64,000 bases of DNA from Clostridia bacterium (GTDB taxonomy: Bacteria > Bacillota > Clostridia > Oscillospirales > CAG-272), in the NCBI GenBank assembly GCA_017623355.1, contig JAGAPG010000020.1, forward strand, positions 2,762 to 66,761, written 5' to 3'. Of the stretch, positions 1 through 64,000 are shown one piece after another. Made by a program: the position numbers and the translations under genes. The notes under the pieces were generated by a model. That model worked only from the letters and a program-made list of their open reading frames with translations, was not told the DNA's origin and searched no databases. How positions within the stretch are numbered: the stretch's first letter is position 1; each line of letters begins with the position of its first letter.

Positions 1-939
1 GTGTGTGGCGACGATCTTATTCTTTATGCTGTAAGCGAATATGTTTACGAGTATCTTTTTGAGGTTGCAAAAAGAGAATTTTTCACCAAGGACGGCGAAC
101 AAGTCGACGTTACGGTTGCCAAGGATGCGGGCTTTATTTATCACAAGTCCGACTACACTCGCTACAACTACGCTCAGTATCTCAAGCTCAAAATGGGCAA
201 GATAAGCTACGAAACGCTTCTTGAGCTGTTTGAAGCGCGCACGTACACAGCCGAGGACGGAACGGTTATTCCTTACAGATTTTACGTTCCTTCAAGCTAC
301 GATCCCGAAAACGAAACGACTCCGCTTCTCGTTATTCTTCACGGAGCAGGCGAGCGTGGAAACGATAATTCAAGACAGCTTATAAATCTTGTTCCCGATA
401 TTTTCTCTCTTAATATTTCTCCCTATGCGGATGCGATAATAATTTGCCCTCAATGTCCCGGCGGACAACAATGGGTTGACACTCCTTGGTCTAACGGAAA
501 CTACAATATCAGCCACGTTCCCGAATCGAACGAGCTTGGCGCGGTTGTAGAGCTCATTTACGACGTAGAGGACGAATACCGTCCCGACACGAGCCGTTAT
601 TACGTAATGGGACTTTCTATGGGCGGATTTGGAACTTGGGATCTTATAATGCGCCACACAGAGCTTTTTGCGGCGGCAATTCCGATCTGTGGCGGAGCAG
701 ACACAACTCAAGCGGAAAAGCTTAAGGATTTTCCGATCTGGACATTCCACGGCACAGCAGATTATACCGTTCCCTATACAGGAACCTATGAAATGAAAAA
801 AGCCTTTGATGCAGTAGGCTCAAAGGTGTTCAAGTTTATGCCTATGGCGAACGCAGGGCATACTATCTGGTCGACGGTAGGACAGAATAGGGGATATGGG
901 CGCTGGCTTTTCGAGCAAATAAAACCTGAGGAAAACTAA
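1..939 (+). CDS. alpha/beta-hydrolase fold esterase/peptidase (5'-partial, ORF open to the window edge)
   Basis: Motifs LHGAGERGNDN and the nucleophile elbow GLSMGG (G-x-S-x-G), with downstream HGTADYTV and AGH candidates for the acid and His of a triad. Resembles COG4099-type predicted esterases. Confidence 0.75.
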   Translation: MCGDDLILYAVSEYVYEYLFEVAKREFFTKDGEQVDVTVAKDAGFIYHKSDYTRYNYAQYLKLKMGKISYETLLELFEARTYTAEDGTVIPYRFYVPSSYDPENETTPLLVILHGAGERGNDNSRQLINLVPDIFSLNISPYADAIIICPQCPGGQQWVDTPWSNGNYNISHVPESNELGAVVELIYDVEDEYRPDTSRYYVMGLSMGGFGTWDLIMRHTELFAAAIPICGGADTTQAEKLKDFPIWTFHGTADYTVPYTGTYEMKKAFDAVGSKVFKFMPMANAGHTIWSTVGQNRGYGRWLFEQIKPEEN

Positions 940-945
940 ACGGCG

Positions 946-1245
946 TTACACGTCGTTGTTCCTCGATGATGAACTTGACGTACGCCATGTACGTCGGCGT
1001 CCAATCATCTGCGGTACGCCTAGTTTAACGTGTTTATTTTTCCTCAGCAAACAAAGTGAAAAGCTGCGTCGTTGTTCCTCGACAATGACTTCGACGTACG
1101 CGATGTACGCCATCAGCCTTTGTCTGCGGTACGCCGACCCTAAGGGCTCCCGCAAAATCCGAAAGGATTTTTGGGAATGGGGGTAATTTGCTTCTTGCAC
1201 ATCAGCAAACAAAGTGAAAAGCTACGTCGTTGTTCCTTACAAAAA
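946..1245. repeat. intergenic repeat block (units cgtcgttgttcctcga...tctgcggtacgcc at ~950 and ~1075; cagcaaacaaagtgaaaagctNcgtcgttgttcct at 1046 and 1203)
   Basis: Direct repeats read from the sequence. The 88-aa and 76-aa track ORFs here lie inside the repeats and have no RBS. Confidence 0.7.
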
Positions 1246-1283
1246 CCTTTTAAACAGAGCTATAAATATGATAAGGAGAAAAA

Positions 1284-2873
1284 ATGATTACTGCAAAAAA
1301 TCCGATACTTTCGGGCTTTCATCCCGATCCTTCGATACTTCGCGTTGGTGAGGATTATTTCGTTGCCACGTCGACATTTCAGTGGTTTCCCGGAGTTTCG
1401 CTTTACCATTCGCGCGATCTTGTGAATTGGGAAGCGTTGCCCTCGCCGCTTAGCCGTTCATCTCAGCTCGATATGCAGGGCGATCCGAATTCGGGCGGAG
1501 TTTGGGGACCGTGTCTTTCGTACTGTGACGGAACGTTTTATCTTATCTACACGAACACGAGAAATTTTCACGGTATTTTCAAGGACACTCCGAACTATCT
1601 CGTTACAACGACTGATATTTTCGGCGGTGAGTGGAGCGAGCCTATTTATCTTAATTCAAGCGGCTTTGATCCGTCGCTCTTTCACGATGATGACGGGCGC
1701 AAATATCTTCTCAATATGCGTTGGGATCACCGAATGGAGTTTCACGATTTTGCGGGGATTCTTATGCAGGAATATTCAGAGAAGGAAAAGAAGCTCGTCG
1801 GCGAGATAAAAACTATTTTCAAGGGAACGCCCATCGGCGCGACCGAGGCTCCGCATCTTTATAAAAAGAACGGATATTATTATCTTATGCTTGCCGAGGG
1901 CGGAACGATGTACAATCACGGAGTTCAGCTTGCGCGCTCAAAAAATCTTTGGGGGCCGTACGAGGCTGATCCGCTTTCGCTTCTTACGACGAGAAATGAT
2001 CCTTCAAGTCCGCTTCAGCGCACAGGTCACGCCTCGTATATTGAAACGCCTGACGGCGACGGATACGTTGCGTATCTTTGTGCAAGACCGATTGGGGAAA
2101 AGAAGCGTTCTATTCTCGGCAGAGAAACGGCTATTGCCAATGTCGAATGGCGCGACGGCTGGCTTCGCTTAAAGGACTCCGATACGTTGACTCCGCCGAC
2201 GGAGTATAAGGTTTTTCTTGAGGAGCATAAATATCCTTGCTCTGACATAAGAGATTATTTTGATTGCGATACGCTTCCGCATCATTATAAGACTCTGCGC
2301 TTACCTCTTGAAAGAATTGGCTCTCTTACGGAAAGGCGCGGATTTTTGCGTCTTTACGGACAGCAAGCGATAACCTCGTGTGACGTGCAGAGCCTTGTCG
2401 GCAGACGGCTTCAGCATTTTAAATCGCAAAGCACTACTTATCTTGAATTTGATCCGAAAACTTTTCAGCAGATGGCGGGTCTTACGGTATTTTACGATAC
2501 TTATAATTTCTTTTACCTTTATATGTCGCGCGATGAGGAAAGCGGGCAGAACGCGCTTCGCATAGTCGTTCGCGATAATCTTAAATTCTACAATCCGATA
2601 AACGGCTTTAAAATTCTTATTGGGGAAAGCAAATGCGTTTGGCTAAGAGTCAATATCGACAGCCTGTGCCTTTCGTTCTCGTATTCTCTTGACGGAGAGG
2701 AATTTTTCTCTATCGGCGGTGAGCTTGATTGCTCGGATCTTAGTGACGAGGCGTATGTCGATATCGGTCACGAGGGACATACGGGCACGTTCGTTGGTAT
2801 GGCTTGTCAGGATCTTACCGGTGAGCGAATCGGCGCGGATTTTAAGTTTTTTGAATACAAAAGCCTTGAATAA
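1284..2873 (+). CDS. GH43 beta-xylosidase/alpha-L-arabinofuranosidase (XynB-like)
   Basis: N-terminus NPILSGFHPDPSI..DYFVATSTFQWFPG, with EAPHLYK and a C-terminal beta-sandwich region. AAGGAGA RBS precedes the ATG. Confidence 0.9.
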   Translation: MITAKNPILSGFHPDPSILRVGEDYFVATSTFQWFPGVSLYHSRDLVNWEALPSPLSRSSQLDMQGDPNSGGVWGPCLSYCDGTFYLIYTNTRNFHGIFKDTPNYLVTTTDIFGGEWSEPIYLNSSGFDPSLFHDDDGRKYLLNMRWDHRMEFHDFAGILMQEYSEKEKKLVGEIKTIFKGTPIGATEAPHLYKKNGYYYLMLAEGGTMYNHGVQLARSKNLWGPYEADPLSLLTTRNDPSSPLQRTGHASYIETPDGDGYVAYLCARPIGEKKRSILGRETAIANVEWRDGWLRLKDSDTLTPPTEYKVFLEEHKYPCSDIRDYFDCDTLPHHYKTLRLPLERIGSLTERRGFLRLYGQQAITSCDVQSLVGRRLQHFKSQSTTYLEFDPKTFQQMAGLTVFYDTYNFFYLYMSRDEESGQNALRIVVRDNLKFYNPINGFKILIGESKCVWLRVNIDSLCLSFSYSLDGEEFFSIGGELDCSDLSDEAYVDIGHEGHTGTFVGMACQDLTGERIGADFKFFEYKSLE

Positions 2874-2888
2874 AATAAAAAGAGCAGA
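2835..2888 (+). repeat. direct repeat copy 1 (last codons of GH43 + stop + start of terminator)
   Basis: gcggattttaagttttttgaatacaaaagccttgaataaaataaaaagagcaga recurs at 3653-3706 with one substitution and one 1-nt indel. Confidence 0.9.
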
Positions 2889-2930
2889 CATACAAGAAAT
2901 TTTCTTCTTGCGTGTCTGCTCTTCGTTTTT
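2879..2930. terminator. bidirectional intrinsic terminator between GH43 and the RHH gene
   Basis: Stem agagcagaca (2881-2890) pairs with tgtctgctct (2913-2922). T-runs are present on both strands. Confidence 0.75.
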
Positions 2931-3111
2931 AATTTTGCGGAGGATAAGTTATTTCACCCTCGGATTTTTCAAAATCCTTTATTGCCTGTCTTATGAGAAA
3001 TAAAATTTCTCCATTCGCAGAGCGACCGTAATATTTTGAAATATAATGAAGCTTGTAATGAAGCTCGGGATCAATCTCTATTCCTAAATGCTTGTTTTCT
3101 TTATTTCTCAT
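2929..3111 (-). CDS. Arc/CopG-type ribbon-helix-helix DNA-binding protein (60 aa)
   Basis: The pattern LGIEIDPELHYKLHYISKYYGRSANGEILFLIRQAI matches the RHH strand-helix-helix pattern (xRLPxELHxKLKxxAxxxGRSxNxEI). ATG at 3111 follows GAGGTG. The track start at 3117 is GTG. Confidence 0.6.
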   Translation of the reverse strand: MRNKENKHLGIEIDPELHYKLHYISKYYGRSANGEILFLIRQAIKDFEKSEGEITYPPQN

Positions 3112-3126
3112 AAACACCTCTAAAAT

Positions 3127-3194
3127 CTTAATTTAAGTATATTTTAAGATTATTTTATGGTATAATGTTGTTGGTATACTTAAATTAAGTATAC
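3127..3194. promoter_or_regulatory. divergent promoter/operator region of the RHH-SLOG cassette
   Basis: Perfect 21-bp palindrome gtatacttaa-a-ttaagtatac at 3174-3194. A third half-site, cttaatttaagtata, lies at 3127-3141 and is the exact inverted repeat of 3175-3189. The extended -10 TGgTATAAT (3158-3166) sits between them. Confidence 0.7.
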
Positions 3195-3223
3195 TGAATT
3201 TTTGAATTTTAGGAGAGGGATTT

Positions 3224-3691
3224 ATGAATTGTACTTTTTTTGGACATCATGATGCACCGGAGCATATAAAACCAAAATTAAAAGAAACCATCTTGAATAT
3301 TTTTGACAGAGGAGTTAGCAGCTTTTATGTTGGAAATAACGGAAGATTTGATTTTTTAGTGCAGGAAGCGTTAAACGAATTAAATAAAAGCTATTCAATA
3401 AAATATAGCATCATTTTGTCTTATTTAAATGAAAAAGCAATAATCGGTAATCAAGAGAATACGTTATATCCGGAGGAATTAGAGGGTGTTTATCAACGTT
3501 TTGCAATTTCAAAACGAAATGAATGGCTTTTGAAAAAATCTTCAATCATAATTGCCTATGTGCAAAATTCCTTCTCTAATTCTTACAAGTGGATAGAAAA
3601 AGCAAGAAAAAAAGGCTTGATAATTATAAATTTAGCAAGCGCCGATCTAAGTGCGGATTTTAAGCTTTTTGAATACAAAAGCCTTGAATAA
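3224..3691 (+). CDS. SLOG/DUF1273 (YpsA-like) family protein with a C-terminal tail copied from GH43
   Basis: N-terminal CTFFGHHD..P..KLKETI, then GVSSFYVGNNGRFDFLVQEAL and a C-terminal KARKKGLIIINL, resembling DUF1273/SLOG proteins. The last 10 aa, ADFKLFEYKSLE-type, equal the GH43 C-terminus. Confidence 0.55.
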   Translation: MNCTFFGHHDAPEHIKPKLKETILNIFDRGVSSFYVGNNGRFDFLVQEALNELNKSYSIKYSIILSYLNEKAIIGNQENTLYPEELEGVYQRFAISKRNEWLLKKSSIIIAYVQNSFSNSYKWIEKARKKGLIIINLASADLSADFKLFEYKSLE

Positions 3692-3706
3692 AATAAAAGA
3701 GCAGAG
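3653..3706 (+). repeat. direct repeat copy 2 (3' end of SLOG ORF + terminator start)
   Basis: Near-identical to 2835-2888. Confidence 0.9.
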
Positions 3707-3720
3707 AAATCTGCTCTTTC
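3697..3720. terminator. hairpin terminator shared by the SLOG gene (+) and azlD (-)
   Basis: agagcag-agaaat-ctgctct. The minus-strand reading is followed by ttttatttt. Confidence 0.6.
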
Positions 3721-3765
3721 ATTATCATAAATTGATGAAAATTTTTCAGTGTCTGCCGAGAACGG

Positions 3766-4065
3766 TCATAAAAAGAAAAGCATTGTGACAAGCACGCTGA
3801 CGATGACGGTTACGGCGGTTGGCATTCTTTTTATGCACGAGAGCACGATAGCTGCGAGCGCGCCGACAGCGCCGACATACCACCTTGACGCATCAACGCT
3901 CAGAACTCCGGGAAATATGAGCGCGCCGAGGGCGGTAAACGGAATAAGATTTAAAAACTTTTCAGCCTTAGGGCTTATTTTTATTTTGTCTGTTATAAAC
4001 GACGGTAAAAGGCGCACGCCGTAGGTAACGACCATCATACAAAGAGCGAGTAATATGTAATTCAT
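3766..4065 (-). CDS. azlD: branched-chain amino acid transport protein AzlD
   Basis: 99-aa hydrophobic protein. Its ATG at 4065 has a GGAGGAG RBS and an ATGA overlap with the azlC stop. The 219-aa track ORF is an upstream over-extension. Confidence 0.75.
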   Translation of the reverse strand: MNYILLALCMMVVTYGVRLLPSFITDKIKISPKAEKFLNLIPFTALGALIFPGVLSVDASRWYVGAVGALAAIVLSCIKRMPTAVTVIVSVLVTMLFFL

Positions 4066-4793
4066 ACGTTCTCCTCCTTTTTGGGCAGGGGAGTGTCTGA
4101 ATTTTGCGCCTCGGGGTCTTTTACGAACCACACTCCGAAAAGAGCGCACGCAATACAGGAAACGATTATAGCCCAGCTTGATTTCAAGCCTATCCACACA
4201 AGAATGCTGTTTACGATAGCGGTGAGGATGACGAGCAGAATAAGACGCAGATTTTTTCTTATTCCGGGAACGAGAATAGAAATAAAGAGTGCGTAAAGAG
4301 CAATTCCCAAAGCGTTTGAAATCTGCTCGGGTAAAATGTTGCTTGCAAGCGCGCCGATTACCGTTCCGCCAACCCACGAGCCGTAGGTAACGACGATAAC
4401 GCCGTACATAAACCAAGGCGTGCAATCCCTTTCGGACATTGTGGCGGTAAGCGCGAAGGATTCGTCCGTTACGCCGAACGAGCAGATAAGCTTTTCGCCG
4501 AGATTGGTTTTACCTATCTTTCTCATAATGCAGGTGCCCATTATGAAGTGTCTTAGGTTCACGATAAAGGTAGCGAAAACAACCTCAAAAAACGCAGAGC
4601 TGAGGGATATCAGCTCAAGCGCCATTATCTGTGAAGCTCCCGCGAAAACGAAAACGGACATAAGTATCGTTTCGCTCGTTGAGAAGCCTGTTTCGCCTGC
4701 TAAAACGGCAAAAGCCATAGCTACGGGAATGAAGCCGAACATAACGGGAACGGAGCGCCTCATTCCGAATAAAAACTGTTTTCTTCTTGTCAT
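4062..4793 (-). CDS. azlC: AzlC family branched-chain amino acid permease subunit
   Basis: 243-aa polytopic membrane protein with an AzlC-like N-terminus (GMRRSVPVMFGFIPVAMAFAVLA), followed by azlD. Confidence 0.8.
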   Translation of the reverse strand: MTRRKQFLFGMRRSVPVMFGFIPVAMAFAVLAGETGFSTSETILMSVFVFAGASQIMALELISLSSAFFEVVFATFIVNLRHFIMGTCIMRKIGKTNLGEKLICSFGVTDESFALTATMSERDCTPWFMYGVIVVTYGSWVGGTVIGALASNILPEQISNALGIALYALFISILVPGIRKNLRLILLVILTAIVNSILVWIGLKSSWAIIVSCIACALFGVWFVKDPEAQNSDTPLPKKEENV

Positions 4794-4810
4794 ATTTTCT
4801 CTCTTTAAAA

Positions 4811-5539
4811 TTAAAGCGGTTTTTTGGATATTTGCGAATTGTTGCGCGGATATTTTTTGGGTGTCGGAGCGATTTTTTCGATTATAACCATCGTTCTCGT
4901 CAGCTCCTCAAAATCGTTTTTGAGTGTATATTCAACCACAGAGTCGAGCCTTCCGCCAAGCAGAGATATTGCGCTCTCGGCGTTTTTTATCTCCTCTGCG
5001 GTGGTAAGCGACTTCATAGCTATAAATTTTCCGCCCACCTTAACAAGAGGCAGACAAAGCTCGCAAAGCAGAGAAAGCTTTCCAAGCGCGCGTGCGCAGG
5101 AAACATCAAAGCTCTCGCGAAAATCATTGTTTTGTCCAAGCTCCTCTGCGCGCGAATTTGATACGCTAACGTTATTTAAACCGAGCTTTTGTGCGGTTTC
5201 ATTAACGTAGGTCACCTTTTTTGTAACGCTGTCAACGCCGATTATCGACACGTCAGGGCGTAAAATTGCAATAGGCAGGGTAGGAAAGCCACCGCCGCAG
5301 CCGATATCGCATACGCGCGCGCCGTCCTTTATGTAAGGAATTATCGCCACAGAGTCCACAAAATGCTTCAAAATAACGCCGTCGGTGTCCCTTATGGCAG
5401 TAAGATTAAGATGCTCGTTTACCTCAAGCATACGTGAGCAAAGCGCCTCGAACACCTCGGCGCTTTTTTCTGTTATTAAATCTTTAGTAGCCTCGTTTTT
5501 GTCGGCTATTCTTATAAGCTCTTTAGAAAATTCGGTCAT
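4811..5539 (-). CDS. rsmG: 16S rRNA (guanine527-N7)-methyltransferase RsmG (GidB)
   Basis: LNLTAIRD..ILKHFVDS and the SAM motif DIGCGGGFPTLPIAI. Confidence 0.9.
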   Translation of the reverse strand: MTEFSKELIRIADKNEATKDLITEKSAEVFEALCSRMLEVNEHLNLTAIRDTDGVILKHFVDSVAIIPYIKDGARVCDIGCGGGFPTLPIAILRPDVSIIGVDSVTKKVTYVNETAQKLGLNNVSVSNSRAEELGQNNDFRESFDVSCARALGKLSLLCELCLPLVKVGGKFIAMKSLTTAEEIKNAESAISLLGGRLDSVVEYTLKNDFEELTRTMVIIEKIAPTPKKYPRNNSQISKKPL

Positions 5540-6450
5540 TGTTGCCTCAGCCTTGTAAGTAATTTTTCAAATTCCTCGGGAAGTGGCGAGGAAAAGGTCA
5601 TGATTTCCTTTGTTTTGGGATGCGGAAAGGAAAGCTCTTTTGCGTGCAGGCACTGTCCGTGAAGCAGACCTGCATTTGCTTTTTCAAACGGAGTTTTGCC
5701 GCCGCCGTACACAGTGTCGCCTATTATTGGGTGACCTATATGGCTCATATGGACTCTTATCTGATGAGTTCTGCCTGTTTCAAGCTCCATTTTTGCGTAA
5801 GTGTAGGACGGAAGATACTCAATAACCTCGCAGTGAGTGATCGCCTCTCTGCCGCCTGCCACGACAGCCATTCGCTTTCGGTCGACGGGGTGTCGCGCAA
5901 TCGGCGCATTTATAGTTTGACGGTCGCTTTTTAAGTGCCCTGTAAGTATTGCGTGGTATGTGCGCTTTATTCCGTGATCCTTTAAAAGAGAGGAAAGAAA
6001 TATATGTGCCTCGTCGGTCTTGGCGCAGACCAAAAGTCCGCTGGTGTCCTTATCTATTCTGTGAACTATTCCGGGGCGGATAACTCCGTTTATCCCAGAC
6101 AGAGTGTCTTTACAATGATATAAAAGAGCATTTACGAGTGTTCCGCTTTCGTTGCCCGGCGCGGGATGAACAACCATACCTGACGGTTTATTTATAACGA
6201 TTATCTCACTATCCTCGTAGATTATATCAAGAGGGATATTTTCGGGCTGAGCATCAAGCTCGCGCATTTCCTGCTCCTCGGCTTCTATTTCGTCGCCCTC
6301 GCGCAGACGGTAGTTTTTACTCTCGCTTTTTCCGTTTACGGTGACGTAGCCACCCTCGATAAGCCCTTGTGCGCTTGAGCGAGTTATGCCAAGAGCTTCG
6401 GAAACAAACACGTCAAGGCGTTTTTTTGCGTTTTCAGCCGTTATTTTCAT
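5536..6450 (-). CDS. rluD: RluA-family 23S rRNA pseudouridine synthase (RluD-like) with N-terminal S4 domain
   Basis: Catalytic HRIDKDTSGLL, GRTHQIRVH, and an S4-like RLDVFVSE. ATG at 6450 is preferred over the TTG at 6492. Confidence 0.85.
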   Translation of the reverse strand: MKITAENAKKRLDVFVSEALGITRSSAQGLIEGGYVTVNGKSESKNYRLREGDEIEAEEQEMRELDAQPENIPLDIIYEDSEIIVINKPSGMVVHPAPGNESGTLVNALLYHCKDTLSGINGVIRPGIVHRIDKDTSGLLVCAKTDEAHIFLSSLLKDHGIKRTYHAILTGHLKSDRQTINAPIARHPVDRKRMAVVAGGREAITHCEVIEYLPSYTYAKMELETGRTHQIRVHMSHIGHPIIGDTVYGGGKTPFEKANAGLLHGQCLHAKELSFPHPKTKEIMTFSSPLPEEFEKLLTRLRQQ

Positions 6451-6970
6451 CTTTTTTGTCAGCCTTTTTCTTGTTTTTAAATTCGAGAACAATCTCCTTA
6501 ACGAGCCAAACGAGAATTACAGCAATACCGATACATACAAATGAGTCTGCAATATTGAAAACGTAAAAGCCCGTCACCTCGCCCTCGGCGAAGTTATATA
6601 TTCTCACAAAGCGCATATCTATCATATCAACGACAAAGCCGCGAAGGGTGCGGTCTATCATATTTCCGACACCTCCGCTTATTACGAGCGCAAGGGAGAT
6701 CTTTACTATATTGCTTTCCTTACAGAAGCGGAAAAGATATATGCAAAGGGCGATAATTCCCACCGTGGAAAGGATCATAAATATCCATCTGCTGTCGGAT
6801 AGCATACCGAAAGCCGCGCCTCTGTTCTGAACGTAGGTTATATGAAAAACATCCTCGATCACCGCAACGCTTTCGCCTCGCTCCATAAGGGAATCGACAA
6901 GGATCTTGCTTATTTGGTCAAGCGCGACTCCGCCACAGATGATTATAATTAAAATTACGTAAAAGGGCAT
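6434..6970 (-). CDS. lspA: lipoprotein signal peptidase II
   Basis: NRGAAFGML and FNIADSFVCIG motifs, with 4 TM segments. Confidence 0.9.
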   Translation of the reverse strand: MPFYVILIIIICGGVALDQISKILVDSLMERGESVAVIEDVFHITYVQNRGAAFGMLSDSRWIFMILSTVGIIALCIYLFRFCKESNIVKISLALVISGGVGNMIDRTLRGFVVDMIDMRFVRIYNFAEGEVTGFYVFNIADSFVCIGIAVILVWLVKEIVLEFKNKKKADKKDENNG

Positions 6971-6988
6971 AATTTCTCCTTTGATTGA

Positions 6989-7273
6989 TCACGCGTACAC
7001 GACAAACGCGGATAATACCGAGCTTGCCATGCCGATAAAAAGATAGAGAACTATAAAGGAAAGGTCGATAGGGCAACGGCGAACGAAGGAAATACGCATA
7101 AGCAAATTCCTTATTGGAGCGACGATAGGCTCTGTGATCGCAGTGGCTATTCTGTTTACCTTTGACTCTCTGAAATAAGGCGCCCAAGAGCATATGGCGC
7201 GAACGATGAGGACGATCTCGAAAAGACTTAATAAATATATAAGCGTATAAGCTATGACTTTAATAAAATCCAT
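6989..7273 (-). CDS. yggT: YggT family membrane protein
   Basis: 94 aa, two TM segments, IVRAICSWAP motif, and a conserved position next to sepF. Confidence 0.75.
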   Translation of the reverse strand: MDFIKVIAYTLIYLLSLFEIVLIVRAICSWAPYFRESKVNRIATAITEPIVAPIRNLLMRISFVRRCPIDLSFIVLYLFIGMASSVLSAFVVYA

Positions 7274-7293
7274 AATATCTCCTCAAAAATTTT

Positions 7294-7683
7294 TTAAATA
7301 TCCGAAAATGTGTCCTCGCTATCCTCCGAGCTTTCAAAAGCCTCACCGCTTACATCAACGTCGCGCGGAGCGATAAAATAGGAATCCTTAGTTGCTTTTT
7401 TGATATTTGAATTAAGCGCGTAGGCAACACCGCTTATGAAATCTATCATTCTGCGACAGATAGCGCGGTCGAGCCCCTCAAGATTAAGAAGAACCGTCTT
7501 CCCGTCGAGCAAGCAATCTGCGGCAACGAGTATTTGCTCGAACTCAGAGGGCTTTATTACCTTTAATTCGATATTTGCTCCGTCAAGAGCTATGCTTGCG
7601 CCCTCGTCATTTTGCTCCTCAAGCTCCTCGTCAAGCTCGTCCTCCTCGTTATAGCGATTGAAAAATTTACTGAAAAGTCCCAT
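7294..7683 (-). CDS. sepF: cell division protein SepF
   Basis: Acidic linker followed by the C-terminal domain IKPSEFEQ..DGKTVLLNLEGLD..RRMIDFISGVAYAL..YFIAP. Confidence 0.9.
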   Translation of the reverse strand: MGLFSKFFNRYNEEDELDEELEEQNDEGASIALDGANIELKVIKPSEFEQILVAADCLLDGKTVLLNLEGLDRAICRRMIDFISGVAYALNSNIKKATKDSYFIAPRDVDVSGEAFESSEDSEDTFSDI

Positions 7684-8360
7684 TAGTTATACTTCCTTTC
7701 TCCGAATATGGCGCTGCCTACTCTTACGAGCGTTGCGCCCTCCTTTATTGCGTATTCATAGCTTTCGCTCATACCCATTGAGAGTATTGCGTTATCTTCG
7801 TTTTTGAAAAGCGAATCAAACAGCTCCCTTGTGAGCGCAAAATATTTTCTGTATTCCGCCTCGCTTGAGCATTTTGGCGCCATTGTCATAAGTCCGCGTA
7901 CGCGAATATTTTTAAGAGCTCTTACCGAGGCGACGAGCGCTTCCGCATCCTCCGGCATAGCTCCACCCTTTTCTGCCTCGCGCCCTGAATTTATCTCTAT
8001 AAGAACGTCCATCGTTTTGCCCAGCTTGGCGCATCTTTTGTCAATTTCCTCGGCAAGCGAAATGCTATCCACGGAATGAATCATATCTACCTTGTCGCAG
8101 ATATATTTTACCTTGTTTTTCTGTAGCGAGCCGATAAGGTGTATGCAAACGCTGTCCTTTTTTATTTCGTCATATTTCTGCAAAAGCTCCTGAACTCTGT
8201 TTTCTCCGATGAGCGTAGCTCCGCTTTCGATAAGAAAATTTATATCCTCGGCGCTCTGCATTTTCGTTGCTATGAGCATATCAACGCGTCTTCCGCCAGA
8301 AAGCTCGGATATTTTATCAAGCGTTGATCTGTAATTTTGTAAAAGCTGTTCCTTTGTCAT
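7683..8360 (-). CDS. yggS: YggS/YlmE family pyridoxal-phosphate homeostasis protein
   Basis: 225 aa with ATKMQS..IGENRVQEL, HLIGSLQKNKVKY and SMGMSESYEYAIKEGAT.VRVGSAIFG. Confidence 0.9.
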   Translation of the reverse strand: MTKEQLLQNYRSTLDKISELSGGRRVDMLIATKMQSAEDINFLIESGATLIGENRVQELLQKYDEIKKDSVCIHLIGSLQKNKVKYICDKVDMIHSVDSISLAEEIDKRCAKLGKTMDVLIEINSGREAEKGGAMPEDAEALVASVRALKNIRVRGLMTMAPKCSSEAEYRKYFALTRELFDSLFKNEDNAILSMGMSESYEYAIKEGATLVRVGSAIFGERKYN

Positions 8361-9280
8361 TTTGTTTCTCCAAGAAAACGCATTATATATGAAAAGGCGT
8401 CTTCCGTATCTATGGGTATTTTATGATAATTTTTCTTTCTTGAAAACCACGTAAGCTGACGCTTTGCGTAGTGACGTGTCGATAATTTGAGCTGAGCTAT
8501 GCAATTTTCAAGTGTGTCCGCCCCTTTGAAATAAGGAATAAATTCCTTGTAGCCGATAGCTCCCGATGCGGTTTTTTCGGGTGAGAGTGATCCGTTTTCG
8601 TAAAGCGCGCGTGCCTCGTCGATAAGCCCTGAGGCTATCATTATATCTACGCGCTCCTCGATTTTTTTGTAGAGAAGCGCCTTGTCCTCGCAGGTGAGGA
8701 AGAACACGTGCGCCTCGTACGGCGGAGCTTGAAGGCGGGATCTTCTGTCCCATTCGGATTTGGTAATACCCGTGCATTTATATATTTCAAGCGCGCGAAT
8801 AACACGCTTAACGTTGTTTTCGTGTGTTGCCTCGGCGCTTTCGGGGTCGATCTCCGTTAGCATTTTATGAAGCGCGCTATTTCCGTTTTCAGAGGCAAAA
8901 AGCTCTAAGGAGTGTCTGTATTTCTCGTCCTTTGCAGTATCGCAAAAAGATGGGATCTCTATTACGCTGTCAAGATAAAGTCCCGTGCCGCCACAGAATA
9001 TCGGCGTTTTTTGGCGTGACGAGATATTCTCTATCGCTTCCTTTGCCAAAACGGCGTAATCCGCGCAGGAAAAGCTTTCGTTGGGATCTAAAATATCTAT
9101 AAGATGATGAGGAACTGCGCTCAGCTCGTCCTTTGTTGCCTTGGCAGTGCCGATGTCCATCGTGCGATATACCTGCATTGAATCACAGGAAATTATTTCG
9201 CCGTTAAGCGCTTTGGCGAGCCTGATGGCAAGAGAGCTTTTTCCGACGGCAGTAGGACCGACGATTGCAATTACCTTCAT
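8357..9280 (-). CDS. miaA: tRNA dimethylallyltransferase MiaA
   Basis: P-loop IVGPTAVGKSSLAI, then DSMQVYRTMDIGTAK, HHLIDI and GGTGLY. Confidence 0.92.
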   Translation of the reverse strand: MKVIAIVGPTAVGKSSLAIRLAKALNGEIISCDSMQVYRTMDIGTAKATKDELSAVPHHLIDILDPNESFSCADYAVLAKEAIENISSRQKTPIFCGGTGLYLDSVIEIPSFCDTAKDEKYRHSLELFASENGNSALHKMLTEIDPESAEATHENNVKRVIRALEIYKCTGITKSEWDRRSRLQAPPYEAHVFFLTCEDKALLYKKIEERVDIMIASGLIDEARALYENGSLSPEKTASGAIGYKEFIPYFKGADTLENCIAQLKLSTRHYAKRQLTWFSRKKNYHKIPIDTEDAFSYIMRFLGETK

Positions 9281-9380
9281 TTTTGCCTCCTCTTTTTATT
9301 TTAAGATTTTTTTGCTTCACCGTTGCGAGTAATTTGAATTAAGCCGATCTCATCGAAGGTATTTATCGATGACTCGCCGG

Positions 9381-10481
9381 TCAAGCTTCTGTGTTTGCTT
9401 GAGGGTGAATGAGCATCGCATCTCCGAAGGAGAAGAACCTATATTTTTCGTCTACGGCGCATTTGTAAGCGTTCATAATTCCGTCCTTGCCGTAGAACGC
9501 GGAAACGAGCATAAGCAGAGTGCTCTCGGGCAGGTGAAAATTCGTTATAAGCGCGTCAACCGCCTTGAATTTGTATCCTGGGAAGATGAAAATGCCCGTA
9601 TCGTCGCACACAGGGTGAACCGTTCCGCTTTCATCAGCGGCACTTTCAAGCGTACGGCACGAGGTTGTGCCAACCGCGATTATTCTTCCGCCTGCGCGCC
9701 TTCTTTCGTTTATTATGTCGGCGCTTTGCTTTGTCACCTCTATATACTCGGTGTGCATTATATGATCTGTTATACTGTCCTCTTTGACGGGGCGGAACGT
9801 GCCAAGACCTACGTGGAGCATAACGGGAACGATTTTAACGCCCTTTGCTTCTATTTTTTCAAGAAGCTCCTTCGTAAAATGAAGTCCCGCGGTGGGTGCG
9901 GCAGCCGAGCCGTTTTCGCGCGCGTATACGGTTTGGTATCTGTTCTTGTCCTCAAGCTTTTTCGTGATATATGGCGGAAGGGGCATTGAGCCTATAATAT
10001 CAAGCACCTCAAAAATGCTTGAATATTTATTTTTGTCGTAGCTAAAGGAAACTATTCTGTTTCCGTCCTCGATAATTTCCTCGACGGTGGCGGTAAGAAT
10101 ATCGCCAAAACGAACACTCCCGCCGAGCTTTATCTTTTTTGCAGGGCGGAGAAGCACCTCGTATCGTTCGTTTTCTCTTTGCTTTAAAAGGAGCATTTCG
10201 ATTTTTGACGGCTCGGATACGAAATCGTCACCGATTCGCACCTTTTCGCCGTATATGCGGGCGGGAATTACCCTTGAATCGTTTATAACGAGCGTGTCGC
10301 CCTCCTTCAAATAGTCGATGATATCGTAAAAATGCTTGTGCTCGATATTTCCGTCCTTTAAAACCATAAGCCTTGAATGGTCGCGAGGCTCGATTGGCGT
10401 TTGTGCGATAAGCTCGTTTGGAAGCTCGTAATAAAAATCGCTTGTACGAAGCGTAGTTTCGGGAAGTTTGTTTTTTATCAT
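9381..10481 (-). CDS. queA: S-adenosylmethionine:tRNA ribosyltransferase-isomerase QueA
   Basis: [34 protein letters not shown] and [14 protein letters not shown] at 10481 with an AAGGA RBS is preferred over the TTG at 10499. Confidence 0.92.
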
Positions 10482-10612
10482 TTTAAGTCCTTTAGTCAAA
10501 ATTCAAAAATGTGAATATATTTGTATTAGAAAATGTAGTTCACCTTATAGTATATAATATTATTTTTATATTTTCAACCGATTTTTGAATTTTTGGAGGA
10601 TTTTTTATAATT

Positions 10613-11497
10613 ATGAAAACAAAAACCGAAATATTTACGGGTATGGCAACTGCTCTTGTAACGCCGTTTTCCTCGGGCAGAGTGGATTACGAGGCGTACG
10701 GAAGGCTGATAGAGTATCAATTAAACGGGGGAGCTGATGCGCTTTGCGTTCTTGGAACTACAGGAGAAAGCGCAACCGTTTCTCTTAGGGAGAGAAAAAG
10801 CATCATCGCCTGCGCCAAGGAGAGAGTTAATAAAAAAGTGCCTATTTTGGTTGGCACGGGCTCAAACTATACAGAAAGAACGCTTAAAATGACCGTTGAA
10901 GCGGAAAAAATGGGCGCGGATGCGTGTCTTGTCGTTACTCCGTATTACAATAAAACGAGCGAGGACGGGCTTATAAAGCACTACAAAAAGGTGGCGGGGA
11001 GTGTCGATATTCCTATAATTTTATACGATGTTCCCTCGCGTACGGGAATGAAGATATCAAGATCGGTGTTGCGCGCTCTTAGCGAGGTAGAGAATATAGT
11101 CGCGATAAAGCAGGCAAATCCCGATCTTACAGAGGTCGGAAAGCAGATGGCGGAGTTTTACGGAAGGTACGATTTTTATTCGGGTAATGACGAGCTGACT
11201 CTGCCGCTTCTCTCTCTCGGAGCAAGGGGCGTTATTTCGGCTGTCGGAAATATAATTCCAAACGAAATATCGACACTCTGTCACGCCTTTTTTGCTAACG
11301 ATATATCAAAAGCAAGAAGGCTTCAGCACTCTGTTGCCCCTCTTGTTGAGGAAATGTTTGCCGAGGTCAGCCCGATTCCTCTTAAATGCGCGCTTTCAAA
11401 AATGGGGCTTTGCAAAAACGAGCTGAGATTACCGCTTGCTCCATCAACAAGGGAAAAAGAGATCGAGCGCATAATTTTAGACTTTATAAAAAATTAA
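10613..11497 (+). CDS. dapA: 4-hydroxy-tetrahydrodipicolinate synthase
   Basis: ALVTPF, GTTGESATVS, TPYYNK and AIKQA (catalytic Lys region). Confidence 0.92.
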   Translation: MKTKTEIFTGMATALVTPFSSGRVDYEAYGRLIEYQLNGGADALCVLGTTGESATVSLRERKSIIACAKERVNKKVPILVGTGSNYTERTLKMTVEAEKMGADACLVVTPYYNKTSEDGLIKHYKKVAGSVDIPIILYDVPSRTGMKISRSVLRALSEVENIVAIKQANPDLTEVGKQMAEFYGRYDFYSGNDELTLPLLSLGARGVISAVGNIIPNEISTLCHAFFANDISKARRLQHSVAPLVEEMFAEVSPIPLKCALSKMGLCKNELRLPLAPSTREKEIERIILDFIKN

Positions 11498-11504
11498 TTA
11501 GTTA

Positions 11505-11533
11505 TTGACTTTATAAATATATTGTGATAAAAT
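11505..11533 (+). promoter_or_regulatory. sigma-A type promoter for the lipoprotein pair
   Basis: TTGACT, 17-nt spacer, TGaTAAAAT. Confidence 0.6.
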
Positions 11534-11564
11534 TAATTTACAATAAAATATAAGGAATCAAAAA

Positions 11565-12272
11565 ATGAAAAAAATCTTATCAATGATTCTTGCCTTTTGT
11601 TTTCTTGCTATGTCGATAGTGCTCGTTTCGTGCAAGCACGATCACGAGATCGATAATTTGAACGGCAAGAGCGCGCTTGATCTTATAACAAACGCCGAAA
11701 AGCAAATGAATCAAAGCAAAAATTATCATATAACCTTTGAGGAAACAGTCTCTACCGAAAAAGACGGCGTAACGACCGACGTAACGTCTGCGGGAGAGGA
11801 AAAAAGAAACGTTACGGGTGAGTATTTCTATACCGCCACGACAGGCAGCTCTGTGATCACAAATGCATACGTTGACGGTATCTATTACAGATCAAACGGT
11901 GCTAAAAAGGAAAAGTATCCGCTTTCAAAGGACGAATTTATGGCGCAAACGTCGATATCTCTTTTCTTGGCAAGCGGTTATTTCAAGGATGCGAAATTCA
12001 AAGAGGACGCCGATAATTATACAACGTCAGTATCGCTTGAGGGCGAGGGGCTTGAATATATCGGAAAGATCTTTGGCGCTACCTGCACCAAGGCTGAATA
12101 TTCCTTTACGTTCAAGGAAGGCGGATCGCTTTTGAGAGCTTATTCGTGCGTGATACTCGATTACGGCACTCATACCAAAACCACAGAGCGCACAACGAAC
12201 GTGGTGTCATTTGCGACGATTGATATATCTGCTCCTGCCGATGCGGATACCTACACACTTATTGAAAAATAA
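11565..12272 (+). CDS. lipoprotein of unknown function (family member 1)
   Basis: Signal peptide plus lipobox LVS-C. Homologous to the C-terminal domain of the next gene (LNGK..., VDGIYYRSNG vs INGMYYQNNNG). Confidence 0.7.
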   Translation: MKKILSMILAFCFLAMSIVLVSCKHDHEIDNLNGKSALDLITNAEKQMNQSKNYHITFEETVSTEKDGVTTDVTSAGEEKRNVTGEYFYTATTGSSVITNAYVDGIYYRSNGAKKEKYPLSKDEFMAQTSISLFLASGYFKDAKFKEDADNYTTSVSLEGEGLEYIGKIFGATCTKAEYSFTFKEGGSLLRAYSCVILDYGTHTKTTERTTNVVSFATIDISAPADADTYTLIEK

Positions 12273-12301
12273 AAAATTTTAAAATATATGGAGGAAAAAC
12301 A

Positions 12302-13819
12302 ATGAAAAAACTTCTTTCACTTCTTCTCGTTTTTCTTATGACCTTTGCTCTTATCGCTTGTGATAGAGATAATGATTCGGATGACGATGAGGATGAACCA
12401 CTTACAATGAGTCAGATTCTTGAAAATCTTGACAAAGCAGACATCGACTATCAGAAAATGGACGATGAACTGATCCTTTCCGGACTTGAGGAGCAATTCG
12501 TAAAGGATTACGAGCTTGAGGTAAACGTAAAGAGTGCAGCCGTTGCGCTCAGCGGTCTTTCGATAGTGGAATTTTCCACGTCCTCAGAGGCTAAAAAGGT
12601 TTACAATGCCACAAAGGAAGATCCCGAAAGTGATGGAATGAGCGTTCGTCTTGAGGGTAAGGTAGTTCTCGTTGCTGCAAATGAGGAGCTTATCGACGCA
12701 GCTCTCGGCAAGGGCAAGGTGGACGAGGAAACAAGCCACAAGCACGAAACAAGCACCAAGGATGACGAAACCTCAACCTCAGCAGTTGTAGTTCCAAGCA
12801 AGGCTGACGTTGACAAGATGCTCGAAAACATCGAGAACGCAGGCTTTGAAGTAGCATTTATTCACGGAAGCGCAGAGGAACAGCTTAATGAGCTCTTGGG
12901 CTCAAACACCGCTGAAAACATTTATTTTTATGAGGGCACGCTCGTTGATGGTGATATAACCGTTCTTGAGTTTAAAACAAGCAAGGATGCTGATGCGGCA
13001 TATAATGTTCTTCTTAAAGAGGGCTTTATCTGTGAGAAGACTATGAACGTCGTTGCTTACGCAGACAGAGAAACTCTTGTTGATTTCGCTATAAACGGAC
13101 CTAAGGAGCAGGATGACCTTAACGGTAAGAATCCCGAAACCATTTACAACGATGCTTACGAGCTTATTTCAAATCTTACCAAGGGTAAAATCACTACGAC
13201 ACAAATAATCGATATGGATATGAATGCCGGCGGTCAGACCATGACACAGTCAGTAGTTCAAACAGTTGTAAATTCTATTGACGGCAATAATTTCTATAAC
13301 CATATTGAAAATCAAATGAATACCATTGAGGCTTGGTATATTAACGGAATGTACTATCAGAACAACAACGGAACAAAGCAAAAGGGAGAGCTTGATATTG
13401 ATGCTTATTATACCGTTCTCGGTCTTGATCCCGATCAGAAGTTCTTGGTAGGCGTTAGCCCCGATATGCTTAAGGACGTTAAGTTTGAGTCCTTAGCCGA
13501 TATGTACTATCTCGTATTTACAATAGACGGTGAGCAATATACCGAAACTATGGGTAACGCTCTTGGCGATATGTACGCTCAGTACGATGCTAAGATCAAG
13601 ATTTCTGACGTTACTTACAGAGTTTACTTTGACGCAAACGGAAATATTCAGAATATGATGGCTGATTTTTCAATGGATATGACAATGACGATAAGCGGTC
13701 AAAATGTTACTGTTTATGCTGAGGTTGATCAAAACTCTACATTCGAGAATATAGGAACAGAGGAAGTTACTGCTCCTTCGGATGCAAGCAGATATCAATC
13801 TGTTGTTTGGCAGTATTAA
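12302..13819 (+). CDS. lipoprotein of unknown function (family member 2; internal ~100-aa duplication)
   Basis: Lipobox LIA-C and an acidic linker. Two repeated modules: ILENLDKA..IVEFSTSSEAKKVYN and MLENIENA..VLEFKTSKDADAAYN. The C-terminal domain is paralogous to 11565-12272. Confidence 0.7.
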   Translation: MKKLLSLLLVFLMTFALIACDRDNDSDDDEDEPLTMSQILENLDKADIDYQKMDDELILSGLEEQFVKDYELEVNVKSAAVALSGLSIVEFSTSSEAKKVYNATKEDPESDGMSVRLEGKVVLVAANEELIDAALGKGKVDEETSHKHETSTKDDETSTSAVVVPSKADVDKMLENIENAGFEVAFIHGSAEEQLNELLGSNTAENIYFYEGTLVDGDITVLEFKTSKDADAAYNVLLKEGFICEKTMNVVAYADRETLVDFAINGPKEQDDLNGKNPETIYNDAYELISNLTKGKITTTQIIDMDMNAGGQTMTQSVVQTVVNSIDGNNFYNHIENQMNTIEAWYINGMYYQNNNGTKQKGELDIDAYYTVLGLDPDQKFLVGVSPDMLKDVKFESLADMYYLVFTIDGEQYTETMGNALGDMYAQYDAKIKISDVTYRVYFDANGNIQNMMADFSMDMTMTISGQNVTVYAEVDQNSTFENIGTEEVTAPSDASRYQSVVWQY

Positions 13820-13833
13820 TTTAAATAAAATGA

Positions 13834-13865
13834 AAACAGTGCTGAATTTCAGCACTGTTTTTTTG
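13834..13865 (+). terminator. intrinsic terminator
   Basis: aaaacagtgctga-attt-tcagcactgtttt followed by a T-run. Confidence 0.85.
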
Positions 13866-13879
13866 CAAATCGCTTTAAT

Positions 13880-14030
13880 TTGAAATTCACTCACGACGGC
13901 GAGGAAAGGCAATGAAGTGAAGAGTGAAGAGTGAAAAGATAAGAGGGACTTCAAGAGAAAATGTGTCTGTAAAATCTAATAAAACAAAATAAAGTAAGGC
14001 TACTCGCCTGCGGTAGCTTGACCGCCCGGG
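13880..14030. repeat. dispersed intergenic repeat family, copy 1
   Basis: Aligns by eye to 18950-19062 and 19100-19215. Core: gt(g/a)tct(g/a)taaaat(c/t)taa(a)t..caaa(a)taaagtaaggctac.cgcctgcgg. Confidence 0.75.
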
Positions 14031-15910
14031 CAAAGCGGATATTTTTTCAAAAGCGCAAGAATGTACCAAGCAGACATACTTCCGTTGTCCTCGTCTCCCG
14101 GATAAGACTCCGGAGAAAAGCACTCGGCAAGAATTTTCGTAAGGAGCGCATCGCATTTTTCCTGTTCTCCTATATATTCATAAAGGAACGGAATAGAGAA
14201 CGACGGCTGATTTGAAATCGCGCATTGACCGAGCTCAACGGATGCCATCTCCGTCATTTCGTGTATTTCCGAGCCGTAACCGCCGACCCTGTATCGCGGA
14301 GCTTGGTATACGGTTTCGTCAAGGCGCTTTAAAAACGCATCCCTTCCGCCAATCATTTCGATAAGAGAGTCAAGCGCGTGCGGAACCGCGAAGGTCGTTT
14401 GCCAAGCACAGCCCTCGGTGTAATCACCGCCCCAGGATAAAGGATCGAAATCCTCTTTGAAATTACCGAGAGAGTCCTTAGGGCGCATAAATTTAGTTTC
14501 GGGGTCAAAAAGATTTTTGTAGCTTTCGGAGCGCTTTAAATATTCCTTTTCTATATCCGTGTAACCGAGAATGCCCGCCACTCTTGCGATACACCAATCT
14601 CCGTAGGCAAAATCGAGGGTGAGGTTTACGCTTTCCTTTTCAAGATCGCAGGGGACGTATCCGTATTTTAAGTAATGCTCAATGCCCGAGCGACCGTATC
14701 TTTTATCCTTGGACGGAGTGGTTGCGTGATGTATCATAGCAAAAAGAAGCTCGTTTAAAAGCTCGCGCGAGCCAATTCCCCTTGCTGCGGCATCGGCAAT
14801 TGTTGCATCAATAAGCGTGCTTGGCATACATCCCACCTCGCCAAGAGCGCTCCAACGCGGTAAATATCCACATTCCTTGTAATCGTTAAGCGCGCTTTCG
14901 AGGAATTTTTCATAAAAATCGGGCGCAGTTATCGCAAAAAGCGGAAACGACGTGCGGTAAACGTCCCAAAAGCCGTAGCCTGTGTATCTTACACCCTCGC
15001 GAGTTTTGGCATCATAGGGCGAATAATGGACACATTGTCCGTTATTATCAAGTTCAAAGGCGGCGTGAGGATACAAAAAGGTTCTGTAAAGACACGAGTA
15101 GAAAATACGCATATCGCGCTCGGTCTTTATCGGAGCTTCAATGCAGGAAAGACGCTTTTCCCAGACACTCTCGGCGACTTTTTGAAGCTCGTTAAACGAA
15201 AGCGAGCCACATTCGCGCTCAAGAGAAGCAAGCGCCATATCGAAGCTTATGTAGGAAATAGCGATACGCGCCTCGACGTTTTTTGAATTTACAGACACGT
15301 GGAACGCATTTTCTGTTTTATATGAGCGTTCGGGATCTATTCCGTTTAAAAAACGGATCGCGTAGTACATTTTGAAGTCCTTGACATCGCCCTTCGCACA
15401 GTAATCGTTAGTGCCGAAAAGCGTAAGAGAGCCCTTGTCAAGATCAAATTCGGCGTTTCCGTAGATATTGAAAACCGAAAAATAAGGCTTTAGCATATTT
15501 TCATAGGTAAGTCTTATCGCGGCGCAGCGCTCCGTGGGAGTAAGCTCGAGCGTACATTCCGAGCGAAGAAATTTTATTTTCAAAAAATCGGGGCGGAAAA
15601 CGCTTTCTTCTATTCTGTATCCCGACCAAGCACCTGCGGGAGTGTCGCTTATTACGTCGTTTTGAGGGGTAAAAAGAACCGTTGCGTAATCGTCTATCCA
15701 AGGGCTTGGCTGATGAGTCAGACGAACGCCCTCAAGATATGGAGCGTTTGGAGAAAAGAACCACTCTCTTTTTTCGGAAAGCCTTTCCGTTTGAGGACAA
15801 AAGGAAATCATTCCGAAGGGGAGCTGTGTAAGCGGGAGCGTGTTTCCGCGTGAAAAGCGCGGAGAGGAGTCACTGCCCATTTTTGTATTAACGTAAGAAA
15901 TATAATTCAT
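14000..15910 (-). CDS. GH92 family alpha-mannosidase
   Basis: N-terminal VNTKMGSDS..FSRGNTLP..LPFGM and the central GGDYTEGCAWQTTFAVPH block are typical of GH92. The last ~10 codons are encoded by the repeat element. Confidence 0.8.
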   Translation of the reverse strand: MNYISYVNTKMGSDSSPRFSRGNTLPLTQLPFGMISFCPQTERLSEKREWFFSPNAPYLEGVRLTHQPSPWIDDYATVLFTPQNDVISDTPAGAWSGYRIEESVFRPDFLKIKFLRSECTLELTPTERCAAIRLTYENMLKPYFSVFNIYGNAEFDLDKGSLTLFGTNDYCAKGDVKDFKMYYAIRFLNGIDPERSYKTENAFHVSVNSKNVEARIAISYISFDMALASLERECGSLSFNELQKVAESVWEKRLSCIEAPIKTERDMRIFYSCLYRTFLYPHAAFELDNNGQCVHYSPYDAKTREGVRYTGYGFWDVYRTSFPLFAITAPDFYEKFLESALNDYKECGYLPRWSALGEVGCMPSTLIDATIADAAARGIGSRELLNELLFAMIHHATTPSKDKRYGRSGIEHYLKYGYVPCDLEKESVNLTLDFAYGDWCIARVAGILGYTDIEKEYLKRSESYKNLFDPETKFMRPKDSLGNFKEDFDPLSWGGDYTEGCAWQTTFAVPHALDSLIEMIGGRDAFLKRLDETVYQAPRYRVGGYGSEIHEMTEMASVELGQCAISNQPSFSIPFLYEYIGEQEKCDALLTKILAECFSPESYPGDEDNGSMSAWYILALLKKYPLCPGGQATAGE

Positions 15911-16036
15911 ATAAGTCTCCTTAAGGTTGTTAATTTAATTGTAGCCTGCTTTTAGAAAATAGTCAAGTGATAATTGACAAAAACAAAGCAAAGTGATATT
16001 ATTTAATTAACAAACAATTTAAAAGGAGAAATTTTT

Positions 16037-16786
16037 ATGAGTATAGAGGTAATAAGTTTTAATATAAGATGCGCAAATGATCCTAACGGTCATTCGATAG
16101 ATGAACGCGCACCGAGAGTGAAAAGCGTGATATCGCGCTTTGATGCCGATATAATCGGCTTTCAGGAATGTACTCCCAAATGGCTCTCTTATATAGAGGA
16201 ATACTATTCGGGCGAGTACGAGATCTTCAATAAATACCGTTACGCCGAGGAGGAGAGCGCTCCGTTGCTTTTCAAAAAATCGCGCTTTGAGTGCGAGGAT
16301 AAGGGGTATTTTTGGTTTTCCGATACTCCGAATGTTGAATCAAGAGGCTGGGACGAGCTTTACAATTGCTACAGAATCTGTATGTGGGCGATTTTGAAGG
16401 ACAAGAAAACGGGCGAAAAAATACAGGTGATAAATACGCATTTCGGATTTGGAGATAACGGACAGATAAAAAGCGTAGGGCTTATGCGTGAAAGAGCAAG
16501 GGCTGTTGAATATCCCGTTGTTATGATGGGCGATTTTAATATGACGCCCGAAAATAAGGCGTATGCCGAGATGACAAAGGACTTTTTTGACGTAAACGCG
16601 CAAACCAAAAACGATATGAGAGATACCTATCACGGCTACGGAAACGGTCACGGCTCGCATATAGATCATTTCTTTATAAATGAAGGCTTTGAGCCGATGG
16701 ATTACGAAATGCTTGACGATACCTTTGACGGAAAATATCCGTCGGATCACTACGGAATAAGATGCGTTATCAAGACGAAATATTAA
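16037..16786 (+). CDS. endonuclease/exonuclease/phosphatase (EEP) family protein
   Basis: ISFNIR, GFQE, GDFN and SDH motifs of the EEP fold. Confidence 0.8.
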   Translation: MSIEVISFNIRCANDPNGHSIDERAPRVKSVISRFDADIIGFQECTPKWLSYIEEYYSGEYEIFNKYRYAEEESAPLLFKKSRFECEDKGYFWFSDTPNVESRGWDELYNCYRICMWAILKDKKTGEKIQVINTHFGFGDNGQIKSVGLMRERARAVEYPVVMMGDFNMTPENKAYAEMTKDFFDVNAQTKNDMRDTYHGYGNGHGSHIDHFFINEGFEPMDYEMLDDTFDGKYPSDHYGIRCVIKTKY

Positions 16787-16814
16787 GCATTTGTTAATAA
16801 AAATAAATAAATTC

Positions 16815-16836
16815 ATTTGCATAGGTGCAAATTTTT
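16815..16836 (+). terminator. weak intrinsic terminator
   Basis: atttgca-tagg-tgcaaat followed by tttt. Confidence 0.45.
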
Positions 16837-16975
16837 CTAAAAATATGAATGAAATGTTAATTTTTTGACAAGAAGATTATCAAAATCTGCCGAACCCTAT
16901 GTGATATCAGAACTTCTTATTGTTAAATTCAACAAAACGAGAGGCTTCAATTTGTGCAATTTTCACAAATCGGCA

Positions 16976-16984
16976 GGGGGGGGG
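16976..16984 (+). repeat. homopolymeric G9 tract
   Basis: Nine consecutive G, 23 nt upstream of the -35 of the lipoprotein promoter. Confidence 0.95.
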
Positions 16985-17006
16985 TTGGTTTTTTGTGCAA
17001 AAAGAC

Positions 17007-17035
17007 TTTACAAAGTTATTCGCATATGATATAAT
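17007..17035 (+). promoter_or_regulatory. sigma-A type promoter of lipoprotein gene 17086
   Basis: TTTACA, 17-nt spacer, TGaTATAAT. Confidence 0.65.
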
Positions 17036-17085
17036 ATGCAATACCGAGAAATACTCGTGATAAAAATTTTTAAAGGAGAAAAACA

Positions 17086-18864
17086 ATGAAAAAGAAATTA
17101 TTGGCTCTTATGTCAATGATCCTCGCTTGCTTGATGCTCTTTGCTTTTGTATCTTGCGGCGGTGACGAGGACACTGACGATGAGGGCGGAAACGAAAATG
17201 GCGTTGCTATGGGTGATGCTATTTCCGAAATGGTTAAGGCTACATTGGCTGAGGACGGCATTAAGGCTACAATTAAGCTTGATGCTACTATTCCCGAAGA
17301 AGGCGATATGACCGCTGATTGCGTTGTTTACGTTCAAAAGGAAGCTAACGGTGAGTACAACTTGAAGATAACTTACGATGCTTCAATGGACGGCGATGAC
17401 GAAAAGGGCGAAATCATAATCAAAGACGGTAAGGGCTACATGGTTGGCACAGATTCCGACTGGGAGTATGATGAAGAATTGGGCGAAAGCGTAATGGTAG
17501 GAACAAAGCCTTACTACTCATTCGAGGATCTCTATGCTGATATCAATGATGAGCTTGGCACAGACGACTTTATCTTCTCACTTGATTACATTATCGAGCT
17601 TGCAAATGCAAGCATCACAGAAGAGATTTCTGCTATGCTCAAGGAGTACAAGATTGAGATCTCTAAGGACGGAATTGCTAACATCGTTAAGAGAGTTGTA
17701 AACGCTGTTACACTTAACGCAACCTTTACAGAGGTTGACGGCGGTTACGAGATCGCATATTCTGTTGACTACAAGGATATGATGAACGAAACACTCGCTT
17801 ACGTAGCAACACTTTCAACAGAAACAAAGCTTGACGCTATCATAAACAAGGCGTTTGAAATTGCCGGCGTTGATATGACTGCTGACAAGATGGCAGACGT
17901 TTTGAAGAACGCTCTTAAGGACGATATGACTGTTGCTGAGGCTGTTGCAGCTCTCGAAACAGCTATCAAGGAGCTTTCAGGCGTTGAAGTAAGCCTTAAG
18001 GCTATCGTTGACGAAATGCAGACAGACCTCGACATCTCTACACAACAGATCATTGATCTCGTAAAGATGGCTGCAGGCGGCGATATGGACGGTCAGCTCA
18101 GAGATGCTAAGAGCGGTGAAACTGCTTACGATTACCTCATGAGCAAGTTCGGTGAGATCGTTCTCTCCGAGGAAATGATCGGCGTTAAGCTCAGCGAGCT
18201 TGGCGCAAGCATTGAGTTCATTATCTCATCACAAACTCTCGGCGATGCTCTCGTAATGTTCGGTGCAGCTACTGAGGAAGATCTTGGAGCAATCGACGAG
18301 CAGTTCGCACAGTTCAGCGCAATCAGCGTTGATAAGTACGATCAATCCTTCAAGTTCAGACTTGATTCTAAGTACAGAATCGAGGAGATCTCCGTATCTA
18401 TGAATATGAAGATGTCCATGAACGGTCAGGTTATGATGGATATGAGCGAATCAATGTCTGTAAAGATGGAATACACATCTGTTGCTGACAGCAACTTCGC
18501 AGTTCCCGATACATTCTTCGATGTTGAAAGCAGCTGGGTTGAAATCGGTTATAACGGGGCTGACGAATGGGGCGATTATCGCGAATACGATATGACTCCC
18601 GATCAGTTCTTTACAAACGGATTCACAACCGATCTTATAATGGGCTCTAAGGCTTCTGTAAAGGAAATCAAGCTTGAAATGTACGGCGACGAGATTGAGA
18701 TGGTTGACGGCATTAAGGTTGAAAAAGGTAAGCTTATCGTTTCATCCGAGGCTGCTAAGACTCTTTCAGCGACAGGCGATAATTTTGAGGTTATTGTAGT
18801 TGCAGCTGATAATGCAGAAGTAAGTGTTTACTTCGACATTAATCTCTATGTTGAAGTAAAATAA
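17086..18864 (+). CDS. lipoprotein of unknown function (family member 3)
   Basis: Lipobox FVS-C and a D/E-rich linker. Paralogous to 19329-20726 (ETAYDYLMSKFGEIVL vs ETIYDYLLRKFGALVL). Confidence 0.7.
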   Translation: MKKKLLALMSMILACLMLFAFVSCGGDEDTDDEGGNENGVAMGDAISEMVKATLAEDGIKATIKLDATIPEEGDMTADCVVYVQKEANGEYNLKITYDASMDGDDEKGEIIIKDGKGYMVGTDSDWEYDEELGESVMVGTKPYYSFEDLYADINDELGTDDFIFSLDYIIELANASITEEISAMLKEYKIEISKDGIANIVKRVVNAVTLNATFTEVDGGYEIAYSVDYKDMMNETLAYVATLSTETKLDAIINKAFEIAGVDMTADKMADVLKNALKDDMTVAEAVAALETAIKELSGVEVSLKAIVDEMQTDLDISTQQIIDLVKMAAGGDMDGQLRDAKSGETAYDYLMSKFGEIVLSEEMIGVKLSELGASIEFIISSQTLGDALVMFGAATEEDLGAIDEQFAQFSAISVDKYDQSFKFRLDSKYRIEEISVSMNMKMSMNGQVMMDMSESMSVKMEYTSVADSNFAVPDTFFDVESSWVEIGYNGADEWGDYREYDMTPDQFFTNGFTTDLIMGSKASVKEIKLEMYGDEIEMVDGIKVEKGKLIVSSEAAKTLSATGDNFEVIVVAADNAEVSVYFDINLYVEVK

Positions 18865-18878
18865 AATTTTATAAATTA

Positions 18879-18908
18879 AAAGGACCGATCGCAAGATCGG
18901 TCTTTTTT
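18879..18908 (+). terminator. intrinsic terminator
   Basis: gaccgatc-gcaa-gatcggtc followed by tttttt. Confidence 0.85.
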
Positions 18909-18910
18909 CA

Positions 18911-19225
18911 AGCATCAGACGCTTGACCCAGCGGGTAAGCACCCGCGGGCAGAATTCGATGAGGTTGAAGAAGTAAAAAGAGACCTCAATAGAAAGTGTA
19001 TCTATAAAATTTAAATGCACAAACAAAAGTAAGGCTACACGCCTGCGGAGGCTTCTCCGCCAAGCGTCAGACGCTTGACCCAGCGGGTAAGCACCCGCGG
19101 GCAGAATTCGATGAGGTTGAAGAAGTGAAAAGAAACCCTAATAGAAAGAGTGTCTTAAAATTTTAAATGCACAAGCAAAAGTAAGGCTATAAAGTCGGTG
19201 GCGACTCCGCAACGCCTGCGGTCGC
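18911..19225. repeat. tandem duplication (~152-bp period, 2 units) of the dispersed repeat family (copies 2 and 3)
   Basis: Unit 1 spans ~18911-19062 and unit 2 ~19063-19215. Both start (a)gc(a/g)tcagacgcttgacccagcgggtaagcacccgcgggcagaattcgatgaggttgaagaagt. Confidence 0.9.
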
Positions 19226-19255
19226 TTGACCGCCTGCTTGACAAGACGGTATAAT
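19226..19255 (+). promoter_or_regulatory. candidate promoter whose -35 lies in the repeat end
   Basis: TTGACC, 18-nt spacer, TATAAT. Confidence 0.45.
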
Positions 19256-19328
19256 ATATGTTAAAATAAAGTGTTAGATATAAATTATGTAATTGGTTTA
19301 TAACCAAGCGGAGATAAAGGAGAAAAAT

Positions 19329-20726
19329 ATGAGAAGAATTTCTTTTTTGTTGGCTTTGCTGATGCTTTTTTCGGCGTTTATGTTTTCGTGTGATAAAAAC
19401 GATAATGATACCGAGCAGAGTCAAAGCACTACTGAGGAAACAACCACCGATGAAACAACCACAGAGGATGAGGAGCAATCGGGCACTCCGGGCGGAACGA
19501 TTGCGGAAAGAGCGCTCCTTGCGCTTCTTGAAAAGGAAAATATAACTCTTACCGTTGATTTTTCGGCAGACGGCTTGCATTTGGGTCAAAGCACATCTGC
19601 TGTAGCGAGCGCAAAGGCGTATATCAAGAAAAAGGACGGAAAATACAAGCTTCAATTTGACATTAGCGGAAAGAGCGCGCCGAAGCTTGATATTGACGGA
19701 GTGGGCGTTTCCGATGACGGAGAATTTTCGCTAAGTATAGCTATTGCCGACGGAAAAATATCAATTCACGATACTCTTAACGGTAAAAGCGAGCTTGTAT
19801 ATACGGACACTCTTGGCTTTGAGCTTGACGTAGAGGGCGGAATAGATAAGCTTATCGCGCTTTACGGAGAGGATATAAAAAATATTCTCGGAGTGCAGAT
19901 AAGCTCAAGCGCGGATATCGCCAAGCTTCTTAATAATGCGATAACCGTTCTTACCTTTAACGGAAAAGTAGGCACGACAGAGGATGGCGGATATTCATTC
20001 GTTCTCGATTCGGAGCACGCGCCGTATATAAATTCTCTCGCTGCTGTTTTGGTCAAGTGCGAAAATGAGAGCATTGGCGAGCTTATATCTCAGATAGCCG
20101 AGCTTGCAAAGCTTAATATGGATGAAAAAAGCTTTATAATGCTTCTTGAAAAGAGCCTTACACAGGGGCTTGAAATCAAGGACCTGATTTTGAATATAGA
20201 GAATGCCTACAAGGATATGACAGGTAAGGAGCTTTCTATAAAGAGCATTATTGATGCTGTTCAGCAAAACTCGGGCTATTCGACGGAGCAGATAGTTGAG
20301 GTGTTAAAGGCTAACATAACGAGCCCAAAAATAAAATCTCAGTTGAACGCGCCAAAGGAAGGCGAAACCATTTATGATTATCTTTTGAGAAAATTCGGCG
20401 CGCTCGTTCTTGATTCGCTCGTGAAGGGGGCAACAGGTCAAAGCACCGTAGACGAGGCGAAGAATGCTATAATCGCGGTTATCAAGGATATGACGCTTAA
20501 GGATGCGATTGCGTCCGTTATCAAGGATACTGCTAAGGCTGATGCTATATTTGATTCGCTTTCTGCGTATAGCGCAAGGGAGCTTAGCGAGCATATAAAG
20601 ATAGAGCTTGATAAGAATTTCAATTTGAAGCTTATCGAAATCGGAGTCGGAGCTGTTTTAGATAGAAACGGCGCGGAGAGCGAAAAGGCGATATCCTCTG
20701 TTTCCATCTCGTTTGATTATAATTAA
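19329..20726 (+). CDS. lipoprotein of unknown function (family member 4)
   Basis: ATG at 19329 follows AAAGGAGAAAAAT. Lipobox MFS-C and a T/E/D-rich linker. The track start at 19293 lacks an RBS. Confidence 0.7.
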   Translation: MRRISFLLALLMLFSAFMFSCDKNDNDTEQSQSTTEETTTDETTTEDEEQSGTPGGTIAERALLALLEKENITLTVDFSADGLHLGQSTSAVASAKAYIKKKDGKYKLQFDISGKSAPKLDIDGVGVSDDGEFSLSIAIADGKISIHDTLNGKSELVYTDTLGFELDVEGGIDKLIALYGEDIKNILGVQISSSADIAKLLNNAITVLTFNGKVGTTEDGGYSFVLDSEHAPYINSLAAVLVKCENESIGELISQIAELAKLNMDEKSFIMLLEKSLTQGLEIKDLILNIENAYKDMTGKELSIKSIIDAVQQNSGYSTEQIVEVLKANITSPKIKSQLNAPKEGETIYDYLLRKFGALVLDSLVKGATGQSTVDEAKNAIIAVIKDMTLKDAIASVIKDTAKADAIFDSLSAYSARELSEHIKIELDKNFNLKLIEIGVGAVLDRNGAESEKAISSVSISFDYN

Positions 20727-20814
20727 TTTAACTAAAAAACAGTTATTGACAAACGGAAAATATTAATATATAATATGTTATAATAATAAAAGATTTATGA
20801 ACGGAGGGAGCTTT

Positions 20815-21633
20815 TTGAAGGTATCTGTTATTTCGGGCGCTTATAATATCGGCTCGTGCTTTTCATTTGACAGATCTATGAGGAGTATACTTGAGCAAAC
20901 GCACGCAGAGCTCGAATTTATAATCTGCGACGACGGCTCAACGGATAACACATGGGAGCTTCTTTCCGAATACGCAAAATCAGACGAGCGTATAAGGCTT
21001 ATAAAAAACGATCAAAACAAGGGCCTTGCTTATTCGCTTAACCGATGTATTGAGCTTGCAAGCGGTGAGCTTATCGCAAGGCACGACTGCGACGATTATT
21101 CCGCGCCCGACCGACTCGAAAGACAGATAGAATATATGAAGGAGCACCCCGAAATTTCGCTTCTCGGCACACAGGTATATCTTTTTGATGAAAACGGAGT
21201 CTGGGGTAAGGAAAAGTTCCCTGAGAGTGTGGAAAACAGAGATTTTCTTTTTGTTTCTCCGTATCAGCACGGCTCTGTGATGTTCAGACGCGAGGCTCTT
21301 TTAAAAGCGGGCGGATACCGCGTTGCAAAGGAAACGAGAAGATGCGAGGATTACGATCTTTTTATGTCGATGCAGACCTTTTCAAGGGGCGCGAATATGC
21401 AGGAGTATCTATATTACTTTTGCGAAAACAAGAGCGCGAGGAAAAGGCGTAAATACAGATACAGAATAGACGAGATGAAGGTTCGCTTTAAGGGATTTAA
21501 AAAGCTTTCGCTTATGCCAAGGGGCTTCTTTTATGCGATAAAGCCGCTTATAGTCGGACTTATTCCGTCACCTATACTTGAGGGATTAAAGAAAAAACGC
21601 AAAAGGCGCGAGGAAATAAAAAGTGATGAATAA
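20815..21633 (+). CDS. family 2 glycosyltransferase
   Basis: KVSVISGAYN, ICDDGSTDNT and a D-C-D-D motif. TTG at 20815 lies 4-7 nt after GGAGGGAG. The ATG at 20797 has no RBS. Confidence 0.8.
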   Translation: MKVSVISGAYNIGSCFSFDRSMRSILEQTHAELEFIICDDGSTDNTWELLSEYAKSDERIRLIKNDQNKGLAYSLNRCIELASGELIARHDCDDYSAPDRLERQIEYMKEHPEISLLGTQVYLFDENGVWGKEKFPESVENRDFLFVSPYQHGSVMFRREALLKAGGYRVAKETRRCEDYDLFMSMQTFSRGANMQEYLYYFCENKSARKRRKYRYRIDEMKVRFKGFKKLSLMPRGFFYAIKPLIVGLIPSPILEGLKKKRKRREEIKSDE

Positions 21634-22894
21634 GGGAGCTTCGGAGCTGAAGGGCTTTATGCGGGATTATTCCTACCGCGTAGTCGGTCCTGTGATGTAT
21701 GAATATACGCGCTGGGTTATTTCCGAGGCGCAAAAAAGAGGAATAAAGCGCCTTTACTTTCTGGCGCGCGACGGATATCTGCTTTGCGATATAGCAAAAA
21801 TGATATGTGAAAGAAACGGCTGTGATATAGAGTGCAGATATTTTTACTGCTCAAGACAGTCGCTCAGAATGCCTACCTACCGATTTATCGGTGAGGAAAC
21901 GTTTGATATGCTTTGTATAAGAGGATATTATAATACTCCGAAAAGCGTGCTTCAAAGAGCGAAGATAGACGGCATCACGGCAAGGGAGATATACTCCGAG
22001 CTTAATATAGAAAACGAGGACGAGTGCTTCAATAAGCCGGAGTTTGAGGACTTTTGCAGAAAATTAAGAGCTTGTAAGAAATATCGTGAGGCGGTGATTT
22101 TAAACTCCGAGAGGGCGTATGCGCCTGCTGTAAAATATTTCGAGCAGGAGAGAATATTTGAAAACGATACCGTCGCGATAGTAGACAGCGGTTGGACGGG
22201 CTCTATGCAGCGCTCAATGCGACAGATTCTCGATACCTGCGGATTTAAGGGAAAGATATGCGGGTTTTATTTCGGTATGTTTGAAAAGCCGAAGGATGCG
22301 CGCGACGGCGAGTATCTTACCTATTATTTCAGCAGAGATAACGGTATAAAAAGACGTGTGAAATTCAATAACAATCTTTTTGAGTGTATGCTTTCTGCTC
22401 CGCACGAGATGACCGAGGGCTACACGATAGAGGACGGTATAGCGCGCCCTGTGTTCGCAAAAAGCGCGTATTCACCCGAGCTTACAGAGCTTATTAAAGC
22501 TCAGATAGACGGAGCGTTAAGCTACGCAAGCGAGCAGCGCGAGGGGGAGCTTAACATTAAGGCTTCGCTTAAAAAATGCTATAAGATACTTAAAAGGGCT
22601 ATGATATATCCTACGGAGTACGAGGTTAAAATGTATTCGCGCTTCGTATTTTGCGACGACGTTACCGAGGGCTATCATATGTCCTTATCCGAGCAAAACG
22701 CAAGACGTATGCTCGGAAGCTATATGATATTTAGCAGAATCATAGGAAAAATATTTAAAAGAAAAAACAAAAAGCAGCCCGAGCTTTTCTGGCCAGAGGG
22801 GGTTATTGCCTCGTGTCCTGCGATTCTTCGTCCGTGGTATAGGATGAACGTGGGGCTTTGGAACTGGCTCAAGGCTATTCTTAAAAAGAAATAA
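21623..22894 (+). CDS. uncharacterised protein paralogous to the C-terminal part of the 1038-aa GT (COG5610-like)
   Basis: YFLARDGYLLCDIAK and VDSGWTGSMQRS parallel VFLARDGKMIKEAF and FDLGYSGRLQS in the next gene. Confidence 0.55.
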   Translation: MMNKGASELKGFMRDYSYRVVGPVMYEYTRWVISEAQKRGIKRLYFLARDGYLLCDIAKMICERNGCDIECRYFYCSRQSLRMPTYRFIGEETFDMLCIRGYYNTPKSVLQRAKIDGITAREIYSELNIENEDECFNKPEFEDFCRKLRACKKYREAVILNSERAYAPAVKYFEQERIFENDTVAIVDSGWTGSMQRSMRQILDTCGFKGKICGFYFGMFEKPKDARDGEYLTYYFSRDNGIKRRVKFNNNLFECMLSAPHEMTEGYTIEDGIARPVFAKSAYSPELTELIKAQIDGALSYASEQREGELNIKASLKKCYKILKRAMIYPTEYEVKMYSRFVFCDDVTEGYHMSLSEQNARRMLGSYMIFSRIIGKIFKRKNKKQPELFWPEGVIASCPAILRPWYRMNVGLWNWLKAILKKK

Positions 22895-22908
22895 CAGGAG
22901 AGAAATCA

Positions 22909-25900
22909 ATGAAAAATCCGCTTTTGACCGTCATAATACCTATGTATGGCGTTGAAAGGTTTATTGCAAAATGCCTCGACAGCGTTATAGCGCAATCTTA
23001 TGATAATCTTGAGATAATCTGCGTAAACGACGGAACTCCCGACGCATCTGCCGATATTGCAAGAGAGTATGCGAAAAACGATGCTCGTATAAGGGTGATC
23101 GACAACGAGAAAAATCTCGGTCTTTTCCGCGCAAGAGTTGAAGGACTCAGGGTCGCAAACGGCGAATACATCGCATTTGTGGACGCTGATGATTTTATAG
23201 GCGTGGATTGGTTCAGGCTTCTTTATAAGCAGATAAAAAGGGAAAATGCCGATATGGTTATCGGTAATACCGTAAATGTTGATGAAACGGGCTATAAGTT
23301 CTATTATAACAGCTATAGAGCATTGACTAAATCTCACAAGAGCATAGAGGGAGATTTGCTTGATGTCTTTTACGAGCAGGACGGAAGCAATTTCGTTTGG
23401 CACACCGTTTGGAACAAGCTTTATAAAAGAGAACTTGTCGAAAGATGTATGCCGTATTTCCTGAAGATCGATTTTCATATGATAATGGGAGAGGATATTG
23501 CATTTTCGTCGGTATTCTATACTCACGCAAGAAAGCTCGCCTTTGCCGACGCGGACTGTTATTTCTATTACAGACATTCCGAGGCGTCAACCTCTATAAC
23601 TCTGCCCAAGGAAAAGATAGTTCGTAATATTTACGATATTGGCAGAGTGTTTGATTACGTTGAGGACTCACTAAAGGACTATTCCTTGGAAAAATACGAA
23701 AATCGCAGGGCTGATATAGCTTCCTTTAAGGCTCGCTATCAGCGTACCTGGCGCGGAAATATCTGGGCGGCGAAGCTTAATGACGACCGCGATGCGCTCG
23801 ATGCTATGGAAAAGGTGTTTGGGGCGCGCGACGGAGAGCTTCCGTATCCTCACGATTTCTATTTTTATGAGCTTACATCGCCGTGGAGCGACAGGCTTGA
23901 AAGGCTTAAATGCGAGATAATTGACAAAAAGCACAAGGTTATCTCGTTTGATATATTTGATACGCTTATTATGCGTCCCTTCTATTCTCCTACGGATATT
24001 CACTGTATGGTTGGAAAAAGGGCGGGCAGGATAGCTTCATTCTTAAACGAGGAGAGCTTTCCGAAAATAAGGGCCAATGCCGAATATCAGGCGCGCGTTT
24101 TGTCCAAGGAGCAGGACGTGACCATGGACGAGATATACTCCGCGCTTGCTGATATATGCTCGATATCCTTAGAGGATGCTTACGCGATACGCGATATCGA
24201 AAAGGAGCTTGAGATAAAATATTGCTATGCAAGAAAAAGCGCGAGGGAGCTTTTTGATCTTGCAATTCTTTCGGGCAAAAGAGTTATAATAACCTCGGAT
24301 ATGTATCTTGATAAGGAAACCGTTTCGTCAATTCTTGCGAAAAACGGATACCTCGGCTATGAAAAGCTTTATCTTTCAAGCGATACTATGAAGCTCAAGG
24401 CTACGGGAGATATATTTAAATTCGTGCTTTCCGAGCTTGGTGTTGAGCCCTTCGAGATACTTCATATAGGTGACAACTGGAATTCCGATATAGTGAGCGC
24501 GCAGAAATGCGGATACGATACTTATTTTCTTCCGAAGGCGACAGAGACCTTTGAAAACGGGATATCCGACATATACACAGGAAATCAAAATCTTGCAAAT
24601 GTAACTAAAACAGCGACACAGGTCGACACTACCGCATCGAAATCGCAGCTCCCCGTGCGCTGTGCGATCGCGCTTGCGGCGAACAAATGCTTTGACAATC
24701 CCTTCAAGCCGTTTCAGTGGAATTCAAACTATAATGCCGATGCTTATTATATTGGCTACACTGCGCTTGGTCCACATATTCTCGGTATGGCTGAATGGAT
24801 ATACAACGTGTCTAAAAAAGAGGGCTATAAGAAGATAGTTTTCTTGGCGCGCGACGGTAAAATGATAAAGGAAGCGTTTGATGCTTTGAAGGAAGCGCGC
24901 GGATATGATATAGAAACGGAATATTTCTACGCAAACAGAAAATCTCTTATGCCGTACGGCGTAAGGAGCGCGAACGATTTTTATTCGATATCCAAGTATA
25001 TGGATATAAAGGCGCACACTCCCCGCGACATTTTGGGTATATATAAGGAGATTTTGCTTCCTCTTGACGATGAAACCGAAAGAAAATATAAGAAGGCAGG
25101 CATAAGGCTTGACGAGCAAATCCAAAACGATACGGAGTATTACGCTTTTATAAAGGCGCTTATTGATATTTCGTGTGATGAGGAGCTTATTTCAAAAAAA
25201 TTCGACGAGGCGTCAAGAGCGTTTAAGACTGTGTTTACCGAGAGAAGCGCTGCGTTTGATCTTGGCTACAGCGGAAGGCTTCAGTCGATAATCTGCGATC
25301 TTGCAAAAGCACCGATAGACGTATTTTATCTACACTCCAACGGCTATTCTACCGATCTTGTATCTAAGGATAAATTCAAAATACATTCGTTTTACGGATA
25401 CACCCCCACGGTTTCGGGCATTGTAAGAGAATTCTTTATGTCAGATCCCGCGCCGTCTTGCATAGGCTACGAGCTTGGCTCGTTTGGCATTAAGCCGATC
25501 TTGGAGGAAAAGGATGCTACGCTTTCGTATGAGTCTACCTATGCTATAAAGGAGCTTCAGCGCTCCGCGGTCGATTTCTGCAAGGAGTATGTAAAGACCT
25601 TTGGAAACGATTTTGAGGACTTCTCTGCAAGAGAGAGCGATTATTCCGTTGCGTTTGAGTATTTCCTCACGCACGCTATGGAGTTTGACAGATATTTGTT
25701 CTCTAATGCTATGGTAGAGGATGAGGTGTACGGCGGATATTCGGCGCGCAGTATATTTGATATCTGGACGTGGCATCAGGGACAGCTTCAGGCTGTCGGC
25801 TCAGGTGCGCCGAGCGCGATAACCGTTCACGGATTTTTAGAGGTAATGGGCGGCTCGAAGATAAAGAAGGCGCTTATGTATCTTATGTATGACAGAGCAA

Positions 25901-26025
25901 CCTTTAAGGAAAAGGTTCATTTCAAGCTGAGAAATCACAAAATACTTCTTGGTATTTTTAAATTTCTTTATGCAATTCCGAGAGGAATTTACCGTATTTT
26001 CAAGCCGAAGCGTAAAAATAAATAA
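22909..26025 (+). CDS. multidomain protein: N-terminal GT2 glycosyltransferase + HAD-like domain + COG5610-like repeat
   Basis: LTVIIPMYGVE, VNDGTPD and VDADD define the GT2 part. ISFDIFDTLIMRPF is a DxDxT HAD motif I, with GDNWNSD as HAD motif IV. Confidence 0.75.
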   Translation: MKNPLLTVIIPMYGVERFIAKCLDSVIAQSYDNLEIICVNDGTPDASADIAREYAKNDARIRVIDNEKNLGLFRARVEGLRVANGEYIAFVDADDFIGVDWFRLLYKQIKRENADMVIGNTVNVDETGYKFYYNSYRALTKSHKSIEGDLLDVFYEQDGSNFVWHTVWNKLYKRELVERCMPYFLKIDFHMIMGEDIAFSSVFYTHARKLAFADADCYFYYRHSEASTSITLPKEKIVRNIYDIGRVFDYVEDSLKDYSLEKYENRRADIASFKARYQRTWRGNIWAAKLNDDRDALDAMEKVFGARDGELPYPHDFYFYELTSPWSDRLERLKCEIIDKKHKVISFDIFDTLIMRPFYSPTDIHCMVGKRAGRIASFLNEESFPKIRANAEYQARVLSKEQDVTMDEIYSALADICSISLEDAYAIRDIEKELEIKYCYARKSARELFDLAILSGKRVIITSDMYLDKETVSSILAKNGYLGYEKLYLSSDTMKLKATGDIFKFVLSELGVEPFEILHIGDNWNSDIVSAQKCGYDTYFLPKATETFENGISDIYTGNQNLANVTKTATQVDTTASKSQLPVRCAIALAANKCFDNPFKPFQWNSNYNADAYYIGYTALGPHILGMAEWIYNVSKKEGYKKIVFLARDGKMIKEAFDALKEARGYDIETEYFYANRKSLMPYGVRSANDFYSISKYMDIKAHTPRDILGIYKEILLPLDDETERKYKKAGIRLDEQIQNDTEYYAFIKALIDISCDEELISKKFDEASRAFKTVFTERSAAFDLGYSGRLQSIICDLAKAPIDVFYLHSNGYSTDLVSKDKFKIHSFYGYTPTVSGIVREFFMSDPAPSCIGYELGSFGIKPILEEKDATLSYESTYAIKELQRSAVDFCKEYVKTFGNDFEDFSARESDYSVAFEYFLTHAMEFDRYLFSNAMVEDEVYGGYSARSIFDIWTWHQGQLQAVGSGAPSAITVHGFLEVMGGSKIKKALMYLMYDRATFKEKVHFKLRNHKILLGIFKFLYAIPRGIYRIFKPKRKNK

Positions 26026-26028
26026 TTA

Positions 26029-26057
26029 AAGCCCGTATCACTCCGATACGGGCTTTT
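26029..26057 (+). terminator. intrinsic terminator
   Basis: agcccgtatc-actcc-gatacgggct followed by tttt. Confidence 0.85.
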
Positions 26058-26065
26058 CTGCTTTC

Positions 26066-26135
26066 AAAAGAAAAAGTATCTGTAAAATTTAAATGCACAA
26101 GAAAAAGTAAGTCTGCCAAGACAGCCGCCTTCCGT
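26066..26135. repeat. dispersed intergenic repeat family, copy 4
   Basis: aaagtatctgtaaaatttaaatgcacaagaaaaagtaagtct matches the cores at 13961-14000, 18996-19036 and 19150-19188. Confidence 0.75.
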
Positions 26136-26260
26136 TTGGCGTGAATAAAAAATCATCGTTTTACGCGTAAATATTTTAAAATATTAACAAAAAGTGATTT
26201 GTTTGTGCTACAATTAAAATATAAATAAATATTTATCCACTTGTGGAAAAGGAGAATGTT

Positions 26261-27139
26261 TTGGATAGCTTTAAGATAAAAACCTCTACCGAGATAGGAA
26301 GCATCGCCAAAATTGTCGGCGAGGAAAAAGCGGTGGAATACGTTGCAAAAGCAGGCTTTGACGCTTGGGATTTTTCGCTTTTCAATATAGCAAGATACGA
26401 TTGGGAAAAGGGCTGCGTTTACGATACGGGACATATATTAACGACCTCTGAGTGCCTGAATTTTGCAAGAAAATTAAGAAAAATAGGTGAGGATAACGGT
26501 ATAATATGTAATCAGTCGCACGCTCCGTGTCCGTCTATGGCGAACGGTATTCGTGAGAAGCTCAAAACCGCCATCGAATGTACGGCAGAGGCGGGCGGAA
26601 AAATTTGCATAGTTCATCCCGATAATAACGCCTCGGCTGAAAAGAATGCGGAGCTTTATTTCGATCTTTTGCCGTTTGCGAAGGAGTGCGGAGTCGCGAT
26701 CGCTGCGGAGAATATGTGGAATTGGGATAACGTAAATAACAAAATCGCATTTGCGGCTTGCTCAACCCCTGCGGATTTTAATGCTCATCTTGACGCGGTA
26801 AATGACGAGAGCTTTGTTGCTTGTCTTGATATCGGTCACGCCGAGATGCGTGATATCGGAACTTCGGCGGTTGAGATGATATACGCGCTCGGAAAAAGAC
26901 TCAAGGCGTTACATATTCACGATACAGATCAAAGGAGCGATAATCACCAGGTACCGTTTTCGCTGAAGATTGATTTTGATGCGGTGATAAGAGCGCTTAA
27001 GGATATAGGCTACGACGGATATCTTACGCTTGAGGCGGATCAGTATCTTTCAAATCGCTGCAAGCGCACTGCGTTTTTGGGCGTAAAGTATATGGCTAAG
27101 GTGGCAAGGATACTTGCCGATAAATTCAATTCACTGTAA
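26261..27139 (+). CDS. sugar phosphate isomerase/epimerase (xylose isomerase-like TIM barrel)
   Basis: AP_endonuc_2-like pattern (VHPD, AAEN, LDIGH, HIHD, LEAD metal ligand positions). TTG at 26261 lies 6 nt after AAAGGAG. The alternative start is GTG at 26243. Confidence 0.7.
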   Translation: MDSFKIKTSTEIGSIAKIVGEEKAVEYVAKAGFDAWDFSLFNIARYDWEKGCVYDTGHILTTSECLNFARKLRKIGEDNGIICNQSHAPCPSMANGIREKLKTAIECTAEAGGKICIVHPDNNASAEKNAELYFDLLPFAKECGVAIAAENMWNWDNVNNKIAFAACSTPADFNAHLDAVNDESFVACLDIGHAEMRDIGTSAVEMIYALGKRLKALHIHDTDQRSDNHQVPFSLKIDFDAVIRALKDIGYDGYLTLEADQYLSNRCKRTAFLGVKYMAKVARILADKFNSL

Positions 27140-27150
27140 GGAGAAGATAT

Positions 27151-27978
27151 ATGGCAACATTTTTAAGATATCCCGGCTTTAAAAGAAAGGCGGTTACACT
27201 CAGCTACGACGACGCTGTCGATTTTGATAAAAAGCTTATTGAAATAATGGGGGAATACGGTCTTAAGGGAACGTTTAACGTAAATCACGCAGGTATAGGC
27301 AAGGACGGCTGGCACTCAATGTCCGAGGACGAGCTTTTTAAGATGTATCTTGATTCGGGTAACGAGATTGCGGTTCACGGCGCGGAGCATTTTTCGCTTG
27401 GCGAGGTGGACGTGGCTATGGCGACTCGCGATATTCTTTTAAACAGAGAATTTCTTGAGAAGAAAACGGGCGGAATCGTTCGCGGAATGGCTTACGCAAA
27501 CGGCAGCTGCGATCAAAGAATTGCCGATATCGTTAAAAATTGCGGAATAGTATACGCAAGAACGGTAAATTCCACGCGCTCCTTTGAGCTTCCGAAGAAT
27601 TGGCTTCTTCTTGATCCGACAACGCATCACGCAGACAGTCAGCTTGACTCTCTTGTGGATAGATTTTTGTCTATAGATAAGTATCGTTATATGTGGTCAA
27701 ACTCTCCGAAGCTTTTCTATCTTTGGGGACACAGCTTTGAATTTGAAACGGGCAACAATTGGCATATAATCGAGGATTTTGCCAAAAAGATAAGCGGACG
27801 TGAGGATATTTGGTACGCTACAAACATAGAAATATACAATTATGTAAGCGCGTATGATTCACTTATATACTCTTGTGACGGAAGCATAATAACAAATCCA
27901 ACCTGCACAGACATTTACCTTGAATACTTTGGAAAGGAAATAATAGTTCCTGCCGGACAAAGCGTTATGGCAAGATAA
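27151..27978 (+). CDS. CE4 polysaccharide deacetylase family protein
   Basis: LSYDDA (TFDD-like motif 1), HGAEH (HxxxH motif 2), and GTFNV. Confidence 0.7.
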   Translation: MATFLRYPGFKRKAVTLSYDDAVDFDKKLIEIMGEYGLKGTFNVNHAGIGKDGWHSMSEDELFKMYLDSGNEIAVHGAEHFSLGEVDVAMATRDILLNREFLEKKTGGIVRGMAYANGSCDQRIADIVKNCGIVYARTVNSTRSFELPKNWLLLDPTTHHADSQLDSLVDRFLSIDKYRYMWSNSPKLFYLWGHSFEFETGNNWHIIEDFAKKISGREDIWYATNIEIYNYVSAYDSLIYSCDGSIITNPTCTDIYLEYFGKEIIVPAGQSVMAR

Positions 27979-27985
27979 TAGATTT

Positions 27986-28915
27986 ATGATTTGCAATTCG
28001 ATACTTGATGCTATGGGAAACACTCCGCTTATTCGATTGAACCGTATGGCTGATCCAAACGGTGCGGAGATCCTTGTAAAATTTGAAGGACTTAATATAG
28101 GCGGCTCTATAAAGACGAGGACTGCCTTCAATATGATAAGAGATGCCGAGGAAAAGGGGCTTATAAACGAAAATACGGTCATTGTAGAGCCGACAAGCGG
28201 AAACCAGGGAATAGGACTTTCCTTGGTCGGAGCTGTAAGAGGCTATAAGACCAAGATAATAATGCCCGACTCGGTAAGCGAGGAGAGAAGAAAGCTCGTG
28301 CGCCATTACGGAGCAGAGGTAATTCTCGTTCACGACGACGGAAATATCGGAAAATGTATCGAGGAGTGTATGAATTTGGCTCTTAAGATGCAAAGAGAGG
28401 ACAAAAACGTTTTCGTGCCTCAGCAGTTTGAAAACCCTGCAAACTCCGATATTCAAAGATCACAGACAGCTAAGGAGATAATCGAGCAGGCGGGCGGAAA
28501 AATTGACGGCTTCTGCTCCGGAATAGGAACGGGAGGAACTATAACGGGAATAGGAGAGGCTCTAAAGGCTGAAAATCCCGAAACGGTTATCTGGGCTGTT
28601 GAGCCAAGACACGCGGCAATACTTTCGGGCGGCTCTATCGGAACGCATATTCAAATGGGAATTGGCGACGGAGTTATTCCCGAAATATTAAATCAGGAAA
28701 TATACGACGGCATCTGCATAATCGACGACGAGGAGGCTATAAGAACCTCTAAGGAGCTCGCTTCAAAGGAAGGAATTATGTGCGGAATATCAAGCGGAAC
28801 GAATGTTTGCGCGGCTATAAAGCTTGCGAAAATGCTCGGCAAGGGAAAAAGAGTCGTTACCGTGCTTCCCGATACTGCGGAGAGATATTTTTCAACGCCG
28901 CTTTTTGATGATTGA
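27986..28915 (+). CDS. PLP-dependent cysteine synthase/CBS family protein (divergent CysK-like)
   Basis: GNTPLIRL, the PLP-Lys motif GGSIKTR (canonical SVKDR), the Asn-loop EPTSGNQG (canonical TSGNTG), and GIGTGGTITG. Confidence 0.8.
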   Translation: MICNSILDAMGNTPLIRLNRMADPNGAEILVKFEGLNIGGSIKTRTAFNMIRDAEEKGLINENTVIVEPTSGNQGIGLSLVGAVRGYKTKIIMPDSVSEERRKLVRHYGAEVILVHDDGNIGKCIEECMNLALKMQREDKNVFVPQQFENPANSDIQRSQTAKEIIEQAGGKIDGFCSGIGTGGTITGIGEALKAENPETVIWAVEPRHAAILSGGSIGTHIQMGIGDGVIPEILNQEIYDGICIIDDEEAIRTSKELASKEGIMCGISSGTNVCAAIKLAKMLGKGKRVVTVLPDTAERYFSTPLFDD

Positions 28916-28932
28916 TATATAAAGGAGTTATT

Positions 28933-30030
28933 ATGATATTTAACGGAGAAATAAAAGAGGTAATCGACGGACATCTTCATATCGACGGCTGCTATGAGGA
29001 TGACGGAGCTGATTTCTTGAACGGATTTGACGAATACATAGAAAAGGGTCCGTTCCGCGCGGTGTGTATAGCGGCGCTTCCGTCGGGGAAGAAGGGCGCG
29101 GCAAACAGAGATCCATCGAACAATATAATGGCGGCGTTTTGTAAGATAGCAAATCCTAAGGTTTACGCATTCGGCGGTCTTACCTATCGCAATTATCCCC
29201 AAGATCCCGATGCGCTTGGCGATATGGCGCTCGATGTTCAGTATAAGGAGCTTATGGATATAGGCTTTGACGGAATAAAGATGCTTGAGGGTAAGCCTAA
29301 TCTTTATAGATACGTAGGAAACAGGCTTGATAGCGATATGTTTGATGGATTTTTTGCAGAGGCTGAGAAAAACGGAACGCATATTCTTATGCACGCGTGC
29401 GATCCGATAGAGTTCTGGACCGAGGAGTACGCAACCCCGGAATATATAGCGAAGGGCTGGTCTTACGTTTCCGACGAATATCCGAAAAAAGAGGAGATTT
29501 ACGCTCAGGTAGAAAACATTCTTAAAAAGCATCCGAGGCTTTCTCTTACGCTTGCTCATTTTTACTTTATGGCAGACGATCTTTGCCGACTTGGCGCATT
29601 GTTTGACAAATATGAGAACTTAGGCGTTGATATCACCCCGGGCGGAGAGATGTATGTTTCGTTTGAAAAGAACAGAGATAAAACGAGAGATTTCTTTAAT
29701 AAATATTCGGACAGAATAATGCTCGGCACTGACGGAAGCTTTCCTAAATGTATGAGAGCTATGGAATGGCTTGCCGACAGAACATACAGATATATAACGA
29801 CAAACGACACCTTTATGGGCTTTGAGGACAAATATCAAACGGGACTTTTGCTTGAAAGGGATGCTCAGGAAAAAATTCTTTCAAAGAACTTTATAAGAAG
29901 GGTTTCCGATTCTCCCAAGCCGATAAATAAGGCTGCGCTCAAAAAATACATCGAAAAATATAAGCATCTTATAAGAGATGAAAAGGCGCTTGCGCTTGTG
30001 GAAAAATATTCGGAGCAGCTTTTAAAATAA
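28933..30030 (+). CDS. amidohydrolase-superfamily metal-dependent hydrolase
   Basis: HLHIDG near the N-terminus, HACD, and LAHF..DD. ATG at 28933 follows AAGGAG. Confidence 0.6.
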   Translation: MIFNGEIKEVIDGHLHIDGCYEDDGADFLNGFDEYIEKGPFRAVCIAALPSGKKGAANRDPSNNIMAAFCKIANPKVYAFGGLTYRNYPQDPDALGDMALDVQYKELMDIGFDGIKMLEGKPNLYRYVGNRLDSDMFDGFFAEAEKNGTHILMHACDPIEFWTEEYATPEYIAKGWSYVSDEYPKKEEIYAQVENILKKHPRLSLTLAHFYFMADDLCRLGALFDKYENLGVDITPGGEMYVSFEKNRDKTRDFFNKYSDRIMLGTDGSFPKCMRAMEWLADRTYRYITTNDTFMGFEDKYQTGLLLERDAQEKILSKNFIRRVSDSPKPINKAALKKYIEKYKHLIRDEKALALVEKYSEQLLK

Positions 30031-30061
30031 GCGCATTTTGGCTAAAAATTTCATAAAAAAG

Positions 30062-30100
30062 CAGGACAGAATTTAAAAAAGTTAAATTTTGTCCTGTTTT
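30062..30100 (+). terminator. intrinsic terminator
   Basis: caggacagaattt pairs with aaattttgtcctg in a 13-bp stem, followed by tttt. Confidence 0.8.
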
Positions 30101-30177
30101 AGCAGTAAATTGTCGTGCTATAATGCGTGTTATATTGTAGAATATAATCAGGATATTTTTATAAAGGAGTGATAGAC

Positions 30178-32166
30178 TTGTTAATGAAAAAAGACAACGC
30201 GCTGGAGAGATTTTTTAATTCAGAGCTTGTAAGAATAGAGCCTTGGGGCAAAAATGCGTTAAGAGTCCGTGTTTCTCCCGACGGAAGGCTAAGCTCGGAA
30301 AACCGCGCGCTTATAGAGCAGGAGACGGTCAATGCCACGGTTGAGATAGACGGAGAAAGCGCATCTATCGTAAACGGAAACGCCAAGGCGATTATTGATA
30401 AAAACGGAAAGATAACCTTCTTTAATCAAAACGGAAGAAAGGTGCTTGAGGAGGCGCTAAGGCTTCAGCCTCTTAAAACGCCTGCAAGATTTTTCAAGCC
30501 TCAGCTTATGGGTAAGTATCAGCTTACCGTGAGCTTTGAGAGTGATCCTTGCGAGAGAATATTCGGTATGGGACAGTATCAGCAGCCGTTTCTTAATTTA
30601 AAGGGCTGCGTTCTTGAGATGGCGCACAGAAATTCGCAAGCGTCCGTTCCGTTTTATATATCGGATCTCGGATACGGCTTTCTTTGGAACATTCCCGCAA
30701 TAGGCGAGGCGTCGTTCGGAAAAAATATAACGAAATTCAAGGCGGAATCAACGAGCGAGCTTGATTATCTTATAATAATCGACGATACTCCCGCAGATAT
30801 AGAAAGAGCGTATATGTCCTGCGTTGGCAGAGCTCCTATGATGCCCGAATTTGCCCTTGGCTTCTGGCAATCGAAGCTCAGATACCGCAATCAAGAGGAG
30901 CTACTTAATATCGCAAGAGGCTACAAGGAGCGCGGGGTTCCGCTATCCGTTATAGTTTGCGACTTTTTCCATTGGCCGCATCAGGGTGATTTCCGCTTCG
31001 ATTACGATTATTTTCCCGATCCCGAAAAAATGACCGAGGAGCTAAGAGAAATGGGAACGGAGCTTATGGTTTCCGTTTGGCCAACGATCGAGTTCGGAAG
31101 CGAAAATTACCGTGAAATGCTTGAGAAGGGCTATCTTATAAGAAACGACAGAGGTCCGTTCAATCATACGGAGTTCGTTCATCCGTCCGTGTTTTACGAT
31201 GCGACAAATCCCGGCGCGAGAAAATTCGTTTGGGATACGGTTAAGAAAAATTATTACGATAAGGGCGTGCGTCTTTTCTGGCTTGACGAGGCTGAGCCTG
31301 AATATATGCTTTACGATTTTGACAATCACCGCTACTACGAGGGCAACTGCGCCGAGGTAGGAAACATATATCCCGTAAGATACGCTCAGGGCTTTTACGA
31401 GGGACTAAAAAGCGTTGGAGAAAAGGAGATAATAAGCCTTGTTCGCTGTGCTTGGGCAGGAAGCGCAAAATACGGTGCGCTCGTTTGGTCGGGAGATATA
31501 ATGCCTACGTTTGAGGCGCTTAACGATCAGGTAAGAGCAGGACTTAATATGGCGATAGCGGGTATTCCGTGGTGGACGACAGATATCGGCGGCTTTGATT
31601 ACGGCGATCCGACAGATAACGATTACAGAGAGCTTACCGTGCGTTGGTTTGAGTATGCGACATTCTGTCCTGTTTTAAGGCTTCACGGCTACAGAGCTCC
31701 GTACATTCCCGCAGACGAGGGAGCGACAGGCGGCGGACAGTGCTACACCGGCGGAGATAACGAGATATGGAGCTTTGGCGACGAGGCTTACGAGATAATG
31801 AAGGATCATATCTTTCTTCGCGAAAGGCTGAAGCCTTATATAAGCGATCTTATGAAGGCGGCGCACGAAAAGGGAGATCCGCCAATGCGTCCTCTTTTCT
31901 ACGATTTTCCGTCTGACAAGAGAGTATGGGATATAGATACTGAATATATGCTCGGCAAGGATCTTTTGGTTGCGCCGATACTTGAGCTTGGAGCAAGAGA
32001 CAGATACGTTTATCTTCCCTTGGGTGAAAGCTGGATAGAGGTGCTTACGGGCAACGAATATATGGGCGGAACGTCCGTTACCGCCGACGCTCCGCTTGAT
32101 ACGATACCGTTGTTTATTCGCAAGGGCTCGGAGCTTAAAAGAGAAATATTTATAAAGGAGAAATAA
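30178..32166 (+). CDS. GH31 alpha-xylosidase/alpha-glucosidase
   Basis: FWQSKLRYRNQEE..GVPLSVIVCDFFHW, FWLDEAEPE (nucleophile region) and WSGD. The start is TTG 30178, 8 nt after GGAG, or ATG 30184. Confidence 0.85.
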   Translation: MLMKKDNALERFFNSELVRIEPWGKNALRVRVSPDGRLSSENRALIEQETVNATVEIDGESASIVNGNAKAIIDKNGKITFFNQNGRKVLEEALRLQPLKTPARFFKPQLMGKYQLTVSFESDPCERIFGMGQYQQPFLNLKGCVLEMAHRNSQASVPFYISDLGYGFLWNIPAIGEASFGKNITKFKAESTSELDYLIIIDDTPADIERAYMSCVGRAPMMPEFALGFWQSKLRYRNQEELLNIARGYKERGVPLSVIVCDFFHWPHQGDFRFDYDYFPDPEKMTEELREMGTELMVSVWPTIEFGSENYREMLEKGYLIRNDRGPFNHTEFVHPSVFYDATNPGARKFVWDTVKKNYYDKGVRLFWLDEAEPEYMLYDFDNHRYYEGNCAEVGNIYPVRYAQGFYEGLKSVGEKEIISLVRCAWAGSAKYGALVWSGDIMPTFEALNDQVRAGLNMAIAGIPWWTTDIGGFDYGDPTDNDYRELTVRWFEYATFCPVLRLHGYRAPYIPADEGATGGGQCYTGGDNEIWSFGDEAYEIMKDHIFLRERLKPYISDLMKAAHEKGDPPMRPLFYDFPSDKRVWDIDTEYMLGKDLLVAPILELGARDRYVYLPLGESWIEVLTGNEYMGGTSVTADAPLDTIPLFIRKGSELKREIFIKEK

Positions 32167-32169
32167 AAA

Positions 32170-33489
32170 ATGAGCGAAATTTTTAACGTTGGAAAAATAA
32201 AATACGAAGGACCTAAAAGCAAAAATCCGCTTTCCTTCAAGCATTATGATGCTGATATGGTGATCGGCGGAAAGACTATGAGAGAGCAGCTGAGATTTGC
32301 TATGTCCTATTGGCACACGATTTGTGGTGAGGGAACTGATATGTTCGGTATCGGCACAATAGACAAGAGCTTTGGCGAAAAGGATGCTATGAAGATAGCA
32401 GAAAAGAAGGTTCAGGCGGCTTTCGAGATAATGGATAAGCTCGGAATAGATTATTTTTGCTTCCACGACAAGGATATTGCTCCCGAGGGAGATTCTCTTA
32501 GTGAGTTCCACGCTAACCTTGATAAGATAGTTCCGATAATTAAGGAAAATATGAAGAAGTACAATAAAAAGCTCCTTTGGGGAACTGCGAATCTCTTTAA
32601 TAATCCGAGATACGTTCACGGCGCAGGCACAAGCCCTTATGCTGACGTTTACGCATATGCTGCGGCTCAGGTAAAGAAGGCGCTTGATATTACCATTGAG
32701 CTCGGCGGAGAGGGATATGTATTCTGGGGCGGACGCGAGGGATACGAAACGCTTCTCAACACAGATATGGGACTTGAGCTTGACAATATGGCAAGACTTC
32801 TTAAAATGTCTGTAAAATATGCAAGAGAGCACGGCTTTAAGGGTGATTTCTATATCGAGCCTAAGCCGAAGGAGCCTACAAAGCATCAATATGATTTCGA
32901 TACTGCGACAGTAGTTGCCTTCCTTCGCAAATACGGTCTTGAAAAAGATTTCAAGATGAATATAGAGGCTAATCACGCTACCTTGGCAGGCCACACCTTT
33001 GAGCACGAGCTTTGCACCGCGCGTATAAACGGCGTGTTTGGCTCTATCGACGCTAACCAAGGCGACTACTTGCTCGGCTGGGATACTGACCAATTCCCGA
33101 CAGACGTATATAATGCTACCTACTGTATGCTTGAGGTTTTAAGAGCAGGCGGATTTACAAACGGCGGTCTTAACTTTGACTCCAAGCCCCGTCGCGGATC
33201 TATGACTGACGAGGATATCTTCCTTTCTTATATTTCGGGTATGGATGCGTTTGCTCTCGGTCTTAAGATTGCAAACAAGATTATCGAGGACGGAAGAATA
33301 GACGAGTTCGTTGCACAGCGCTATTCTTCCTATAACAGCGGTATAGGTGCTGACATAGTAAACGGAAAAGCAACTCTTGAGAGCCTTAGCGAATACGCGC
33401 TTTCTCTTAATAAGGTAGAGCTTAAAAAGAGTGGCAGACAGGAATATCTTGAAAGCGTTATAAACTCTATTATGTTTGAGGGTATATGA
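32170..33489 (+). CDS. xylA: xylose isomerase
   Basis: 439 aa with [27 protein letters not shown] and [14 protein letters not shown]. Confidence 0.95.
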
Positions 33490-34955
33490 TGAGATATCTT
33501 ATTGGAATAGATATAGGCACATCGGGCACAAAGACCGTTTTGTTTGACGAGAACGGAAAAAATATCCGTCAAAAGACGGTTGAATATCCGATGTCTCAGC
33601 CGAAAAACGGCTGGGCAGAGCAGGATCCCGATGATTGGTACAACGCCGTTTTGGAAACGCTTAAATACGTAAGCGAGGGTGTTGAGGGAATATCGGGTAT
33701 CGGCTTTAGCGGTCAGATGCACGGTCTTGTTATGCTTGACGGTGACGGAAGAGTTATTCGTCCGTCGATAATCTGGTGCGATCAGCGCACGGGCAAGGAA
33801 TGTGAGGAGATAACCGAGCGTGTCGGTAAAGAGAGGCTTGTCGAGATAACTGCAAATCCTGCGCTGACGGGCTTTACCGCATCCAAAATTCTTTGGGTGA
33901 GAAATAACGAGCCCGAAAATTATAAAAAATGCAAGCATATTTTGCTCCCTAAGGATTATATAAGATACCGCCTTACGGGAGAATTTGCAACAGATGTTTC
34001 CGATGCGTCGGGAATGCAGCTTCTTGATGTTGCCAAGCGCGATTGGTCGGATGAGGTGCTTGAAAAGCTTGATATTGACAAGAGTCTTCTTGCAAGGGTG
34101 TACGAGAGCTGTGAGGTTACGGGCTACGTTAAGAATATCGGCATTTTAGAGGGAGTTCCCGTTGTTGCGGGCGCGGGAGATAATGCGGCGGCAGCTGTGG
34201 GAAGCGGAACTGTAACGGCAGGCAAGGCGTTTACCACGATTGGCACAAGCGGAGTCGTTTACGCTCACACCGATGCGCCTGTTATAGATAAGGCTGGCAG
34301 GGTTCATACATTTTGCTGCGCCGTGCCGAATAAGTGGCACGTAATGGGCGTAACTCAGGGCGCAGGTCTTTCGCTTAAATGGTTCAGAAGCAATTTTGCC
34401 CCCGAGCTTTCGTATAAGGAAATAGATAAGATAGCCGAGGGAGTGTCGATTGGCGCGGATAAGCTTTTATATCTTCCTTATCTTATGGGAGAGAGAACTC
34501 CGCATCTTGATCCAAATGCGCGAGGAACGTTTGTCGGAATCAGTGCGATACACGAAAAAAAGCATTTCCTGCGCGCGGTAATGGAAGGGGTTTCGTATTC
34601 GCTAAGAGATTGTCTTGAGGTGCTTTACGAAATGGGAATTCCCGTTTCGGAGATGCTTGCGGTCGGTGGCGGAGGAACGAGTGCTTTCTGGAGAAGAATG
34701 CTTTGCGATCTTTATAATATGCAAACGAAAACTATCGTTGCGGGCGAGGGCGCGTGTCTTGGAGCTGCTATTTTGGCTGGCGTTGGCACAGGCGTTTATC
34801 CGTCGGTTGAGGAAGCCTGCGATAGTATAATTTCGTACTCCGATCCCGAAATACCGAGCGAGAGTGCTCATGCGGAATACGAAAAATCATACGCGGTTTA
34901 CCGTAACGTATATAAGGGACTTAAGGATACGTTCTCAGCTCTTTCCGAGCTTTAA
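33486..34955 (+). CDS. xylB: xylulokinase
   Basis: [26 protein letters not shown], and a FGGY C-terminal domain with GGG.S. ATGA overlap with xylA. Confidence 0.92.
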
Positions 34956-34969
34956 TTTAATATCTTTTT

Positions 34970-35002
34970 GGCGTACTTGCATAGGCAGGTACGCCTTTTT
35001 TT
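34970..35002 (+). terminator. intrinsic terminator after xylB
   Basis: ggcgtac...gtacgcc followed by ttttttt. Confidence 0.85.
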
Positions 35003-35005
35003 ATC

Positions 35006-35049
35006 AAAAAGAGTATCTGATAAACAAAGCAAAGCTGTTAAGTCGGTGC
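35006..35049. repeat. degenerate partial copy of the dispersed repeat family (copy 5)
   Basis: gagtatctgataaacaaagcaaagctgttaagtcggtg resembles gtgtcttaaaat..gcacaagcaaaagtaaggctataaagtcggtg at 19150-19200. Confidence 0.45.
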
Positions 35050-35136
35050 GATCTCACGATGTCAGTGGGGCTTGGGCGCTACTTGTCCGTTTTGTCCGTT
35101 TTTTTGTGTTAGAATTTAATTGTCGCAAGGGAAGCG

Positions 35137-35484
35137 TTGCAGCGACAGCGGCGCTTTCAAAAAATGATCGGAGGGAGAAGAATAGACGAAAGAACAGTAA
35201 AAAAGCTTAAAAGGATACTTCTCAAAATAGCAAGCTCAAACGCTAACGATCTGCTTGAATGGTGTAAGAGCGCTTCGCAGGGGGAGCAGAACGCTACGGC
35301 TATGAGCGACGAGCTTGCGCTCAGCGTTTCGTCAATAAAGATGAAATCGTCGAACGGGAATCTCGAATACGAGATAAAGCTCGTTGATAAGCTGAAGGCG
35401 ATAGAGCTTTTGTCGAAGCTTCTCGGCATCTCCGAGGAGAGTGAGGGGGGAGAGCTAACGATAAATTATGACTACCGAGAATAG
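35137..35484 (+). pseudogene. terminase small subunit, 5'-truncated
   Basis: The C-terminal KLVDKLKAIELLSKLLGI is the conserved DKxKALELLGKHLG motif of Terminase_2-type TerS. The N-terminal HTH part is absent and there is no RBS or ATG at the ORF start. Confidence 0.65.
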
Positions 35485-36745
35485 CGTTTTCGTGCCGATG
35501 AATGAAACGTTTCGCGAGTCTAACTCGGTAAGAGCCAGATACAGAGTGGAGTGTGGCTCTGCGGGAAGCGGAAAGAGTGTAAACGTTGCAAGAGATTATA
35601 TAATTAAGCTTTCTGACAAGGCGTATTCGGGAGCAAATTTGCTTTGTGTAAGAAAGACTGAAAGCTCGCATTTTGACAGCACGTACGCGGAGCTTACAAG
35701 AGCTATAAAGGATATTTTCGGAAAGCGGTGGCAGAGGTATTGGGAGCTTTCACGATCACCGTTAAGGATGCGCTGCAGGACTACGGGAAACGAAATAATC
35801 TTTCGCGGAACGAAGGATGACAGCCAAAGAGAGAAGCTGAAATCCATTCAAAGCGCGCAGGGAAAGATAGTGTGGGTGTGGATAGAGGAGGCAACGGAGC
35901 TTGACCCCGGCGATCTTGATATAATAGACGACCGACTTCGTGGCTCGCTTGAGGAAATAAATCCAAGGCTTTACTATCAGATAACGCTCACCTTCAATCC
36001 CGTAAGCGCAAATCATTGGATAAAGAAAAGGTTTTTCGACAAGGCGGACCCTCTTGCATATACTCACAGATCAAATTATCTTCAGAATGCGTTTATAGAC
36101 TCGGAATACCACAAAAGAATGATGCGAAGACGTGAAAACGACCCTGAGGGGTATCGTATTTATGGGCTTGGAGAGTGGGGCGAGAGCGATGGCTTGATCC
36201 TGCCGAAATACGAGGTCAGAGAGCTTGATAAGCGCTTTGAGCATTACGATAGCGTTTATATCGGTCAGGACTTTGGCTACAATCACGCGAACTGTATTTT
36301 AACGGTAGGCTTTCGTGACGGAGATGCTTATGTGCTTGGCGAGCTGTACACAAGAGGACTTGACACCTCGGAGATAATTGAGCTTGCAAAGCGCGCAAAA
36401 GTATCGCAAGCGGTGCCGATGTACTGTGACAGTGCAGAGCCCGACCGCATAAGGACGTGGAAAAAAGCAGGATTTTTCGCCGTTGCCGTTAAAAAAGAGC
36501 CCGGATCTGTCGGCGCGCAGATAGATTATTTAAAGAGCCACAGGCTTTTTATCGACACGTCCTGCGAAAATCTCATACGGGAGATAAGCATGTGGAAGTG
36601 GGAAAGGGATACTGACAGCGGAGAGTATACCGATATTCCCGTTTGCACCTGTGACGATGCGATAGCGGCGCTCCGCTATTCCATAGAGGGTGTAAGAAAA
36701 GGCAGAAGACTCCGCACAATATCAAAAAGCACACTCGGCATATGA
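35468..36745 (+). CDS. terminase large subunit (PBSX-type)
   Basis: Walker A GSAGSGKS, WIEEA (Walker B), and a C-terminal nuclease region DSAEPDRI. Confidence 0.88.
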   Translation: MTTENSVFVPMNETFRESNSVRARYRVECGSAGSGKSVNVARDYIIKLSDKAYSGANLLCVRKTESSHFDSTYAELTRAIKDIFGKRWQRYWELSRSPLRMRCRTTGNEIIFRGTKDDSQREKLKSIQSAQGKIVWVWIEEATELDPGDLDIIDDRLRGSLEEINPRLYYQITLTFNPVSANHWIKKRFFDKADPLAYTHRSNYLQNAFIDSEYHKRMMRRRENDPEGYRIYGLGEWGESDGLILPKYEVRELDKRFEHYDSVYIGQDFGYNHANCILTVGFRDGDAYVLGELYTRGLDTSEIIELAKRAKVSQAVPMYCDSAEPDRIRTWKKAGFFAVAVKKEPGSVGAQIDYLKSHRLFIDTSCENLIREISMWKWERDTDSGEYTDIPVCTCDDAIAALRYSIEGVRKGRRLRTISKSTLGI

Positions 36746-36763
36746 CGGGTGAGAAAGGAAAAA

Positions 36764-38011
36764 ATGACACAGGAACAGATCAAGGAAATTATCGAAAATT
36801 TCAATTCTCAGACACTCCCCAGGCTTAAAAGGCTCAAAAACTATTATTCGGGCAATCACGATATTCTTAATAAAACGAAGGATGCGGGCAAGCCGAACAA
36901 TCAGCTCGTTAATAATTTTTGCAAAAACATCACCGACACGACAGTGGGATATTTTATGGGCACGCCCGTTTGCTATTCCTCGGACAGAGAGGAGCTTATC
37001 GGCAGTATAAGGCTCATAAACGATTATAACGACGAGCAGTTTATAAACAGCCGTCTTTCAAAGGATCTTTCTGTATACGGCGTTGCCTGCGAGCTTGTTT
37101 ATTATGACGAGGATAAGATGATAAGAATAGCTCCGTGCGATGTTTTAAGCACGATACCCGTTTATTCGCCGTCAATAGATAGGGAGCTTAGCGCCGCGAT
37201 AAGAATTTACGAGCTTGAAGACGCCGAGGATGAGGATACCGTAGGGCTTGAGATCTATGACAGTAATCTCGTAAGCTACTATTCGTACAACACCTCAAGC
37301 GGCGAGGCGGTTATGATAAGAAGCGTTCCGCATTATTTTGGGTTAGTGCCGATAAACTTCTATTATAATAACTCCGATAAGACGGGTGATTTTGAGTCGG
37401 TAATGACACTTGTTGACGCGTATAACGAGCTTCAAAGCGAGAGCGTGAACGATTTTGAGCTTTTTGCGGATTCGTATCTTGCGGTTACGGGAATGAACGC
37501 GACAGACGCTGAGGACATAGCGAAGCTGCGTGAAAACAGAGTATTGCTTATTGACGAAGGCGGAGATGCAAAGTGGCTCACAAAGAGCGTGAACGATGCG
37601 TATATTGAAAACCTCAAGAAAAGAATATCATCAGATATCTACCGCTTCTCCGGCTCTGTTGATATGACGGACGATGCAATAGGCGAAAGCGCGTCGGGAG
37701 TGGCGATAAAATACAGACTCCTTAACTTTGAAAACAGAGTTTCGGTTACGGAGAGATATTTTAAGAAATCGCTTATGCGCAGATACGAGATGATATGCAA
37801 TATGCTAAACACTCTCGGAAACGACTACAGCGCGACGGAGATAAGGATAACCTTTACGAGAAATATTCCCGAAAATCCTATTGATAACGCGGATTACGCA
37901 CAGAAGATGGCGGGGGTAGTGTCGAGAAAGACGCTTCTTGAAAGAATACCGTTCGTTGATGACGTGGATAGCGAAATGTCGCGGATAAGAGAAGAAAGCA
38001 TTAATAATTAG
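36764..38011 (+). CDS. portal protein (SPP1 gp6-like)
   Basis: N-terminal R..RLKNYYSGNHDIL, ~415 aa, positioned after terL. Confidence 0.85.
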   Translation: MTQEQIKEIIENFNSQTLPRLKRLKNYYSGNHDILNKTKDAGKPNNQLVNNFCKNITDTTVGYFMGTPVCYSSDREELIGSIRLINDYNDEQFINSRLSKDLSVYGVACELVYYDEDKMIRIAPCDVLSTIPVYSPSIDRELSAAIRIYELEDAEDEDTVGLEIYDSNLVSYYSYNTSSGEAVMIRSVPHYFGLVPINFYYNNSDKTGDFESVMTLVDAYNELQSESVNDFELFADSYLAVTGMNATDAEDIAKLRENRVLLIDEGGDAKWLTKSVNDAYIENLKKRISSDIYRFSGSVDMTDDAIGESASGVAIKYRLLNFENRVSVTERYFKKSLMRRYEMICNMLNTLGNDYSATEIRITFTRNIPENPIDNADYAQKMAGVVSRKTLLERIPFVDDVDSEMSRIREESINN

Positions 38012-38019
38012 GAGGAAAA

Positions 38020-38571
38020 ATGGAGGAAGAAATTTTAAACGAGAAACAAAAAGAGGCTTTGGACACAGATAATGTCGAGGCGAAAAACGCAGATATCGAG
38101 AAAACGGAAGCCTCCGAGGCTGAGCAGGAATTAAAAGAGCCGAGCAAGCCTGACGAGCAAAAAACGACACTCCCTGCGCCGAAAACGGAAAGCAGCGACA
38201 AGCTTGACTCGCTTGATGCGGAAATAAAAAGACTCAAAAGAGAGCTTGACGAGGAGAGAAAAAAGCGCATAGAGGGAGAAAGCAGGCTTTATTGTATGGA
38301 GGCTCTTGAAAAAAGAGGGCTTCCAAGATCGCTTTGCGAGTTTTTGACTGCTCAAAGCAACGATGAAACGGACAAAAGAGTGGAGAGAGTGGCTGAAATT
38401 ATAAAGTCCTCGGTAAACGAGGAAATATCAAAAAGGCTTCAAGGAGTGCCTCAGCCAAGCAAAAGCGCGCCCGTTATGTCAAAGAGCGCGTTTAAAAATC
38501 TCTCACTTGACGAAATGCAGCGCTTATATAAAACTGACAAAACACTTTATATGTCGCTTGCGAAAAAATAA
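38020..38571 (+). CDS. capsid scaffolding protein (DUF4355-like)
   Basis: Acidic coiled-coil N-terminus, the GLPRSLCEFLTAQSNDETDKRV motif, and a position between portal and capsid. Confidence 0.7.
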   Translation: MEEEILNEKQKEALDTDNVEAKNADIEKTEASEAEQELKEPSKPDEQKTTLPAPKTESSDKLDSLDAEIKRLKRELDEERKKRIEGESRLYCMEALEKRGLPRSLCEFLTAQSNDETDKRVERVAEIIKSSVNEEISKRLQGVPQPSKSAPVMSKSAFKNLSLDEMQRLYKTDKTLYMSLAKK

Positions 38572-38591
38572 AATTATGAAAGGATAAAATT

Positions 38592-39662
38592 ATGCATACA
38601 ATTTACGAAAATCAAATTCTTGAAAACAAAATGACCGAGCTTATCGATACTAAGCTCAATACAAGAGCTCTTATGACTCTTGACACATCACTTGCCGAGG
38701 GCGCGGGTCTTCGCAAGGTTATCAACCGCTATACCTACAAGGGAACTGTTGAAAATCTTGAAAAGGGTGCGAAAAACACTGTGAAGGGAACTGTTTCCTT
38801 CGTACCTGAATATTATGATGTTAAGAGATATCAGCAGACCTTTGAATATAACGATATGGATGCTATGAGCGATCCTTATATCGTTGAGGTAGCTATGAGA
38901 GGCGCGGCAAACGAGATCACAAATCAAATCAATAAGGAATACTTCAATGAGCTTTCCAAGATCTCAAGAAGAAGCCATTTTGACGGCGATGCCGTTACAT
39001 ACGCGGATATCGTTGACGCTCTTTCTCTTATAGATGTTGAGGTCGACAAGCAGCTCTTTATCATTATGGGCAGCGAGATGAGAAAGCAGATAAGAAAGGA
39101 CCCTGATTTTGTTGCATCAAAGCAGGGCGAGATCCTTTATACAGGTCAATTCGGTACGCTTTGCGGAATACCCGTTCTCTTTTCAAAGCTCGTTGAGGGC
39201 GTAAAAGCCTACGTTACAAATCAGGATGCGGTGCGCTTCTTTGTAAAGAAGGAAGCCAGCGTTGAGCAGGCAAGAGATATCGAAACTAAGGACAACACCG
39301 TAGTTTACGAGCGTCACGGTCTTATTGCTCTTGTTGACGATACTACATCCTTGCAGATCGGTAAAAACATTCCCGATCTTAAGATATCCGTTAATGAGAA
39401 TTCATCAACCTCAGACGGAATTACTATGGCTAAGGTTACTCCTACAAAATCGAACCCAAGCAATATTGTTTACTATACTTATCAGGTAAGCGGGAAGCCG
39501 TTTTACGGAGATGCAATAAATCAATCCATTTGTGCGCAGCTCTTATCCGACGGTAATATTGCTCAGTTTAATAAGGGTGAGAAGATAGAATTCTTTGAGG
39601 CCGAGCCCAACACGGGTCTTATTGTGGGCTATGCCGAATACACCTTTAAAACGAGCTTGTAA
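38592..39662 (+). CDS. major capsid protein (HK97-fold, N4-gp56-like) with ~90-aa C-terminal extension
   Basis: Assigned by position, size, and N-terminal pattern IYENQILEN....GAGLRKVINRY. The extension starts about residue 265. Confidence 0.7.
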   Translation: MHTIYENQILENKMTELIDTKLNTRALMTLDTSLAEGAGLRKVINRYTYKGTVENLEKGAKNTVKGTVSFVPEYYDVKRYQQTFEYNDMDAMSDPYIVEVAMRGAANEITNQINKEYFNELSKISRRSHFDGDAVTYADIVDALSLIDVEVDKQLFIIMGSEMRKQIRKDPDFVASKQGEILYTGQFGTLCGIPVLFSKLVEGVKAYVTNQDAVRFFVKKEASVEQARDIETKDNTVVYERHGLIALVDDTTSLQIGKNIPDLKISVNENSSTSDGITMAKVTPTKSNPSNIVYYTYQVSGKPFYGDAINQSICAQLLSDGNIAQFNKGEKIEFFEAEPNTGLIVGYAEYTFKTSL

Positions 39663-39677
39663 TGAGGAGTGAGGGAA

Positions 39678-40007
39678 ATGGGATTTAAATCGGACAAAAC
39701 ACAGGACGAAATACTCAAAGAGGTATTGACGCTCCTTTCAATATCCGATAACGAAACGGAGAAAAACGTCGTTTCAAGCATCATTCCAAATGCGTTTCTC
39801 TATGCCTGCGAGTATTGCGGCATAGAGAGCGTGCCCTCGCATCTTCTTATACAGATGACGCTTGAGGATTATTCCAAAATAACCTCAGCCGGACTTACCA
39901 AAAGATCGCTTTCATCGCTTTCCGAGGAATATCTCGATAATTATTCTCCCAAGGTTATGGCTATTCTTGATAAGCTGAGGGGCGAAAAAAGGCTTATATG
40001 TCTGTGA
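39678..40007 (+). CDS. head-tail connector (gp6/QLRG-like)
   Basis: 109 aa. Assigned by position after the capsid gene and the pattern DEILKEVL..IS....E......I.NAFLYACEY. Confidence 0.55.
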   Translation: MGFKSDKTQDEILKEVLTLLSISDNETEKNVVSSIIPNAFLYACEYCGIESVPSHLLIQMTLEDYSKITSAGLTKRSLSSLSEEYLDNYSPKVMAILDKLRGEKRLICL

Positions 40008-40016
40008 GGTGATGCT

Positions 40017-40346
40017 ATGTTAAAAACGAAGAAAAGACCTTACAGGGTATACAGGCTTGAAAAGGTATCGGGGGTTAGCATAGCTAAATTTATCGCAAGC
40101 GTTGGAATATGTGTGGCTATGACCTCTGACAGACGCGATATAGATAACGATGTTAAATGCGTATATCTTAAAAAAAGGTACGCAGCGGTTGCCGATTCGC
40201 ATATTATAAAGGATGGAGATATAATCAGGGACGGCGATAGCTTTATGAGAGTTATCAGTGCGGTGTCATACGGAAACGAGAGCTATTTACATCTTGAAAG
40301 CACAGAGGTCTTCCAAGGAAGCGCGTTTGAATTTGAGGAGGCATAG
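40017..40346 (+). CDS. head closure/head-tail adaptor protein
   Basis: 109 aa; assigned by synteny only. Confidence 0.45.
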   Translation: MLKTKKRPYRVYRLEKVSGVSIAKFIASVGICVAMTSDRRDIDNDVKCVYLKKRYAAVADSHIIKDGDIIRDGDSFMRVISAVSYGNESYLHLESTEVFQGSAFEFEEA

Positions 40347-40347
40347 G

Positions 40348-40692
40348 ATGTTTGACGTTATTTTAAATAAGATCAAGGACGCAGTTGACAGAAGCGTGCT
40401 TGACAGACTCGAAAAAGTAAACGAGGAGTGCGTTATCGTCAACATCGAGCCGCAAAGCTATGACGGAACAGTATGCGATTCTACCGTAAAGGTGGTTTGC
40501 GTGTTCAAAAGCTATGAGGCATCACTCGATTGCTTTGACAAGGTGTGTGATGCGCTTTATTCGCTTCCTGCCGAGGATGGCGAGGTGCTCGATACTGTTC
40601 TTCAAAGCACGTTGATAAGATACGATACCGTATCGGGAATGACAAGACTTTTGGGAGAGTTTTCGGTATTTACGCGCGGAGAGGAGGAATAA
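40348..40692 (+). CDS. neck/tail-completion-like protein
   Basis: ATG at 40348 follows GAGGAGG; 114 aa; assigned by synteny only. Confidence 0.4.
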   Translation: MFDVILNKIKDAVDRSVLDRLEKVNEECVIVNIEPQSYDGTVCDSTVKVVCVFKSYEASLDCFDKVCDALYSLPAEDGEVLDTVLQSTLIRYDTVSGMTRLLGEFSVFTRGEEE

Positions 40693-40694
40693 GC

Positions 40695-41471
40695 TTGAAA
40701 ATAACTAACGGCAGAGAGACTTTGGTTTTCGGAGAAGGGGTAAGACTTACGTCGTTTTCGGAGAAGGGCTTTTGGGTAGACAACAATCTTAACACTGTGG
40801 TTGACGGCTTTGGCTATCACAAGGAGAATGCTAAGGTCGGCGCGAAGCGAATGATTTTGAAGGGCTACATAGAAAAGGATATTGAAGCGAATAAGCGGCT
40901 TTTGAACAGAATTTGCGATCCCAGCGTTGCGTTTTGCCGGATATACGATGGGAATTATGTGCTTGAGGGAAGGCTTTACAAGGGCATAGAGTATTCGGAT
41001 AGGAAAAACGACAAGCTCAAGCTGCTTGCCTTTACAGCGGAATTTTTTTGCCCCGATCCTGCATGGAAGGATACGGAGGAAAGAACGGAAATGCTCTATT
41101 CCTGCGGAAGCACCTCTTCGGGACAGGAGCCTCTCGTTTTACAGAACGACGGTGACAGAGAGGTCGGCTTTAAGCTTCGTATCGTTTTATCTTTGTCCTG
41201 CAAAAAAATAGAAATATCCTGCGATGACAAGAAAATAATTCTTTCGGGATCGTTTTCGGTCGGACAAAATATCTATATAGATACAAGAAAGGGCGAATGT
41301 ACCGTCAATATAACGCCTGTAAATTCAACCTCTCTTTCAAACGGAATGAGATATGTTTTGGCAGGCTCTGAATTTTTTAAGCTTAAGGTAGGGACAAGCT
41401 CTATCGGATATGAGTTTAACGGCGGAGCAGGGCATCTTGTGGCGACATATACACAGGAGTATTTGAGATGA
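40695..41471 (+). CDS. distal tail protein (Dit, Sipho_tail family)
   Basis: TTG start after GGAGG. Dit-like pattern L.GYI, FFCPDPAWK, LQNDGDREVGFKL.I and IYIDTRKG. Confidence 0.65.
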   Translation: MKITNGRETLVFGEGVRLTSFSEKGFWVDNNLNTVVDGFGYHKENAKVGAKRMILKGYIEKDIEANKRLLNRICDPSVAFCRIYDGNYVLEGRLYKGIEYSDRKNDKLKLLAFTAEFFCPDPAWKDTEERTEMLYSCGSTSSGQEPLVLQNDGDREVGFKLRIVLSLSCKKIEISCDDKKIILSGSFSVGQNIYIDTRKGECTVNITPVNSTSLSNGMRYVLAGSEFFKLKVGTSSIGYEFNGGAGHLVATYTQEYLR

Positions 41472-42457
41472 TGGATATAAAAATATACAATCCTGCCTTT
41501 GATCTTGAGGGAGTTATTGATTTCGTGAAGGAATATGATTATACCGAGGAGTTCAACGATTATTCGGAGTTTCATATGAGAGTGCCGAGCTCTGATAAGA
41601 ACAGAGAGCTTTTTATAACGGATAATTATATTGCCTTTTCGGACAAGCTTTTTCTTATTGATCGCGTAGTCGCCTCGGAAAATGAGATATATGCAAGCGG
41701 AGTAAGCATTTTTGCGCTTTTCAGGGATGTTCTTATAGAAGAACCGCAGGTTTTCAAGACCAATCCTTACGATACAGTCGCGGAGCTTGCCAAGCTTATC
41801 AGCATTCCGTATGCCACCTATGAGGTGTATACGATGCTTTGGAACAGCGAAATCACTTACAGTCAAATAAACTGTGTAAATACGAGCGTTTACACCCAGA
41901 TAAGAAACATTTGCAATATTTACGGCTTCGGCTTTCAGATGACGTTTTCTCCTGTTTCTAAAAGGATAATGTTTCAGATTATGCCGAAGCAGAAAAGGTA
42001 CAGCGACGGCGGAAGCTTTGCTTACGCAATAAGCGATATGAGAAATATGTACGAGCGTTGCTCCGTTGAAAGCGATATGTCGAGCTATAAAAACTACGCT
42101 CATATTCCTTACGGATATATTGATGATGTATATACCTACGAAAATGTCGATCATCGAGTAAGTCCGACGAACGAGAGAAAGCGCGCGATAAGCGTCAGTG
42201 TTCCTGCTATGCTTTCGTCAAGGGATCTTTCCGCTTCGTTAAGATATCTTGGCGAGATTGCGCTCTCTCATCACAGGGAAATAATCAGATTTACCGTGGA
42301 GCTTTTAAAGGATGTCGATGCTTCGCCCGGGGATGTGTGCGATTTTGAGTGTAAAAGAGACGGATATTTTTGTCACGCGCTCGTAAAAAGAATAACGAGA
42401 GGAGAGAAGGACGGCGCTGCTTTTGTCAGGGTGGTGCTTGATAAGGAGCATGAATGA
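41468..42457 (+). CDS. Siphovirus Gp37-like minor structural protein
   Basis: The N-terminal MDIKIYNPAFDLEGVIDF...Y.EEFNDYSEFHM pattern is typical of Sipho_Gp37 proteins, and it follows Dit. Confidence 0.55.
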   Translation: MMDIKIYNPAFDLEGVIDFVKEYDYTEEFNDYSEFHMRVPSSDKNRELFITDNYIAFSDKLFLIDRVVASENEIYASGVSIFALFRDVLIEEPQVFKTNPYDTVAELAKLISIPYATYEVYTMLWNSEITYSQINCVNTSVYTQIRNICNIYGFGFQMTFSPVSKRIMFQIMPKQKRYSDGGSFAYAISDMRNMYERCSVESDMSSYKNYAHIPYGYIDDVYTYENVDHRVSPTNERKRAISVSVPAMLSSRDLSASLRYLGEIALSHHREIIRFTVELLKDVDASPGDVCDFECKRDGYFCHALVKRITRGEKDGAAFVRVVLDKEHE

Positions 42458-42710
42458 TATATCTAAGGAGCTTTGCGAGGAAAGAGCTCAAAGAACCGAA
42501 AAGCGTCTCGATAAGCATTCGTCTGCTATTGACGAGTTGTGCGCGTGCTCTGTAAAGCTTACCGAGATGATGAGAATACACAACGAAAGGATAGACGATC
42601 ACGAATCGCGCTTGGGCTCGCTTGAAAAGCGTCCCGGAGATATCGTGGGAAGGGTGATTGATGCGCTTATCTCGGCGGTGACGGCGGCTATCGTTTGTAT
42701 GATACTTTAG
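42450..42710 (+). CDS. XhlA-like lysis-associated membrane protein
   Basis: ~86 aa with an N-terminal coiled coil (RLDKH...HNERIDDHESRLGSLEK) and a single C-terminal TM segment, as in PBSX XhlA. Confidence 0.55.
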   Translation: MNDISKELCEERAQRTEKRLDKHSSAIDELCACSVKLTEMMRIHNERIDDHESRLGSLEKRPGDIVGRVIDALISAVTAAIVCMIL

Positions 42711-42724
42711 AAAGGAGGGGTATT

Positions 42725-42955
42725 ATGTTGAAAAAGATATTGAATAAGCTTTCAAGCAGAAAGTTTTGGGCAGCGCTTGTGGGCTTTGTTTCCACGATAT
42801 GTGTTGCGCTCGGTGTAGATGCTCTTACGACTGAGCAGGTGTGCGCCGTTATAGGCGCTTGCGCTACGCTTTGCGTTTATATTCTTGCGGAGAGCTATAT
42901 TGATGTTAAGAGCAATACATCCGAGGAGGCTGAAAAAGAAGAAAATAAATCTTAA
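42725..42955 (+). CDS. phage holin (XhlB/SPP1-holin-like)
   Basis: 76 aa, two TM helices, a charged C-terminal tail, and ATG after AAAGGAGGGG. Confidence 0.65.
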   Translation: MLKKILNKLSSRKFWAALVGFVSTICVALGVDALTTEQVCAVIGACATLCVYILAESYIDVKSNTSEEAEKEENKS

Positions 42956-43024
42956 AAAACCTTTATTTTTTCCCCGTTATGTGTTAAAATTAAATTGATA
43001 CAGAGAATGACGAGGTTTTGATAA

Positions 43025-43870
43025 ATGGTAAAGGCGATCATTTTTGATCTTGACGGTACGCTTTGCAATACCATCGAGGATATAAGAACGGGTCTTAACG
43101 CGATGCTGACGAAGCTCGGATATAAAACGAGAAGCCGCGCGGATGTGATCAAATTTATAAATAACGGAGCGAAAACACTTGTACGCCGTGCCTTGCCCAA
43201 GGAGGTGCAGGGGGTGGAGTTTATCGTGGATAGCGCGCTTGAGGTTTATACTAACGAGTATGCAAAGTGCTACTGCGAGTTTACCGAGGCTTATAACGGC
43301 ATAGAATATATGCTTGCAGAGCTTAAAAGAAAGGGCTATAAGCTTGCTGTTTTTTCAAATAAGCAGGACAAGTTTGTTAAGGATATAATATCGAGACTCT
43401 TCAATAAAAAGCTGTTCTCCGAGGTGTTGGGACAGAGTGCGTTTCCTGCCAAGCCCGACCCGACGGGGCTTCATTATATCGCGAAGCAGCTTGGTGTAAA
43501 GCTTTCGTCGTGCGTTTACGTCGGTGACAGTGACGTTGATATCAAAACGGCGCAGAACGCGGATATAGAGATCATTGGATGTGATTGGGGATATCGCGGA
43601 GAGGAATTTCTTCGTTCTTGGGGAGCCGTAAGGATAGCAAAGCGTCCTGAGGATGTAGTCGAGCATATTCAGTTAATTGAGCTTGAGGAGCAGAAGCGCA
43701 GAGAGGAAAGAAAGCGCGCAAGAAGGAACAGACTTGCAAGAGCTTATGGCGAGGATGTTGCCGAGGAGACGGATGAAAACGATTCTAAGACTGCGGAAGC
43801 TCAAGAGACGACAACGCAAGGCGAGCCCGAGATCACCGCAGAGGAAGAAACGGATATCACAAATGAATAA
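43025..43870 (+). CDS. HAD-IA phosphatase (phosphoglycolate phosphatase-like) with acidic C-terminal tail
   Basis: IIFDLDGTLCNT (motif I), VFSNK (motif II) and VGDSDVDI (motif IV). Confidence 0.8.
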   Translation: MVKAIIFDLDGTLCNTIEDIRTGLNAMLTKLGYKTRSRADVIKFINNGAKTLVRRALPKEVQGVEFIVDSALEVYTNEYAKCYCEFTEAYNGIEYMLAELKRKGYKLAVFSNKQDKFVKDIISRLFNKKLFSEVLGQSAFPAKPDPTGLHYIAKQLGVKLSSCVYVGDSDVDIKTAQNADIEIIGCDWGYRGEEFLRSWGAVRIAKRPEDVVEHIQLIELEEQKRREERKRARRNRLARAYGEDVAEETDENDSKTAEAQETTTQGEPEITAEEETDITNE

Positions 43871-43874
43871 TAAA

Positions 43875-43904
43875 AAAATCACGGCTTAGCACCGTGATTT
43901 TTTA
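43875..43904 (+). terminator. intrinsic terminator
   Basis: aaatcacgg-cttagca-ccgtgattt followed by tttt. Confidence 0.8.
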
Positions 43905-43933
43905 TTGACACGCTTCATTTCGTATGATAAACT
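43905..43933 (+). promoter_or_regulatory. sigma-A type promoter of the GH43 gene
   Basis: TTGACA, 17-nt spacer, TGaTAAACT. Confidence 0.6.
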
Positions 43934-43963
43934 TTATATATATAACTATTATGAGGAGATATT

Positions 43964-45445
43964 ATGAAGCAAGTATTTAATCCATATCTGCCGCTTGACG
44001 AATATATTCCCGATGCCGAGCCTCACGTGTTTGGAGACAGGGTATATATTTACGGCTCACACGACAAGGAAAATGGAGAAAAATTTTGTATGCTCGATTA
44101 CGTTACATATTCTGCGAGCATCTACGATCTTAAAAATTGGCGATACGAGGGCGTTATATATAAGGCCTCTCAGGATCCCGAATACGATAAATATCAGTAT
44201 ATGTACGCGCCCGATGTAGTTAGAGGAAATGACGGAAGGTATTATCTTTATTATTCTATGGCGGGAGAGCATCCTCACGGCTGCAGCTATAAGCTGAGCG
44301 TTGCCGTAAGCGACTTACCAAACGGAAAATTCGAGTATCTCGGATACGTAAAAAATCCCGACGGAACACCGCTTTCCGATTATCTTGTTTTTGATCCTGC
44401 TCTTATAAACGATAACGGCAAGATTCGCCTTTATTACGGAATGTGGTTTGATTTTATTGACGACGAAAAATTATCCCGTGAGGATATTATAAAAAAAGAG
44501 CTTGAAATGTTCCCCAAAAAAACGCGCGAGCAGATAGAAAACACGCCCGACGGAATTATGGGCGCCGTTACCGTAGAGCTTTGCGATGATATGCTTACGG
44601 TAAAGAGCAAGCCGTATCATATAATTCCCGAAAGTGTCAAGGGTACGGAGTTCGAGGAGCATCCGTTTTTTGAGGCAAGCTCCATAAGGCGCGTTGGGGA
44701 AAAATATTATTTCGTTTATTCGTCATACAAAAATCATTCCTTGGCTTATGCTACGAGCGATTATCCCGATCGGGATTTCAAATATGGCGGAGTTATAATA
44801 TCAAACGGCGATATCGGTCTTAACGGACGGTGCGACGAGGATAGGCTTATGCGTACGGGAAATATTCACGGCGGAATTGAAAAAATAAACGGTAAGTGGT
44901 ATATATTTTATCACCGTCATACGCACAAGACGGAATTTTCAAGACAGGCGTGCGCTGAGGCGATTGATATACTTGCTGACGGAAGCATACCTCAGGTTGA
45001 GATCACATCCTGTGGACTTAACGGCGGAGCGCTCGTCGCAGACGGAGAATATCCTGCACCCATATGCTGTAATCTCACCAATGGGAAAATGCCTCATTTT
45101 GCGTGCGTTGGCGTTCGTTTGCCTCATATAACAAGCGGAAACGGCGAAAGATATTTAGCTGAAATCGAAAACGGTACACTCGTAGGCTATAAGTATTTTG
45201 ATTTTAAGAGCGTCAAAAAAATAGGAGTGGTATTCAGAAGCGCAGATGTAGCTCCAAGCGGAAAGCTGTTTTTGAAGCTCGGCATTGACGGAGATAGCGT
45301 AGGAGATATAGATATATATGCGCGGAGCGAGTGGACAAGGTCGGAATGTGATGTATCCATACAGGACGGAATTTATCCGCTTTATTTTGAGTATCGAGGA
45401 GATGGCGCAATAGAAATCAAGGATTTTTATTTCATAGCAGGCTAA
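43964..45445 (+). CDS. GH43 family glycoside hydrolase (second, different subfamily)
   Basis: FNPYLP..EYIPDAEPHVFGDRVYIYGSHD, YAPDV and FFEASSIRR are typical of GH43 five-bladed propellers. Confidence 0.8.
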   Translation: MKQVFNPYLPLDEYIPDAEPHVFGDRVYIYGSHDKENGEKFCMLDYVTYSASIYDLKNWRYEGVIYKASQDPEYDKYQYMYAPDVVRGNDGRYYLYYSMAGEHPHGCSYKLSVAVSDLPNGKFEYLGYVKNPDGTPLSDYLVFDPALINDNGKIRLYYGMWFDFIDDEKLSREDIIKKELEMFPKKTREQIENTPDGIMGAVTVELCDDMLTVKSKPYHIIPESVKGTEFEEHPFFEASSIRRVGEKYYFVYSSYKNHSLAYATSDYPDRDFKYGGVIISNGDIGLNGRCDEDRLMRTGNIHGGIEKINGKWYIFYHRHTHKTEFSRQACAEAIDILADGSIPQVEITSCGLNGGALVADGEYPAPICCNLTNGKMPHFACVGVRLPHITSGNGERYLAEIENGTLVGYKYFDFKSVKKIGVVFRSADVAPSGKLFLKLGIDGDSVGDIDIYARSEWTRSECDVSIQDGIYPLYFEYRGDGAIEIKDFYFIAG

Positions 45446-45474
45446 AATTCTCTGGCTTGTATAATAATTGTAAC

Positions 45475-45530
45475 AAAAAACAGTGCTGTTAGCGTTCCTT
45501 AAGGATGACACGCAAACAGCACTGTTTCCA
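45475..45530. terminator. bidirectional terminator between convergent genes
   Basis: aacagtgctgtt (45479-45490) pairs with aacagcactgtt (45515-45526), flanked by A/T runs. Confidence 0.7.
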
Positions 45531-45533
45531 TTT

Positions 45534-46889
45534 TTAAATTTTTATAACTCCGAAAGCGCTAAGCACCGAGGAGATAAGGATAACGAGAATACATACGGGC
45601 GCAAAGTATTTTATCACGATTGAGAACATTTTCTTTTGCTTAAAGGGGGCTGATAGCTCAAGCTCGTCGATAAGAGTTTGCGGCTTTAAGAAATAACCTA
45701 CGAAAATACACGTTGCCAAGGCTACGATAGGCATAAGAACGCTGTTGCTTGCAAAATCGAAGAAGTCGAGCAGCTGCATACCGAGTATCTTGACTCCACT
45801 CCATGCGCTGTATCCGAGAGATGATACCGTGCCGAGCACCATACAGAACAAAAATACAAATATACAGCAAAGTCTTCTGTTGATGTTCACTTTATCGAGA
45901 ACGGTAGAAACTACTGTTTCCATAAGGGAGATAGATGAGGTGAGCGCGGCGAAGAATACCATTATAAAGAACATCGCGCCGATAAACGCTCCGCCGGGCA
46001 TTATATCAAATATTTTCGGAAGCGTTACGAACATAAGGCTCGGCCCGCTTGCGCTAAGAGCTTCCTCTCCGCCAAAGGCAAATACGGCGGGGATTATCAT
46101 AAGACCGGACAAAAATGCAATTCCTGAGTCGAAGATCTCTATCTGATGAGTCGATTTTTCGATGCTGATATCCTTTTTCATATAAGAACCGAAGGTTATC
46201 ATAATTCCCATAGCTAATGACATGGAGTAGAAAAGCTGACCCATAGCAGCGACAACGGTCATTATAGAGAACTTAGAAAAATCAGGCTTGATGTAGTATA
46301 TAACGCCTTCCCAAGCGCCGTCTACGGCAATCATACTGTATATTGCAATAAAAATAACGAATACAACGAGAATAGGCATCATTACCTTGCTTACCTTTTC
46401 AACGCCCTTGTTGACGCCAAAAATAACGATTATCGCGGTTATCGCCATAAAGAGCGCAAACCAAACGATAGGCTCAACGCTTGATCCGATATAATTTCCG
46501 AAATATGAATCATTTGCCATAGCCGAGCCTTGTCCTGTTACAAAGCCTGCTATATATTTCATAACCCATCCGCCGATAACGGAATAATAGGGAAGAATTA
46601 TTGCGGGAACGACAGCGGCTAAAACACCGATGAATGAGAATTTCTTGTTAAGAGCGCGAAACGCGCCGATAGGACTGAGCTTGGTTTTGCGTCCGATTGC
46701 AATTTCTGCAACCATAAGCGAAAATCCAAAGGTTACGGCAAGCGCGATGTAAACAAGCAAGAATATGCCGCCGCCGTATTTTGCGGCAAGATACGGAAAA
46801 CGCCAAATGTTTCCCAAACCGACAGCAGAGCCTGCAGCAGCAAGCACAAAGCCAATCTTGCCGGAGAATGAGCTTCTTTTTTCTTCCAT
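45534..46889 (-). CDS. sodium-dependent transporter, SNF (neurotransmitter:sodium symporter) family
   Basis: GLGNIWRFPYLAAKYGGG signature and ~11-12 TM segments. Confidence 0.9.
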   Translation of the reverse strand: MEEKRSSFSGKIGFVLAAAGSAVGLGNIWRFPYLAAKYGGGIFLLVYIALAVTFGFSLMVAEIAIGRKTKLSPIGAFRALNKKFSFIGVLAAVVPAIILPYYSVIGGWVMKYIAGFVTGQGSAMANDSYFGNYIGSSVEPIVWFALFMAITAIIVIFGVNKGVEKVSKVMMPILVVFVIFIAIYSMIAVDGAWEGVIYYIKPDFSKFSIMTVVAAMGQLFYSMSLAMGIMITFGSYMKKDISIEKSTHQIEIFDSGIAFLSGLMIIPAVFAFGGEEALSASGPSLMFVTLPKIFDIMPGGAFIGAMFFIMVFFAALTSSISLMETVVSTVLDKVNINRRLCCIFVFLFCMVLGTVSSLGYSAWSGVKILGMQLLDFFDFASNSVLMPIVALATCIFVGYFLKPQTLIDELELSAPFKQKKMFSIVIKYFAPVCILVILISSVLSAFGVIKI

Positions 46890-46943
46890 AATGTACTCCT
46901 GAATAAAATATCAAGCTTAGCTAAAGGGATGCTAAACATAATT

Positions 46944-46972
46944 ATTATACCATACGATGATATAAAATGCAA
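46944..46972 (-). promoter_or_regulatory. sigma-A type promoter of the SNF transporter
   Basis: The minus strand reads TTGCAT, 17-nt spacer, TGgTATAAT. Confidence 0.6.
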
Positions 46973-47188
46973 GTGTATAATTAAATAGACAAATTTTCTA
47001 CACTTTTTATCATAGCCGAGGTTGACGTTACGTCAACTTTTGAGTATGTGATTATAAACAAAAAGAAACTTTATAGGCGCAGAAGGCTTTTCTAACGCGT
47101 ACTTGTGTATCAAGAGGGGAAACGTACAAGCGAGGATAACGCCGATCATTTTCAGCGTTCTTTTTGTTTTCTCCTTTTTTTAAAAGTG

Positions 47189-47217
47189 TTGACTTTTTTT
47201 AAAATACAGTGTATAAT
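47189..47217 (+). promoter_or_regulatory. consensus promoter of small RNA copy A
   Basis: TTGACT, 17-nt spacer, TATAAT. The same arrangement precedes copy B. Confidence 0.7.
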
Positions 47218-47221
47218 CTTA

Positions 47222-47300
47222 TCAAGAATTCAACCAGACGCCGGCAGAAATTGCACGGAAATCCGGAGGTAACTCCAAATTTCGGTTGAATTCTTTTTTT
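47222..47300 (+). ncRNA. candidate structured small RNA, copy A (three-way junction, P1 doubles as terminator stem)
   Basis: P1 aagaattcaacc/ggttgaattctt; P2 ccggca/tgcAcgg with loop gaaat; P3 ggag-gtaa-ctcc; U-tract. Covaries with copy B at 58253-58328. Confidence 0.6.
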
Positions 47301-47491
47301 ATTTTTTACCATGCTTTTTTGCGTATTGTTTATTGAATTTCTTTATAGCTTAAAGCGTTTTTGACGGTCGGTTGCTTTATCTGCGGATGCGCCGTAATGC
47401 TTTTGCTACCATAATAATCCCTTTAAGATAATAATATAGCGCAAAAGCGTTGCGTTCGATAAGAATAAAAGCAAGTTTTAATAAAAAAGCA

Positions 47492-47520
47492 TTGAAATCG
47501 GCGACAAAATATCTTATAAT
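47492..47520 (+). promoter_or_regulatory. sigma-A type promoter of nagB
   Basis: TTGAAA, 17-nt spacer, TATAAT. The inverted repeat aaatatctt/aagatattt overlaps the -10. Confidence 0.6.
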
Positions 47521-47553
47521 TAAGTAAAGATATTTAAAATGAAGGAGAATAAA

Positions 47554-48264
47554 ATGAAATTTATCACAGTTGAAAATTATGAAAAGCTCAGCAAGATGAC
47601 ATCTGATATTATCGGCGCGCAGGTTATTTTAAAGCCCGATTGCGTGCTTGGCTTGGCAACGGGCTCATCGCCTCTCGGAGCTTATGCATCCTTGGCTGAA
47701 AAATGCGAAAAAGGCGAGCTTGATTTTTCGGGCGTGCGCTCTGTAAACCTTGACGAATATGTAGGACTTGACATAACTAACGATCAGAGCTACCGCTATT
47801 TTATGAATAAAAATCTTTTTGAAAAGATAAATATAAAGCTTGAAAACACACACGTTCCCAACGGCTGCGCAAGCGATCTTAAAAAAGAGGGAGAGGAGTA
47901 CGACGCGCTTATAAGCGCTCTTGGCGGAATAGATATTCAGCTCCTTGGCATCGGTCTTGACGGGCATATTGGATTTAACGAGCCGGACGACGTTTTCGTT
48001 AAGGAAACGCACACGGTAAAGCTTGACGAATCTACCATTGAAGCAAATTCAAGATTTTTTGCATCAAAGGATGATGTTCCCAGAGAAGCTATCACTATGG
48101 GAATGATGTCTATTATGCAGGCAAAGAAGATAGTTCTTATCGCAAACGGAAAGAGCAAGAAGGATATTTTAAATAAGGCGTTCTTCGGCGAGATAACACC
48201 GAGAGTTCCCGCATCCATCCTTCAGCTTCACCCCGATGTAACGGTAATATACAGCGAAAACTGA
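47554..48264 (+). CDS. nagB: glucosamine-6-phosphate deaminase
   Basis: GLATGSSPLG, NLDEYVGL and LGIGLDGHIGFNEP. ATG at 47554 follows GAAGGAG. Confidence 0.92.
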   Translation: MKFITVENYEKLSKMTSDIIGAQVILKPDCVLGLATGSSPLGAYASLAEKCEKGELDFSGVRSVNLDEYVGLDITNDQSYRYFMNKNLFEKINIKLENTHVPNGCASDLKKEGEEYDALISALGGIDIQLLGIGLDGHIGFNEPDDVFVKETHTVKLDESTIEANSRFFASKDDVPREAITMGMMSIMQAKKIVLIANGKSKKDILNKAFFGEITPRVPASILQLHPDVTVIYSEN

Positions 48265-48283
48265 TCGGCACAGAGGGTAATCT

Positions 48284-48976
48284 ATGAAAATAATGAGCTT
48301 TAATACACAGCACTGCCTTAATTTTATCGAGCAAACGGTGGACTATGAGCTGATGGCAAATACGATAACGGAGCTTGGCGCGGATATCGTTGGACTTAAC
48401 GAGATGTTTAATGGCGGAAGGTATTGCGAGCAGACAAAAAAGCTATCCGAGCTTACAGGACTTAAATACTGCTATTTTGCCAAGGCTATTGATGATTCCG
48501 AGGGAGAGTACGGAAACGGGCTTCTTTCAAGATATCCTATAACAGAGGCAGAGAGAGTTATTATTCCCGATCCTAATCCTAAGCGCTATCCTGGTGGATA
48601 TTATGAAACAAGATGCCTTTTAAAGGCAAGGCTTGAAAACGGATATACGGTCATAATAACTCATTTCGGATTAAATAGGGATGAGCAAGAAAATGCCGTA
48701 TCTGCCGTGCTTGAAAATATAGAGAGCGAAAAATGTATTCTTATGGGCGATTTTAACGTTTCGCCTGATGATAGCGTGCTTTTGCCGATAAGAGAGCAAA
48801 TGACGGATACTGCTTCGCTTTTTGATAAGGAGCTGCTTAGCTGGCCGTCCGACAAGCCGAGAATGAAAATAGATTATATTTTTATTTCACGTGATCTTGA
48901 AGCTCTTTTTGCGGATATTCCGCCAATCGTAGCATCAGACCACAGACCGCATATTGCGATAATAAAAGAGAATTAA
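48284..48976 (+). CDS. endonuclease/exonuclease/phosphatase (EEP) family protein
   Basis: SFNTQH, GLNE, GDFN and SDHRP motifs. Confidence 0.8.
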   Translation: MKIMSFNTQHCLNFIEQTVDYELMANTITELGADIVGLNEMFNGGRYCEQTKKLSELTGLKYCYFAKAIDDSEGEYGNGLLSRYPITEAERVIIPDPNPKRYPGGYYETRCLLKARLENGYTVIITHFGLNRDEQENAVSAVLENIESEKCILMGDFNVSPDDSVLLPIREQMTDTASLFDKELLSWPSDKPRMKIDYIFISRDLEALFADIPPIVASDHRPHIAIIKEN

Positions 48977-49005
48977 AAAAAGCGTAGCTGCGGCTACGCT
49001 TTTTT
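48976..49005. terminator. bidirectional terminator
   Basis: agcgtagc-tgcg-gctacgct flanked by A-runs and T-runs. Confidence 0.8.
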
Positions 49006-49011
49006 ATTAAA

Positions 49012-49788
49012 TCAAGCGATTTGCTTTTTTCTCTTTTTTTGAATGAGAAAATAGATATAGTAAAACGCGGTAATATATACAAGAAACAGTGAAATAACGA
49101 TCACAGGGTAGACTATTTTGTTTCCGTTTACGAGATTGTAGAAGATATCGTATGGAGTTCCGTCTCCGCGCATTAAGAACATATAGTTGTAATCCAAGGC
49201 TATATTAGCTATGAGCGCGGCAATACAGAAGCTGAGAAGAATTGAAAAGGTGATGGGTATGCTTTTCTTTTTCATACTCGTCATTCCCGATATGGCTATG
49301 TAAAGAGAAGAAAATCCCGATATTGAGTGAGTTATTCCCGAAATGACGTTATCAAAGGACAGAACGGGGTAAGAGCTGTAATTGTTTCCTGCGGCGTACG
49401 TGCCGAGCACTGCGCCGAGAATACCGAATATCATAACGAAATCAAGAGAGGCTTCCTTAACAGAGCCCTTTGAAAAAGCGGCGAGAGGTATCGTTATAAG
49501 CTGAATACTGCAAAGGAACAGCGGAAGATCGTACAGCCAACTCATAGGATCGCTTGAGCGTACGCACATTAAAACGATCTTGAATATCTCAAATGCGTCT
49601 ATAAGTATTGCACAGACCATCAAAACCTTATTTTTTTGCTTGTATTCCTTTTTTCTGTAGGTTAAGCCGAGCCATATTGCAAGAGAGATCATTATTACCA
49701 TAAGAGAAGAAACGAAGGTTATATGCTGCCACGAAAAATATCCCTCTACGGGACGGGAATATCCGCCAAAGCCAAAAAATTCTTTCAT
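49012..49788 (-). CDS. YwaF/TIGR02206-family integral membrane protein
   Basis: FSWQHI near the N-terminus, the DLPLFLCSI motif, and ~7 TM segments. Confidence 0.6.
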   Translation of the reverse strand: MKEFFGFGGYSRPVEGYFSWQHITFVSSLMVIMISLAIWLGLTYRKKEYKQKNKVLMVCAILIDAFEIFKIVLMCVRSSDPMSWLYDLPLFLCSIQLITIPLAAFSKGSVKEASLDFVMIFGILGAVLGTYAAGNNYSSYPVLSFDNVISGITHSISGFSSLYIAISGMTSMKKKSIPITFSILLSFCIAALIANIALDYNYMFLMRGDGTPYDIFYNLVNGNKIVYPVIVISLFLVYITAFYYIYFLIQKKRKKQIA

Positions 49789-49996
49789 AAAAGCTCCTCA
49801 AAATATGAATATAATATTACTGTATTTATAAATTTTATCATAAAAAGGGAGATTTGTATATGCTTTTGTCGAAAAATTAACAATTCGTACAAAAAATACT
49901 TGCGAATAAAATAAAGAAAAATCAAAAAATTTATTGAAATAATTTTTCTTTTGTGATAATATGTCACTTGTATTAGACAAAGAGGTGAATTTTTTA

Positions 49997-50932
49997 ATGC
50001 TTTCAACGTTTTTAGCGACACTGGGTGTCGTTTTTACGATGATTATTTACGCCGTCCCGGGTTTTTTGCTCGTAAAGACCAAGCTCGTTGCGGAAAACAG
50101 TATTTCCGCATTTGCAAGACTGCTTATGTTTGTATGCTCTCCCTGTCTTGTTTTTTCTTCAATTACGAGAAATAATTTTTCATTAGAGCTTGCTTTAAAT
50201 CTTTTGATATCGATCGTATTTATATCCGCTATGCTTCTTTTGGGGCTTGCGATATTCTTTTTTGTGTTCAAAAGGAAAAAAGACGACGTAAAATACAGAA
50301 TATATAATCTTGCAACGACGTTCGCCAACTGCGCGTTTATGGGCGTTCCCGTTTTGGAAGTGGTTTTCCCTAATAATCCTCAGGTTATTGCATATTCCGC
50401 TATGTTTTCGCTTGCTATGAATATAATCGGCTGGACTCTCGGATCTTATATAATCTCAAACGACAGAAAATATATGAGCGTAAAAAAGATATTCTTAAAT
50501 CCTGCCACGATCGCGTTTTTCGTGTCGATACCGTTTTTCGTATTCGGAATCCAAACGCCGTCGCTTCTTAAGGAAATGATAATTCTGCTTGGAAAAATGA
50601 CAACACCGCTTTGTATGCTGATTATGGGTATGAGGCTGGCATGTGTGTCGATAAAAGAGGTGTTTTTCACCCCGTCACAGTATCTTATTATCGCGATAAA
50701 GCAGATACTTTTCCCGCTTATTGTTCTTCTCGTTCTTTTGATAATGCCCTTCGATTCCGAGATGAAGGCGGCAATCTACATAATGATGTCGTGTCCCGTT
50801 GCAAGCGTTATCCTTAGCTTATCGGAAATGATAGGAGAGGGGCAGAAAAACGCGGCAAATCTCGTTTTGCTCGGAACGTCGCTTTCCGTAATAACGATAC
50901 CCGTTATGTCCTTGCTTGTCGGAATACTTTAA
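49997..50932 (+). CDS. AEC (auxin efflux carrier) family transporter
   Basis: ~10 TM segments in a Mem_trans-like two-half architecture. The ATG at 49997 starts the hydrophobic MLSTFLATLGVVF. Confidence 0.7.
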   Translation: MLSTFLATLGVVFTMIIYAVPGFLLVKTKLVAENSISAFARLLMFVCSPCLVFSSITRNNFSLELALNLLISIVFISAMLLLGLAIFFFVFKRKKDDVKYRIYNLATTFANCAFMGVPVLEVVFPNNPQVIAYSAMFSLAMNIIGWTLGSYIISNDRKYMSVKKIFLNPATIAFFVSIPFFVFGIQTPSLLKEMIILLGKMTTPLCMLIMGMRLACVSIKEVFFTPSQYLIIAIKQILFPLIVLLVLLIMPFDSEMKAAIYIMMSCPVASVILSLSEMIGEGQKNAANLVLLGTSLSVITIPVMSLLVGIL

Positions 50933-50960
50933 AAATCGGAAAAATCCGACTCGTTGAAAT

Positions 50961-50996
50961 AAAAAACAGGAATTTTTACAAATTCCTGTTTTTTTA
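50961..50996. terminator. bidirectional terminator
   Basis: aacaggaattt-ttac-aaattcctgtt flanked by A-runs and T-runs. Confidence 0.85.
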
Positions 50997-51024
50997 TGTG
51001 TCGGTCTTTTGTTATAAAAGCTGT

Positions 51025-52749
51025 TTAACCGTTTTTGGCGAATTTGTGATAAAGCTCCTTGATCTTGAAGTAGGATGCCTTTGGATTGCGGTATTCGTCA
51101 AGTATTCCCTTATTGTTAAAATAGCGAACGCGGTTTAGATCCATCGAGTGAGACGTTCTTATATTGCAGAATTGCCATATGTAAGTGCCTCTCATATAAT
51201 CGGTGTTATGGAACAGCTCAAGGCAGTATTCGATAAGATCTCTTTGATATTCCTCGCTCCAGCGAACGGTATCAAAATGTGAATGGAAGCCCATAAGTGC
51301 CGCCGCGCCGAATTCACTCATGATCACGGGCTTGTTCTCCCAGCCCTTTTCCGATCTGCGGGCTCTGAATTCCTCGATCATCTTATTCCAATCGGAAAGA
51401 TTACCGTTATAGCCTCGGTAAGTATACCAGCCGTGATATATATTTATACAAATAATATCGTCAAAGTCCATATCGTTGTCAAGCAACGGATGACAGGACG
51501 CGTGTGTGATAAGACGGTTTCCGCCGTTTTCTCTTAGGAATTTACTCCACTGTTTTGAAATCGGATAGGTATGCTCGGAGTATGTAGCGATCTCATTGTG
51601 CATACCCCAGATTATAATTGATGGGTGATTATAATAGCACTTGACCATTTCCTTGTGCATATTATAGCCTCGCTCAACTATGACGGGATCCTGAAGCGAT
51701 TGCTCGCTGAAGCCACAGCCCCACATGGGAATTTCGCTCCAAAATAAAATTCCGCGTTCATCGAGCATATCAACAAAAATCTTGGAATTAGGATAGTGAG
51801 AGCCGCGAACAGTGTTGCAGCCCATATCGAGCATAAGATCGATATCCTTTTTCATCAGCTTAGGCGGAAAAGCAAAGCCCCAATCGGGATGCTCCTCGTG
51901 TCTGTTCACGCCAAGAAGCTCGATGCTGTGTCCGTTTAAAAGGATATCTCCGTTTTTAACCTCGATTTTTCTGAAGCCGATCTTATCAATAAGATCGTCG
52001 GTATCGGTAGAAGCAACAACAGTATAAAGATTAGGTGATGCTGTGTCCCAAATAGCGATATTGTCAAGAGTAACTAAAGGAGTTTTAAGGCTTGATTTTG
52101 AATAGCCGTCAAGAGTAACATTGTCGTTATAAATTACAGAGTCGCCAATCTTTACGCTGACACAAGATGTAACAGGTGAGCTGCTTGCGTTGTAAAGCTC
52201 AAGCTCGGCGCAGACATTTGCTGAGCTAAGATCCTCGGATAGCTCATAAACGATGTGATTATTAAGAATACAAGCATCCTTTAGCTTGTGCGCGAACACA
52301 TCTCTTGCGATACCGCCATAGTTAAACCAGTCAGTATATCTTTGAGGGAAGGATTTTTTATCTATTCTGTTGTCTGCACGAACGATAAGGATATGCTCGC
52401 CACAGCTTACATCGTTCGCGATAAGCTCAAATTGAGTAAAAGCGCCGTAATGCTCGCCGAGCATTTTGCCGTCGAGCCAAACGGTAGCCGCTGTCATAAC
52501 GCTTTCAAATTCAAAAAGAAGTGTGCCGCCCTCTGTTGTGAATTTCTTTTCATACCAGCCGCATCCCTCAAAGTTGAGAAGCCCGAGCTCGTTGTTCCAA
52601 ACAGACGGAACGATAACAATATCTCCATTCGGCAAGCCGTTTTGCCAGCCCTCGCTTTCTCCGATACAGTCGGGATCCGTTGCAAAGCGCCAAGCTCCGC
52701 TAAGCTCCGTAACGTTTCTTTTATAATGGTCTTTAAATAATCTTTTCAT
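51025..52749 (-). CDS. GH2 glycoside hydrolase (beta-glucuronidase/beta-galactosidase-like)
   Basis: NHPSIIIWGMHNE (acid/base region) and MSEFGA (nucleophile region); ~575 aa as in GusB-type enzymes. Confidence 0.8.
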   Translation of the reverse strand: MKRLFKDHYKRNVTELSGAWRFATDPDCIGESEGWQNGLPNGDIVIVPSVWNNELGLLNFEGCGWYEKKFTTEGGTLLFEFESVMTAATVWLDGKMLGEHYGAFTQFELIANDVSCGEHILIVRADNRIDKKSFPQRYTDWFNYGGIARDVFAHKLKDACILNNHIVYELSEDLSSANVCAELELYNASSSPVTSCVSVKIGDSVIYNDNVTLDGYSKSSLKTPLVTLDNIAIWDTASPNLYTVVASTDTDDLIDKIGFRKIEVKNGDILLNGHSIELLGVNRHEEHPDWGFAFPPKLMKKDIDLMLDMGCNTVRGSHYPNSKIFVDMLDERGILFWSEIPMWGCGFSEQSLQDPVIVERGYNMHKEMVKCYYNHPSIIIWGMHNEIATYSEHTYPISKQWSKFLRENGGNRLITHASCHPLLDNDMDFDDIICINIYHGWYTYRGYNGNLSDWNKMIEEFRARRSEKGWENKPVIMSEFGAAALMGFHSHFDTVRWSEEYQRDLIEYCLELFHNTDYMRGTYIWQFCNIRTSHSMDLNRVRYFNNKGILDEYRNPKASYFKIKELYHKFAKNG

Positions 52750-52799
52750 AACTTTCTCCTATTTAATATTTAATTTTAATATTTAATAAAAACATCTCT

Positions 52800-55202
52800 T
52801 TAGTCTCTTAATGGTATATCGTAAACCGACATTAGAGTAATTTCCTTTAAAAGTTCCGCTTTTGAAAGCTTTGTGCTTGCAAATATCCTGTAAGGCGCAG
52901 GGCTTGAAAGATCAAAATAGTTATCACTTAGGACAATATCGTGATCCCTAAAGGATACATAAACATTTTTTGCAAGCGCGGATGCGGTAAGCGTAAGATA
53001 CACGCCGCCCTCGGCATCCTCGGCTTCTATGCGTATTTTAGGATCTGAAAGCTCAAAATGCTTTGGCTTTTCGGACAACTCAACATCGCGGGCTATAAGA
53101 TTATTATTGCTATCGTACAGCTCTGTGTAAAAATATACATCTCTTTGACCGTTAAGGGCGGAGTCGGGAATGGATTTGACATCACACGAGGAAAGAGGCA
53201 TTACAGCCACGCTTGCTTCTGTTTCAAAAATCGGTGTGAAATCACTTTTCATAAAGCCTGATCTTATATGTCCCTTAAATTCACCGAGAGCCTCATTCGA
53301 TACGTTTACAGTTATTTGTCCGTTTTCGCGGAACAAGCCAAGCGAAATGCTTTGATAAAATCTTCTCGCGAAATAGTGAAGCGCCTTGTATCTGCCGTAA
53401 TAGTCTATGCTTGACCACGAGGCAACCGGCCAGGAATCGTTTAACTGCCAATATATTGAGCCCATCGTATACCCACGGCATCTTCTGAAATGCTCGACGC
53501 CGTATTTTATAGCATTTGCCTGATTGAGCTGAGAGGCGTATACGGTAGCTTCAAGATTTTTTGGAAGCTGATAGAACTCAGCCAAATAATTAAGGAGCTT
53601 TACATTTCCGTGCCAATGCTTCTGATGACTTTCCATAGTGTAGGAGAGTAGATTTCGCTCCTCAGGCGGGCAGAAGCTGTCTATAGTTTTTATGCAGGGC
53701 AGGCTTTCAAAGCCGTACTCGGAGCAGAAGCGGAATTTATGCTTTCTGTATTCGTCAAATCCGCAGCCGCCGTTCCAAACGTCCCAAAAATGAACGTCGC
53801 CTCGCGTGCAGTCCTTGGGATCGTCAAATCCGCCGCCGGATGTCGGGCTTGACGGAGTATACGAGATCCAAGGCGCGTGCTCCGCGCAGATTTTTGGCAA
53901 TATTTCTTCATAAAGCCTTAAATAATCGCGTCTTACATCGGGATCGTTTCCGTCAGCACAATCCCAATAGCAAACAGCCTCCTCCATCTCGTTGTTTCCG
54001 CAAAGCAAGCCGAGCGAGGCGTGATGGCGTATTCTTTTTACATTGTATATAGCTTCCTTTATAAATTCATTCTCAAAGTCAGGGCGCATCCATACGTTTG
54101 CGCAAGCAACCATGAAGTCCTGCCAAACGATAAGACCGTATTTGTCGCAGAGCTCATAAAAAAGATCGTCGGGATAAAACGCTCCGCCCCAAACTCTTAC
54201 ACAGTTAAAGTTCGCAAAAACGCAATCCTTTACGAGCTTTTCAAGGCGCTCATTTGTCATTCGAGAGGGCAAAGAGTCTATAGGAACGTGATTTGCGCCC
54301 ATAGCGAATATCTTTATTCCGTTTACCTTGAAGCAAAATTCCTGACCGTAAATATCGTTTTCTCGGCTTAACTCAAGCGTGCGAAGTCCGATCGTTTTCG
54401 TGGCGGTATCTATTAATTCATCTCCGTTATAAAGATAGAAAACGGCATCGTATAAATTCTGCTCTCCGTATCCGTTTGGCCACCAAAGGCGAGGAGAGGA
54501 AACGGTTATTTTAGCGTGTCCGTTTTCAAGCACAGCTTTTTGTCCGTCGATCTCGCAAATAAGCGTTAATCCGCTTGCACCGTGCTTGGTTTTTGCTGAA
54601 ATATCAAGCTCGACGGAATCGTTTCTATGCTCTTGAAGAATCAGAATATCGTCTATTTTGTCTATATTATAGGAGTTAAGCTCAACCCTTCTGAAAATAC
54701 CCATATTAGGGAGTCTTGGGGCCCAATCCCATCCCGACATATAAAACGCCTTTCTCAAATGAGACGCTCCGGGGGTAGAGCCGGAATCCATATAAAGATG
54801 ATGGAGCTTTTCCATATCCTCAAAATATTTCAGGGGGGATTTAAATTCCAACCTGAGCTCATTATCCTTTTTCGCAAGCTTCTTGACATCGTATTCGTAC
54901 ATACGGTGCATATTCATTACGCTATCCAAAAGAGCTCCGTTAAAATAGATATCACATATTGTATCAAGGCCGTAGAGCGCGAGGGATATTTTATCCTTGG
55001 CAAGCTCATCCTTGCTCAAGGAAAAGTCGCTGTAAAATACGCAATCGTTACGAGAAAGCTCAAAGCAGCTGTTTTCATTTACTCCGTAATAGGGATCGTC
55101 TATTAATCCGTGATCAAATAAAACGCTGTACATATCGCATGGAACTGAGCAGGAAAGAGCGCGATAATCCTTAAAATCCATTTTCCAATCGTTAATAATC
55201 AT
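52800..55202 (-). CDS. GH2 beta-mannosidase
   Basis: N-terminal VPCDMYSVLFDHGLIDDPYYGVNE, with CGNNEMEEA and FCSEYGFESLP. Confidence 0.85.
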   Translation of the reverse strand: MIINDWKMDFKDYRALSCSVPCDMYSVLFDHGLIDDPYYGVNENSCFELSRNDCVFYSDFSLSKDELAKDKISLALYGLDTICDIYFNGALLDSVMNMHRMYEYDVKKLAKKDNELRLEFKSPLKYFEDMEKLHHLYMDSGSTPGASHLRKAFYMSGWDWAPRLPNMGIFRRVELNSYNIDKIDDILILQEHRNDSVELDISAKTKHGASGLTLICEIDGQKAVLENGHAKITVSSPRLWWPNGYGEQNLYDAVFYLYNGDELIDTATKTIGLRTLELSRENDIYGQEFCFKVNGIKIFAMGANHVPIDSLPSRMTNERLEKLVKDCVFANFNCVRVWGGAFYPDDLFYELCDKYGLIVWQDFMVACANVWMRPDFENEFIKEAIYNVKRIRHHASLGLLCGNNEMEEAVCYWDCADGNDPDVRRDYLRLYEEILPKICAEHAPWISYTPSSPTSGGGFDDPKDCTRGDVHFWDVWNGGCGFDEYRKHKFRFCSEYGFESLPCIKTIDSFCPPEERNLLSYTMESHQKHWHGNVKLLNYLAEFYQLPKNLEATVYASQLNQANAIKYGVEHFRRCRGYTMGSIYWQLNDSWPVASWSSIDYYGRYKALHYFARRFYQSISLGLFRENGQITVNVSNEALGEFKGHIRSGFMKSDFTPIFETEASVAVMPLSSCDVKSIPDSALNGQRDVYFYTELYDSNNNLIARDVELSEKPKHFELSDPKIRIEAEDAEGGVYLTLTASALAKNVYVSFRDHDIVLSDNYFDLSSPAPYRIFASTKLSKAELLKEITLMSVYDIPLRD

Positions 55203-55354
55203 ATTTAAACACCTCCAAAGCTCTTTATAATAACTTTATCATAAAACGAAATTCATTTCAATACAAAACAAAAATAAAAAAACATAAATTCTATTGAAAA
55301 GCAGGAGCGTGTATGATAAAATTTCATTAACGGCAATTTGAAGGAGAATTTGTT

Positions 55355-58159
55355 ATGAAGCAGGTGGAGAAGAAATACAGGAGCCTTCCCTTTTGGTCTT
55401 GGAATGATGAGCTTGATAAGGACGAGCTCATAAAGCAGATCGAATGGATGAATGAAAATGGAATAGGCGGATTTTTTATGCACGCAAGAGGCGGGCTTAA
55501 AACTTCTTATCTTGGCGAAAAATGGCACGAATGTATCGAGGCGTGCTCAAAAAGAGCAGACGAGCTCGGTATGGAAGCGTACGCATACGACGAAAACGGC
55601 TGGCCAAGCGGGTTCGTTGGCGGTAAGTTGCTTGAGGATATAGAAAATCACGACAGATATTTGACTCACACGATAGGAGAATACGACGAAAACGCGCTCG
55701 CATCGTATGACATAAGCAAGGATTCTATTGAAAGAGCTTTTGCTCCCTGTGAGAGCTGTCTTAATGTATACGAGCATTATTCCGCATCGACTGCCGATAT
55801 CTTGAATCCCGAGGTAGTGGATAAGTTTATCGCGCTTACTCACGAGGAGTATAAAAAAAGAGATAAATACGGTCTTAAAGGCTTTTTCACAGACGAGCCT
55901 CAATATTATCGTTGGGACACGCCTTACACAAAGGCTTTGCCCGAATATTTCAAAAATACATATGGCGAGGATATTCTTGACGGTCTTGGACTTTTGTTCG
56001 TTGAAAAGGACGGATACAGGGCGTTTCGGTATAAATTTTGGAAAGCTATGCAGGCTCTTATGCTTGAAAGCTTCGGCAAAAAGATCTATAGCTGGTGCGA
56101 TAAGAACGGATATAAGCTCACAGGTCACTATATCGAGGAGGGCTGCCTTGACGGTCAAATGCTTTGCTGTGCGGGGATTATGCCTTTTTATGAGTATGAG
56201 CACATTCCGGGAATTGACTACCTTGGCTCTTGGATATCAAACGGCTTTGCGGAAAGACAGGTGGCAAGCGTTAGCGCTCAGCTCGGAAAAAAACAGATAC
56301 TTACCGAAACGTTTGCGGGCTGCGGCTGGAATATAACGCCGAAGCGTCTTAAAAAAATCGCGGAATGTCAATACGTTCACGGCGTAAATCTTATGTGTCA
56401 GCATTTATTGCCGTTTAAGGAGCAGGGACAAAGAAAGCGTGATTATCCTGCGCATTTTTCGAGTGTAAATCCTTGGGTCAAAAAGGGATTTTCACAATTC
56501 AACGACTATTTTTCGTATCTTGGAAAAATGATCGCAGAAAGCACTGAGTATGTAAACGTCGGAGTTTTTCATCCGATAAGAAGCGCATATTTTAATTATA
56601 AGCGCTTTGATATCAGAGAAAGATCGGGGCTTCGCTCGCTTGAGAATTCGCTCCAAGCCTTGGTGAATAAGCTCGGTAAGAACGCAATAGCCTATCACTT
56701 CCTTGATGAAACCGTAATGTCAAATCACGCAAGAGTCGAAAACGGCACACTTGTTGTGGGAAAATGCAGATATGACTATATAATCTTTCCGCAGATTTTC
56801 ACAATGGATAAATCGAGCGAAAATCTTCTTCGGGAATATATAAAAACGGGCGGAAGGGTTCTTTTTACGGACGGCAAACCGGAATATCTTGAGGGTGATG
56901 AATTTGATTATTCTTACCTTGAAACGAACACGTCCTGGGACGAAATAATTAATGCTCAGCCAATTAAAGTTAAAAATAACGAGAATGTTCGCCTGACCTA
57001 CAGACACGGCGGGGACGGCAAGGATTTTATCTATGCCGTAAACCTTGGAGAAAAAACGAGGATAAGCATAGAACTGAAGGGCGCGCGCTCGTTTGATGTT
57101 TATGATATAATGAGTGAAAAAACCGAAAATGTGCCGACAAGTGTCGATTTTGAGGACGGTCAGTCTTATATTCTGTATCCGTCAGCTAAGATTGCAAAAG
57201 AAAAAGCGCCTCTTGATGAGATGCGCCTTGACGGTGTATTTGATTGTGATGGCGTAGATAATTATTTTACACTTGATCTTTTGCGTTATTCAAGTGACGG
57301 AAAGGAATATTCCGAAAAGCTTCATCATATGTGTGCATTTGACGAGCTGCTTAAGAAAAGATACGAGGGCAAATTATATCTAAAATACGAATTCGAGGCA
57401 AAAGAATTGCCCGAAAAATGCGAGCTGCTTGTGGAAAATGAAAAGGCTATAAGCGTTCTTATAAACGGAAAAGAGGTCACCCAGTGTCAAGAAAACGACT
57501 TTGAAGTGGCGAAGCATTGCTACGATATTGCGGGAGCTCTTAAAAAGGGCGATAACGAGATTGTGATGTTGATAGATTATTATCAAGGAGAAAATGTTTA
57601 TTATGCGCTCTTTGGTGAAAATGTTACCGAGGGACTTAAAAACTGTCTTGCTTACGATACCGAGATCGAGCCTGTTTATTTAAGAGGAAGCTTCGGAGTT
57701 TACGGTAATTTTGAGAGTGGAAAGAGCGAAAATATTTTACTCGGCAGTGATTTTTATATAGACGAGCAAAGTGAAAGAATAAAAAGCCTTGTGAAAGACG
57801 GATTTCCGTTCTTTGCGGGAGATATTACAATAAGCAAAAATATTAATGTGGAAAACACAAGAGCAAGGCTCGTTATTGATAAGCCGTTTCTCATAATAGA
57901 TGTCAGAATAAACGACACATATGCCGGCAGAATGATGTTTGAAAGCAGTCTTGACGTTTCCGAATATCTTAAAAAAGGCGAAAATAAAATAAGCCTCACC
58001 GTAACTGTGGGAAACAGAAATCTGTTAGGACCGTTTCACTCTCCCGAGCAAGAGCCCGGATTTGTAGGCCCGGAAACCTTTGAACGCTTCGGAACATGGA
58101 AAAACGGCAAAAGCAAGCACTATGCCGAAAAATATTCCTTCGTTGAGGGAATGATTTAA
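55355..58159 (+). CDS. large uncharacterised glycoside hydrolase-like protein (possibly GH106-related)
   Basis: N-terminal RSLPFWSWND.LDKDELIKQIEWMNENGIGGFFMHARGGL, as in a widespread family of ~900-aa predicted glycosidases. The family assignment is from memory only. Confidence 0.45.
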   Translation: MKQVEKKYRSLPFWSWNDELDKDELIKQIEWMNENGIGGFFMHARGGLKTSYLGEKWHECIEACSKRADELGMEAYAYDENGWPSGFVGGKLLEDIENHDRYLTHTIGEYDENALASYDISKDSIERAFAPCESCLNVYEHYSASTADILNPEVVDKFIALTHEEYKKRDKYGLKGFFTDEPQYYRWDTPYTKALPEYFKNTYGEDILDGLGLLFVEKDGYRAFRYKFWKAMQALMLESFGKKIYSWCDKNGYKLTGHYIEEGCLDGQMLCCAGIMPFYEYEHIPGIDYLGSWISNGFAERQVASVSAQLGKKQILTETFAGCGWNITPKRLKKIAECQYVHGVNLMCQHLLPFKEQGQRKRDYPAHFSSVNPWVKKGFSQFNDYFSYLGKMIAESTEYVNVGVFHPIRSAYFNYKRFDIRERSGLRSLENSLQALVNKLGKNAIAYHFLDETVMSNHARVENGTLVVGKCRYDYIIFPQIFTMDKSSENLLREYIKTGGRVLFTDGKPEYLEGDEFDYSYLETNTSWDEIINAQPIKVKNNENVRLTYRHGGDGKDFIYAVNLGEKTRISIELKGARSFDVYDIMSEKTENVPTSVDFEDGQSYILYPSAKIAKEKAPLDEMRLDGVFDCDGVDNYFTLDLLRYSSDGKEYSEKLHHMCAFDELLKKRYEGKLYLKYEFEAKELPEKCELLVENEKAISVLINGKEVTQCQENDFEVAKHCYDIAGALKKGDNEIVMLIDYYQGENVYYALFGENVTEGLKNCLAYDTEIEPVYLRGSFGVYGNFESGKSENILLGSDFYIDEQSERIKSLVKDGFPFFAGDITISKNINVENTRARLVIDKPFLIIDVRINDTYAGRMMFESSLDVSEYLKKGENKISLTVTVGNRNLLGPFHSPEQEPGFVGPETFERFGTWKNGKSKHYAEKYSFVEGMI

Positions 58160-58221
58160 CCTCAAGCGCTATATAATTTGCTCGTAATATCAGAGCTTTA
58201 GGCAATGATTATGAAAAAATA

Positions 58222-58249
58222 TTGACTTTTTAAAAATATGGCGTATAAT
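58222..58249 (+). promoter_or_regulatory. consensus promoter of small RNA copy B
   Basis: TTGACT, 16-nt spacer, TATAAT. Confidence 0.7.
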
Positions 58250-58252
58250 ATA

Positions 58253-58328
58253 TCAAGAATTCAGCCCACGCCTGTAGAAATTACAGGAACCATGGAGGTA
58301 ACTCCAAATCTGGCTGAATTCTTTTTTA
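58253..58328 (+). ncRNA. candidate structured small RNA, copy B
   Basis: P1 aagaattcagcc/ggctgaattctt; P2 cctgta/tacagg with loop gaaat; P3 ggag-gtaa-ctcc; U-tract. Confidence 0.6.
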
Positions 58329-58403
58329 TTTTCACCATATTTTTCAAGTTAAAAAGTATATAAAAATTGTATATAAAGTGAGCAAAAATCCTTATGAATA
58401 AAG

Positions 58404-58453
58404 AAAAAAGACCGTATAAATACCTACTTTGTGAGTAGTTTTTATACAGTCTT
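58404..58453 (-). terminator. intrinsic terminator of the minus-strand operon
   Basis: The minus strand reads gactgtataaa...tttatacggtc, with an inner ctact/agtag stem, followed by tttttt. Confidence 0.75.
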
Positions 58454-58483
58454 TCTGGCTAATAACCCTAATTTTGATACAAA

Positions 58484-58720
58484 TTAAGCAGCATCAAAAA
58501 CTCTTATTTCATCTAAAAAGGCGTCCATATAGCCATGCAATTCCGCACTACGGCTTTGCAATTCTTGCAAGGCGGAAGGAGTGATGCTGTGGTTTAATAA
58601 GTCTCTTAATTTCTTTACGGACATTCTGCCAGGAGAATCTTCCGAACCGAACAAGTTTGTTAATAAAGCCTTATCAAACGTATATCCAGCAAATGACAAT
58701 GCAAAGGGGACTTGTGTCAT
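58484..58720 (-). CDS. small hypothetical protein (78 aa) carrying an R-x4-H motif
   Basis: ATG at 58720 lies 2 nt after the TAG of the upstream ORF. RDLLNH is encoded at 58589-58606. Confidence 0.45.
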   Translation of the reverse strand: MTQVPFALSFAGYTFDKALLTNLFGSEDSPGRMSVKKLRDLLNHSITPSALQELQSRSAELHGYMDAFLDEIRVFDAA

Positions 58721-58722
58721 CA

Positions 58723-58941
58723 CTACTTTAAAGTAATCACTATACTGTCCAGTTTTTTGTATTGATGTTCTCTCAAAATAAATTTATATGTAATTTCACA
58801 AATCGAGAACTTATCTTTGAAACTGTCAATTTCGGCTTTAACTTTTTTATCGTTAAATATTGTCTCAAGACGAAGCATTTCTGCACGAGCATCATTTCTT
58901 AACCGTAATTGTTCTTGCGGGTTTATTTTTGGGGTAGCCAT
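58723..58941 (-). CDS. small hypothetical protein (72 aa)
   Basis: ATG at 58941 lies 7 nt after AAGGAG. Predicted to be all-helical. Confidence 0.45.
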   Translation of the reverse strand: MATPKINPQEQLRLRNDARAEMLRLETIFNDKKVKAEIDSFKDKFSICEITYKFILREHQYKKLDSIVITLK

Positions 58942-58960
58942 TTTGCATCTCCTTTGCCAT

Positions 58961-59476
58961 TTACAATGTGAAACCAAGTGTACGCATCATATAGAAAAGA
59001 TTTTCTGTTTTGACACCGAACACATTGGCAACATCGGGGATTTTGGCGTTCTTGCTCGGGCTACGGGGATTGAGCCCTTTGTTCGGCACTTCAAATGTGA
59101 TTATGGTATATCCTTTTGCTTTCGCTGTAGATATTAACCACGGGTCAGCTACAGTACCTTTTGCCCATTCAGCCAAAGCGGAAGGCTTGTAACAAGCATT
59201 GCTTTGAATATGACCTAAGACTGCTCCGTAATGTGCTAATATGGTTGGATCTCTTCGGTCAACATAGGTGCCTATTGTTAAAGCCTCTATCCAATCTTTC
59301 AAACTATCCTCACCCTGGAGTATTTCGTCTTTGACCAAATCAAGAATAGCAATATCTCCATTTTGGATATGCTCCTCCATTTGGCTCCAAAAGCTTTCAG
59401 CAAAATCAAACGGATAATACATCAAATGCGGAGTGATAAGGGAGTTGGCATCAATCAAGAAAATTTCTTTACTCAT
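58961..59476 (-). CDS. DUF4411 (PIN-like nuclease fold) protein
   Basis: The N-terminal IFLIDANSLITP, then ADPWLIS and IPDVANVFGV, are characteristic of DUF4411. ATGA overlap with the upstream peptidase gene. Confidence 0.7.
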   Translation of the reverse strand: MSKEIFLIDANSLITPHLMYYPFDFAESFWSQMEEHIQNGDIAILDLVKDEILQGEDSLKDWIEALTIGTYVDRRDPTILAHYGAVLGHIQSNACYKPSALAEWAKGTVADPWLISTAKAKGYTIITFEVPNKGLNPRSPSKNAKIPDVANVFGVKTENLFYMMRTLGFTL

Positions 59477-60648
59477 TTCAAGCCACCTCCTACCGTTTCT
59501 GCCAAATTACTAAAAGTAGAGCGGTTTGTATTTGTAAGACGGAAAGCATCCGAATATAATGTGCGACCGGCTTTAACACTACCTACGAGCATATGGAAGA
59601 ATCTTTTATCAATCCTACTAGCTGCCGTGCGATAGAAATCACCGCCACCTTCTCCGCGCTCCTTCTTTCTCTTGCGAGCCTCATTGTATAATGTAATTGC
59701 TAATTGCGCAATTTTTTTATACACATCATAAGAAATAAGGTTTCCGTCGTATGCCTTTCGGGCAATTACCGTAATACCACATTTGAATTTATCAGATAAG
59801 AGCCTAATGTTCTCTTCGTGATTATCCTTGTCTTCAAGAGCGTTCCACGCATCCACAAAAGCTTGATGAGGAACTAATATTTCGGCAGCCACAGCATTGC
59901 AAAGTGTTTCAGCTTTCTTTACTTGTGTTCCGGTACTATCGCGATCATTAAATAAGCTATTTTCCCCAATGCATAGGTGAGTAAACTCATGAAGCAAGGA
60001 AAACAGTTTTCCGTTGGTGGAATCATTAGAGTTGATAAAAATAAGCGGAGCATATTCATCTACCACCGCAAAAGCGCGGAACTCATTAATATCTAGCGGA
60101 CGGTGGGTATTATTTCCTACGATTCCGCTCATCATTACGATAGTTCCTACGTTGCTCATTGCCGTTCTAATATAGTTGAAAGATTCCTCGGCGGTTTTGC
60201 AGGCGGTATACCAATCAATTTTTATATCTAATATTTCTCTTACTCGCTGTGCAAACTTCATAAAATTGGATTGAGATTTAAGTTCTCCAACGAAAGTCAA
60301 AGGAGTACTTCCTTCAGAAATCAAATAATCTCGGACCCAATCTTGAACTTGCCCCATATCGTGCATTGTATCCATTAAATTTCGGCTAGGTGTGTCCAAG
60401 GAGGCACTGTCCACCGTGCGAAATTCAATTAAAGACATATCTTCGGCGGGAGGGGTTTGCAAAAAGAAATATCCCAAAGGAATGCCCGTGGCTTTGCTCA
60501 CTTTTTCAACTTGATTGAAAGTTGGCGTTTTTTTGCCGTGATGCCAGGACTCCAAGTATTCAACTATTTGATAATTTAGGGTTTCGGGCTGTATTTGACC
60601 TAGTACCCAATTCAGTATTTCAGGGGAAATACTAACATTTACTTGCAT
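59473..60648 (-). CDS. HTH (XRE-like) + ImmA/IrrE family zinc metallopeptidase
   Basis: HEFTHL (HExxH), an N-terminal HTH-like region (TPTFNQVEKVSKATGIPLGYF), and COG2856-type architecture. ATG at 60648 lies 7 nt after GGAGG. Confidence 0.8.
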   Translation of the reverse strand: MQVNVSISPEILNWVLGQIQPETLNYQIVEYLESWHHGKKTPTFNQVEKVSKATGIPLGYFFLQTPPAEDMSLIEFRTVDSASLDTPSRNLMDTMHDMGQVQDWVRDYLISEGSTPLTFVGELKSQSNFMKFAQRVREILDIKIDWYTACKTAEESFNYIRTAMSNVGTIVMMSGIVGNNTHRPLDINEFRAFAVVDEYAPLIFINSNDSTNGKLFSLLHEFTHLCIGENSLFNDRDSTGTQVKKAETLCNAVAAEILVPHQAFVDAWNALEDKDNHEENIRLLSDKFKCGITVIARKAYDGNLISYDVYKKIAQLAITLYNEARKRKKERGEGGGDFYRTAASRIDKRFFHMLVGSVKAGRTLYSDAFRLTNTNRSTFSNLAETVGGGLK

Positions 60649-60686
60649 CACTTCACCTCCTATTACAAGTATTTATTGTTTGATAA

Positions 60687-61124
60687 TTATTCATTGGAAC
60701 AACTATCAGTATTTTTTATTCTCAAGGTAACCTTAAAATTCTCTTCCGGGAACAGCGAATCGTGTTCACGGCATCTTGCTACCTCTGCCTTTATAACGCT
60801 CTCAACGGCGTGTTTGCCGTATTCGTCAAGGCGTAAATATGCCATAATCGTTTCGTAAAAACTTTCCTCGGCTTCCCATATGCCGAGTTGCTCTATATCC
60901 TCTTCCGTTATCTTAGGCGAAGAAGGGTCATTGGACGAGCCGAGAATATAATCTATCCGTCTATCGAATATGTCTGAAAGCGCATCAAGCGTTTCAAAGT
61001 TTGGCTCTCGTTTGCCGATCTCCCACATTGCAACCGTTCCCTTGGAAACGCCCAAAAGTTCCGCAAGCTGCACCTGGGTCATATTCTTTTCTTTACGTAA
61101 TTCTTTCAATCTGTGAGCAAACAT
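60687..61124 (-). CDS. XRE-family HTH transcriptional repressor (CI/ImmR-like)
   Basis: RLKELRKEKNMTQVQLAELLGVSKGTVAMWEIGKREP. ATG at 61124 follows GAGGTG. Confidence 0.85.
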   Translation of the reverse strand: MFAHRLKELRKEKNMTQVQLAELLGVSKGTVAMWEIGKREPNFETLDALSDIFDRRIDYILGSSNDPSSPKITEEDIEQLGIWEAEESFYETIMAYLRLDEYGKHAVESVIKAEVARCREHDSLFPEENFKVTLRIKNTDSCSNE

Positions 61125-61217
61125 TTCATCACCTCGCATAAATTATATCACGAATCGTGAGTATTGTCAAGTGTTTTCTAACGCTTTGATGGTGCTTGCG
61201 ATATTTTTTTGAAGAAA

Positions 61218-61272
61218 AAGATAACTTTCTGTGAGATTTGCTATTGACAAAGATAACTGAATGTTGTATAAT
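61218..61272 (+). promoter_or_regulatory. consensus promoter with repeated aagataact boxes (candidate operators) between the divergent regulators
   Basis: TTGACA (61244-61249), 17-nt spacer, TATAAT (61267-61272). aagataact occurs at 61218-61226 and 61249-61257. Confidence 0.65.
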
Positions 61273-61305
61273 ATACTTGTAAATCTCACGAAAGGAGAGA
61301 ATTTT

Positions 61306-61494
61306 ATGAAAAATGAGACAAAACCGTCGATGATGACCATCAAGCAGATAGCAAAAACAGGGCTGATGCCCGAAAATGCTCTCCGTCAACTTTTGAAGGA
61401 AGGCAAGCTGCCTGTTGTCTATATCGGCAAAAAGGCTCTCATTAACTATTCCAAGTTATGTGAACTTCTCAATCGGCTCGGTGATACCGAATGA
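61306..61494 (+). CDS. small excisionase/AlpA-like helix-turn-helix DNA-binding protein
   Basis: 62 aa. MTIKQIAKTGLMPENALRQLLKEGKLP.VYIGKKALI fits the excisionase-type HTH_17 pattern. AAAGGAGAG RBS. Confidence 0.6.
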   Translation: MKNETKPSMMTIKQIAKTGLMPENALRQLLKEGKLPVVYIGKKALINYSKLCELLNRLGDTE

Positions 61495-61527
61495 CCGATG
61501 CAAAATTTATGGAAAGGAGGAAACGGA

Positions 61528-63825
61528 ATGAGAACTCAATACACTAATCTGCCGAGCCTGTTAAAGAAGGAAGGCTTGTTTTGCTTATGGCAATACGAAA
61601 CTCGCGATGGCAAAAAGACCAAGGTTCCGTATTGTATCCGTGGTTATCGTGCTGACCCCAGAAACAAAAATACATTTTCAAAGTTTGACCAAGTCATTAG
61701 CCTTGCCAACGGATATGACGGAATCGGCATCGGTGTTTTTGATGACATCTGCGCCGTAGATATCGACCATTGTGTAGAAGACGGAGTGCTTTCAGAAATG
61801 GCTGACGATATCGTAAAAATGATGGACTCCTATACCGAGTATAGTCCCTCCGGTACTGGTGTGCGTATCTTTTTCAAGGCAAGCGGTCTGTCCTATGACA
61901 AAGAGCGTTACTACGTCAATAATCGCAAATTCGGTCTTGAAATCTATGTTTCCGGTTATACAAACAAATTTGTAACCGCTACAGGGAACGTGCTTATTGA
62001 CCGAAATATCGAAGACCGAACCGAGGCTCTTTTGCTCGTACTTGAAAAATATATGGTCAAGCCGACACAGTTATATACTCGCCGTGAGGATGTTCCCGGT
62101 AGCTTTCTTTCAGACGAGTCCATAATTGCCAAAGCAAGCGCATCCAAGCAGGGTGAAAAGTTCTCGGCTTTATGGTATGGCGATGTCTCTGCATACGGAA
62201 GCCAAAGCGAAGCCGACCTTGCCCTTTGCTCCATTCTTGCATTTTGGTGTGGCGGTGATATTGAGCAAATGGATAGACTCTTCCGTCAATCTGATCTTAT
62301 GCGAGAAAAATGGGAGAGGGAGGATTATAGAATGAACACATTGAACCGAGCCGTGGCAATGACCAAGGAATTTTATAAGCCTCTCGGTCGAACCGCTCCG
62401 GCAGCGGAGTTTAATGATATTTCCATATTTCTTGATGAAGCCGCTCCCGAACGCAATGACCGTTACCCTTGGACGGACATTGGCGGCGGACGGCTATTTG
62501 CGGATTGCTTTGAGAGCATTGCCAGGTATGTCCCCGAGAAGAAGAGCTGGTACTGTTACAAAGACGGCGTGTGGTCTACCGACAGCGGTGCGCTCCGCAC
62601 GATGGAACTTTGTAAGGCGTTAGCGGATGCATTAATCGTATATGCGGTATCCATTCATGATGAACGCCAAAGACAAGAGTTTATGAAATACTGCACCAAA
62701 TGGCAGACGCGCCGTACGCGAGAAACGCTACTCAAAGATGCCCAAGGCGTACACCCCATATCCCTCTCGGAATTTGATTGCGACCCTTACATCTTTAATT
62801 GTAAGAACGGTACATTACATCTTGATACGATGGCTTTTACAGAACATCGCGCAGAAGACCGCTTGACCAAGATCTCAAATGTGGAATATGACCCTTCCGC
62901 ATATAGTTCTCGGTTTGAAAGCTTTGTATCCGAAATTATGAGCGGAGATGTCGACAAAGCGAGATTTCTCCAAAAGGCTCTCGGCTATGGTATCAGCGGA
63001 GATACGCGCTACGAGTGTATGTTCATAATGTACGGCGCAACCACCCGTAACGGAAAAGGCACCTTGTGCGAAAGCGTTCTGAAGGTTCTCGGCAATTATG
63101 GTTGTACCGCAAGACCGGAAACTTTAAGTATCAACGCCAACAGCAACAGCCAGACCCCGAGCGAAGATATCGCAAGGCTTGCAGGGGTACGCTTTGCCAA
63201 CATTTCCGAGCCTGGTAAGGGACTCCTTCTTAACGGAGCAAAGGTCAAAAATATGACGGGCAATGATACCATCAACGCTCGTTTCCTTCACGAAAACAGC
63301 TTTGACTTCACTCCACAATTCAAGCTCTACATCAATACCAACTACCTTCCCGTCATCAATGATATGACTCTTTTCAGCAGCGGGCGTGTAGTCATTATTC
63401 CTTTTGAAAGGCACTTTGAAGAAGCCGAGCAGGACAAGACTTTGAAAACGGAATTCTCAAAACCGGAAGTTCAAAGCGCAATCCTCAATTGGCTTGTAGA
63501 CGGCTATCGTATGCTGACGAAAGAAGGATTGTCGCAACCGCAAGCGGTCAAGGAAGCAACCGCTTCTTACGAACACGAAAGTGATAAGATTGCTATGTTT
63601 GCCGAGGACAATCTTATTGAGGATAAACGCTCCGAGGTTCGTACCGCCGAAGTCTACAGCCGATACAAGGAGTGGTGTATGGACAACGGACACCGTGCTG
63701 AAAGCATGAAGAACTTCAAGCAAGGACTTATGACGCAAGGCTCGGTTGTCCGCAAGCGACCGAGGGGCGGTGGTAGCGAAACCACAATGCTCATCGGTTT
63801 CAAACTCGTCAGCGACTTCCTTTAA
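61528..63825 (+). CDS. bifunctional prim-pol primase / P4-D5-type SF3 helicase
   Basis: N-terminal prim-pol (GIGIGVF..AVDIDHC), a PriCT-like SQSEADLALCSILAFW, Walker A GATTRNGKGT, and a D5_N-like middle region. Confidence 0.85.
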   Translation: MRTQYTNLPSLLKKEGLFCLWQYETRDGKKTKVPYCIRGYRADPRNKNTFSKFDQVISLANGYDGIGIGVFDDICAVDIDHCVEDGVLSEMADDIVKMMDSYTEYSPSGTGVRIFFKASGLSYDKERYYVNNRKFGLEIYVSGYTNKFVTATGNVLIDRNIEDRTEALLLVLEKYMVKPTQLYTRREDVPGSFLSDESIIAKASASKQGEKFSALWYGDVSAYGSQSEADLALCSILAFWCGGDIEQMDRLFRQSDLMREKWEREDYRMNTLNRAVAMTKEFYKPLGRTAPAAEFNDISIFLDEAAPERNDRYPWTDIGGGRLFADCFESIARYVPEKKSWYCYKDGVWSTDSGALRTMELCKALADALIVYAVSIHDERQRQEFMKYCTKWQTRRTRETLLKDAQGVHPISLSEFDCDPYIFNCKNGTLHLDTMAFTEHRAEDRLTKISNVEYDPSAYSSRFESFVSEIMSGDVDKARFLQKALGYGISGDTRYECMFIMYGATTRNGKGTLCESVLKVLGNYGCTARPETLSINANSNSQTPSEDIARLAGVRFANISEPGKGLLLNGAKVKNMTGNDTINARFLHENSFDFTPQFKLYINTNYLPVINDMTLFSSGRVVIIPFERHFEEAEQDKTLKTEFSKPEVQSAILNWLVDGYRMLTKEGLSQPQAVKEATASYEHESDKIAMFAEDNLIEDKRSEVRTAEVYSRYKEWCMDNGHRAESMKNFKQGLMTQGSVVRKRPRGGGSETTMLIGFKLVSDFL

Positions 63826-63828
63826 CAC

Positions 63829-63921
63829 AATGTCGCAACTTGTCGCAGGTTCTATAGGTTGTTTTGAAAAAACGCTCTTTTATAGAAATGACATATTTTA
63901 CTTGCGACAATCTGCGACAGA
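63829..63921. repeat. iteron cluster / candidate replication origin
   Basis: tgtcgca at 63831 and 63841 (10-bp phasing). The inverted tgcgaca lies at 63903 and 63913 (10-bp phasing). They flank an AT-rich 55-bp spacer with ctata..tatag. Confidence 0.55.
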
Positions 63922-64000
63922 CGTCTTTTACAAGACAATTGTGACCTAAGGGGCGGGTCAAATCTGCGGGCACAAAATAGTGTCCAACGGGTGGGCAGCC

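Follow-up and report, generated by a model that had tools for sequence, protein, structure and literature searches.

A small AT-rich cassette encoding predicted RHH and SLOG proteins lies between two copies of a GH43 gene end in a Clostridia bacterium

The analysed window, a stretch of 64,000 nucleotides (64 kb) from a Clostridia bacterium, contains a GH43 glycoside hydrolase gene and a convergent azlD gene, beyond which azlC (Pfam AzlC), rsmG, rluD, and lspA follow according to Pfam matches and gene tables. Two small divergent ORFs enclosed by a direct repeat lie between GH43 and azlD (Table 1). The GH43 product matched the Pfam families Glyco_hydro_43 (E = 2.6e-94) and GH43_C2 (E = 3.8e-55), and since the latter match extends to residue 526 of 529, the tail belongs to the domain. 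GH43 relatives terminate in ADFxxFEYK, and the left repeat copy is the true GH43 gene end.

Table 1. Features at the GH43–azlD junction (positions of the window)
Feature	Position	Strand	Remarks
GH43 glycoside hydrolase gene, 529 aa	1284–2873	+	Host gene with duplicated 3' end; Pfam
Left repeat copy	2835–2888	+	GH43 codons 518–529, stop, AAATAAAAA spacer, hairpin 5' arm
Left nested hairpin	2880–2923		Outer stem AGAGCAGACA/TGTCTGCTCT, inner stem CAAGAA/TTCTTG
Predicted Arc/Mnt-type ribbon-helix-helix (RHH) protein, 60 aa (MRNKENKHLGIEID...)	2929–3111	−	Gene callers give 60 aa
Divergent promoter/operator region (putative)	3112–3223		Inverted repeat, palindrome, extended −10, SD
Inverted repeat, 15 nt	3127–3141/3175–3189		100% complementary
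Extended −10 TGGTATAAT	3158–3166		
Palindrome GTATACTTAAATTAAGTATAC	3174–3194		
SD AGGAG	3211–3215		
Predicted YpsA-like SLOG protein, 155 aa	3224–3691	+	Own part 3224–3652; GH43-derived 12 codons and stop 3653–3691
Right repeat copy	3653–3706	+	One T>C substitution (F>L); A-run shorter by one A
Right hairpin AGAGCAGA-GAAA-TCTGCTCT	3696–3719		RNA fold −14.6 kcal/mol (+), −17.9 (−)
azlD, convergent host neighbour	3766–4071	−	Pfam AzlD, E = 4e-14

A repeat search returned 46-nt direct repeats with one mismatch (98% identity) at 2835–2880 and 3653–3698. An indel of 1 nt follows (A5 versus A4), and similarity then continues via GAGCAGA to 2888 and 3705, in agreement with the near-exact repeat of about 54 nt reported in a preliminary description of this DNA. 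That description was also right that the repeat spans the end of GH43, its stop codon, and half of its terminator, but it counted the last 10 codons where there are 12 (codons 518–529, ADFKFFEYKSLE, with the stop at 2871–2873 followed by the 5' half of the hairpin), and the weaker similarity that it extended over seven further upstream codons amounts to 6 of 21 identical nucleotides as counted from the sequence, which is chance level. The 155-aa ORF runs in frame into the right copy, which encodes its final ADFKLFEYKSLE and provides its stop. The 3' arms of the two hairpins (TCTGCTCTT) are alike at 2915–2923 and 3710–3718, and their loops are unlike (26 nt on the left and GAAA on the right). 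Only these two copies were found in the whole window when three mismatches were allowed, and 100 shuffles gave none. Between the repeats, the GC content drops from ~46% to 25–30%, marking the enclosed divergent pair, an RHH gene and a YpsA-like SLOG gene, as foreign DNA; as had been proposed, the arrangement leaves GH43 intact.

The possibility that the repeat or the position of the cassette stems from a collapsed or chimeric assembly, which the preliminary description had itself raised, can practically be dismissed. Three Logan contigs and one ENA contig do end inside the repeat, but a de Bruijn assembler breaks contigs at the shared 31-mer of a genuine repeat, and at least 10 independent contigs (ENA, Logan, and NCBI) from different samples and assemblers have the same layout and span both copies. 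A lineage with 95.5% identity (4.5% divergence) likewise has this layout, with its own substitutions in both repeat copies. The copies co-vary at 2876/3694 (T in both copies of the window, G in both copies of the 95.5% lineage), and the T/C difference between left and right is common to both lineages. Divergence from this lineage was lowest in the cassette block with its left hairpin (12/772, versus 79/1200 in the near flanks), and the repeats bound this low-divergence block, with the left hairpin inside and the right hairpin outside. The pS values were 0.059 for the cassette and 0.187 for adjacent genes, but 0.069 for lspA, and the low divergence of the cassette is only suggestive. The idea of a cassette clearly younger than its flanks is weakened, as the difference at 4-fold sites alone is small (4/54 pooled; 0/17 in the RHH gene and 4/37 in the SLOG core) and lspA is equally low.

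The left hairpin, which is 100% conserved in the 95.5% lineage, has predicted RNA folding energies of −26.5 kcal/mol on the plus strand (z = −6.1) and −27.5 kcal/mol on the minus strand (z = −8.0). A U-run is present on either strand, and the hairpin could plausibly act bidirectionally, ending transcripts of GH43 (+) as well as of the RHH gene (−). The right hairpin is a plausible terminator for the SLOG ORF (+) and azlD (−), the latter having the better U-run. A consensus terminator scan detected neither hairpin because their T-runs are interrupted, and no Rfam model reached its gathering score anywhere in the window, the locus itself giving just sub-threshold noise. Across 1.9 Mb of fetched loci, the window hairpin was present only beside the closest RHH cassettes, but the idea of a cassette-exclusive hairpin is weakened by 18 metagenome contigs that carry the identical 22-mer behind genes for rRNA (5S), tRNA, or other products and show no cassette close by. 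The hairpin itself is a generic terminator. The stem GAGCAGA/TCTGCTC is also found next to the closest RHH cassettes in a further four contexts, and the hairpin may derive from the cassette instead of from GH43.

The 60-aa ORF is predicted to encode an Arc/Mnt-type RHH protein. A profile built from 14 RHH homologues matched the Mnt repressor (1MNT, E = 0.0036) and Arc (E = 0.0055) in the PDB through the motif GRSxN-E; the Pfam Arc match of the protein was under the cut-off (E = 0.19). In its single-sequence AF2 model (pLDDT 67), the N-terminus is extended and helices span residues 15–28 and 31–49. The mechanical ORF for this gene begins at a GTG at 3117. The RHH and SLOG genes are divergent, with 112 nt between them, and have the same orientation in all RHH cassettes examined. 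Across 8 cassettes, the region between the two genes was the most conserved stretch, and the exact palindrome was found again in cassettes of either cargo type; this region probably acts as operator and promoter.

The 155-aa ORF is predicted to fold as a YpsA-like SLOG domain. It passed the Pfam YpsA model (PF06908) marginally (28.2 bits versus a cut-off of 27.7, residues 5–110), and NCBIfam PRK13660 gave only E = 0.0017. The AF2 model (pLDDT 93.6) shows a Rossmannoid three-layer alpha/beta fold like that of YpsA, DprA, and LOG, for which the best Foldseek match was YpsA of Bacillus subtilis (2NX2; E = 2e-5, TMq 0.72), the founder of the SLOG YpsA clade, followed by DprA and ShosA, with LOG and TRPM N-terminal domains also among the matches. 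No sequence match to the ORF was found in the PDB. SLOG proteins of the YpsA type have a Gly-rich loop after strand 1 and a substrate-binding GxD/E motif where helix 2 starts, which in YpsA is the beta2-alpha2 junction (PMC6459960). The cassette family has the invariants G37, N38, G40, and D43 (VGNNGxFD) and an invariant FGH after strand 1; its invariant Gly and Asp at that junction have the spacing GxxD rather than GxD/E. Homologues have lengths of 137–145 aa, and the window ORF ends ~15 residues later than usual: 64 of 80 loci stop 0–6 residues past the conserved INL motif, compared with 18 in the window ORF. Together with the ADFxxFEYK ending of GH43 relatives, this shows that the tail is GH43-derived and not ancestral to the SLOG gene, as the preliminary description had assumed. 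The roles in a conflict system or as a toxin that had been proposed for the SLOG protein are putative. Neither protein was matched in PADLOC (PADLOC-DB 2.0) at E 0.1 or better, and a literature search on YAcAr/DUF2493 returned unrelated papers only.

The cassette belongs to a large and recently spreading family in gut Clostridia. The RHH protein was found in 371 species genomes and the SLOG protein in 346, and the RHH cluster at 90% identity comprised 1719 distinct sequences; over the 80 best-matching of the 371 species with a relative, RHH identity was 80–93%. The partner of the RHH gene is a YpsA-like or a YAcAr SLOG gene behind the same putative operator. The flanks of ~50 cassettes fell into 93 unrelated groups out of 101. 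Three cassettes (L197, L200, and L232) are 99.0–99.5% identical although they come from different species and their flanks match no better than random sequence, and the family is therefore mobile. The GC content of the cassettes is below that of their flanks, and they recurrently lie between convergent genes, beside terminators. A repeated terminator was found around 15 of 66 cassettes but only 3 of 177 control windows, and a repeated terminator hairpin brackets about a quarter of the YpsA-type cassettes. Most cassettes are without any flanking repeat, the length of the duplication ranging from 0 to >100 nt, and coding sequence is duplicated only at the window locus and in none of the other examined cassettes. 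In the YpsA-type cassettes, the conserved stretch extends no further than both stop codons, and the hairpins beside it vary by locus without shared ends; the YAcAr subfamily has a conserved left-end hairpin with co-varying arms, often directly after a host terminator. With these unrelated sites, mostly without duplication, the site-specific mechanism "regenerating" gene ends that had been suggested for the present locus is not supported.

No recombinase gene was found within the cassette or within several kb around it, as had been noted; the repeats enclose only the two ORFs, and the neighbours are housekeeping genes. No gene recurs in the neighbourhood across the family, whose other cassettes likewise have no recombinase gene inside or close to them. 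A phage vehicle was sought among 2.9 M viral contigs, which gave 2 distant SLOG matches and no RHH match, and plasmid records contained only two megaplasmid-like cases. At other loci, some of the flanking "duplications" belong to REP-like terminator families with copies throughout the genome. One such locus, L155, was rejected as a clean target duplication, as its hairpin occurs four times in 8.4 kb and represents a REP-like family; sister species there carry the LeuRS terminator without a cassette. Long C-terminal tails were likewise rejected as duplicated gene ends in three proteins (P0002, P0036, and P0045), which just run into the flank or promoter.

An empty site was searched for in several data sets. 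A metagenome scan for the GH43 tail, 60–90 nt, and the azlD-side flank gave 0 matches, and the Logan contigs of 4 runs with diverged strains contained no joint skipping the cassette. Among 80 GH43 loci from species genomes, none had azlD downstream and none had the GAGCAGA terminator; azlD was downstream of none of the GH43 relatives at ≤83% identity. In a protein search, the range from 83% up to the 90% cluster of the window itself contained no GH43 lineage; the third member of that cluster comes from a 1.9-kb contig ending at the repeat. As no empty site was found, the pre-insertion state is a reconstruction and the mechanism of insertion is inferred.

The account that we favour, and consider somewhat probable as a whole, is a host-made insertion of a horizontally acquired cassette with target duplication, carrying a SLOG effector repressed by the RHH protein. 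An AT-rich two-gene cassette of ~0.73 kb was acquired horizontally and inserted between the convergent GH43 and azlD genes at their common terminator. Host recombination or repair, with no cassette-encoded enzyme, would have made the insertion and duplicated the target, namely the final 12 codons of GH43 with their stop, the spacer, and the hairpin (54–90 nt overall). In the present arrangement, GH43 retains its native C-terminus, and the left hairpin now ends the GH43 and RHH transcripts. The SLOG ORF, lacking its own stop at the junction, runs on for 12 codons derived from GH43 until it meets the duplicated GH43 stop. It uses the second hairpin, as azlD still does. The 54-nt repeats would allow an 818-bp unit to be exchanged or lost by homologous recombination, and gene conversion between the two copies may occur. 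An RHH dimer on palindromes overlapping both divergent promoters would repress the SLOG gene and its own gene, and the SLOG protein may be an effector or sensor that binds nucleotides of the NAD/ADP-ribose type and does harm or imposes a cost if freely expressed, making the module a selfish or defence-type cassette comparable to toxin-antitoxin loci. A simple one-step duplication does not predict that the hairpin loops differ although the upstream 54 nt are 98% identical.

The unlike loops are accommodated by Campbell-type integration, in which an 818-bp circle (cassette plus one GH43 tail and hairpin) would recombine with the GH43 tail and terminator of an empty chromosome via the 54-nt homology, leaving two hybrid repeat copies. 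The homology ends exactly at the hairpin loop, as expected for two recombining alleles; the T/C difference persists in both lineages, yet 2876/3694 co-varies, and the repeats bound the low-divergence block with one hairpin in and the other out. We nevertheless regard this route as possible but unlikely, as it needs a circle already bearing the GH43 tail, which leaves the first event unexplained, and 54 nt is close to the lower limit for RecA-type recombination. Neither a circle junction nor an empty site was found in the Logan contigs and the metagenome scan, and fragments of host genes are missing from other family members. The homology-driven route of the preliminary description agrees with the lineage data as a means of exchange via the repeat, but does not explain how the repeat first arose.

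Insertion by an enzyme acting in trans at or beside terminator hairpins, with staggered cuts that duplicate the hairpin, would explain why the same hairpin in direct orientation often brackets cassettes, and the YAcAr left-end hairpin, the 99%-identical copies at unrelated sites, and the REP-like hairpin families of these genomes point the same way; RAYT or IS200/IS605-type HUH transposases, or another hairpin-recognising recombinase, would be candidates. We hold it to be quite unlikely, given flanking hairpins that vary by locus with no family-wide end motif, duplications that are usually lacking and of no fixed length, the absence of a recurrent neighbouring gene, and 39 nt of coding sequence in the window repeat that a hairpin-specific enzyme would not need. 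Very improbable, in our estimate, is a two-step origin, in which a hairpin-flanked cassette landed after GH43, a unit of GH43 tail, hairpin, RHH gene, and truncated SLOG gene underwent illegitimate tandem duplication, and collapse between hairpin copies left a partial duplication. The closest cassettes (L093 and L096) have the same hairpin at both ends and SLOG genes with their own stop, a GH43 gene end is duplicated in tandem over 133 nt in another species (L031), and the scheme predicts the observed cassette-type loop on the left and another loop on the right; it requires two rare events, however, with no intermediate found and with the collapse confined to a hairpin of 18–22 nt. Returning to the family as a whole, it is conceivable, although we find it doubtful, that RHH-SLOG modules are undescribed recombinase-less mobile cassettes of 0.65–1 kb that look autonomous and are now spreading among gut Oscillospirales, entering next to or within intrinsic terminator hairpins in a hairpin-dependent manner. 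A trans-acting HUH/RAYT-like enzyme, or stalled forks with template switching, would then be the route, and the GH43 end duplicated here would be its footprint.

Several known systems share features with the cassette. Direct repeats holding the 3' end of an intact target gene (attL/attR) characterise integrase-borne genomic islands, and the GH43 repeats have this form, but here there is no tyrosine or serine integrase, the unit measures only 0.8 kb, sites vary, and other members lack host gene ends. Phage morons, integron cassettes, pdif modules, and PATEs/MITEs are also low-GC, self-contained, terminator-bounded, recombinase-less intergenic units, sometimes bracketed by hairpins as here. The RHH-SLOG cassettes, however, are not in prophages, and, judged from end conservation, have no conserved attC- or dif-like boundary site; unlike IS, MITE, and PATE elements, they show neither terminal inverted repeats nor a fixed target duplication, the left-end hairpin of the YAcAr subfamily aside. 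Type II toxin-antitoxin systems with RHH antitoxins (ParD/CcdA/RelB) are likewise small, AT-rich, horizontally transferred, recombinase-less two-gene modules at varied sites, with an RHH autoregulator (predicted here) and palindromic operators. In contrast to their co-transcribed operons, the genes here are divergent, and the RHH protein has ~10 residues past the DNA-binding fold, probably too few for toxin binding; to our knowledge, SLOG proteins are not established toxins. ShosTA (DprA-like ShosA with the PRTase ShosT) and the Thoeris ThsA SLOG sensors share the SLOG/DprA-like fold and the compact defence or toxin-antitoxin format, and ShosA was among the structural matches, but no PRTase, TIR, or other effector partner is present and PADLOC gave no match. 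Compared with YpsA, the SLOG protein shows ~15% identity and is shorter (137–145 versus 178 aa) without gpsB synteny, and its gene is AT-rich, paired with a divergent RHH or HTH repressor, and differently sited in almost every species. Overproduction of YpsA blocks cell division (PMC6459960, PMC7376506), which would account for the need to repress the SLOG gene tightly.

With well-defined cassette ends and many sister genomes, the mechanism could be reconstructed from filled sites paired with empty ones, and the family offers a tractable experimental handle on stand-alone SLOG (YpsA/YAcAr) proteins. The 60-aa predicted repressor always lies beside a SLOG gene, and the 99%-identical copies at unrelated sites mean very recent, frequent transfer without a mobility gene; the same unexplained mobility has long been noted for toxin-antitoxin loci. 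At the single locus described here, a foreign gene is wedged between two convergent genes, neither of which is damaged, and its ORF borrows the stop and 12 codons of the host.

The end of the GH43 gene is present twice in the window and brackets the cassette, as the preliminary description had proposed. A repeat search of the window recovered a 46-nt direct repeat with one mismatch (2835–2880 and 3653–3698), and past an A-run that differs by one base, the match carries on via GAGCAGA to 2888 and 3705, respectively. The 3′ arms of the two terminator hairpins (TCTGCTCTT) are identical at 2915–2923 and 3710–3718, and their loops are unlike (the left one spans 26 nt and contains an inner hairpin; the right one is GAAA). 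No third copy with up to three mismatches was found in the whole 64 kb, and 100 shuffles yielded none. The GC content was 25–30% between the copies versus 44–50% outside. Both copies were spanned by at least ten contigs (ENA, Logan, and NCBI), and a related lineage that is 95.5% identical to the window has the identical layout, each copy bearing substitutions specific to that lineage; together, these results rule out an assembly artefact. Some contigs end within the repeat, and an assembler working at k=31 is expected to break at a true repeat. The weaker similarity proposed for seven further upstream codons was no better than chance (6 of 21 nt identical by manual count).

Features of the cassette and the adjacent GH43 gene in the window
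Feature	Coordinates	Strand	Remarks
GH43 gene	1284–2873	+	Left copy is the true gene end; Pfam GH43_C2 extends to residue 526 of 529
RHH gene	2929–3111	−	60 aa by gene callers, MRNKENKHLG...
RHH–SLOG spacer			112 nt; best-conserved part of the cassette
Perfect inverted repeat in spacer	3127–3141/3175–3189		15 nt
Palindrome GTATACTTAAATTAAGTATAC in spacer	3174–3194		Predicted operator
Extended −10 box in spacer			Predicted; serves the SLOG gene
155-aa SLOG ORF	3224–3691	+	Right copy in frame, giving ADFKLFEYKSLE and the stop

The C-terminus ADFxxFEYK is shared by relatives of the GH43 protein. An ancestral fusion of the SLOG gene to this tail is contradicted by the SLOG homologues, which are 137–145 aa long and end in ...INLA. 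The stop lies 0–6 residues past the conserved INL in 64 of 80 genome loci, versus 18 residues in the window ORF, and the long-tailed homologues (P0002, P0036, and P0045) run into the flank or the promoter of the next gene, with no duplicated gene end; thus, the right boundary of the cassette is placed where the SLOG ORF ends. The window ORF has lost its own stop and taken over that of GH43, and its GH43-derived tail is not ancestral. The closest non-identical homologue (P0002, 62% identity, in loci L350 and L351) also has an RHH partner, and its cassette likewise separates the convergently transcribed host genes oadA and nagB, where the terminators differ and nothing is duplicated.

The 155-aa protein scored 28.2 bits against Pfam YpsA (cut-off, 27.7), and a PDB sequence search with it gave no match. 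Its AlphaFold model, built with 51 homologues, was confident (pLDDT 93.6) and best matched B. subtilis YpsA (2NX2; E 2e-5, TMq 0.72), followed by DprA, ShosA, LOG, and TRPM SLOG domains. The protein is of the YpsA type among SLOG-fold proteins, although its relationship to YpsA is distant (identity of approximately 15%). The 60-aa protein is probably of the Arc/Mnt RHH type: a profile built from 14 homologues matched the Mnt repressor and Arc via a GRSxN motif (E 0.004–0.006), and a single-sequence model had an extended N-terminus and two helices; the Pfam score of the protein by itself was below the RHH family cut-off. We infer that it represses both divergent promoters in the spacer.

Relatives of the SLOG protein numbered 346 in species-representative genomes, all from uncultured gut Clostridia (Oscillospiraceae and Acutalibacteraceae). 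Those of the RHH protein numbered 371, the best 80 of which had 80–93% protein identity, and its 90% cluster held 1719 distinct sequences. The commonest divergent partner in the RHH loci was a 109-aa YAcAr/DprA-like SLOG protein (PF10686); a YpsA-like partner occurred in approximately 14 loci and an AbrB/MazE-like partner in two, and many YpsA-like genes were paired with an HTH_26 repressor in place of RHH. One operator palindrome was common to the YpsA-like and YAcAr cargo types. The flanks of approximately 50 cassettes fell into 93 unrelated groups out of 101, with no recurrent neighbour gene. RHH–YAcAr cassettes of approximately 0.65 kb from different species (L197, L200, and L232; also L198 and L211) were 99.0–99.5% identical at the nucleotide level, and the identity of the 700 nt flanking L197, L200, and L232 on each side was at random level, which indicates that the family has been recently and repeatedly mobile. 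No recombinase was found at the window locus, hardly any members of the family were found among plasmids or 2.9 million viral contigs, and PADLOC had no model matching either protein. These recombinase-less two-gene cassettes are spreading actively and are, as a family, probably undescribed.

The 100 nt past the SLOG stop matched the 1.2 kb upstream (score of at least 16) in 15 of 66 cassettes versus 3 of 177 control windows, and the corresponding ratios for RHH cassettes were 4 of 48 and 1 of 236. The repeated element was almost always a terminator hairpin, different at each locus. Since flanking repeats were absent from most cassettes and ranged from 16 to >100 nt where present, they do not represent a uniform target-site duplication. 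At L155, the hairpin is the host's, because cassette-free sister species carry LeuRS with a homologous terminator. This hairpin (AAAAAAGTGCTTTCACC-loop-GGTGAGAGCACTTTTT, with variable loops) follows four different genes in 8.4 kb (3663, 4432, 5764, and 7857) and recurs in L251 at 3416 and 4583; the four copies identify a REP-like terminator family of Acutalibacteraceae MAGs and weaken L155 as a clean target duplication. Loci L149 and L089 had the same pattern with other hairpins, and ten other loci had exactly two hairpin copies, bracketing the cassette. The site past the LeuRS terminator held different inserts in three sister species, namely a 1.9-kb two-gene insert, an RHH–SLOG cassette, and other genes (L250 3425–5318, L155 3696–4505, and L251), and looks like a local hotspot of variable content.

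Across 1.9 Mb of retrieved loci, the window stem GAGCAGA/TCTGCTC turned up in four further contexts, always bordering the closest RHH cassettes. A 22-mer of the window hairpin also follows 5S rRNA, tRNA, and other genes on 18 unrelated metagenome contigs with no cassette. The hairpin may have originated from GH43 or arrived with the cassette. Among the cases seen, coding sequence was duplicated beside a cassette in the window only. At a contig end in another species (L031 6520–6750), the last 22 GH43 codons, the stop, and a REP-like hairpin (GACACCTTCCCC...GGGGAAGGCTT) form a tandem duplication that has a period of 133 nt and one mismatch; this hairpin is also found beside the L095 SLOG cassette.

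GH43 (+) and azlD (−) are transcribed towards each other. Each hairpin folds well on either strand and has U-runs; as a terminator, the right one suits azlD better than the SLOG ORF. In the simplest history, GH43 and azlD would have shared one bidirectional terminator, at which the cassette would have entered; duplication of the GH43 tail and the hairpin would then have left a hairpin ending all four transcripts and GH43 intact. As insertions deleting a gene end would be lost, the surviving duplicating events may reflect selection rather than mechanism. An improbable alternative is that a trans-acting, hairpin-specific enzyme inserts the cassettes. It is favoured by the YAcAr subfamily, which has a conserved left-end hairpin with arms that co-vary and in many cases immediately follows a host terminator (in L197, L200, and L232, the conserved element reaches approximately 150 nt past the RHH stop and ends at GCATTTGTG-NN-CACAAATGC, with arms co-varying between loci), but the ends are not common across the family, and the duplications are variable and usually absent. 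The preliminary reading holds in part, namely for a foreign RHH–SLOG cassette with a borrowed gene end and no recombinase, whereas the site-specific mechanism regenerating gene ends that it envisaged is unsupported by the rest of the family, in which most cassettes have no flanking repeat.

Returning to insertion at a shared terminator, the 95.5% lineage differed from the window at 12 of 772 nt between the left hairpin and the SLOG core (2881–3652) versus 79 of 1200 nt in the near flanks. The synonymous divergence was 0.059 in the cassette versus 0.187 in adjacent genes (p 0.0004), which is only suggestive because one flank gene, lspA, was equally low (0.069). Both lineages have the T/C mismatch between left and right copy; at position 2876/3694, the two copies read T/T in the window, as against G/G in the 95.5% lineage. 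These observations are consistent with conversion of one copy by the other, or with recombinational exchange of an 818-bp unit through the 54-nt homology. The homology-driven process suggested earlier can explain maintenance and within-species spread, and leaves the first event unexplained.

Overproduced B. subtilis YpsA blocks cell division, and the YpsA clade has been tied to NAD/ADP-ribose chemistry and conflict systems (PMC6459960, PMC7376506, PMC9503650). Two different SLOG families are paired with one repressor and operator that are tightly conserved, or with an HTH repressor, which points to a SLOG product that must be kept off. In the most likely role, to which we would give roughly an even chance, the SLOG protein would be an effector or sensor under repression, and the cassette would be of a selfish or defence type. 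Because the genes are divergent, this is not a classical type II toxin–antitoxin operon. The window locus is an instructive curiosity, and the family is moderately interesting as mobile modules comparable to TA-like or moron-like ones.

Upstream of GH43 (window 940–1283), there are direct repeats of 54 nt at 1026/1184 (83%) and 43 nt at 951/1067 (86%), together with a 16-nt inverted repeat (926–941/1032–1047); Rfam returned nothing for 940–1283, and L008 has a similar repetitive stretch at the equivalent place. The composite left hairpin (2877–2923) recurs at ≥88% identity on other contigs of metagenome runs X6–X8 with unrelated flanks (...CTAACAG/TCTGTT...) that would lengthen the stem, which suggests that one hairpin can be nested in the loop of another. 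These runs also contain the operator region (3122–3195) with other flanks. In L154 (1–1100), an HTH repressor gene and a SLOG pseudogene with an internal stop lie within an inverted repeat of approximately 75 nt that includes a terminator hairpin, unlike the direct repeat of the window.

Follow-up and report, generated by a model that had tools for sequence, protein, structure and literature searches.

Stand-alone and 3'UTR-type small RNA (sRNA) genes have their own sigma-A-type promoter and a short transcript, with a terminator hairpin and U-tract as its 3' end. The two-copy unit described here, found in a 64,000-nt stretch of DNA (hereafter the window) from an uncultured Clostridia species, is predicted to have the same parts. 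The two copies (copy A and copy B) are paralogues, as known sRNAs can be, and copy B lies right after a coding gene, with whose mRNA it probably has its terminator in common. In contrast to those sRNAs, the terminator helix here closes the whole RNA, so that the 5' end is fully paired; a long unpaired seed is absent. No homologues were found outside one species, whereas most studied sRNAs are kept at least within the genus.

The purine riboswitch class (RF00167 and relatives) resembles the unit in its size of ~70 nt, in a closing helix P1 with two hairpins that form a three-way junction, and in conserved bases in the junction and loops. Unlike that class, which has two mutually pairing 7-nt loops, the unit has loops of 5 and 4 nt (GAAAU and GUAA) that cannot kiss, and cmscan gave no covariance-model match at E ≤ 10. 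Membership was also rejected by location: no expression platform is present, copy B faces convergent genes outside any 5' UTR, and the promoter of nagB lies 3' of the copy A terminator.

Two kinds of DNA module are also comparable. The Correia elements of Neisseria and the BOX and RUP elements of pneumococcus number tens to hundreds of copies and show target duplications. They share with the present unit a length of ~100–150 nt, inverted-repeat ends, a possible supply of promoters or terminators, and variable intergenic sites, but here there are two copies, no duplication, and a conserved unit that exceeds the inverted repeat. Phage 'morons' are likewise promoter-to-terminator modules absent from close relatives, and copy B lies ~130 nt from an integrated phage-like element. 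Unlike a moron, the predicted RNA of copy B (RNA-B) lies outside the element, as delimited by 14-bp terminal inverted repeats and by a related element, and copy A has no mobile neighbor.

None of the family memberships that could be tested holds for the unit, and we treat it as an orphan. We put the probability at roughly 55% that the two copies are paralogous small RNA genes confined to one lineage, each transcribed independently and giving a compact structured RNA, any function for which is a guess. To our knowledge, no small RNAs have been characterized in this uncultured gut Clostridia lineage. If real, the pair would represent a very compact and probably very stable RNA design, in which the 5' end is sealed in the terminator helix. 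The known structured RNAs would also gain an orphan family, and binding studies a small, easily synthesized candidate.

Anatomy of the two-copy unit

An earlier note on this DNA had described a unit of ~120 nt at two sites, each copy running from a near-consensus sigma-A promoter with a 16–17-nt spacer to a terminator. BLASTN recovered both copies and extended the shared sequence to 137 nt, with 78.8% identity, 22 mismatches and 6 gaps (Table 1). The copy number in the window is two, and no A/B similarity was seen outside either border by BLASTN or in the alignment. Because the similarity starts just 5' of the −35 box and stops just 3' of the T-run, the duplicated unit is the putative gene itself, exactly one module from promoter to terminator.

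Table 1. Features of the two copies and of the neighboring phage-like element; positions are those of the window unless L056 is named
Feature	Coordinates	Strand	Details and basis
Copy A, whole unit	47182..47318	+	A/T-rich upstream stretch, promoter, RNA, terminator, and ACCAT after the T-run (common to both copies); BLASTN limits, alignment
Copy A promoter	47189..47217	+	TTGACT (47189), 17-nt spacer, TATAAT (ends 47217); 11/12
Predicted RNA-A	47224..47300	+	~77 nt; folding; start placed by distance to the −10 box
RNA-A P1	47224-47235 with 47284-47295	+	
RNA-A P2	47241-47246 with 47252-47258	+	Bulged A; loop GAAAU at 47247-47251
RNA-A P3	47265-47268 with 47273-47276	+	Loop GUAA
RNA-A U-tract	47294-47300	+	
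Copy B, whole duplicated unit	58215..58344	+	BLASTN, alignment
Copy B promoter	58222..58249	+	TTGACT (58222), 16-nt spacer, TATAAT (ends 58249); 11/12
Predicted RNA-B	58255..58327	+	~73 nt; folding, RNAalifold
RNA-B P1	58255-58266 with 58312-58323	+	
RNA-B P2	58271-58276 with 58282-58287	+	Loop GAAAU at 58277-58281
RNA-B P3	58294-58297 with 58302-58305	+	Loop GUAA
RNA-B U-tract	58322-58327	+	
Phage-like integrative element	~58452-64000 and beyond (L056 6925-21141)		Absent from the closest relative (L029)
tRNA-Ser(GGA)	L056 21147-21237	minus	3' end adjoins the element

The predicted promoters of both copies match the sigma-A consensus at 11 of 12 hexamer positions, with spacers in the accepted 16–18-nt range, and the first base of P1 follows 6–7 nt 3' of the −10 box in each. 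The first strand of P1 is AAGAATTC and the second is GAATTCTT, followed by T7 in copy A and T6 in copy B. This 12-bp helix encloses a 6-bp hairpin, P2, with the loop GAAAU, and a 4-bp hairpin, P3 (GGAG-GUAA-CUCC). A stable stem directly before a U-tract is what defines an intrinsic terminator, and P1 directly before U7 or U6 bears out the promoter-to-terminator description of the two diverged copies. As a terminator P1 is atypical: its 'loop' is a 48-nt two-hairpin insert, and a simple terminator scan does not call it.

An EcoRI-type GAATTC is present in every P1 arm, giving two sites per copy (47226-47231 and 47288-47293 in copy A, 58257-58262 and 58316-58321 in copy B). These sites are probably a coincidence of the palindrome.

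In the mechanism that we propose, sigma-A RNA polymerase would start at about A47224 in copy A or A58255 in copy B, the first base of P1, and would then transcribe ~72 nt. The 12-bp P1 would close over P2 and P3 directly before the run of 6–7 U, and transcription would stop there. The product would be a compact RNA of ~75 nt with a fully paired 5' end and a short U tail, features that should make it stable. We infer a trans-acting role, in which the folded RNA particle may bind or sequester a protein or small ligand.

Fold and compensatory changes

The three-way junction is both the minimum free energy (MFE) and the centroid fold of each copy folded singly, with z-scores of −4.9 and −5.5 for the two copies against dinucleotide shuffles. 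RNAalifold found the same 21 pairs in the A/B alignment, with the structure not supplied, and these predictions agree on the common P1/P2/P3 fold that had been drawn in the earlier note. Neither copy has lost any of the 21 base pairs (42 of 42 pair cells standard), and pairing falls to 29–53% when the 3' partners are slid by 1–3 columns.

Across the RNA, aligned over 72 columns, 14 differences separate the copies (11 substitutions, 3 single-base indels; ~19% divergence). The six that fall in stems are without exception compensated. They include two clean compensatory pairs, an A-U to G-C change in P1 and a C-G to U-A change in P2. The third change in P2 is a register shift, in which a G-C beside the bulged A of copy A is replaced by a U-A, with one C deleted, in copy B. 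The compensatory changes first reported in P1 and P2 are thus real for these two pairs, while the description of P2 as changed at three positions on both sides was overstated, the third being the register shift.

When 11 random substitutions were placed in copy A, all pairs were kept in 0.07% of 200,000 trials. The mutants had an MFE of −15.8 ± 4.1 kcal/mol, compared with −29.5 kcal/mol for the real copy B, a mean loss of ~14 kcal/mol. A shuffle control of the A/B pairing gave 117/500, in a test in which two sequences cannot reach significance.

The promoter hexamers, P3, the unpaired bases around the junction (ACG, AA and AAAU), the GAAAU loop and the GNRA loop GUAA are identical in the two copies, while the stems drift with compensation. 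This pattern fits an RNA whose shape matters. The invariance of the GAAAU loop and of P3 had been noted before and holds in the alignment; the accompanying proposal, that an exposed CUCC/GGAGG could act as an anti-Shine-Dalgarno or Shine-Dalgarno mimic, is unsupported, as GGAG and CUCC pair with each other inside P3, neither is exposed, and no other observation speaks for it. The longest A/B identical blocks, of 16, 13 and 12 nt, are by our estimate about as long as expected by chance at 79% identity, and the case for selection is carried mainly by the compensated stems and the intact promoter hexamers. A pseudoknot between L2 and J3/1 was also considered, and was dropped as it is possible in copy A only.

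The pairs are all Watson–Crick, with no G-U, and the minus strand folds equally well. Pairing alone therefore separates neither selection at the RNA level from selection at the DNA level nor one strand from the other, and the strand is assigned solely by the promoter and the T-run.

Conserved unpaired runs in the A/B alignment reach 5–7 nt at most, and a long antisense seed therefore seems unlikely. Complementarity of the RNA to the rest of the window, scored as 10–11-mers within the window, is at the chance level. Because of these short unpaired runs and the chance-level complementarity in the window, we favor binding of a protein or ligand over an antisense role. A far more specific proposal is that both genes found an undescribed RNA class, in which the terminator helix doubles as the closing helix of a three-way-junction aptamer or decoy. 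The pair would be a stand-alone sensor or sponge for a metabolite or protein tied to the nearby amino-sugar and glycan-degradation genes, loosely like the GlmY/GlmZ paralogues. This proposal is a long shot.

Family searches and distribution

Rfam 15 gave no match at the gathering thresholds in the whole window. At E ≤ 10, the two loci drew terminator-shaped junk only, scoring at most 24 bits against thresholds of 36–211, and the failure of the earlier reading to place the RNA in any known family was thus borne out by the database check. Several motifs were considered individually and rejected. The junction strands AGACG/CACG, AAAUCC/AACCAU and AAAUUUC/AAAUCU do not fit the hammerhead ribozyme core (CUGANGA, GAA), for which Rfam also gave no match. 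An integron attC site fits copy A (ATTCAAC / GTTGAAT), but not copy B (ATTCAGC / GCTGAAT), and there is no cassette array. A phi29-type packaging RNA was rejected for the lack of an RF00044 match and for the position of both copies outside phage-like blocks. PyrR, RAT and ANTAR sites and CsrA GGA loops were rejected on sequence alone. Origin from the nearby tRNA-Ser was rejected because its local alignment was no better than that of shuffles; no tRNA was found in the window itself.

No reading frame is shared between copies A and B in any of the six frames, in agreement with the earlier statement that no ORF is conserved; the 23-codon frame reported then in copy B is the inner part of a 41-codon open frame whose ATG, at 58238, falls within the −10 box. 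Protein-level searches were run, which were meant to catch RNA copies mistranslated by gene callers. They gave no real match for the 41-aa frame of copy B among 1.84 billion protein representatives, or for a composite of all 12 frames (six per copy) among 5.8 billion predicted proteins.

A covariance model, R1, was built from copies A and B. Run on the window with filters off, R1 returned the two copies and ordinary terminators only. It found no third copy in ~82 kb of the genome (the window with 10 kb to its left and 8 kb to its right), and no further copy in 21 IMG/VR relatives of the neighboring element. Sister loci from six lineages, ~0.3 Mb in all, were collected through homologues of the flanking proteins (GH106-like protein at 93%, 78% and 74% identity; SNF transporter at 88%, 83% and 80% identity). 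The RNA is absent from the syntenic loci of all six lineages, including in the run with filters off. Weak R1 matches elsewhere are ordinary terminators; one, in sister locus L041 (11537-11632), at first resembled a branched terminator but has the fold of a simple bidirectional terminator with a 28-bp stem.

The invariant core, from L2 to P3, was sought by exact pattern in IMG/VR, in GTDB representatives (one genome for each of 185,579 species) and among 241 million records of JGI metagenomes; each match was read, and all were due to chance. A further two, looser scans of IMG/VR, checked by covariance model and regular expression, also gave chance matches only, and BLASTN of both copies against phage and plasmid records gave short chance matches only. 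Text searches of the literature, with the P3 sequence and the sample accessions as queries, turned up nothing of relevance.

All contigs of the same species (at least 10 samples) show 100% identity across both regions, so the RNA family amounts to two sequences in one apparently clonal, uncultured Clostridia species, relatives of which are labeled at NCBI as 'Clostridia bacterium' or 'Ruminococcaceae bacterium'. The organism is present in sequencing runs SRR12529167, SRR12529195-203 and SRR14627503 and in assemblies ERZ28018701 and ERZ28654xxx. The proposed search of related genomes and metagenomes for homologues with covarying stems came back empty, and the covariation comprises the two clean pairs between these two sequences, with no population or phylogenetic covariation to add. 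Such a limit on comparative analysis makes the RNA a lower-priority lead than widely conserved orphan RNAs.

The sister genomes have unrelated sequence at the sites of both copies. The closest relative is homologous to the window up to 58162, just past the stop codon of the GH106-like gene, after which come 138 nt of unrelated sequence. The relative with the 88% identical SNF transporter has three extra genes in place of the intergenic region of copy A. Absence of the unit at both syntenic sites in the sisters indicates that it is dispensable for these relatives. The moron-like shape, with its own promoter and terminator, and the position at two synteny breaks suggest that DNA-level duplication probably brought the unit in, or relocated it, once this lineage had separated from its nearest sequenced relatives.

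Genomic setting and rival explanations

Relative to the closest relative, ~14.5 kb is inserted between the GH106-like gene and tRNA-Ser(GGA), and most of this is the phage-like integrative element (Table 1). Its boundaries are marked by inverted repeats of 14 bp, TAATTTTGATACAA, at 58469-58482 of the window and at 21122-21135 of L056, beside the tRNA. The element encodes an HTH repressor, an M78/ImmA-type protein (RmrA/CapP-like by PADLOC), a DUF4411 protein, two small ORFs, a D5-type primase, a capsid protein, two large serine recombinases, a DNA methylase and a SacI-like endonuclease. A 97%-related element from IMG/VR matches the window only from ~58452 rightward, and its left flank differs. 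This boundary places RNA-B outside the element, in a short species-specific segment that separates the GH106-like gene from the integration site.

This setting bears on the reading of the unit as a non-autonomous mobile or repeat element (MITE-like, palindrome-associated), in which the P1 arms are terminal inverted repeats, the inner hairpins are features of the DNA, and promoter or terminator activity is a side effect, as in Correia or BOX-type repeats. P1 is a perfect 12-bp inverted repeat with the strand-symmetric folding described above, both copies lie at synteny breaks, and copy B is near the tRNA-Ser integration hot spot. Against it, the conserved unit goes past the arms and takes in the promoter, and no target-site duplication is visible, with no direct repeat shared at the unit borders. 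The earlier note had pointed out that many copies with terminal inverted repeats would indicate a MITE; only two copies exist in the ~82 kb, and none in the ~0.3 Mb of sister loci, the GTDB representatives, the JGI metagenomes or IMG/VR. The copies are also 21% diverged, unlike recently active repeats. We consider a mobile repeat unlikely.

Rather improbable is a terminator or insulator module, in which the branched P1 and its U-tract end upstream transcription and the promoter match is fortuitous or vestigial. Copy B begins 56 nt past the stop codon of the GH106-like gene (58159) and faces a convergent operon, with nothing downstream on its own strand. A simple scan, which is a weak test, saw no terminator between 58160 and 58219, and on this ground P1 and the U-tract of RNA-B probably also end the GH106-like mRNA. 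The ordinary terminators among the weak matches of the covariance model likewise fit a terminator role. However, each copy has retained an 11/12 promoter with the same spacing to P1, and copy A has no co-oriented upstream gene, as the SNF gene, which encodes a sodium-dependent transporter, is divergent from it with its own promoter-like site. Moreover, P2, P3 and the conserved loops are unneeded in a terminator, yet P2 is compensated and P3 and L3 are invariant. Independent small RNA genes, one of which probably also serves as an mRNA terminator, remain our preferred reading.

Two observations concern the surroundings of the SNF gene. A near-perfect 17-nt palindrome, GTTGACGT-T-ACGTCAAC (47021-47037), overlaps the promoter-like site of the gene and is likely a regulator binding site. 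Between the convergent SNF and GH43 genes lie long bidirectional terminators, at 45478-45527 in the window and at 11537-11632 in L041, the latter with a 28-bp stem of −55 to −60 kcal/mol.

We give little credence to a cis-acting leader (a riboswitch or attenuator whose aptamer lies inside the terminator) for nagB, of which copy B would be a displaced orphan. Copy A is 240 nt upstream of nagB, which encodes a protein of the glucosamine-6-phosphate isomerase family, on the same strand, and a ~70-nt three-way junction resembles small aptamers. However, nagB has its own promoter match (11/12) at 47492, after the copy A terminator, whereas copy B has no downstream gene on its strand to control. An alternative anti-terminator pairing is absent, nagB of the sister species is inside an operon that lacks such an element, and there are no riboswitch matches in Rfam.

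Still less weight goes to a neutral, decaying duplicate of an intergenic segment that has no function. Absence from relatives and identical blocks that are, by our estimate, no longer than chance at 79% identity are consistent with it, but compensation of all six stem differences occurs in ~7e-4 of random trials, and both promoter hexamers are intact in both copies.

That the unit is the gene of a small protein or type I toxin, read from the hydrophobic 23/41-codon frame of copy B (which encodes MEVTPNLAEFFFIFTIFFKLKSI) or from the MVK...FGVTS frames of the minus strands (both of which begin with ATGGT and have FGVTS in common), is very improbable, as indels break the frames between the copies, the C-terminal parts are unrelated, no ORF is kept, no Shine-Dalgarno sequence or other ribosome-binding site precedes either ATG, and neither protein search gave a real match.

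Further phage-related sequence was seen in and around the window. At 35729-43728 is a block of phage structural genes (terminase, SPP1-type portal, capsid, Dit and tail protein, by Pfam in the sister locus), which is syntenic with sister species L041 at 72–78% nucleotide identity. The synteny points to a conserved prophage or a gene-transfer-agent-like cluster, and not to a recent insertion. Among the IMG/VR relatives of the integrative element, with a 97% identical primase, other genes replace the module of two small ORFs, DUF4411 and M78 proteins (L062 1267-3803 and L061 1-2535, compared with 58484-60651 of the window), and the left-end cargo module of the element appears to be swappable. 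Just outside the left end of one related element (L062 1020-1200) is a dense array of GTGAAAT / ATTTCAC, which looks like an iteron or operator array.

Follow-up and report, generated by a model that had tools for sequence, protein, structure and literature searches.

A 14.2-kb integrative island of a Clostridia bacterium with its own primase-helicase and a lone capsid gene: a probable phage satellite

Introduction

The last 5.5 kb of a 64,000-nt stretch of Clostridia DNA (GenBank assembly GCA_017623355.1, contig JAGAPG010000020.1; the whole stretch is called here the window) carry a repressor gene and, divergent from it, a primase-helicase gene, and thus raise the question of what kind of element begins here and how it might spread. 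A sequence-only reading of the window had proposed an integrase-less, PICI-like integrative element with an ICEBs1-like switch. The points it left open could be settled because the contig extends 8.7 kb beyond the window; all ORFs up to the contig end were scanned.

Results

Extent, ends and insertion site

The island is 14,214 bp long and intact, with both attL and attR recognizable, and the window carries only its left two-fifths. Features within the window are as follows (positions in the window).

58456–58483, attL: core TGGC (58456–58459) and left terminal arm (58460–58483)
58484–58723, minus strand: small cargo ORF, 79 aa
58723–58977, minus strand: small cargo ORF, 84 aa
58961–59476, minus strand: DUF4411 protein, 171 aa (PF14367, 7e-39)
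59473–60651, minus strand: HTH and M78 peptidase protein, 392 aa, RmrA-like (PF06114, 1.3e-11)
60687–61139, minus strand: XRE/HTH_3 repressor, 150 aa (Pfam HTH_3, 8.7e-18)
61142–61272: divergent switch region (promoter scan, and repeats read from the sequence)
61261–61494, plus strand: HTH protein, 77 aa, excisionase/AlpA-like regulator by weak matches, first gene of the rightward operon
61528–63825, plus strand: prim-pol (AEP) with NrS-1-type HBD and D5/P4-type SF3 helicase, 765 aa
63831–63919: putative replication origin (2 x TGTCGCA, ~55 nt AT-rich, 2 x TGCGACA)
63920–64000, plus strand: start of a conserved non-coding stretch (final bases of the window)

Features past the window are given in coordinates of L002, the locus that holds this island together with the post-window DNA (window-equivalent position = L002 position + 57238).

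6784–6801: conserved hairpin motif
6837–7118: o121, 93 aa
7118–7408: o96
7405–7686: o93, zinc ribbon
7706–8641: lone HK97 capsid gene, 311 aa (PF05065, 2.5e-57)
8762–10120 and 10113–11693: two large serine recombinases (LSRs; Resolvase, Recombinase and Zn ribbon)
11759–14892: cargo, RHH and C5 methyltransferase (plus strand) and restriction enzyme (minus strand)
14942–15337: DUF6809 gene
15409–15435: right arm
15436–15439: attR core TGGC, the 3' end of a minus-strand tRNA
15443: contig end

The repressor, M78 protein, DUF4411 protein, two small ORFs, promoter, HTH protein, primase-helicase and iterons of the sequence-only reading all lie where it had placed them. Its label of integrase-less is true inside the window, but is an edge effect, because the window ends before the LSRs, which lie 2.0–4.9 kb further on (L002 8762–11693) and match phrog_95 with E-values of 3e-117 and 4e-151 (closest NCBIfam name CcrB, 2e-37). 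No prophage, which would have made this merely a lysogeny and replication module, occurs in the 8.7 kb past the window (Pfam and PHROGs, all ORFs to the contig end).

The two att sites share the 4-nt core TGGC, and their arms are near-symmetric; the left arm closes with the 14-nt TAATTTTGATACAA, which is the exact reverse complement of the right-arm 14-mer and thus forms an exact terminal inverted repeat. The right end adjoins the 3' end of tRNA-Ser(GCT), and the insertion point has this 3' end on one side and the terminator of the same tRNA on the other. Upstream of the same left end, the hairpin terminators of this island, of its sister island L003 and of run X5 are all different, and the ends of five other family members also lie next to a minus-strand tRNA. 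No gene of the island is broken. The assembled contigs of the two source runs showed no sign of excision, no circular junction and no empty site, and in both runs read depth of the island equals that of its flanks (11.5 vs 10.6–11.8; 13.5 vs 13.1–14.7).

Repressor switch and replication module

The repressor consists of an HTH and a C-terminal domain of ~85 aa, and is 98.6% identical in L003 and 71–75% identical in L009 and L010. Its promoter (61170–61142, minus strand) is a perfect TTGACA-17-TATAAT with TG extension, and that of the rightward operon (61244–61272, plus strand) is likewise a perfect TTGACA-17-TATAAT; these are the only two that score 12/12 among 42 promoter-like sites in 14.5 kb. 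As candidate operators we note the inverted repeats GTGAGATTT / AAATCTCAC, which surround the plus-strand promoter, and the palindrome TCACGAATCGTGA within the minus-strand promoter. The 77-aa protein has weak matches only (phrog_66, 7e-4; TIGR01764, 3.8e-4, under cut-off), whereas the corresponding proteins of L033, L038 and L047 are recognised by HTH_17 (2.7e-7, 1.6e-10 and 2.9e-5, respectively).

The primase-helicase, for which an alternative ATG start at 61498 would give 775 aa, contains NrS1-pol HBD, D5_N, DUF5906 and Pox_D5 domains and matches the phrog_1829 primase (3e-158) and the TIGR01613 P4-family primase (230.6 bits; cut-off 108.7). In PDB sequence searches its residues 8–271 match 7ola ('DNA primase', 4.2e-37), with further matches to NrS-1-type 'Primase' chains (~1e-23) and, over residues 414–761, to ASFV C962R. 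Directly downstream lies the putative origin, in which two copies of TGTCGCA spaced by 10 nt (63831–63847) face two copies of the complement TGCGACA (63903–63919). The 8-mer TTGTCGCA occurs five times in 15.4 kb vs 0.59 expected, a count reached in 0 of 200 shuffles. The same putative origin is identical in L003 and L005, and in L013, L016 and L017, whose primases are 53–64% identical, the layout recurs with a different, GGCAG-type repeat. The evidence supports a discrete integrative element, PICI-like through its divergent switch, a primase-helicase of its own and an origin, as had been proposed.

Conserved core and cargo slots

Comparison with L003, which lies in a different host, shows a core of 8,208 bp from XRE to LSR2 at 93% nucleotide identity; outside it, the two islands have 33 nt in common at the left end and 544 nt at the right end. 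This 8.2-kb core comprises the XRE gene, the divergent promoters, the HTH protein, the primase-helicase, the origin, three small genes, the capsid gene and the two LSRs. Nine of ten genes have dN/dS values of 0.03–0.17 against L003 (0.115 for the repressor, 0.027 for the 77-aa protein and 0.08 for the primase-helicase).

The core is flanked on both sides by swap-in cargo slots, the left one holding the RmrA-like/DUF4411 pair and the right one a type II restriction-modification pair. In L003 unrelated genes replace the left-hand block, the only left-side DNA in common being the 33-nt block (58452–58483, 97%), and the right-hand cargo is replaced in both L003 and X5; the DUF6809 gene is 96% identical in the genome of L003. 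The two small ORFs, which have zero matches in Pfam, PHROGs, PADLOC and NCBIfam, are missing from L003, and the DUF4411 gene, which overlaps the stop of its upstream gene by 4 nt, is found in X5 and not in L003. By PADLOC, cargo at both ends is of defence type in this island and in L003; the accessible part of a study of P4 and PICI hotspots describes defence cargo there as well (PMC9122126).

By sequence comparison the M78 protein resembles RmrA, an antitoxin/regulator of RosmerTA type, and is cargo: PADLOC RmrA is matched at 5.8e-13 (residues 35–316 on profile positions 38–296 of 384), as one of 13 RmrA models matched in all, and the protein has its own N-terminal HTH-like region. Its match to the NCBIfam spr1629 repressor/antitoxin (4.7e-10) is far under cut-off. 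The DUF4411 protein, which we, like the sequence-only reading, take to be PIN-like, is a candidate toxin partner. As a core ImmA the M78 protein was rejected on account of its near-full-length RmrA match and its replacement in L003, where a 399-aa protein with no similarity to it occupies the equivalent place. The proposed analogy with immR-immA is thus not supported, the cargo block being gone in L003 despite the nearly identical repressor; and the place of the DUF4411 gene and small ORFs, compared earlier with that of int in ICEBs1, is a cargo place, the integrases being the LSRs far downstream.

The lone capsid gene and the island family

The most unusual feature of the element, its capsid gene, lies outside the window. 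The protein matches TIGR01554 at positions 85–385 only, is modelled with an HK97 fold (AF2 pLDDT 88.7), and has among its best structural matches the capsid of the cf-PICI EcCI2 (9gyi, 1.7e-16). The N-terminal stretch is 44–79 aa long in 39 of 46 satellite rows, whereas among the 45 phage rows 42 have 128–137 aa; the island protein lacks 50–90 residues of the N-terminal scaffolding region of related phage capsid proteins. In a quick tree search the main satellite clade (39 satellite rows and 6 of undetermined type) is parted from phages with SH-aLRT 100 and stands beside Heliusvirales-like gut phages, in a sampling that is biased because patterns derived from the island's capsid protein were used to fetch the phage rows. 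Four rows of satellite type (L011, L012, L048 and L029) fall on the phage side. An interplay with the head module at 35–43 kb of the window had been raised, but finds no support: the capsid protein of that module is unrelated (BLASTP E 0.31) and of scaffold-dependent type.

The family, a large one of which no published description was found in the literature, has as its core a primase-helicase, small ORFs, the lone capsid gene and an integrase, and its hosts are Clostridia and relatives. In 24 of 67 genome loci the capsid gene neighbours the primase gene. Of 80 IMG/VR loci, 29 are satellite-type and 44 are phages, in which TerL, portal and protease accompany the capsid gene; the other 7 are of undetermined type. 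A listing there, or MT838964 ('Bacteriophage sp.', marked UNVERIFIED), is not in itself evidence of encapsidation. Homologues of o121, o96 and o93 occur in 22, 9 and 29 loci, respectively, including this island, and in 0 phage loci, and the hairpin motif occurs in 14 of 176 loci, all satellite-type. The integrase varies (two-LSR pair, TnpW with TnpX-like LSR, or tyrosine Int) while the rest of the set is kept. In G166, a complete chromosome, housekeeping genes flank an element of ~13 kb that has no other phage gene.

The closest named phage is Acutalibacteraceae phage NatCom_11578 (Ca. Heliusvirales, 58.7 kb, capsid protein 400 aa). Ad1 of this phage has an 82% identical counterpart (over 102/103 aa) in satellite L105, a head-tail adaptor. 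A Terminase_4 small subunit is encoded in satellites L012, L103, L104 and L119, and that of L012 shares 48–54% identity with TerS from phage loci L133 and L147. Within the ORFs of the present island terminase and portal genes are absent, and no small terminase, pac or cos site was identified in it. Its 77%-complete host genome yielded no second PF05065 capsid gene, nor any TerL, portal or protease of Heliusvirales-like type, and in four of five other genomes with a family member PF05065 matches nothing but that member's capsid gene.

Discussion

The island is probably a phage satellite that contributes just its own capsid protein and takes the remaining particle parts from a helper phage. This island of a gut bacterium combines its own switch, replication enzyme, two integrases and defence genes with a lone, shortened capsid gene, and therefore probably spreads by borrowing in this way. 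The repressor would hold the rightward operon silent until derepression by a signal, which is probably a helper-phage protein because there is no conserved cognate protease. The serine recombinases would then cut the island out, the primase-helicase would copy it from the adjacent putative origin, and the capsid protein would co-assemble with helper portal, protease, terminase and tail into capsids sized for ~14 kb vs the helper's 52–64 kb; the shortened scaffolding region might be what makes the capsids smaller. Heliusvirales-like siphophages of gut Clostridia are the likely helpers.

Other explanations share part of this evidence. The shortened capsid protein could be a dominant-negative or decoy subunit with which a defence island poisons the assembly of related phages, the island moving rarely, by excision and generalised transduction or otherwise. 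Defence-type genes in both cargo slots, the loss of most of the scaffolding region, the lack of terminase and portal genes, and a resident helper found neither here nor in four of five other carriers all fit such an island, but we consider it rather unlikely, because a static defence island needs no switch, replicase or integrases, and here an inducible switch, a replicase with its origin and integrases are kept under strong purifying selection. Relatives moreover possess packaging and particle functions, namely a small terminase or a head-tail adaptor, and known satellites can combine interference with piracy. An SCC-like replicative chromosomal cassette that has no phage transfer, whose LSRs and self-loading primase-helicase would mobilise and amplify its cargo, and which carries the capsid gene as a co-opted or neutral passenger, is improbable. 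In its favour are the tandem pair of LSRs, for which CcrB is the top NCBIfam name, a primase-helicase gene upstream of this pair as in SCCmec, and an island depth equal to that of the flanks; the CcrB score of 129 bits, however, is far under the 900-bit cut-off, and the capsid gene and small ORFs are retained with every integrase type under purifying selection, under which a passenger gene would not be retained.

We regard as very improbable a decaying prophage remnant, that is, a lysogeny/replication arm with one surviving head gene. Every core gene does have phage relatives, and at least one member (L178) is decayed, with a frameshifted capsid gene and truncated primase, but this minimal set of genes is met again in dozens of loci from different families, both att ends are intact, the island genes are unbroken, the capsid proteins form their own deep clade, and the N-terminal shortening is family-wide and consistent rather than random. 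Equally little probability attaches to an ICEBs1-like or mobilisable element under SOS-responsive control of ImmR/ImmA type, with conjugative transfer by its own or borrowed machinery: the order of XRE repressor and M78 peptidase-domain protein on one strand recalls it, but genes for a relaxase, a coupling protein or type IV secretion were not found among the ORFs scanned with Pfam, PHROGs and NCBIfam, and the M78 domain is part of a fused, RmrA-like protein whose cargo block is absent from the sister with the same repressor.

Comparison with known systems

PICIs are by definition without structural genes and redirect helper capsids by means of CpmAB, Ccm, TerS or Ppi-type proteins. The island resembles classical PICIs and SaPIs in size (14.2 kb), fixed att site, divergent repressor/activator switch, iteron-type origin directly after the primase-helicase, and defence cargo; unlike them it has a capsid gene, and CpmAB, Ccm, TerS and Ppi-type proteins were not found in it. 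With P4-like satellites it shares the P4-family primase C-terminal domain (TIGR01613 above cut-off), a genome of ~11–14 kb and defence hotspots, whereas homologues of Sid, Psu, Delta and cos were not detected here (Pfam, PHROGs), and P4 remodels the helper's capsid protein from outside while this element would replace it. Elements of the Tn4451/Tn4453 type have the large serine recombinase TnpX together with TnpW. A TnpW-like protein and a DUF4368 LSR stand at the right end of L039, L040, L047, L055, L177 and others, but the two LSRs of this island are without DUF4368, and no Mob/TnpZ gene was found in any family member scanned. In SCCmec, ccrAB and Cch/CCPol provide a primase/helicase upstream of two tandem LSRs; the island likewise has two tandem LSRs downstream of a self-loading primase/helicase, and variable flanking cargo, but the matches are distant (CcrB/CcrA 129 and 61–78 bits vs cut-offs of 900 and 700), and we know of no SCC element with a capsid gene or with a repressor switch of this kind.

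The cf-PICIs, such as EcCI2, are also small integrated satellite-type islands with a replication module and a switch; in the accessible parts of the reports they form capsids from their own HK97-fold protein and have a complete head/packaging set of protease, portal, connectors, TerS, TerL and HNH (PMC10690885, PMC10085698, 10.1101/2022.09.08.507074). As far as these sources describe them, they differ from the present island, which has the capsid protein only, and serine recombinases in place of the cf-PICI tyrosine type. The Streptomyces satellites MulchRoom and MiniFlayer likewise have their own capsid gene, and the accessible text credits them with all parts of a head module (TerS, TerL, portal, capsid protein, scaffold and adaptor) and no replication genes (PMC10690885); on that account their gene content is the reverse of that of this island, which combines replication genes with a lone capsid gene.

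The island and its boundaries

The source genome comprises 39 contigs and is 77% complete, and its contig JAGAPG010000020.1 (C35, in which the window is C35:2762-66761) goes on for 8,681 nt past the window. This additional stretch contains, in order, three small genes (o121, o96 and o93; the RBS-backed start of o121 gives a product of 93 aa), a single major capsid gene of the HK97 family, two large serine recombinase (LSR) genes that overlap each other, and genes for an RHH protein, a C5 methyltransferase, a putative restriction enzyme and a DUF6809 protein. The sequence-only reading had allowed that the genes at the right of the window might be simply the lysogeny and replication module of a complete ordinary prophage; the 8,681 nt past the window hold no such prophage and no portal, protease, terminase, tail or lysis genes, so that the reading of a separate element survives. 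When island ORFs of at least 50 aa were compared with Pfam, PHROGs and NCBIfam, the capsid protein was the sole member of the head and packaging set. Both LSRs exceed all three Pfam cut-offs, for the Resolvase catalytic domain, the Recombinase domain and the zinc beta-ribbon.

A sister island, L003, is present in an Oscillospiraceae MAG and has three segments in common with the source island: 8,208 bp spanning the repressor through the second recombinase (93% identical), 33 nt at the left extremity and 544 nt at the right extremity. The right-hand segment of L003 abuts the 3' end of an opposite-strand tRNA-Ser(GCT), and the source contig ends eight bases into the same sequence. The common 33-nt left end is preceded by a hairpin and T-run in the source, in L003 and in the independent public sequencing run X5, with a different hairpin in each; this structure is read as the tRNA's own terminator, displaced by insertion. 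Both junctions hold TGGC. The arms on the island side of these junctions terminate in a perfect 14-nt inverted repeat and match in part over the rest of their length; near-dyad arms are the usual shape of serine-integrase attP sites. Measured between the TGGC cores, the island at the tRNA-Ser 3' end is 14,214 bp long, and that of L003 13,845 bp. The DUF6809 gene is assigned to the island because it is 96% identical between the two, as against 24-76% for the 11 genes past it on the L003 contig that have a homologue in the source genome. That this is a real, intact, tRNA-integrated island is regarded as nearly certain.

An empty site was sought with the left flank in 40 relatives, and the DNA beyond was read in eight genomes; none was readable, because the genes that follow the glycosidase gene are not arranged in a conserved order among these eight. 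No contig of the assembly overlaps the end of C35 to continue it, and no second copy of the tRNA was recognised there; contig C8, considered as a continuation, begins with an unrelated partial gene and was rejected. A second copy (window 58215-58344; 79% over 137 nt) of the promoter, small RNA and terminator unit found at 47182-47318 occupies the interval that separates the glycosidase gene from the displaced tRNA terminator; it borders attL on the outer side and does not belong to the island. A separate non-coding repeat of ~190 nt, with short hairpins of the GTGAAATA...TATTTCAC type and a strong terminator after each copy, occurs at G000 C7:837-1020 and 1758-1950 and at L003 31-225, in host DNA on the left side of the sister island (73-79% identity).

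Regulatory switch and putative origin of replication

Features of the island within the window
Leftward from 61139: XRE/HTH_3 repressor, 150 aa, first of the leftward ORFs
Leftward, after the repressor: Peptidase_M78-domain protein, 392 aa
Leftward: DUF4411 protein, 171 aa, its start overlapping the M78-gene stop by 4 nt
Leftward, beyond DUF4411: two small family-less ORFs
Rightward, first gene: 77-aa protein with weak excisionase/HTH matches
Rightward, second gene: 765-aa primase-helicase, N part prim-pol, C part helicase

The features first noticed in the window from the sequence alone (repressor, M78 protein, promoters, HTH protein, primase-helicase and repeats) were all confirmed by ORF and family scans and by motif search. 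The 122-nt gap between the repressor and the first rightward gene carries two perfect promoter matches, the sole ones in 14.5 kb, which face in opposite directions; the rightward promoter is bracketed by inverted repeats. In the 765-aa protein the first ~290 residues match solved NrS-1-type prim-pol primases and chain 7ola, and the last ~350 residues match helicases of the D5/P4/ASFV-C962R type. Directly 3' of the primase stop are two copies of TGTCGCA, separated by ~55 nt of AT-rich DNA from two further copies in inverted orientation. Relatives whose primase is just 53-64% identical keep this layout with a different repeat sequence, as would be expected of an origin co-evolving with its initiator.

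Between this origin and o121 lies a non-coding segment (island locus L002 6700-6836, equivalent to window 63938-64000 and the next 74 nt) that is conserved even among members with diverged genes on either side. Within it is an 18-nt hairpin motif that is exclusive to loci having a primase-helicase and a lone capsid gene (satellite-type loci; 14 of 176 loci), and run X5 has other letters in place of the 100 nt at L002 6681-6781. The segment is a candidate packaging or late-control site.

Cargo slots

In the source island the left slot, from the left arm to the repressor, is occupied by the two small family-less ORFs together with DUF4411 and the M78 protein; in L003 (337-2829) it contains a 169-aa protein as well as a radical-SAM and a 399-aa protein that both match the PADLOC candidate system PDC-M30 (A 9.8e-18, B 7.5e-5). 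The 392-aa M78 protein and the 399-aa protein of L003 show no BLASTP similarity and are therefore not diverged orthologues detectable by BLASTP. The M78 protein is matched nearly full length by 13 PADLOC models of RmrA (5.8e-13 and weaker), the antitoxin of the RosmerTA defence system, and weakly by the NCBIfam spr1629 repressor/antitoxin family; the neighbouring DUF4411 gene matches no PADLOC model. Judged from these sequence matches, the M78 protein and DUF4411 are best read as a candidate RosmerTA-like toxin-antitoxin or defence pair, and not as including the repressor's protease. The right slot holds a methyltransferase-endonuclease pair in the source island and a different pair in L003, whereas run X5, which retains the source-type left cargo, has 2,560 letters of other sequence there. 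The island thus has two cargo slots that are independent of each other and filled with defence-type genes.

A family of elements with a capsid gene

With the primase as query, 67 loci were obtained from species-representative genomes, and at 24 of them a homologue of the capsid gene adjoins the primase, downstream except in L029, where it is upstream. Pfam scans of 16 such loci always found, in this unchanging order, HTH regulator(s), the primase-helicase, one to three small ORFs, the capsid gene and an integrase, and no other virion gene.

Recombination genes in members of the family
LSR pair as integrase: source island, L003, L048, L029
TnpW and TnpX-like LSR, with housekeeping genes directly after: L038, L040, L047, L055, L065, L177
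Tyrosine integrase on the left: L007
Tn916-type Xis and Int on the right: L011, L012

Five additional members likewise end at a minus-strand tRNA, and in one complete chromosome (G166) the element is ~13 kb long with type III restriction-modification as cargo. A search of IMG/VR with the capsid protein gave 80 loci, comprising 29 of satellite type, 44 phages in which the capsid gene has TerL, portal or protease hits next to it, and 7 that are too short to be classified. The gene o93, which lies just upstream of the capsid gene and encodes a zinc-ribbon protein, was found in 8 genomes among 400 that represent species of the class, source included, all in different genera. Some copies have decayed, for example L178 in a complete chromosome (G396:C1), in which the capsid gene is in two frames and the primase truncated (8270-9188, 11385-12041), with the TnpX-like recombinase intact. 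In L009 four consecutive LSR genes and a SHOCT protein (1595-7179) lie upstream of a repressor, HTH and primase core of the same type, and the 7.7 kb downstream of that core yielded no capsid gene.

The island very probably belongs to a large, apparently undescribed family bearing a capsid gene. No description of such lone-capsid elements was found in full-text searches of the literature outside subscription journals and supplements; as far as its accessible text goes, the study of Kazlauskas et al. (2018; PMC5862659) deals with prim-pol genes on integrated elements generally and not with the lone-capsid architecture. ESM Atlas, Foldseek and VIA-align gave no functional assignment for the three small genes: o121 and o93 fall only in unnamed ESM Atlas clusters, and the AF2 model of o121, although good (pLDDT 81.9), gave nothing at E <= 0.001 by Foldseek against the PDB and a best VIA-align Z of 5.5 (PARP1 WGR domain; AP2/WRKY-like sheets), which is inside that tool's stated noise range. 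A complex prediction for the capsid protein and o93 scored 0.01 against a mark of 0.32 and carries no weight either way.

The shortened capsid protein

The capsid gene is intact and, with dN/dS of 0.17 versus L003 and 0.13 versus L013, under purifying selection. Its product scores 194.9 bits with PF05065 (cut-off 24.2) and 214.8 bits with TIGR01554 (cut-off 27.5), and its model is a confident HK97-type fold (pLDDT 88.7). The best structural matches by Foldseek are the Rhodobacter GTA capsid, phage Mycofy1 and the cf-PICI EcCI2, with HK97 lower down, and the matches listed are almost entirely capsid proteins of phages, GTAs and satellites.

The capsid proteins of the phage relatives are 384-408 aa long in 43 of 45 rows, and the residues preceding the mature domain number 128-137 in 42 of the 45 phage rows versus 44-79 in 39 of 46 satellite-type rows; five satellite-type rows have 98-116, but these are counted from the longest possible ORF. 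In the source protein ~52 residues precede the mature domain, counted from an ATG with GGAGG 9 nt upstream. TIGR01554 is matched only from position 85, leaving positions 1-84 unmatched, and thus a full-length N-terminal scaffolding (delta) region, of the kind that protease-processed relatives have, is missing. A quick, preliminary maximum-likelihood tree, whose phage sample is biased by the retrieval route, places 45 satellite-type rows on one side of a fully supported branch, and all 42 phage rows together with a second small satellite group (L011, L012, L048 and L029) on the other.

Links to phages and the search for a helper

Among named phages the closest is Acutalibacteraceae phage NatCom_11578 (Ca. 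Heliusvirales, 58.7 kb). Its annotation shows a run of 533-aa, 452-aa and 246-aa proteins, read by order and size as TerL, portal and protease, followed by a 400-aa major head protein and the adaptor Ad1. The Ad1 adaptor of satellite L105 is 82% identical to that of NatCom_11578. A small terminase is present in four satellites, that of L012 being 48-54% identical to TerS of two phage loci. This sharing of adaptor and TerS points to contact between satellites and such phages, and both are gene kinds that satellites need for piracy; the source island has neither.

No helper-type prophage was found in the source genome, at its 77% completeness, or in four of five other carriers. No attP or attB joint occurs among the assembled contigs of public runs, in which island depth equals flank depth without excess. 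A contig joint from 913 to 14964 in run X2 was rejected as a junction; one of its sides is only 24 letters long and the joint misfits the att sites, so it was taken as a repeat artefact. Contigs from RNA libraries of run X17 (90-97% alike) cover the primase, o121, capsid and recombinase genes, although RNA libraries can contain DNA.

The earlier question of whether the head module at 35-43 kb of the window interacts with the island is answered in the negative as far as a helper role goes, there being neither similarity nor a common lineage. That module (35137-42710) contains a large terminase, portal, scaffold, capsid protein (phrog_544), head-tail adaptor, Dit and minor tail protein, with no tape-measure or tail-tube match at E<=1e-5, and its capsid protein is unrelated to that of the island. 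It could be a GTA-like cluster, a reading suggested because a preprint (10.64898/2026.07.08.737213), in its accessible part, cites Oscillospiraceae as gene-transfer-agent producers.

Proposed lifestyle and comparison with known systems

The island probably lives as a helper-dependent satellite. A capsid-replacement mechanism, in which small capsids are built from the island's own capsid protein, is put forward more tentatively: the island protein, with its cut-down scaffolding region, would substitute for the helper's capsid protein and fix a small capsid size; portal, protease, terminase and tail would be taken from Heliusvirales-like phages, a lineage among the most widespread in the human gut; and the fixed slots at both island ends would carry defence systems from host to host. 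It is conceivable, with similar reserve, that the family represents a kind of phage satellite not described so far and widespread among gut Clostridia, which supplies its own shortened capsid protein and obtains the rest from Heliusvirales-like phages. Cultured carriers are among the loci (Anaerobium acetethylicum GluBS11, Selenomonas sp. F0473 and Clostridiales oral taxon 876 F0540), and the satellite idea is therefore testable. If true, the family would serve as a natural test of the way in which capsid size is set by the N-terminal scaffolding region of HK97-type proteins. The family's hosts are hard-to-culture gut Clostridia, and the lineage of the nearest phage relatives is reported in PMC11283538 to be ubiquitous in human gut viromes; the family could therefore be the source of some of the small 'viral' contigs of gut metagenomes and explain part of the movement of restriction-modification and toxin-antitoxin defence genes.

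Among known systems, the proposed analogy to the ImmR-ImmA switch of ICEBs1 fails, as the M78 protein is an RmrA-like HTH fusion within a cargo block and is missing from L003 even though the repressor there is 98.6% identical. ICEBs1 needs a cognate conserved ImmA and conjugation genes, and the island, in whose ORFs no scan found a relaxase or conjugation family, has neither and is not ICEBs1-like. The likeness to SCC ccrAB cassettes is one of layout only; the LSRs score 129 bits with CcrB (cut-off 900) and 61-78 bits with CcrA (cut-off 700) and are not equivalogs of either. The comparison with phage-inducible chromosomal islands (PICIs) holds in part: the divergent switch, the replication genes (primase-helicase with adjacent origin), the size (PICIs being roughly 10-15 kb) and the specific att site agree with it. 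However, PICIs lack phage structural genes, whereas the island carries an intact HK97 major capsid gene, and their integrase is usually of the tyrosine type, whereas the island has two serine recombinases. Unlike cf-PICIs, which have a complete set (capsid protein, protease, portal, connectors, TerS, TerL and HNH), it has the capsid protein only. P4, SaPIs and PLE have no capsid protein of their own and remodel that of the helper, while cf-PICIs and the Streptomyces satellites encode a whole head; a lone shortened capsid protein, if the proposal is true, would represent a strategy intermediate between capsid-remodelling and whole-head satellites.
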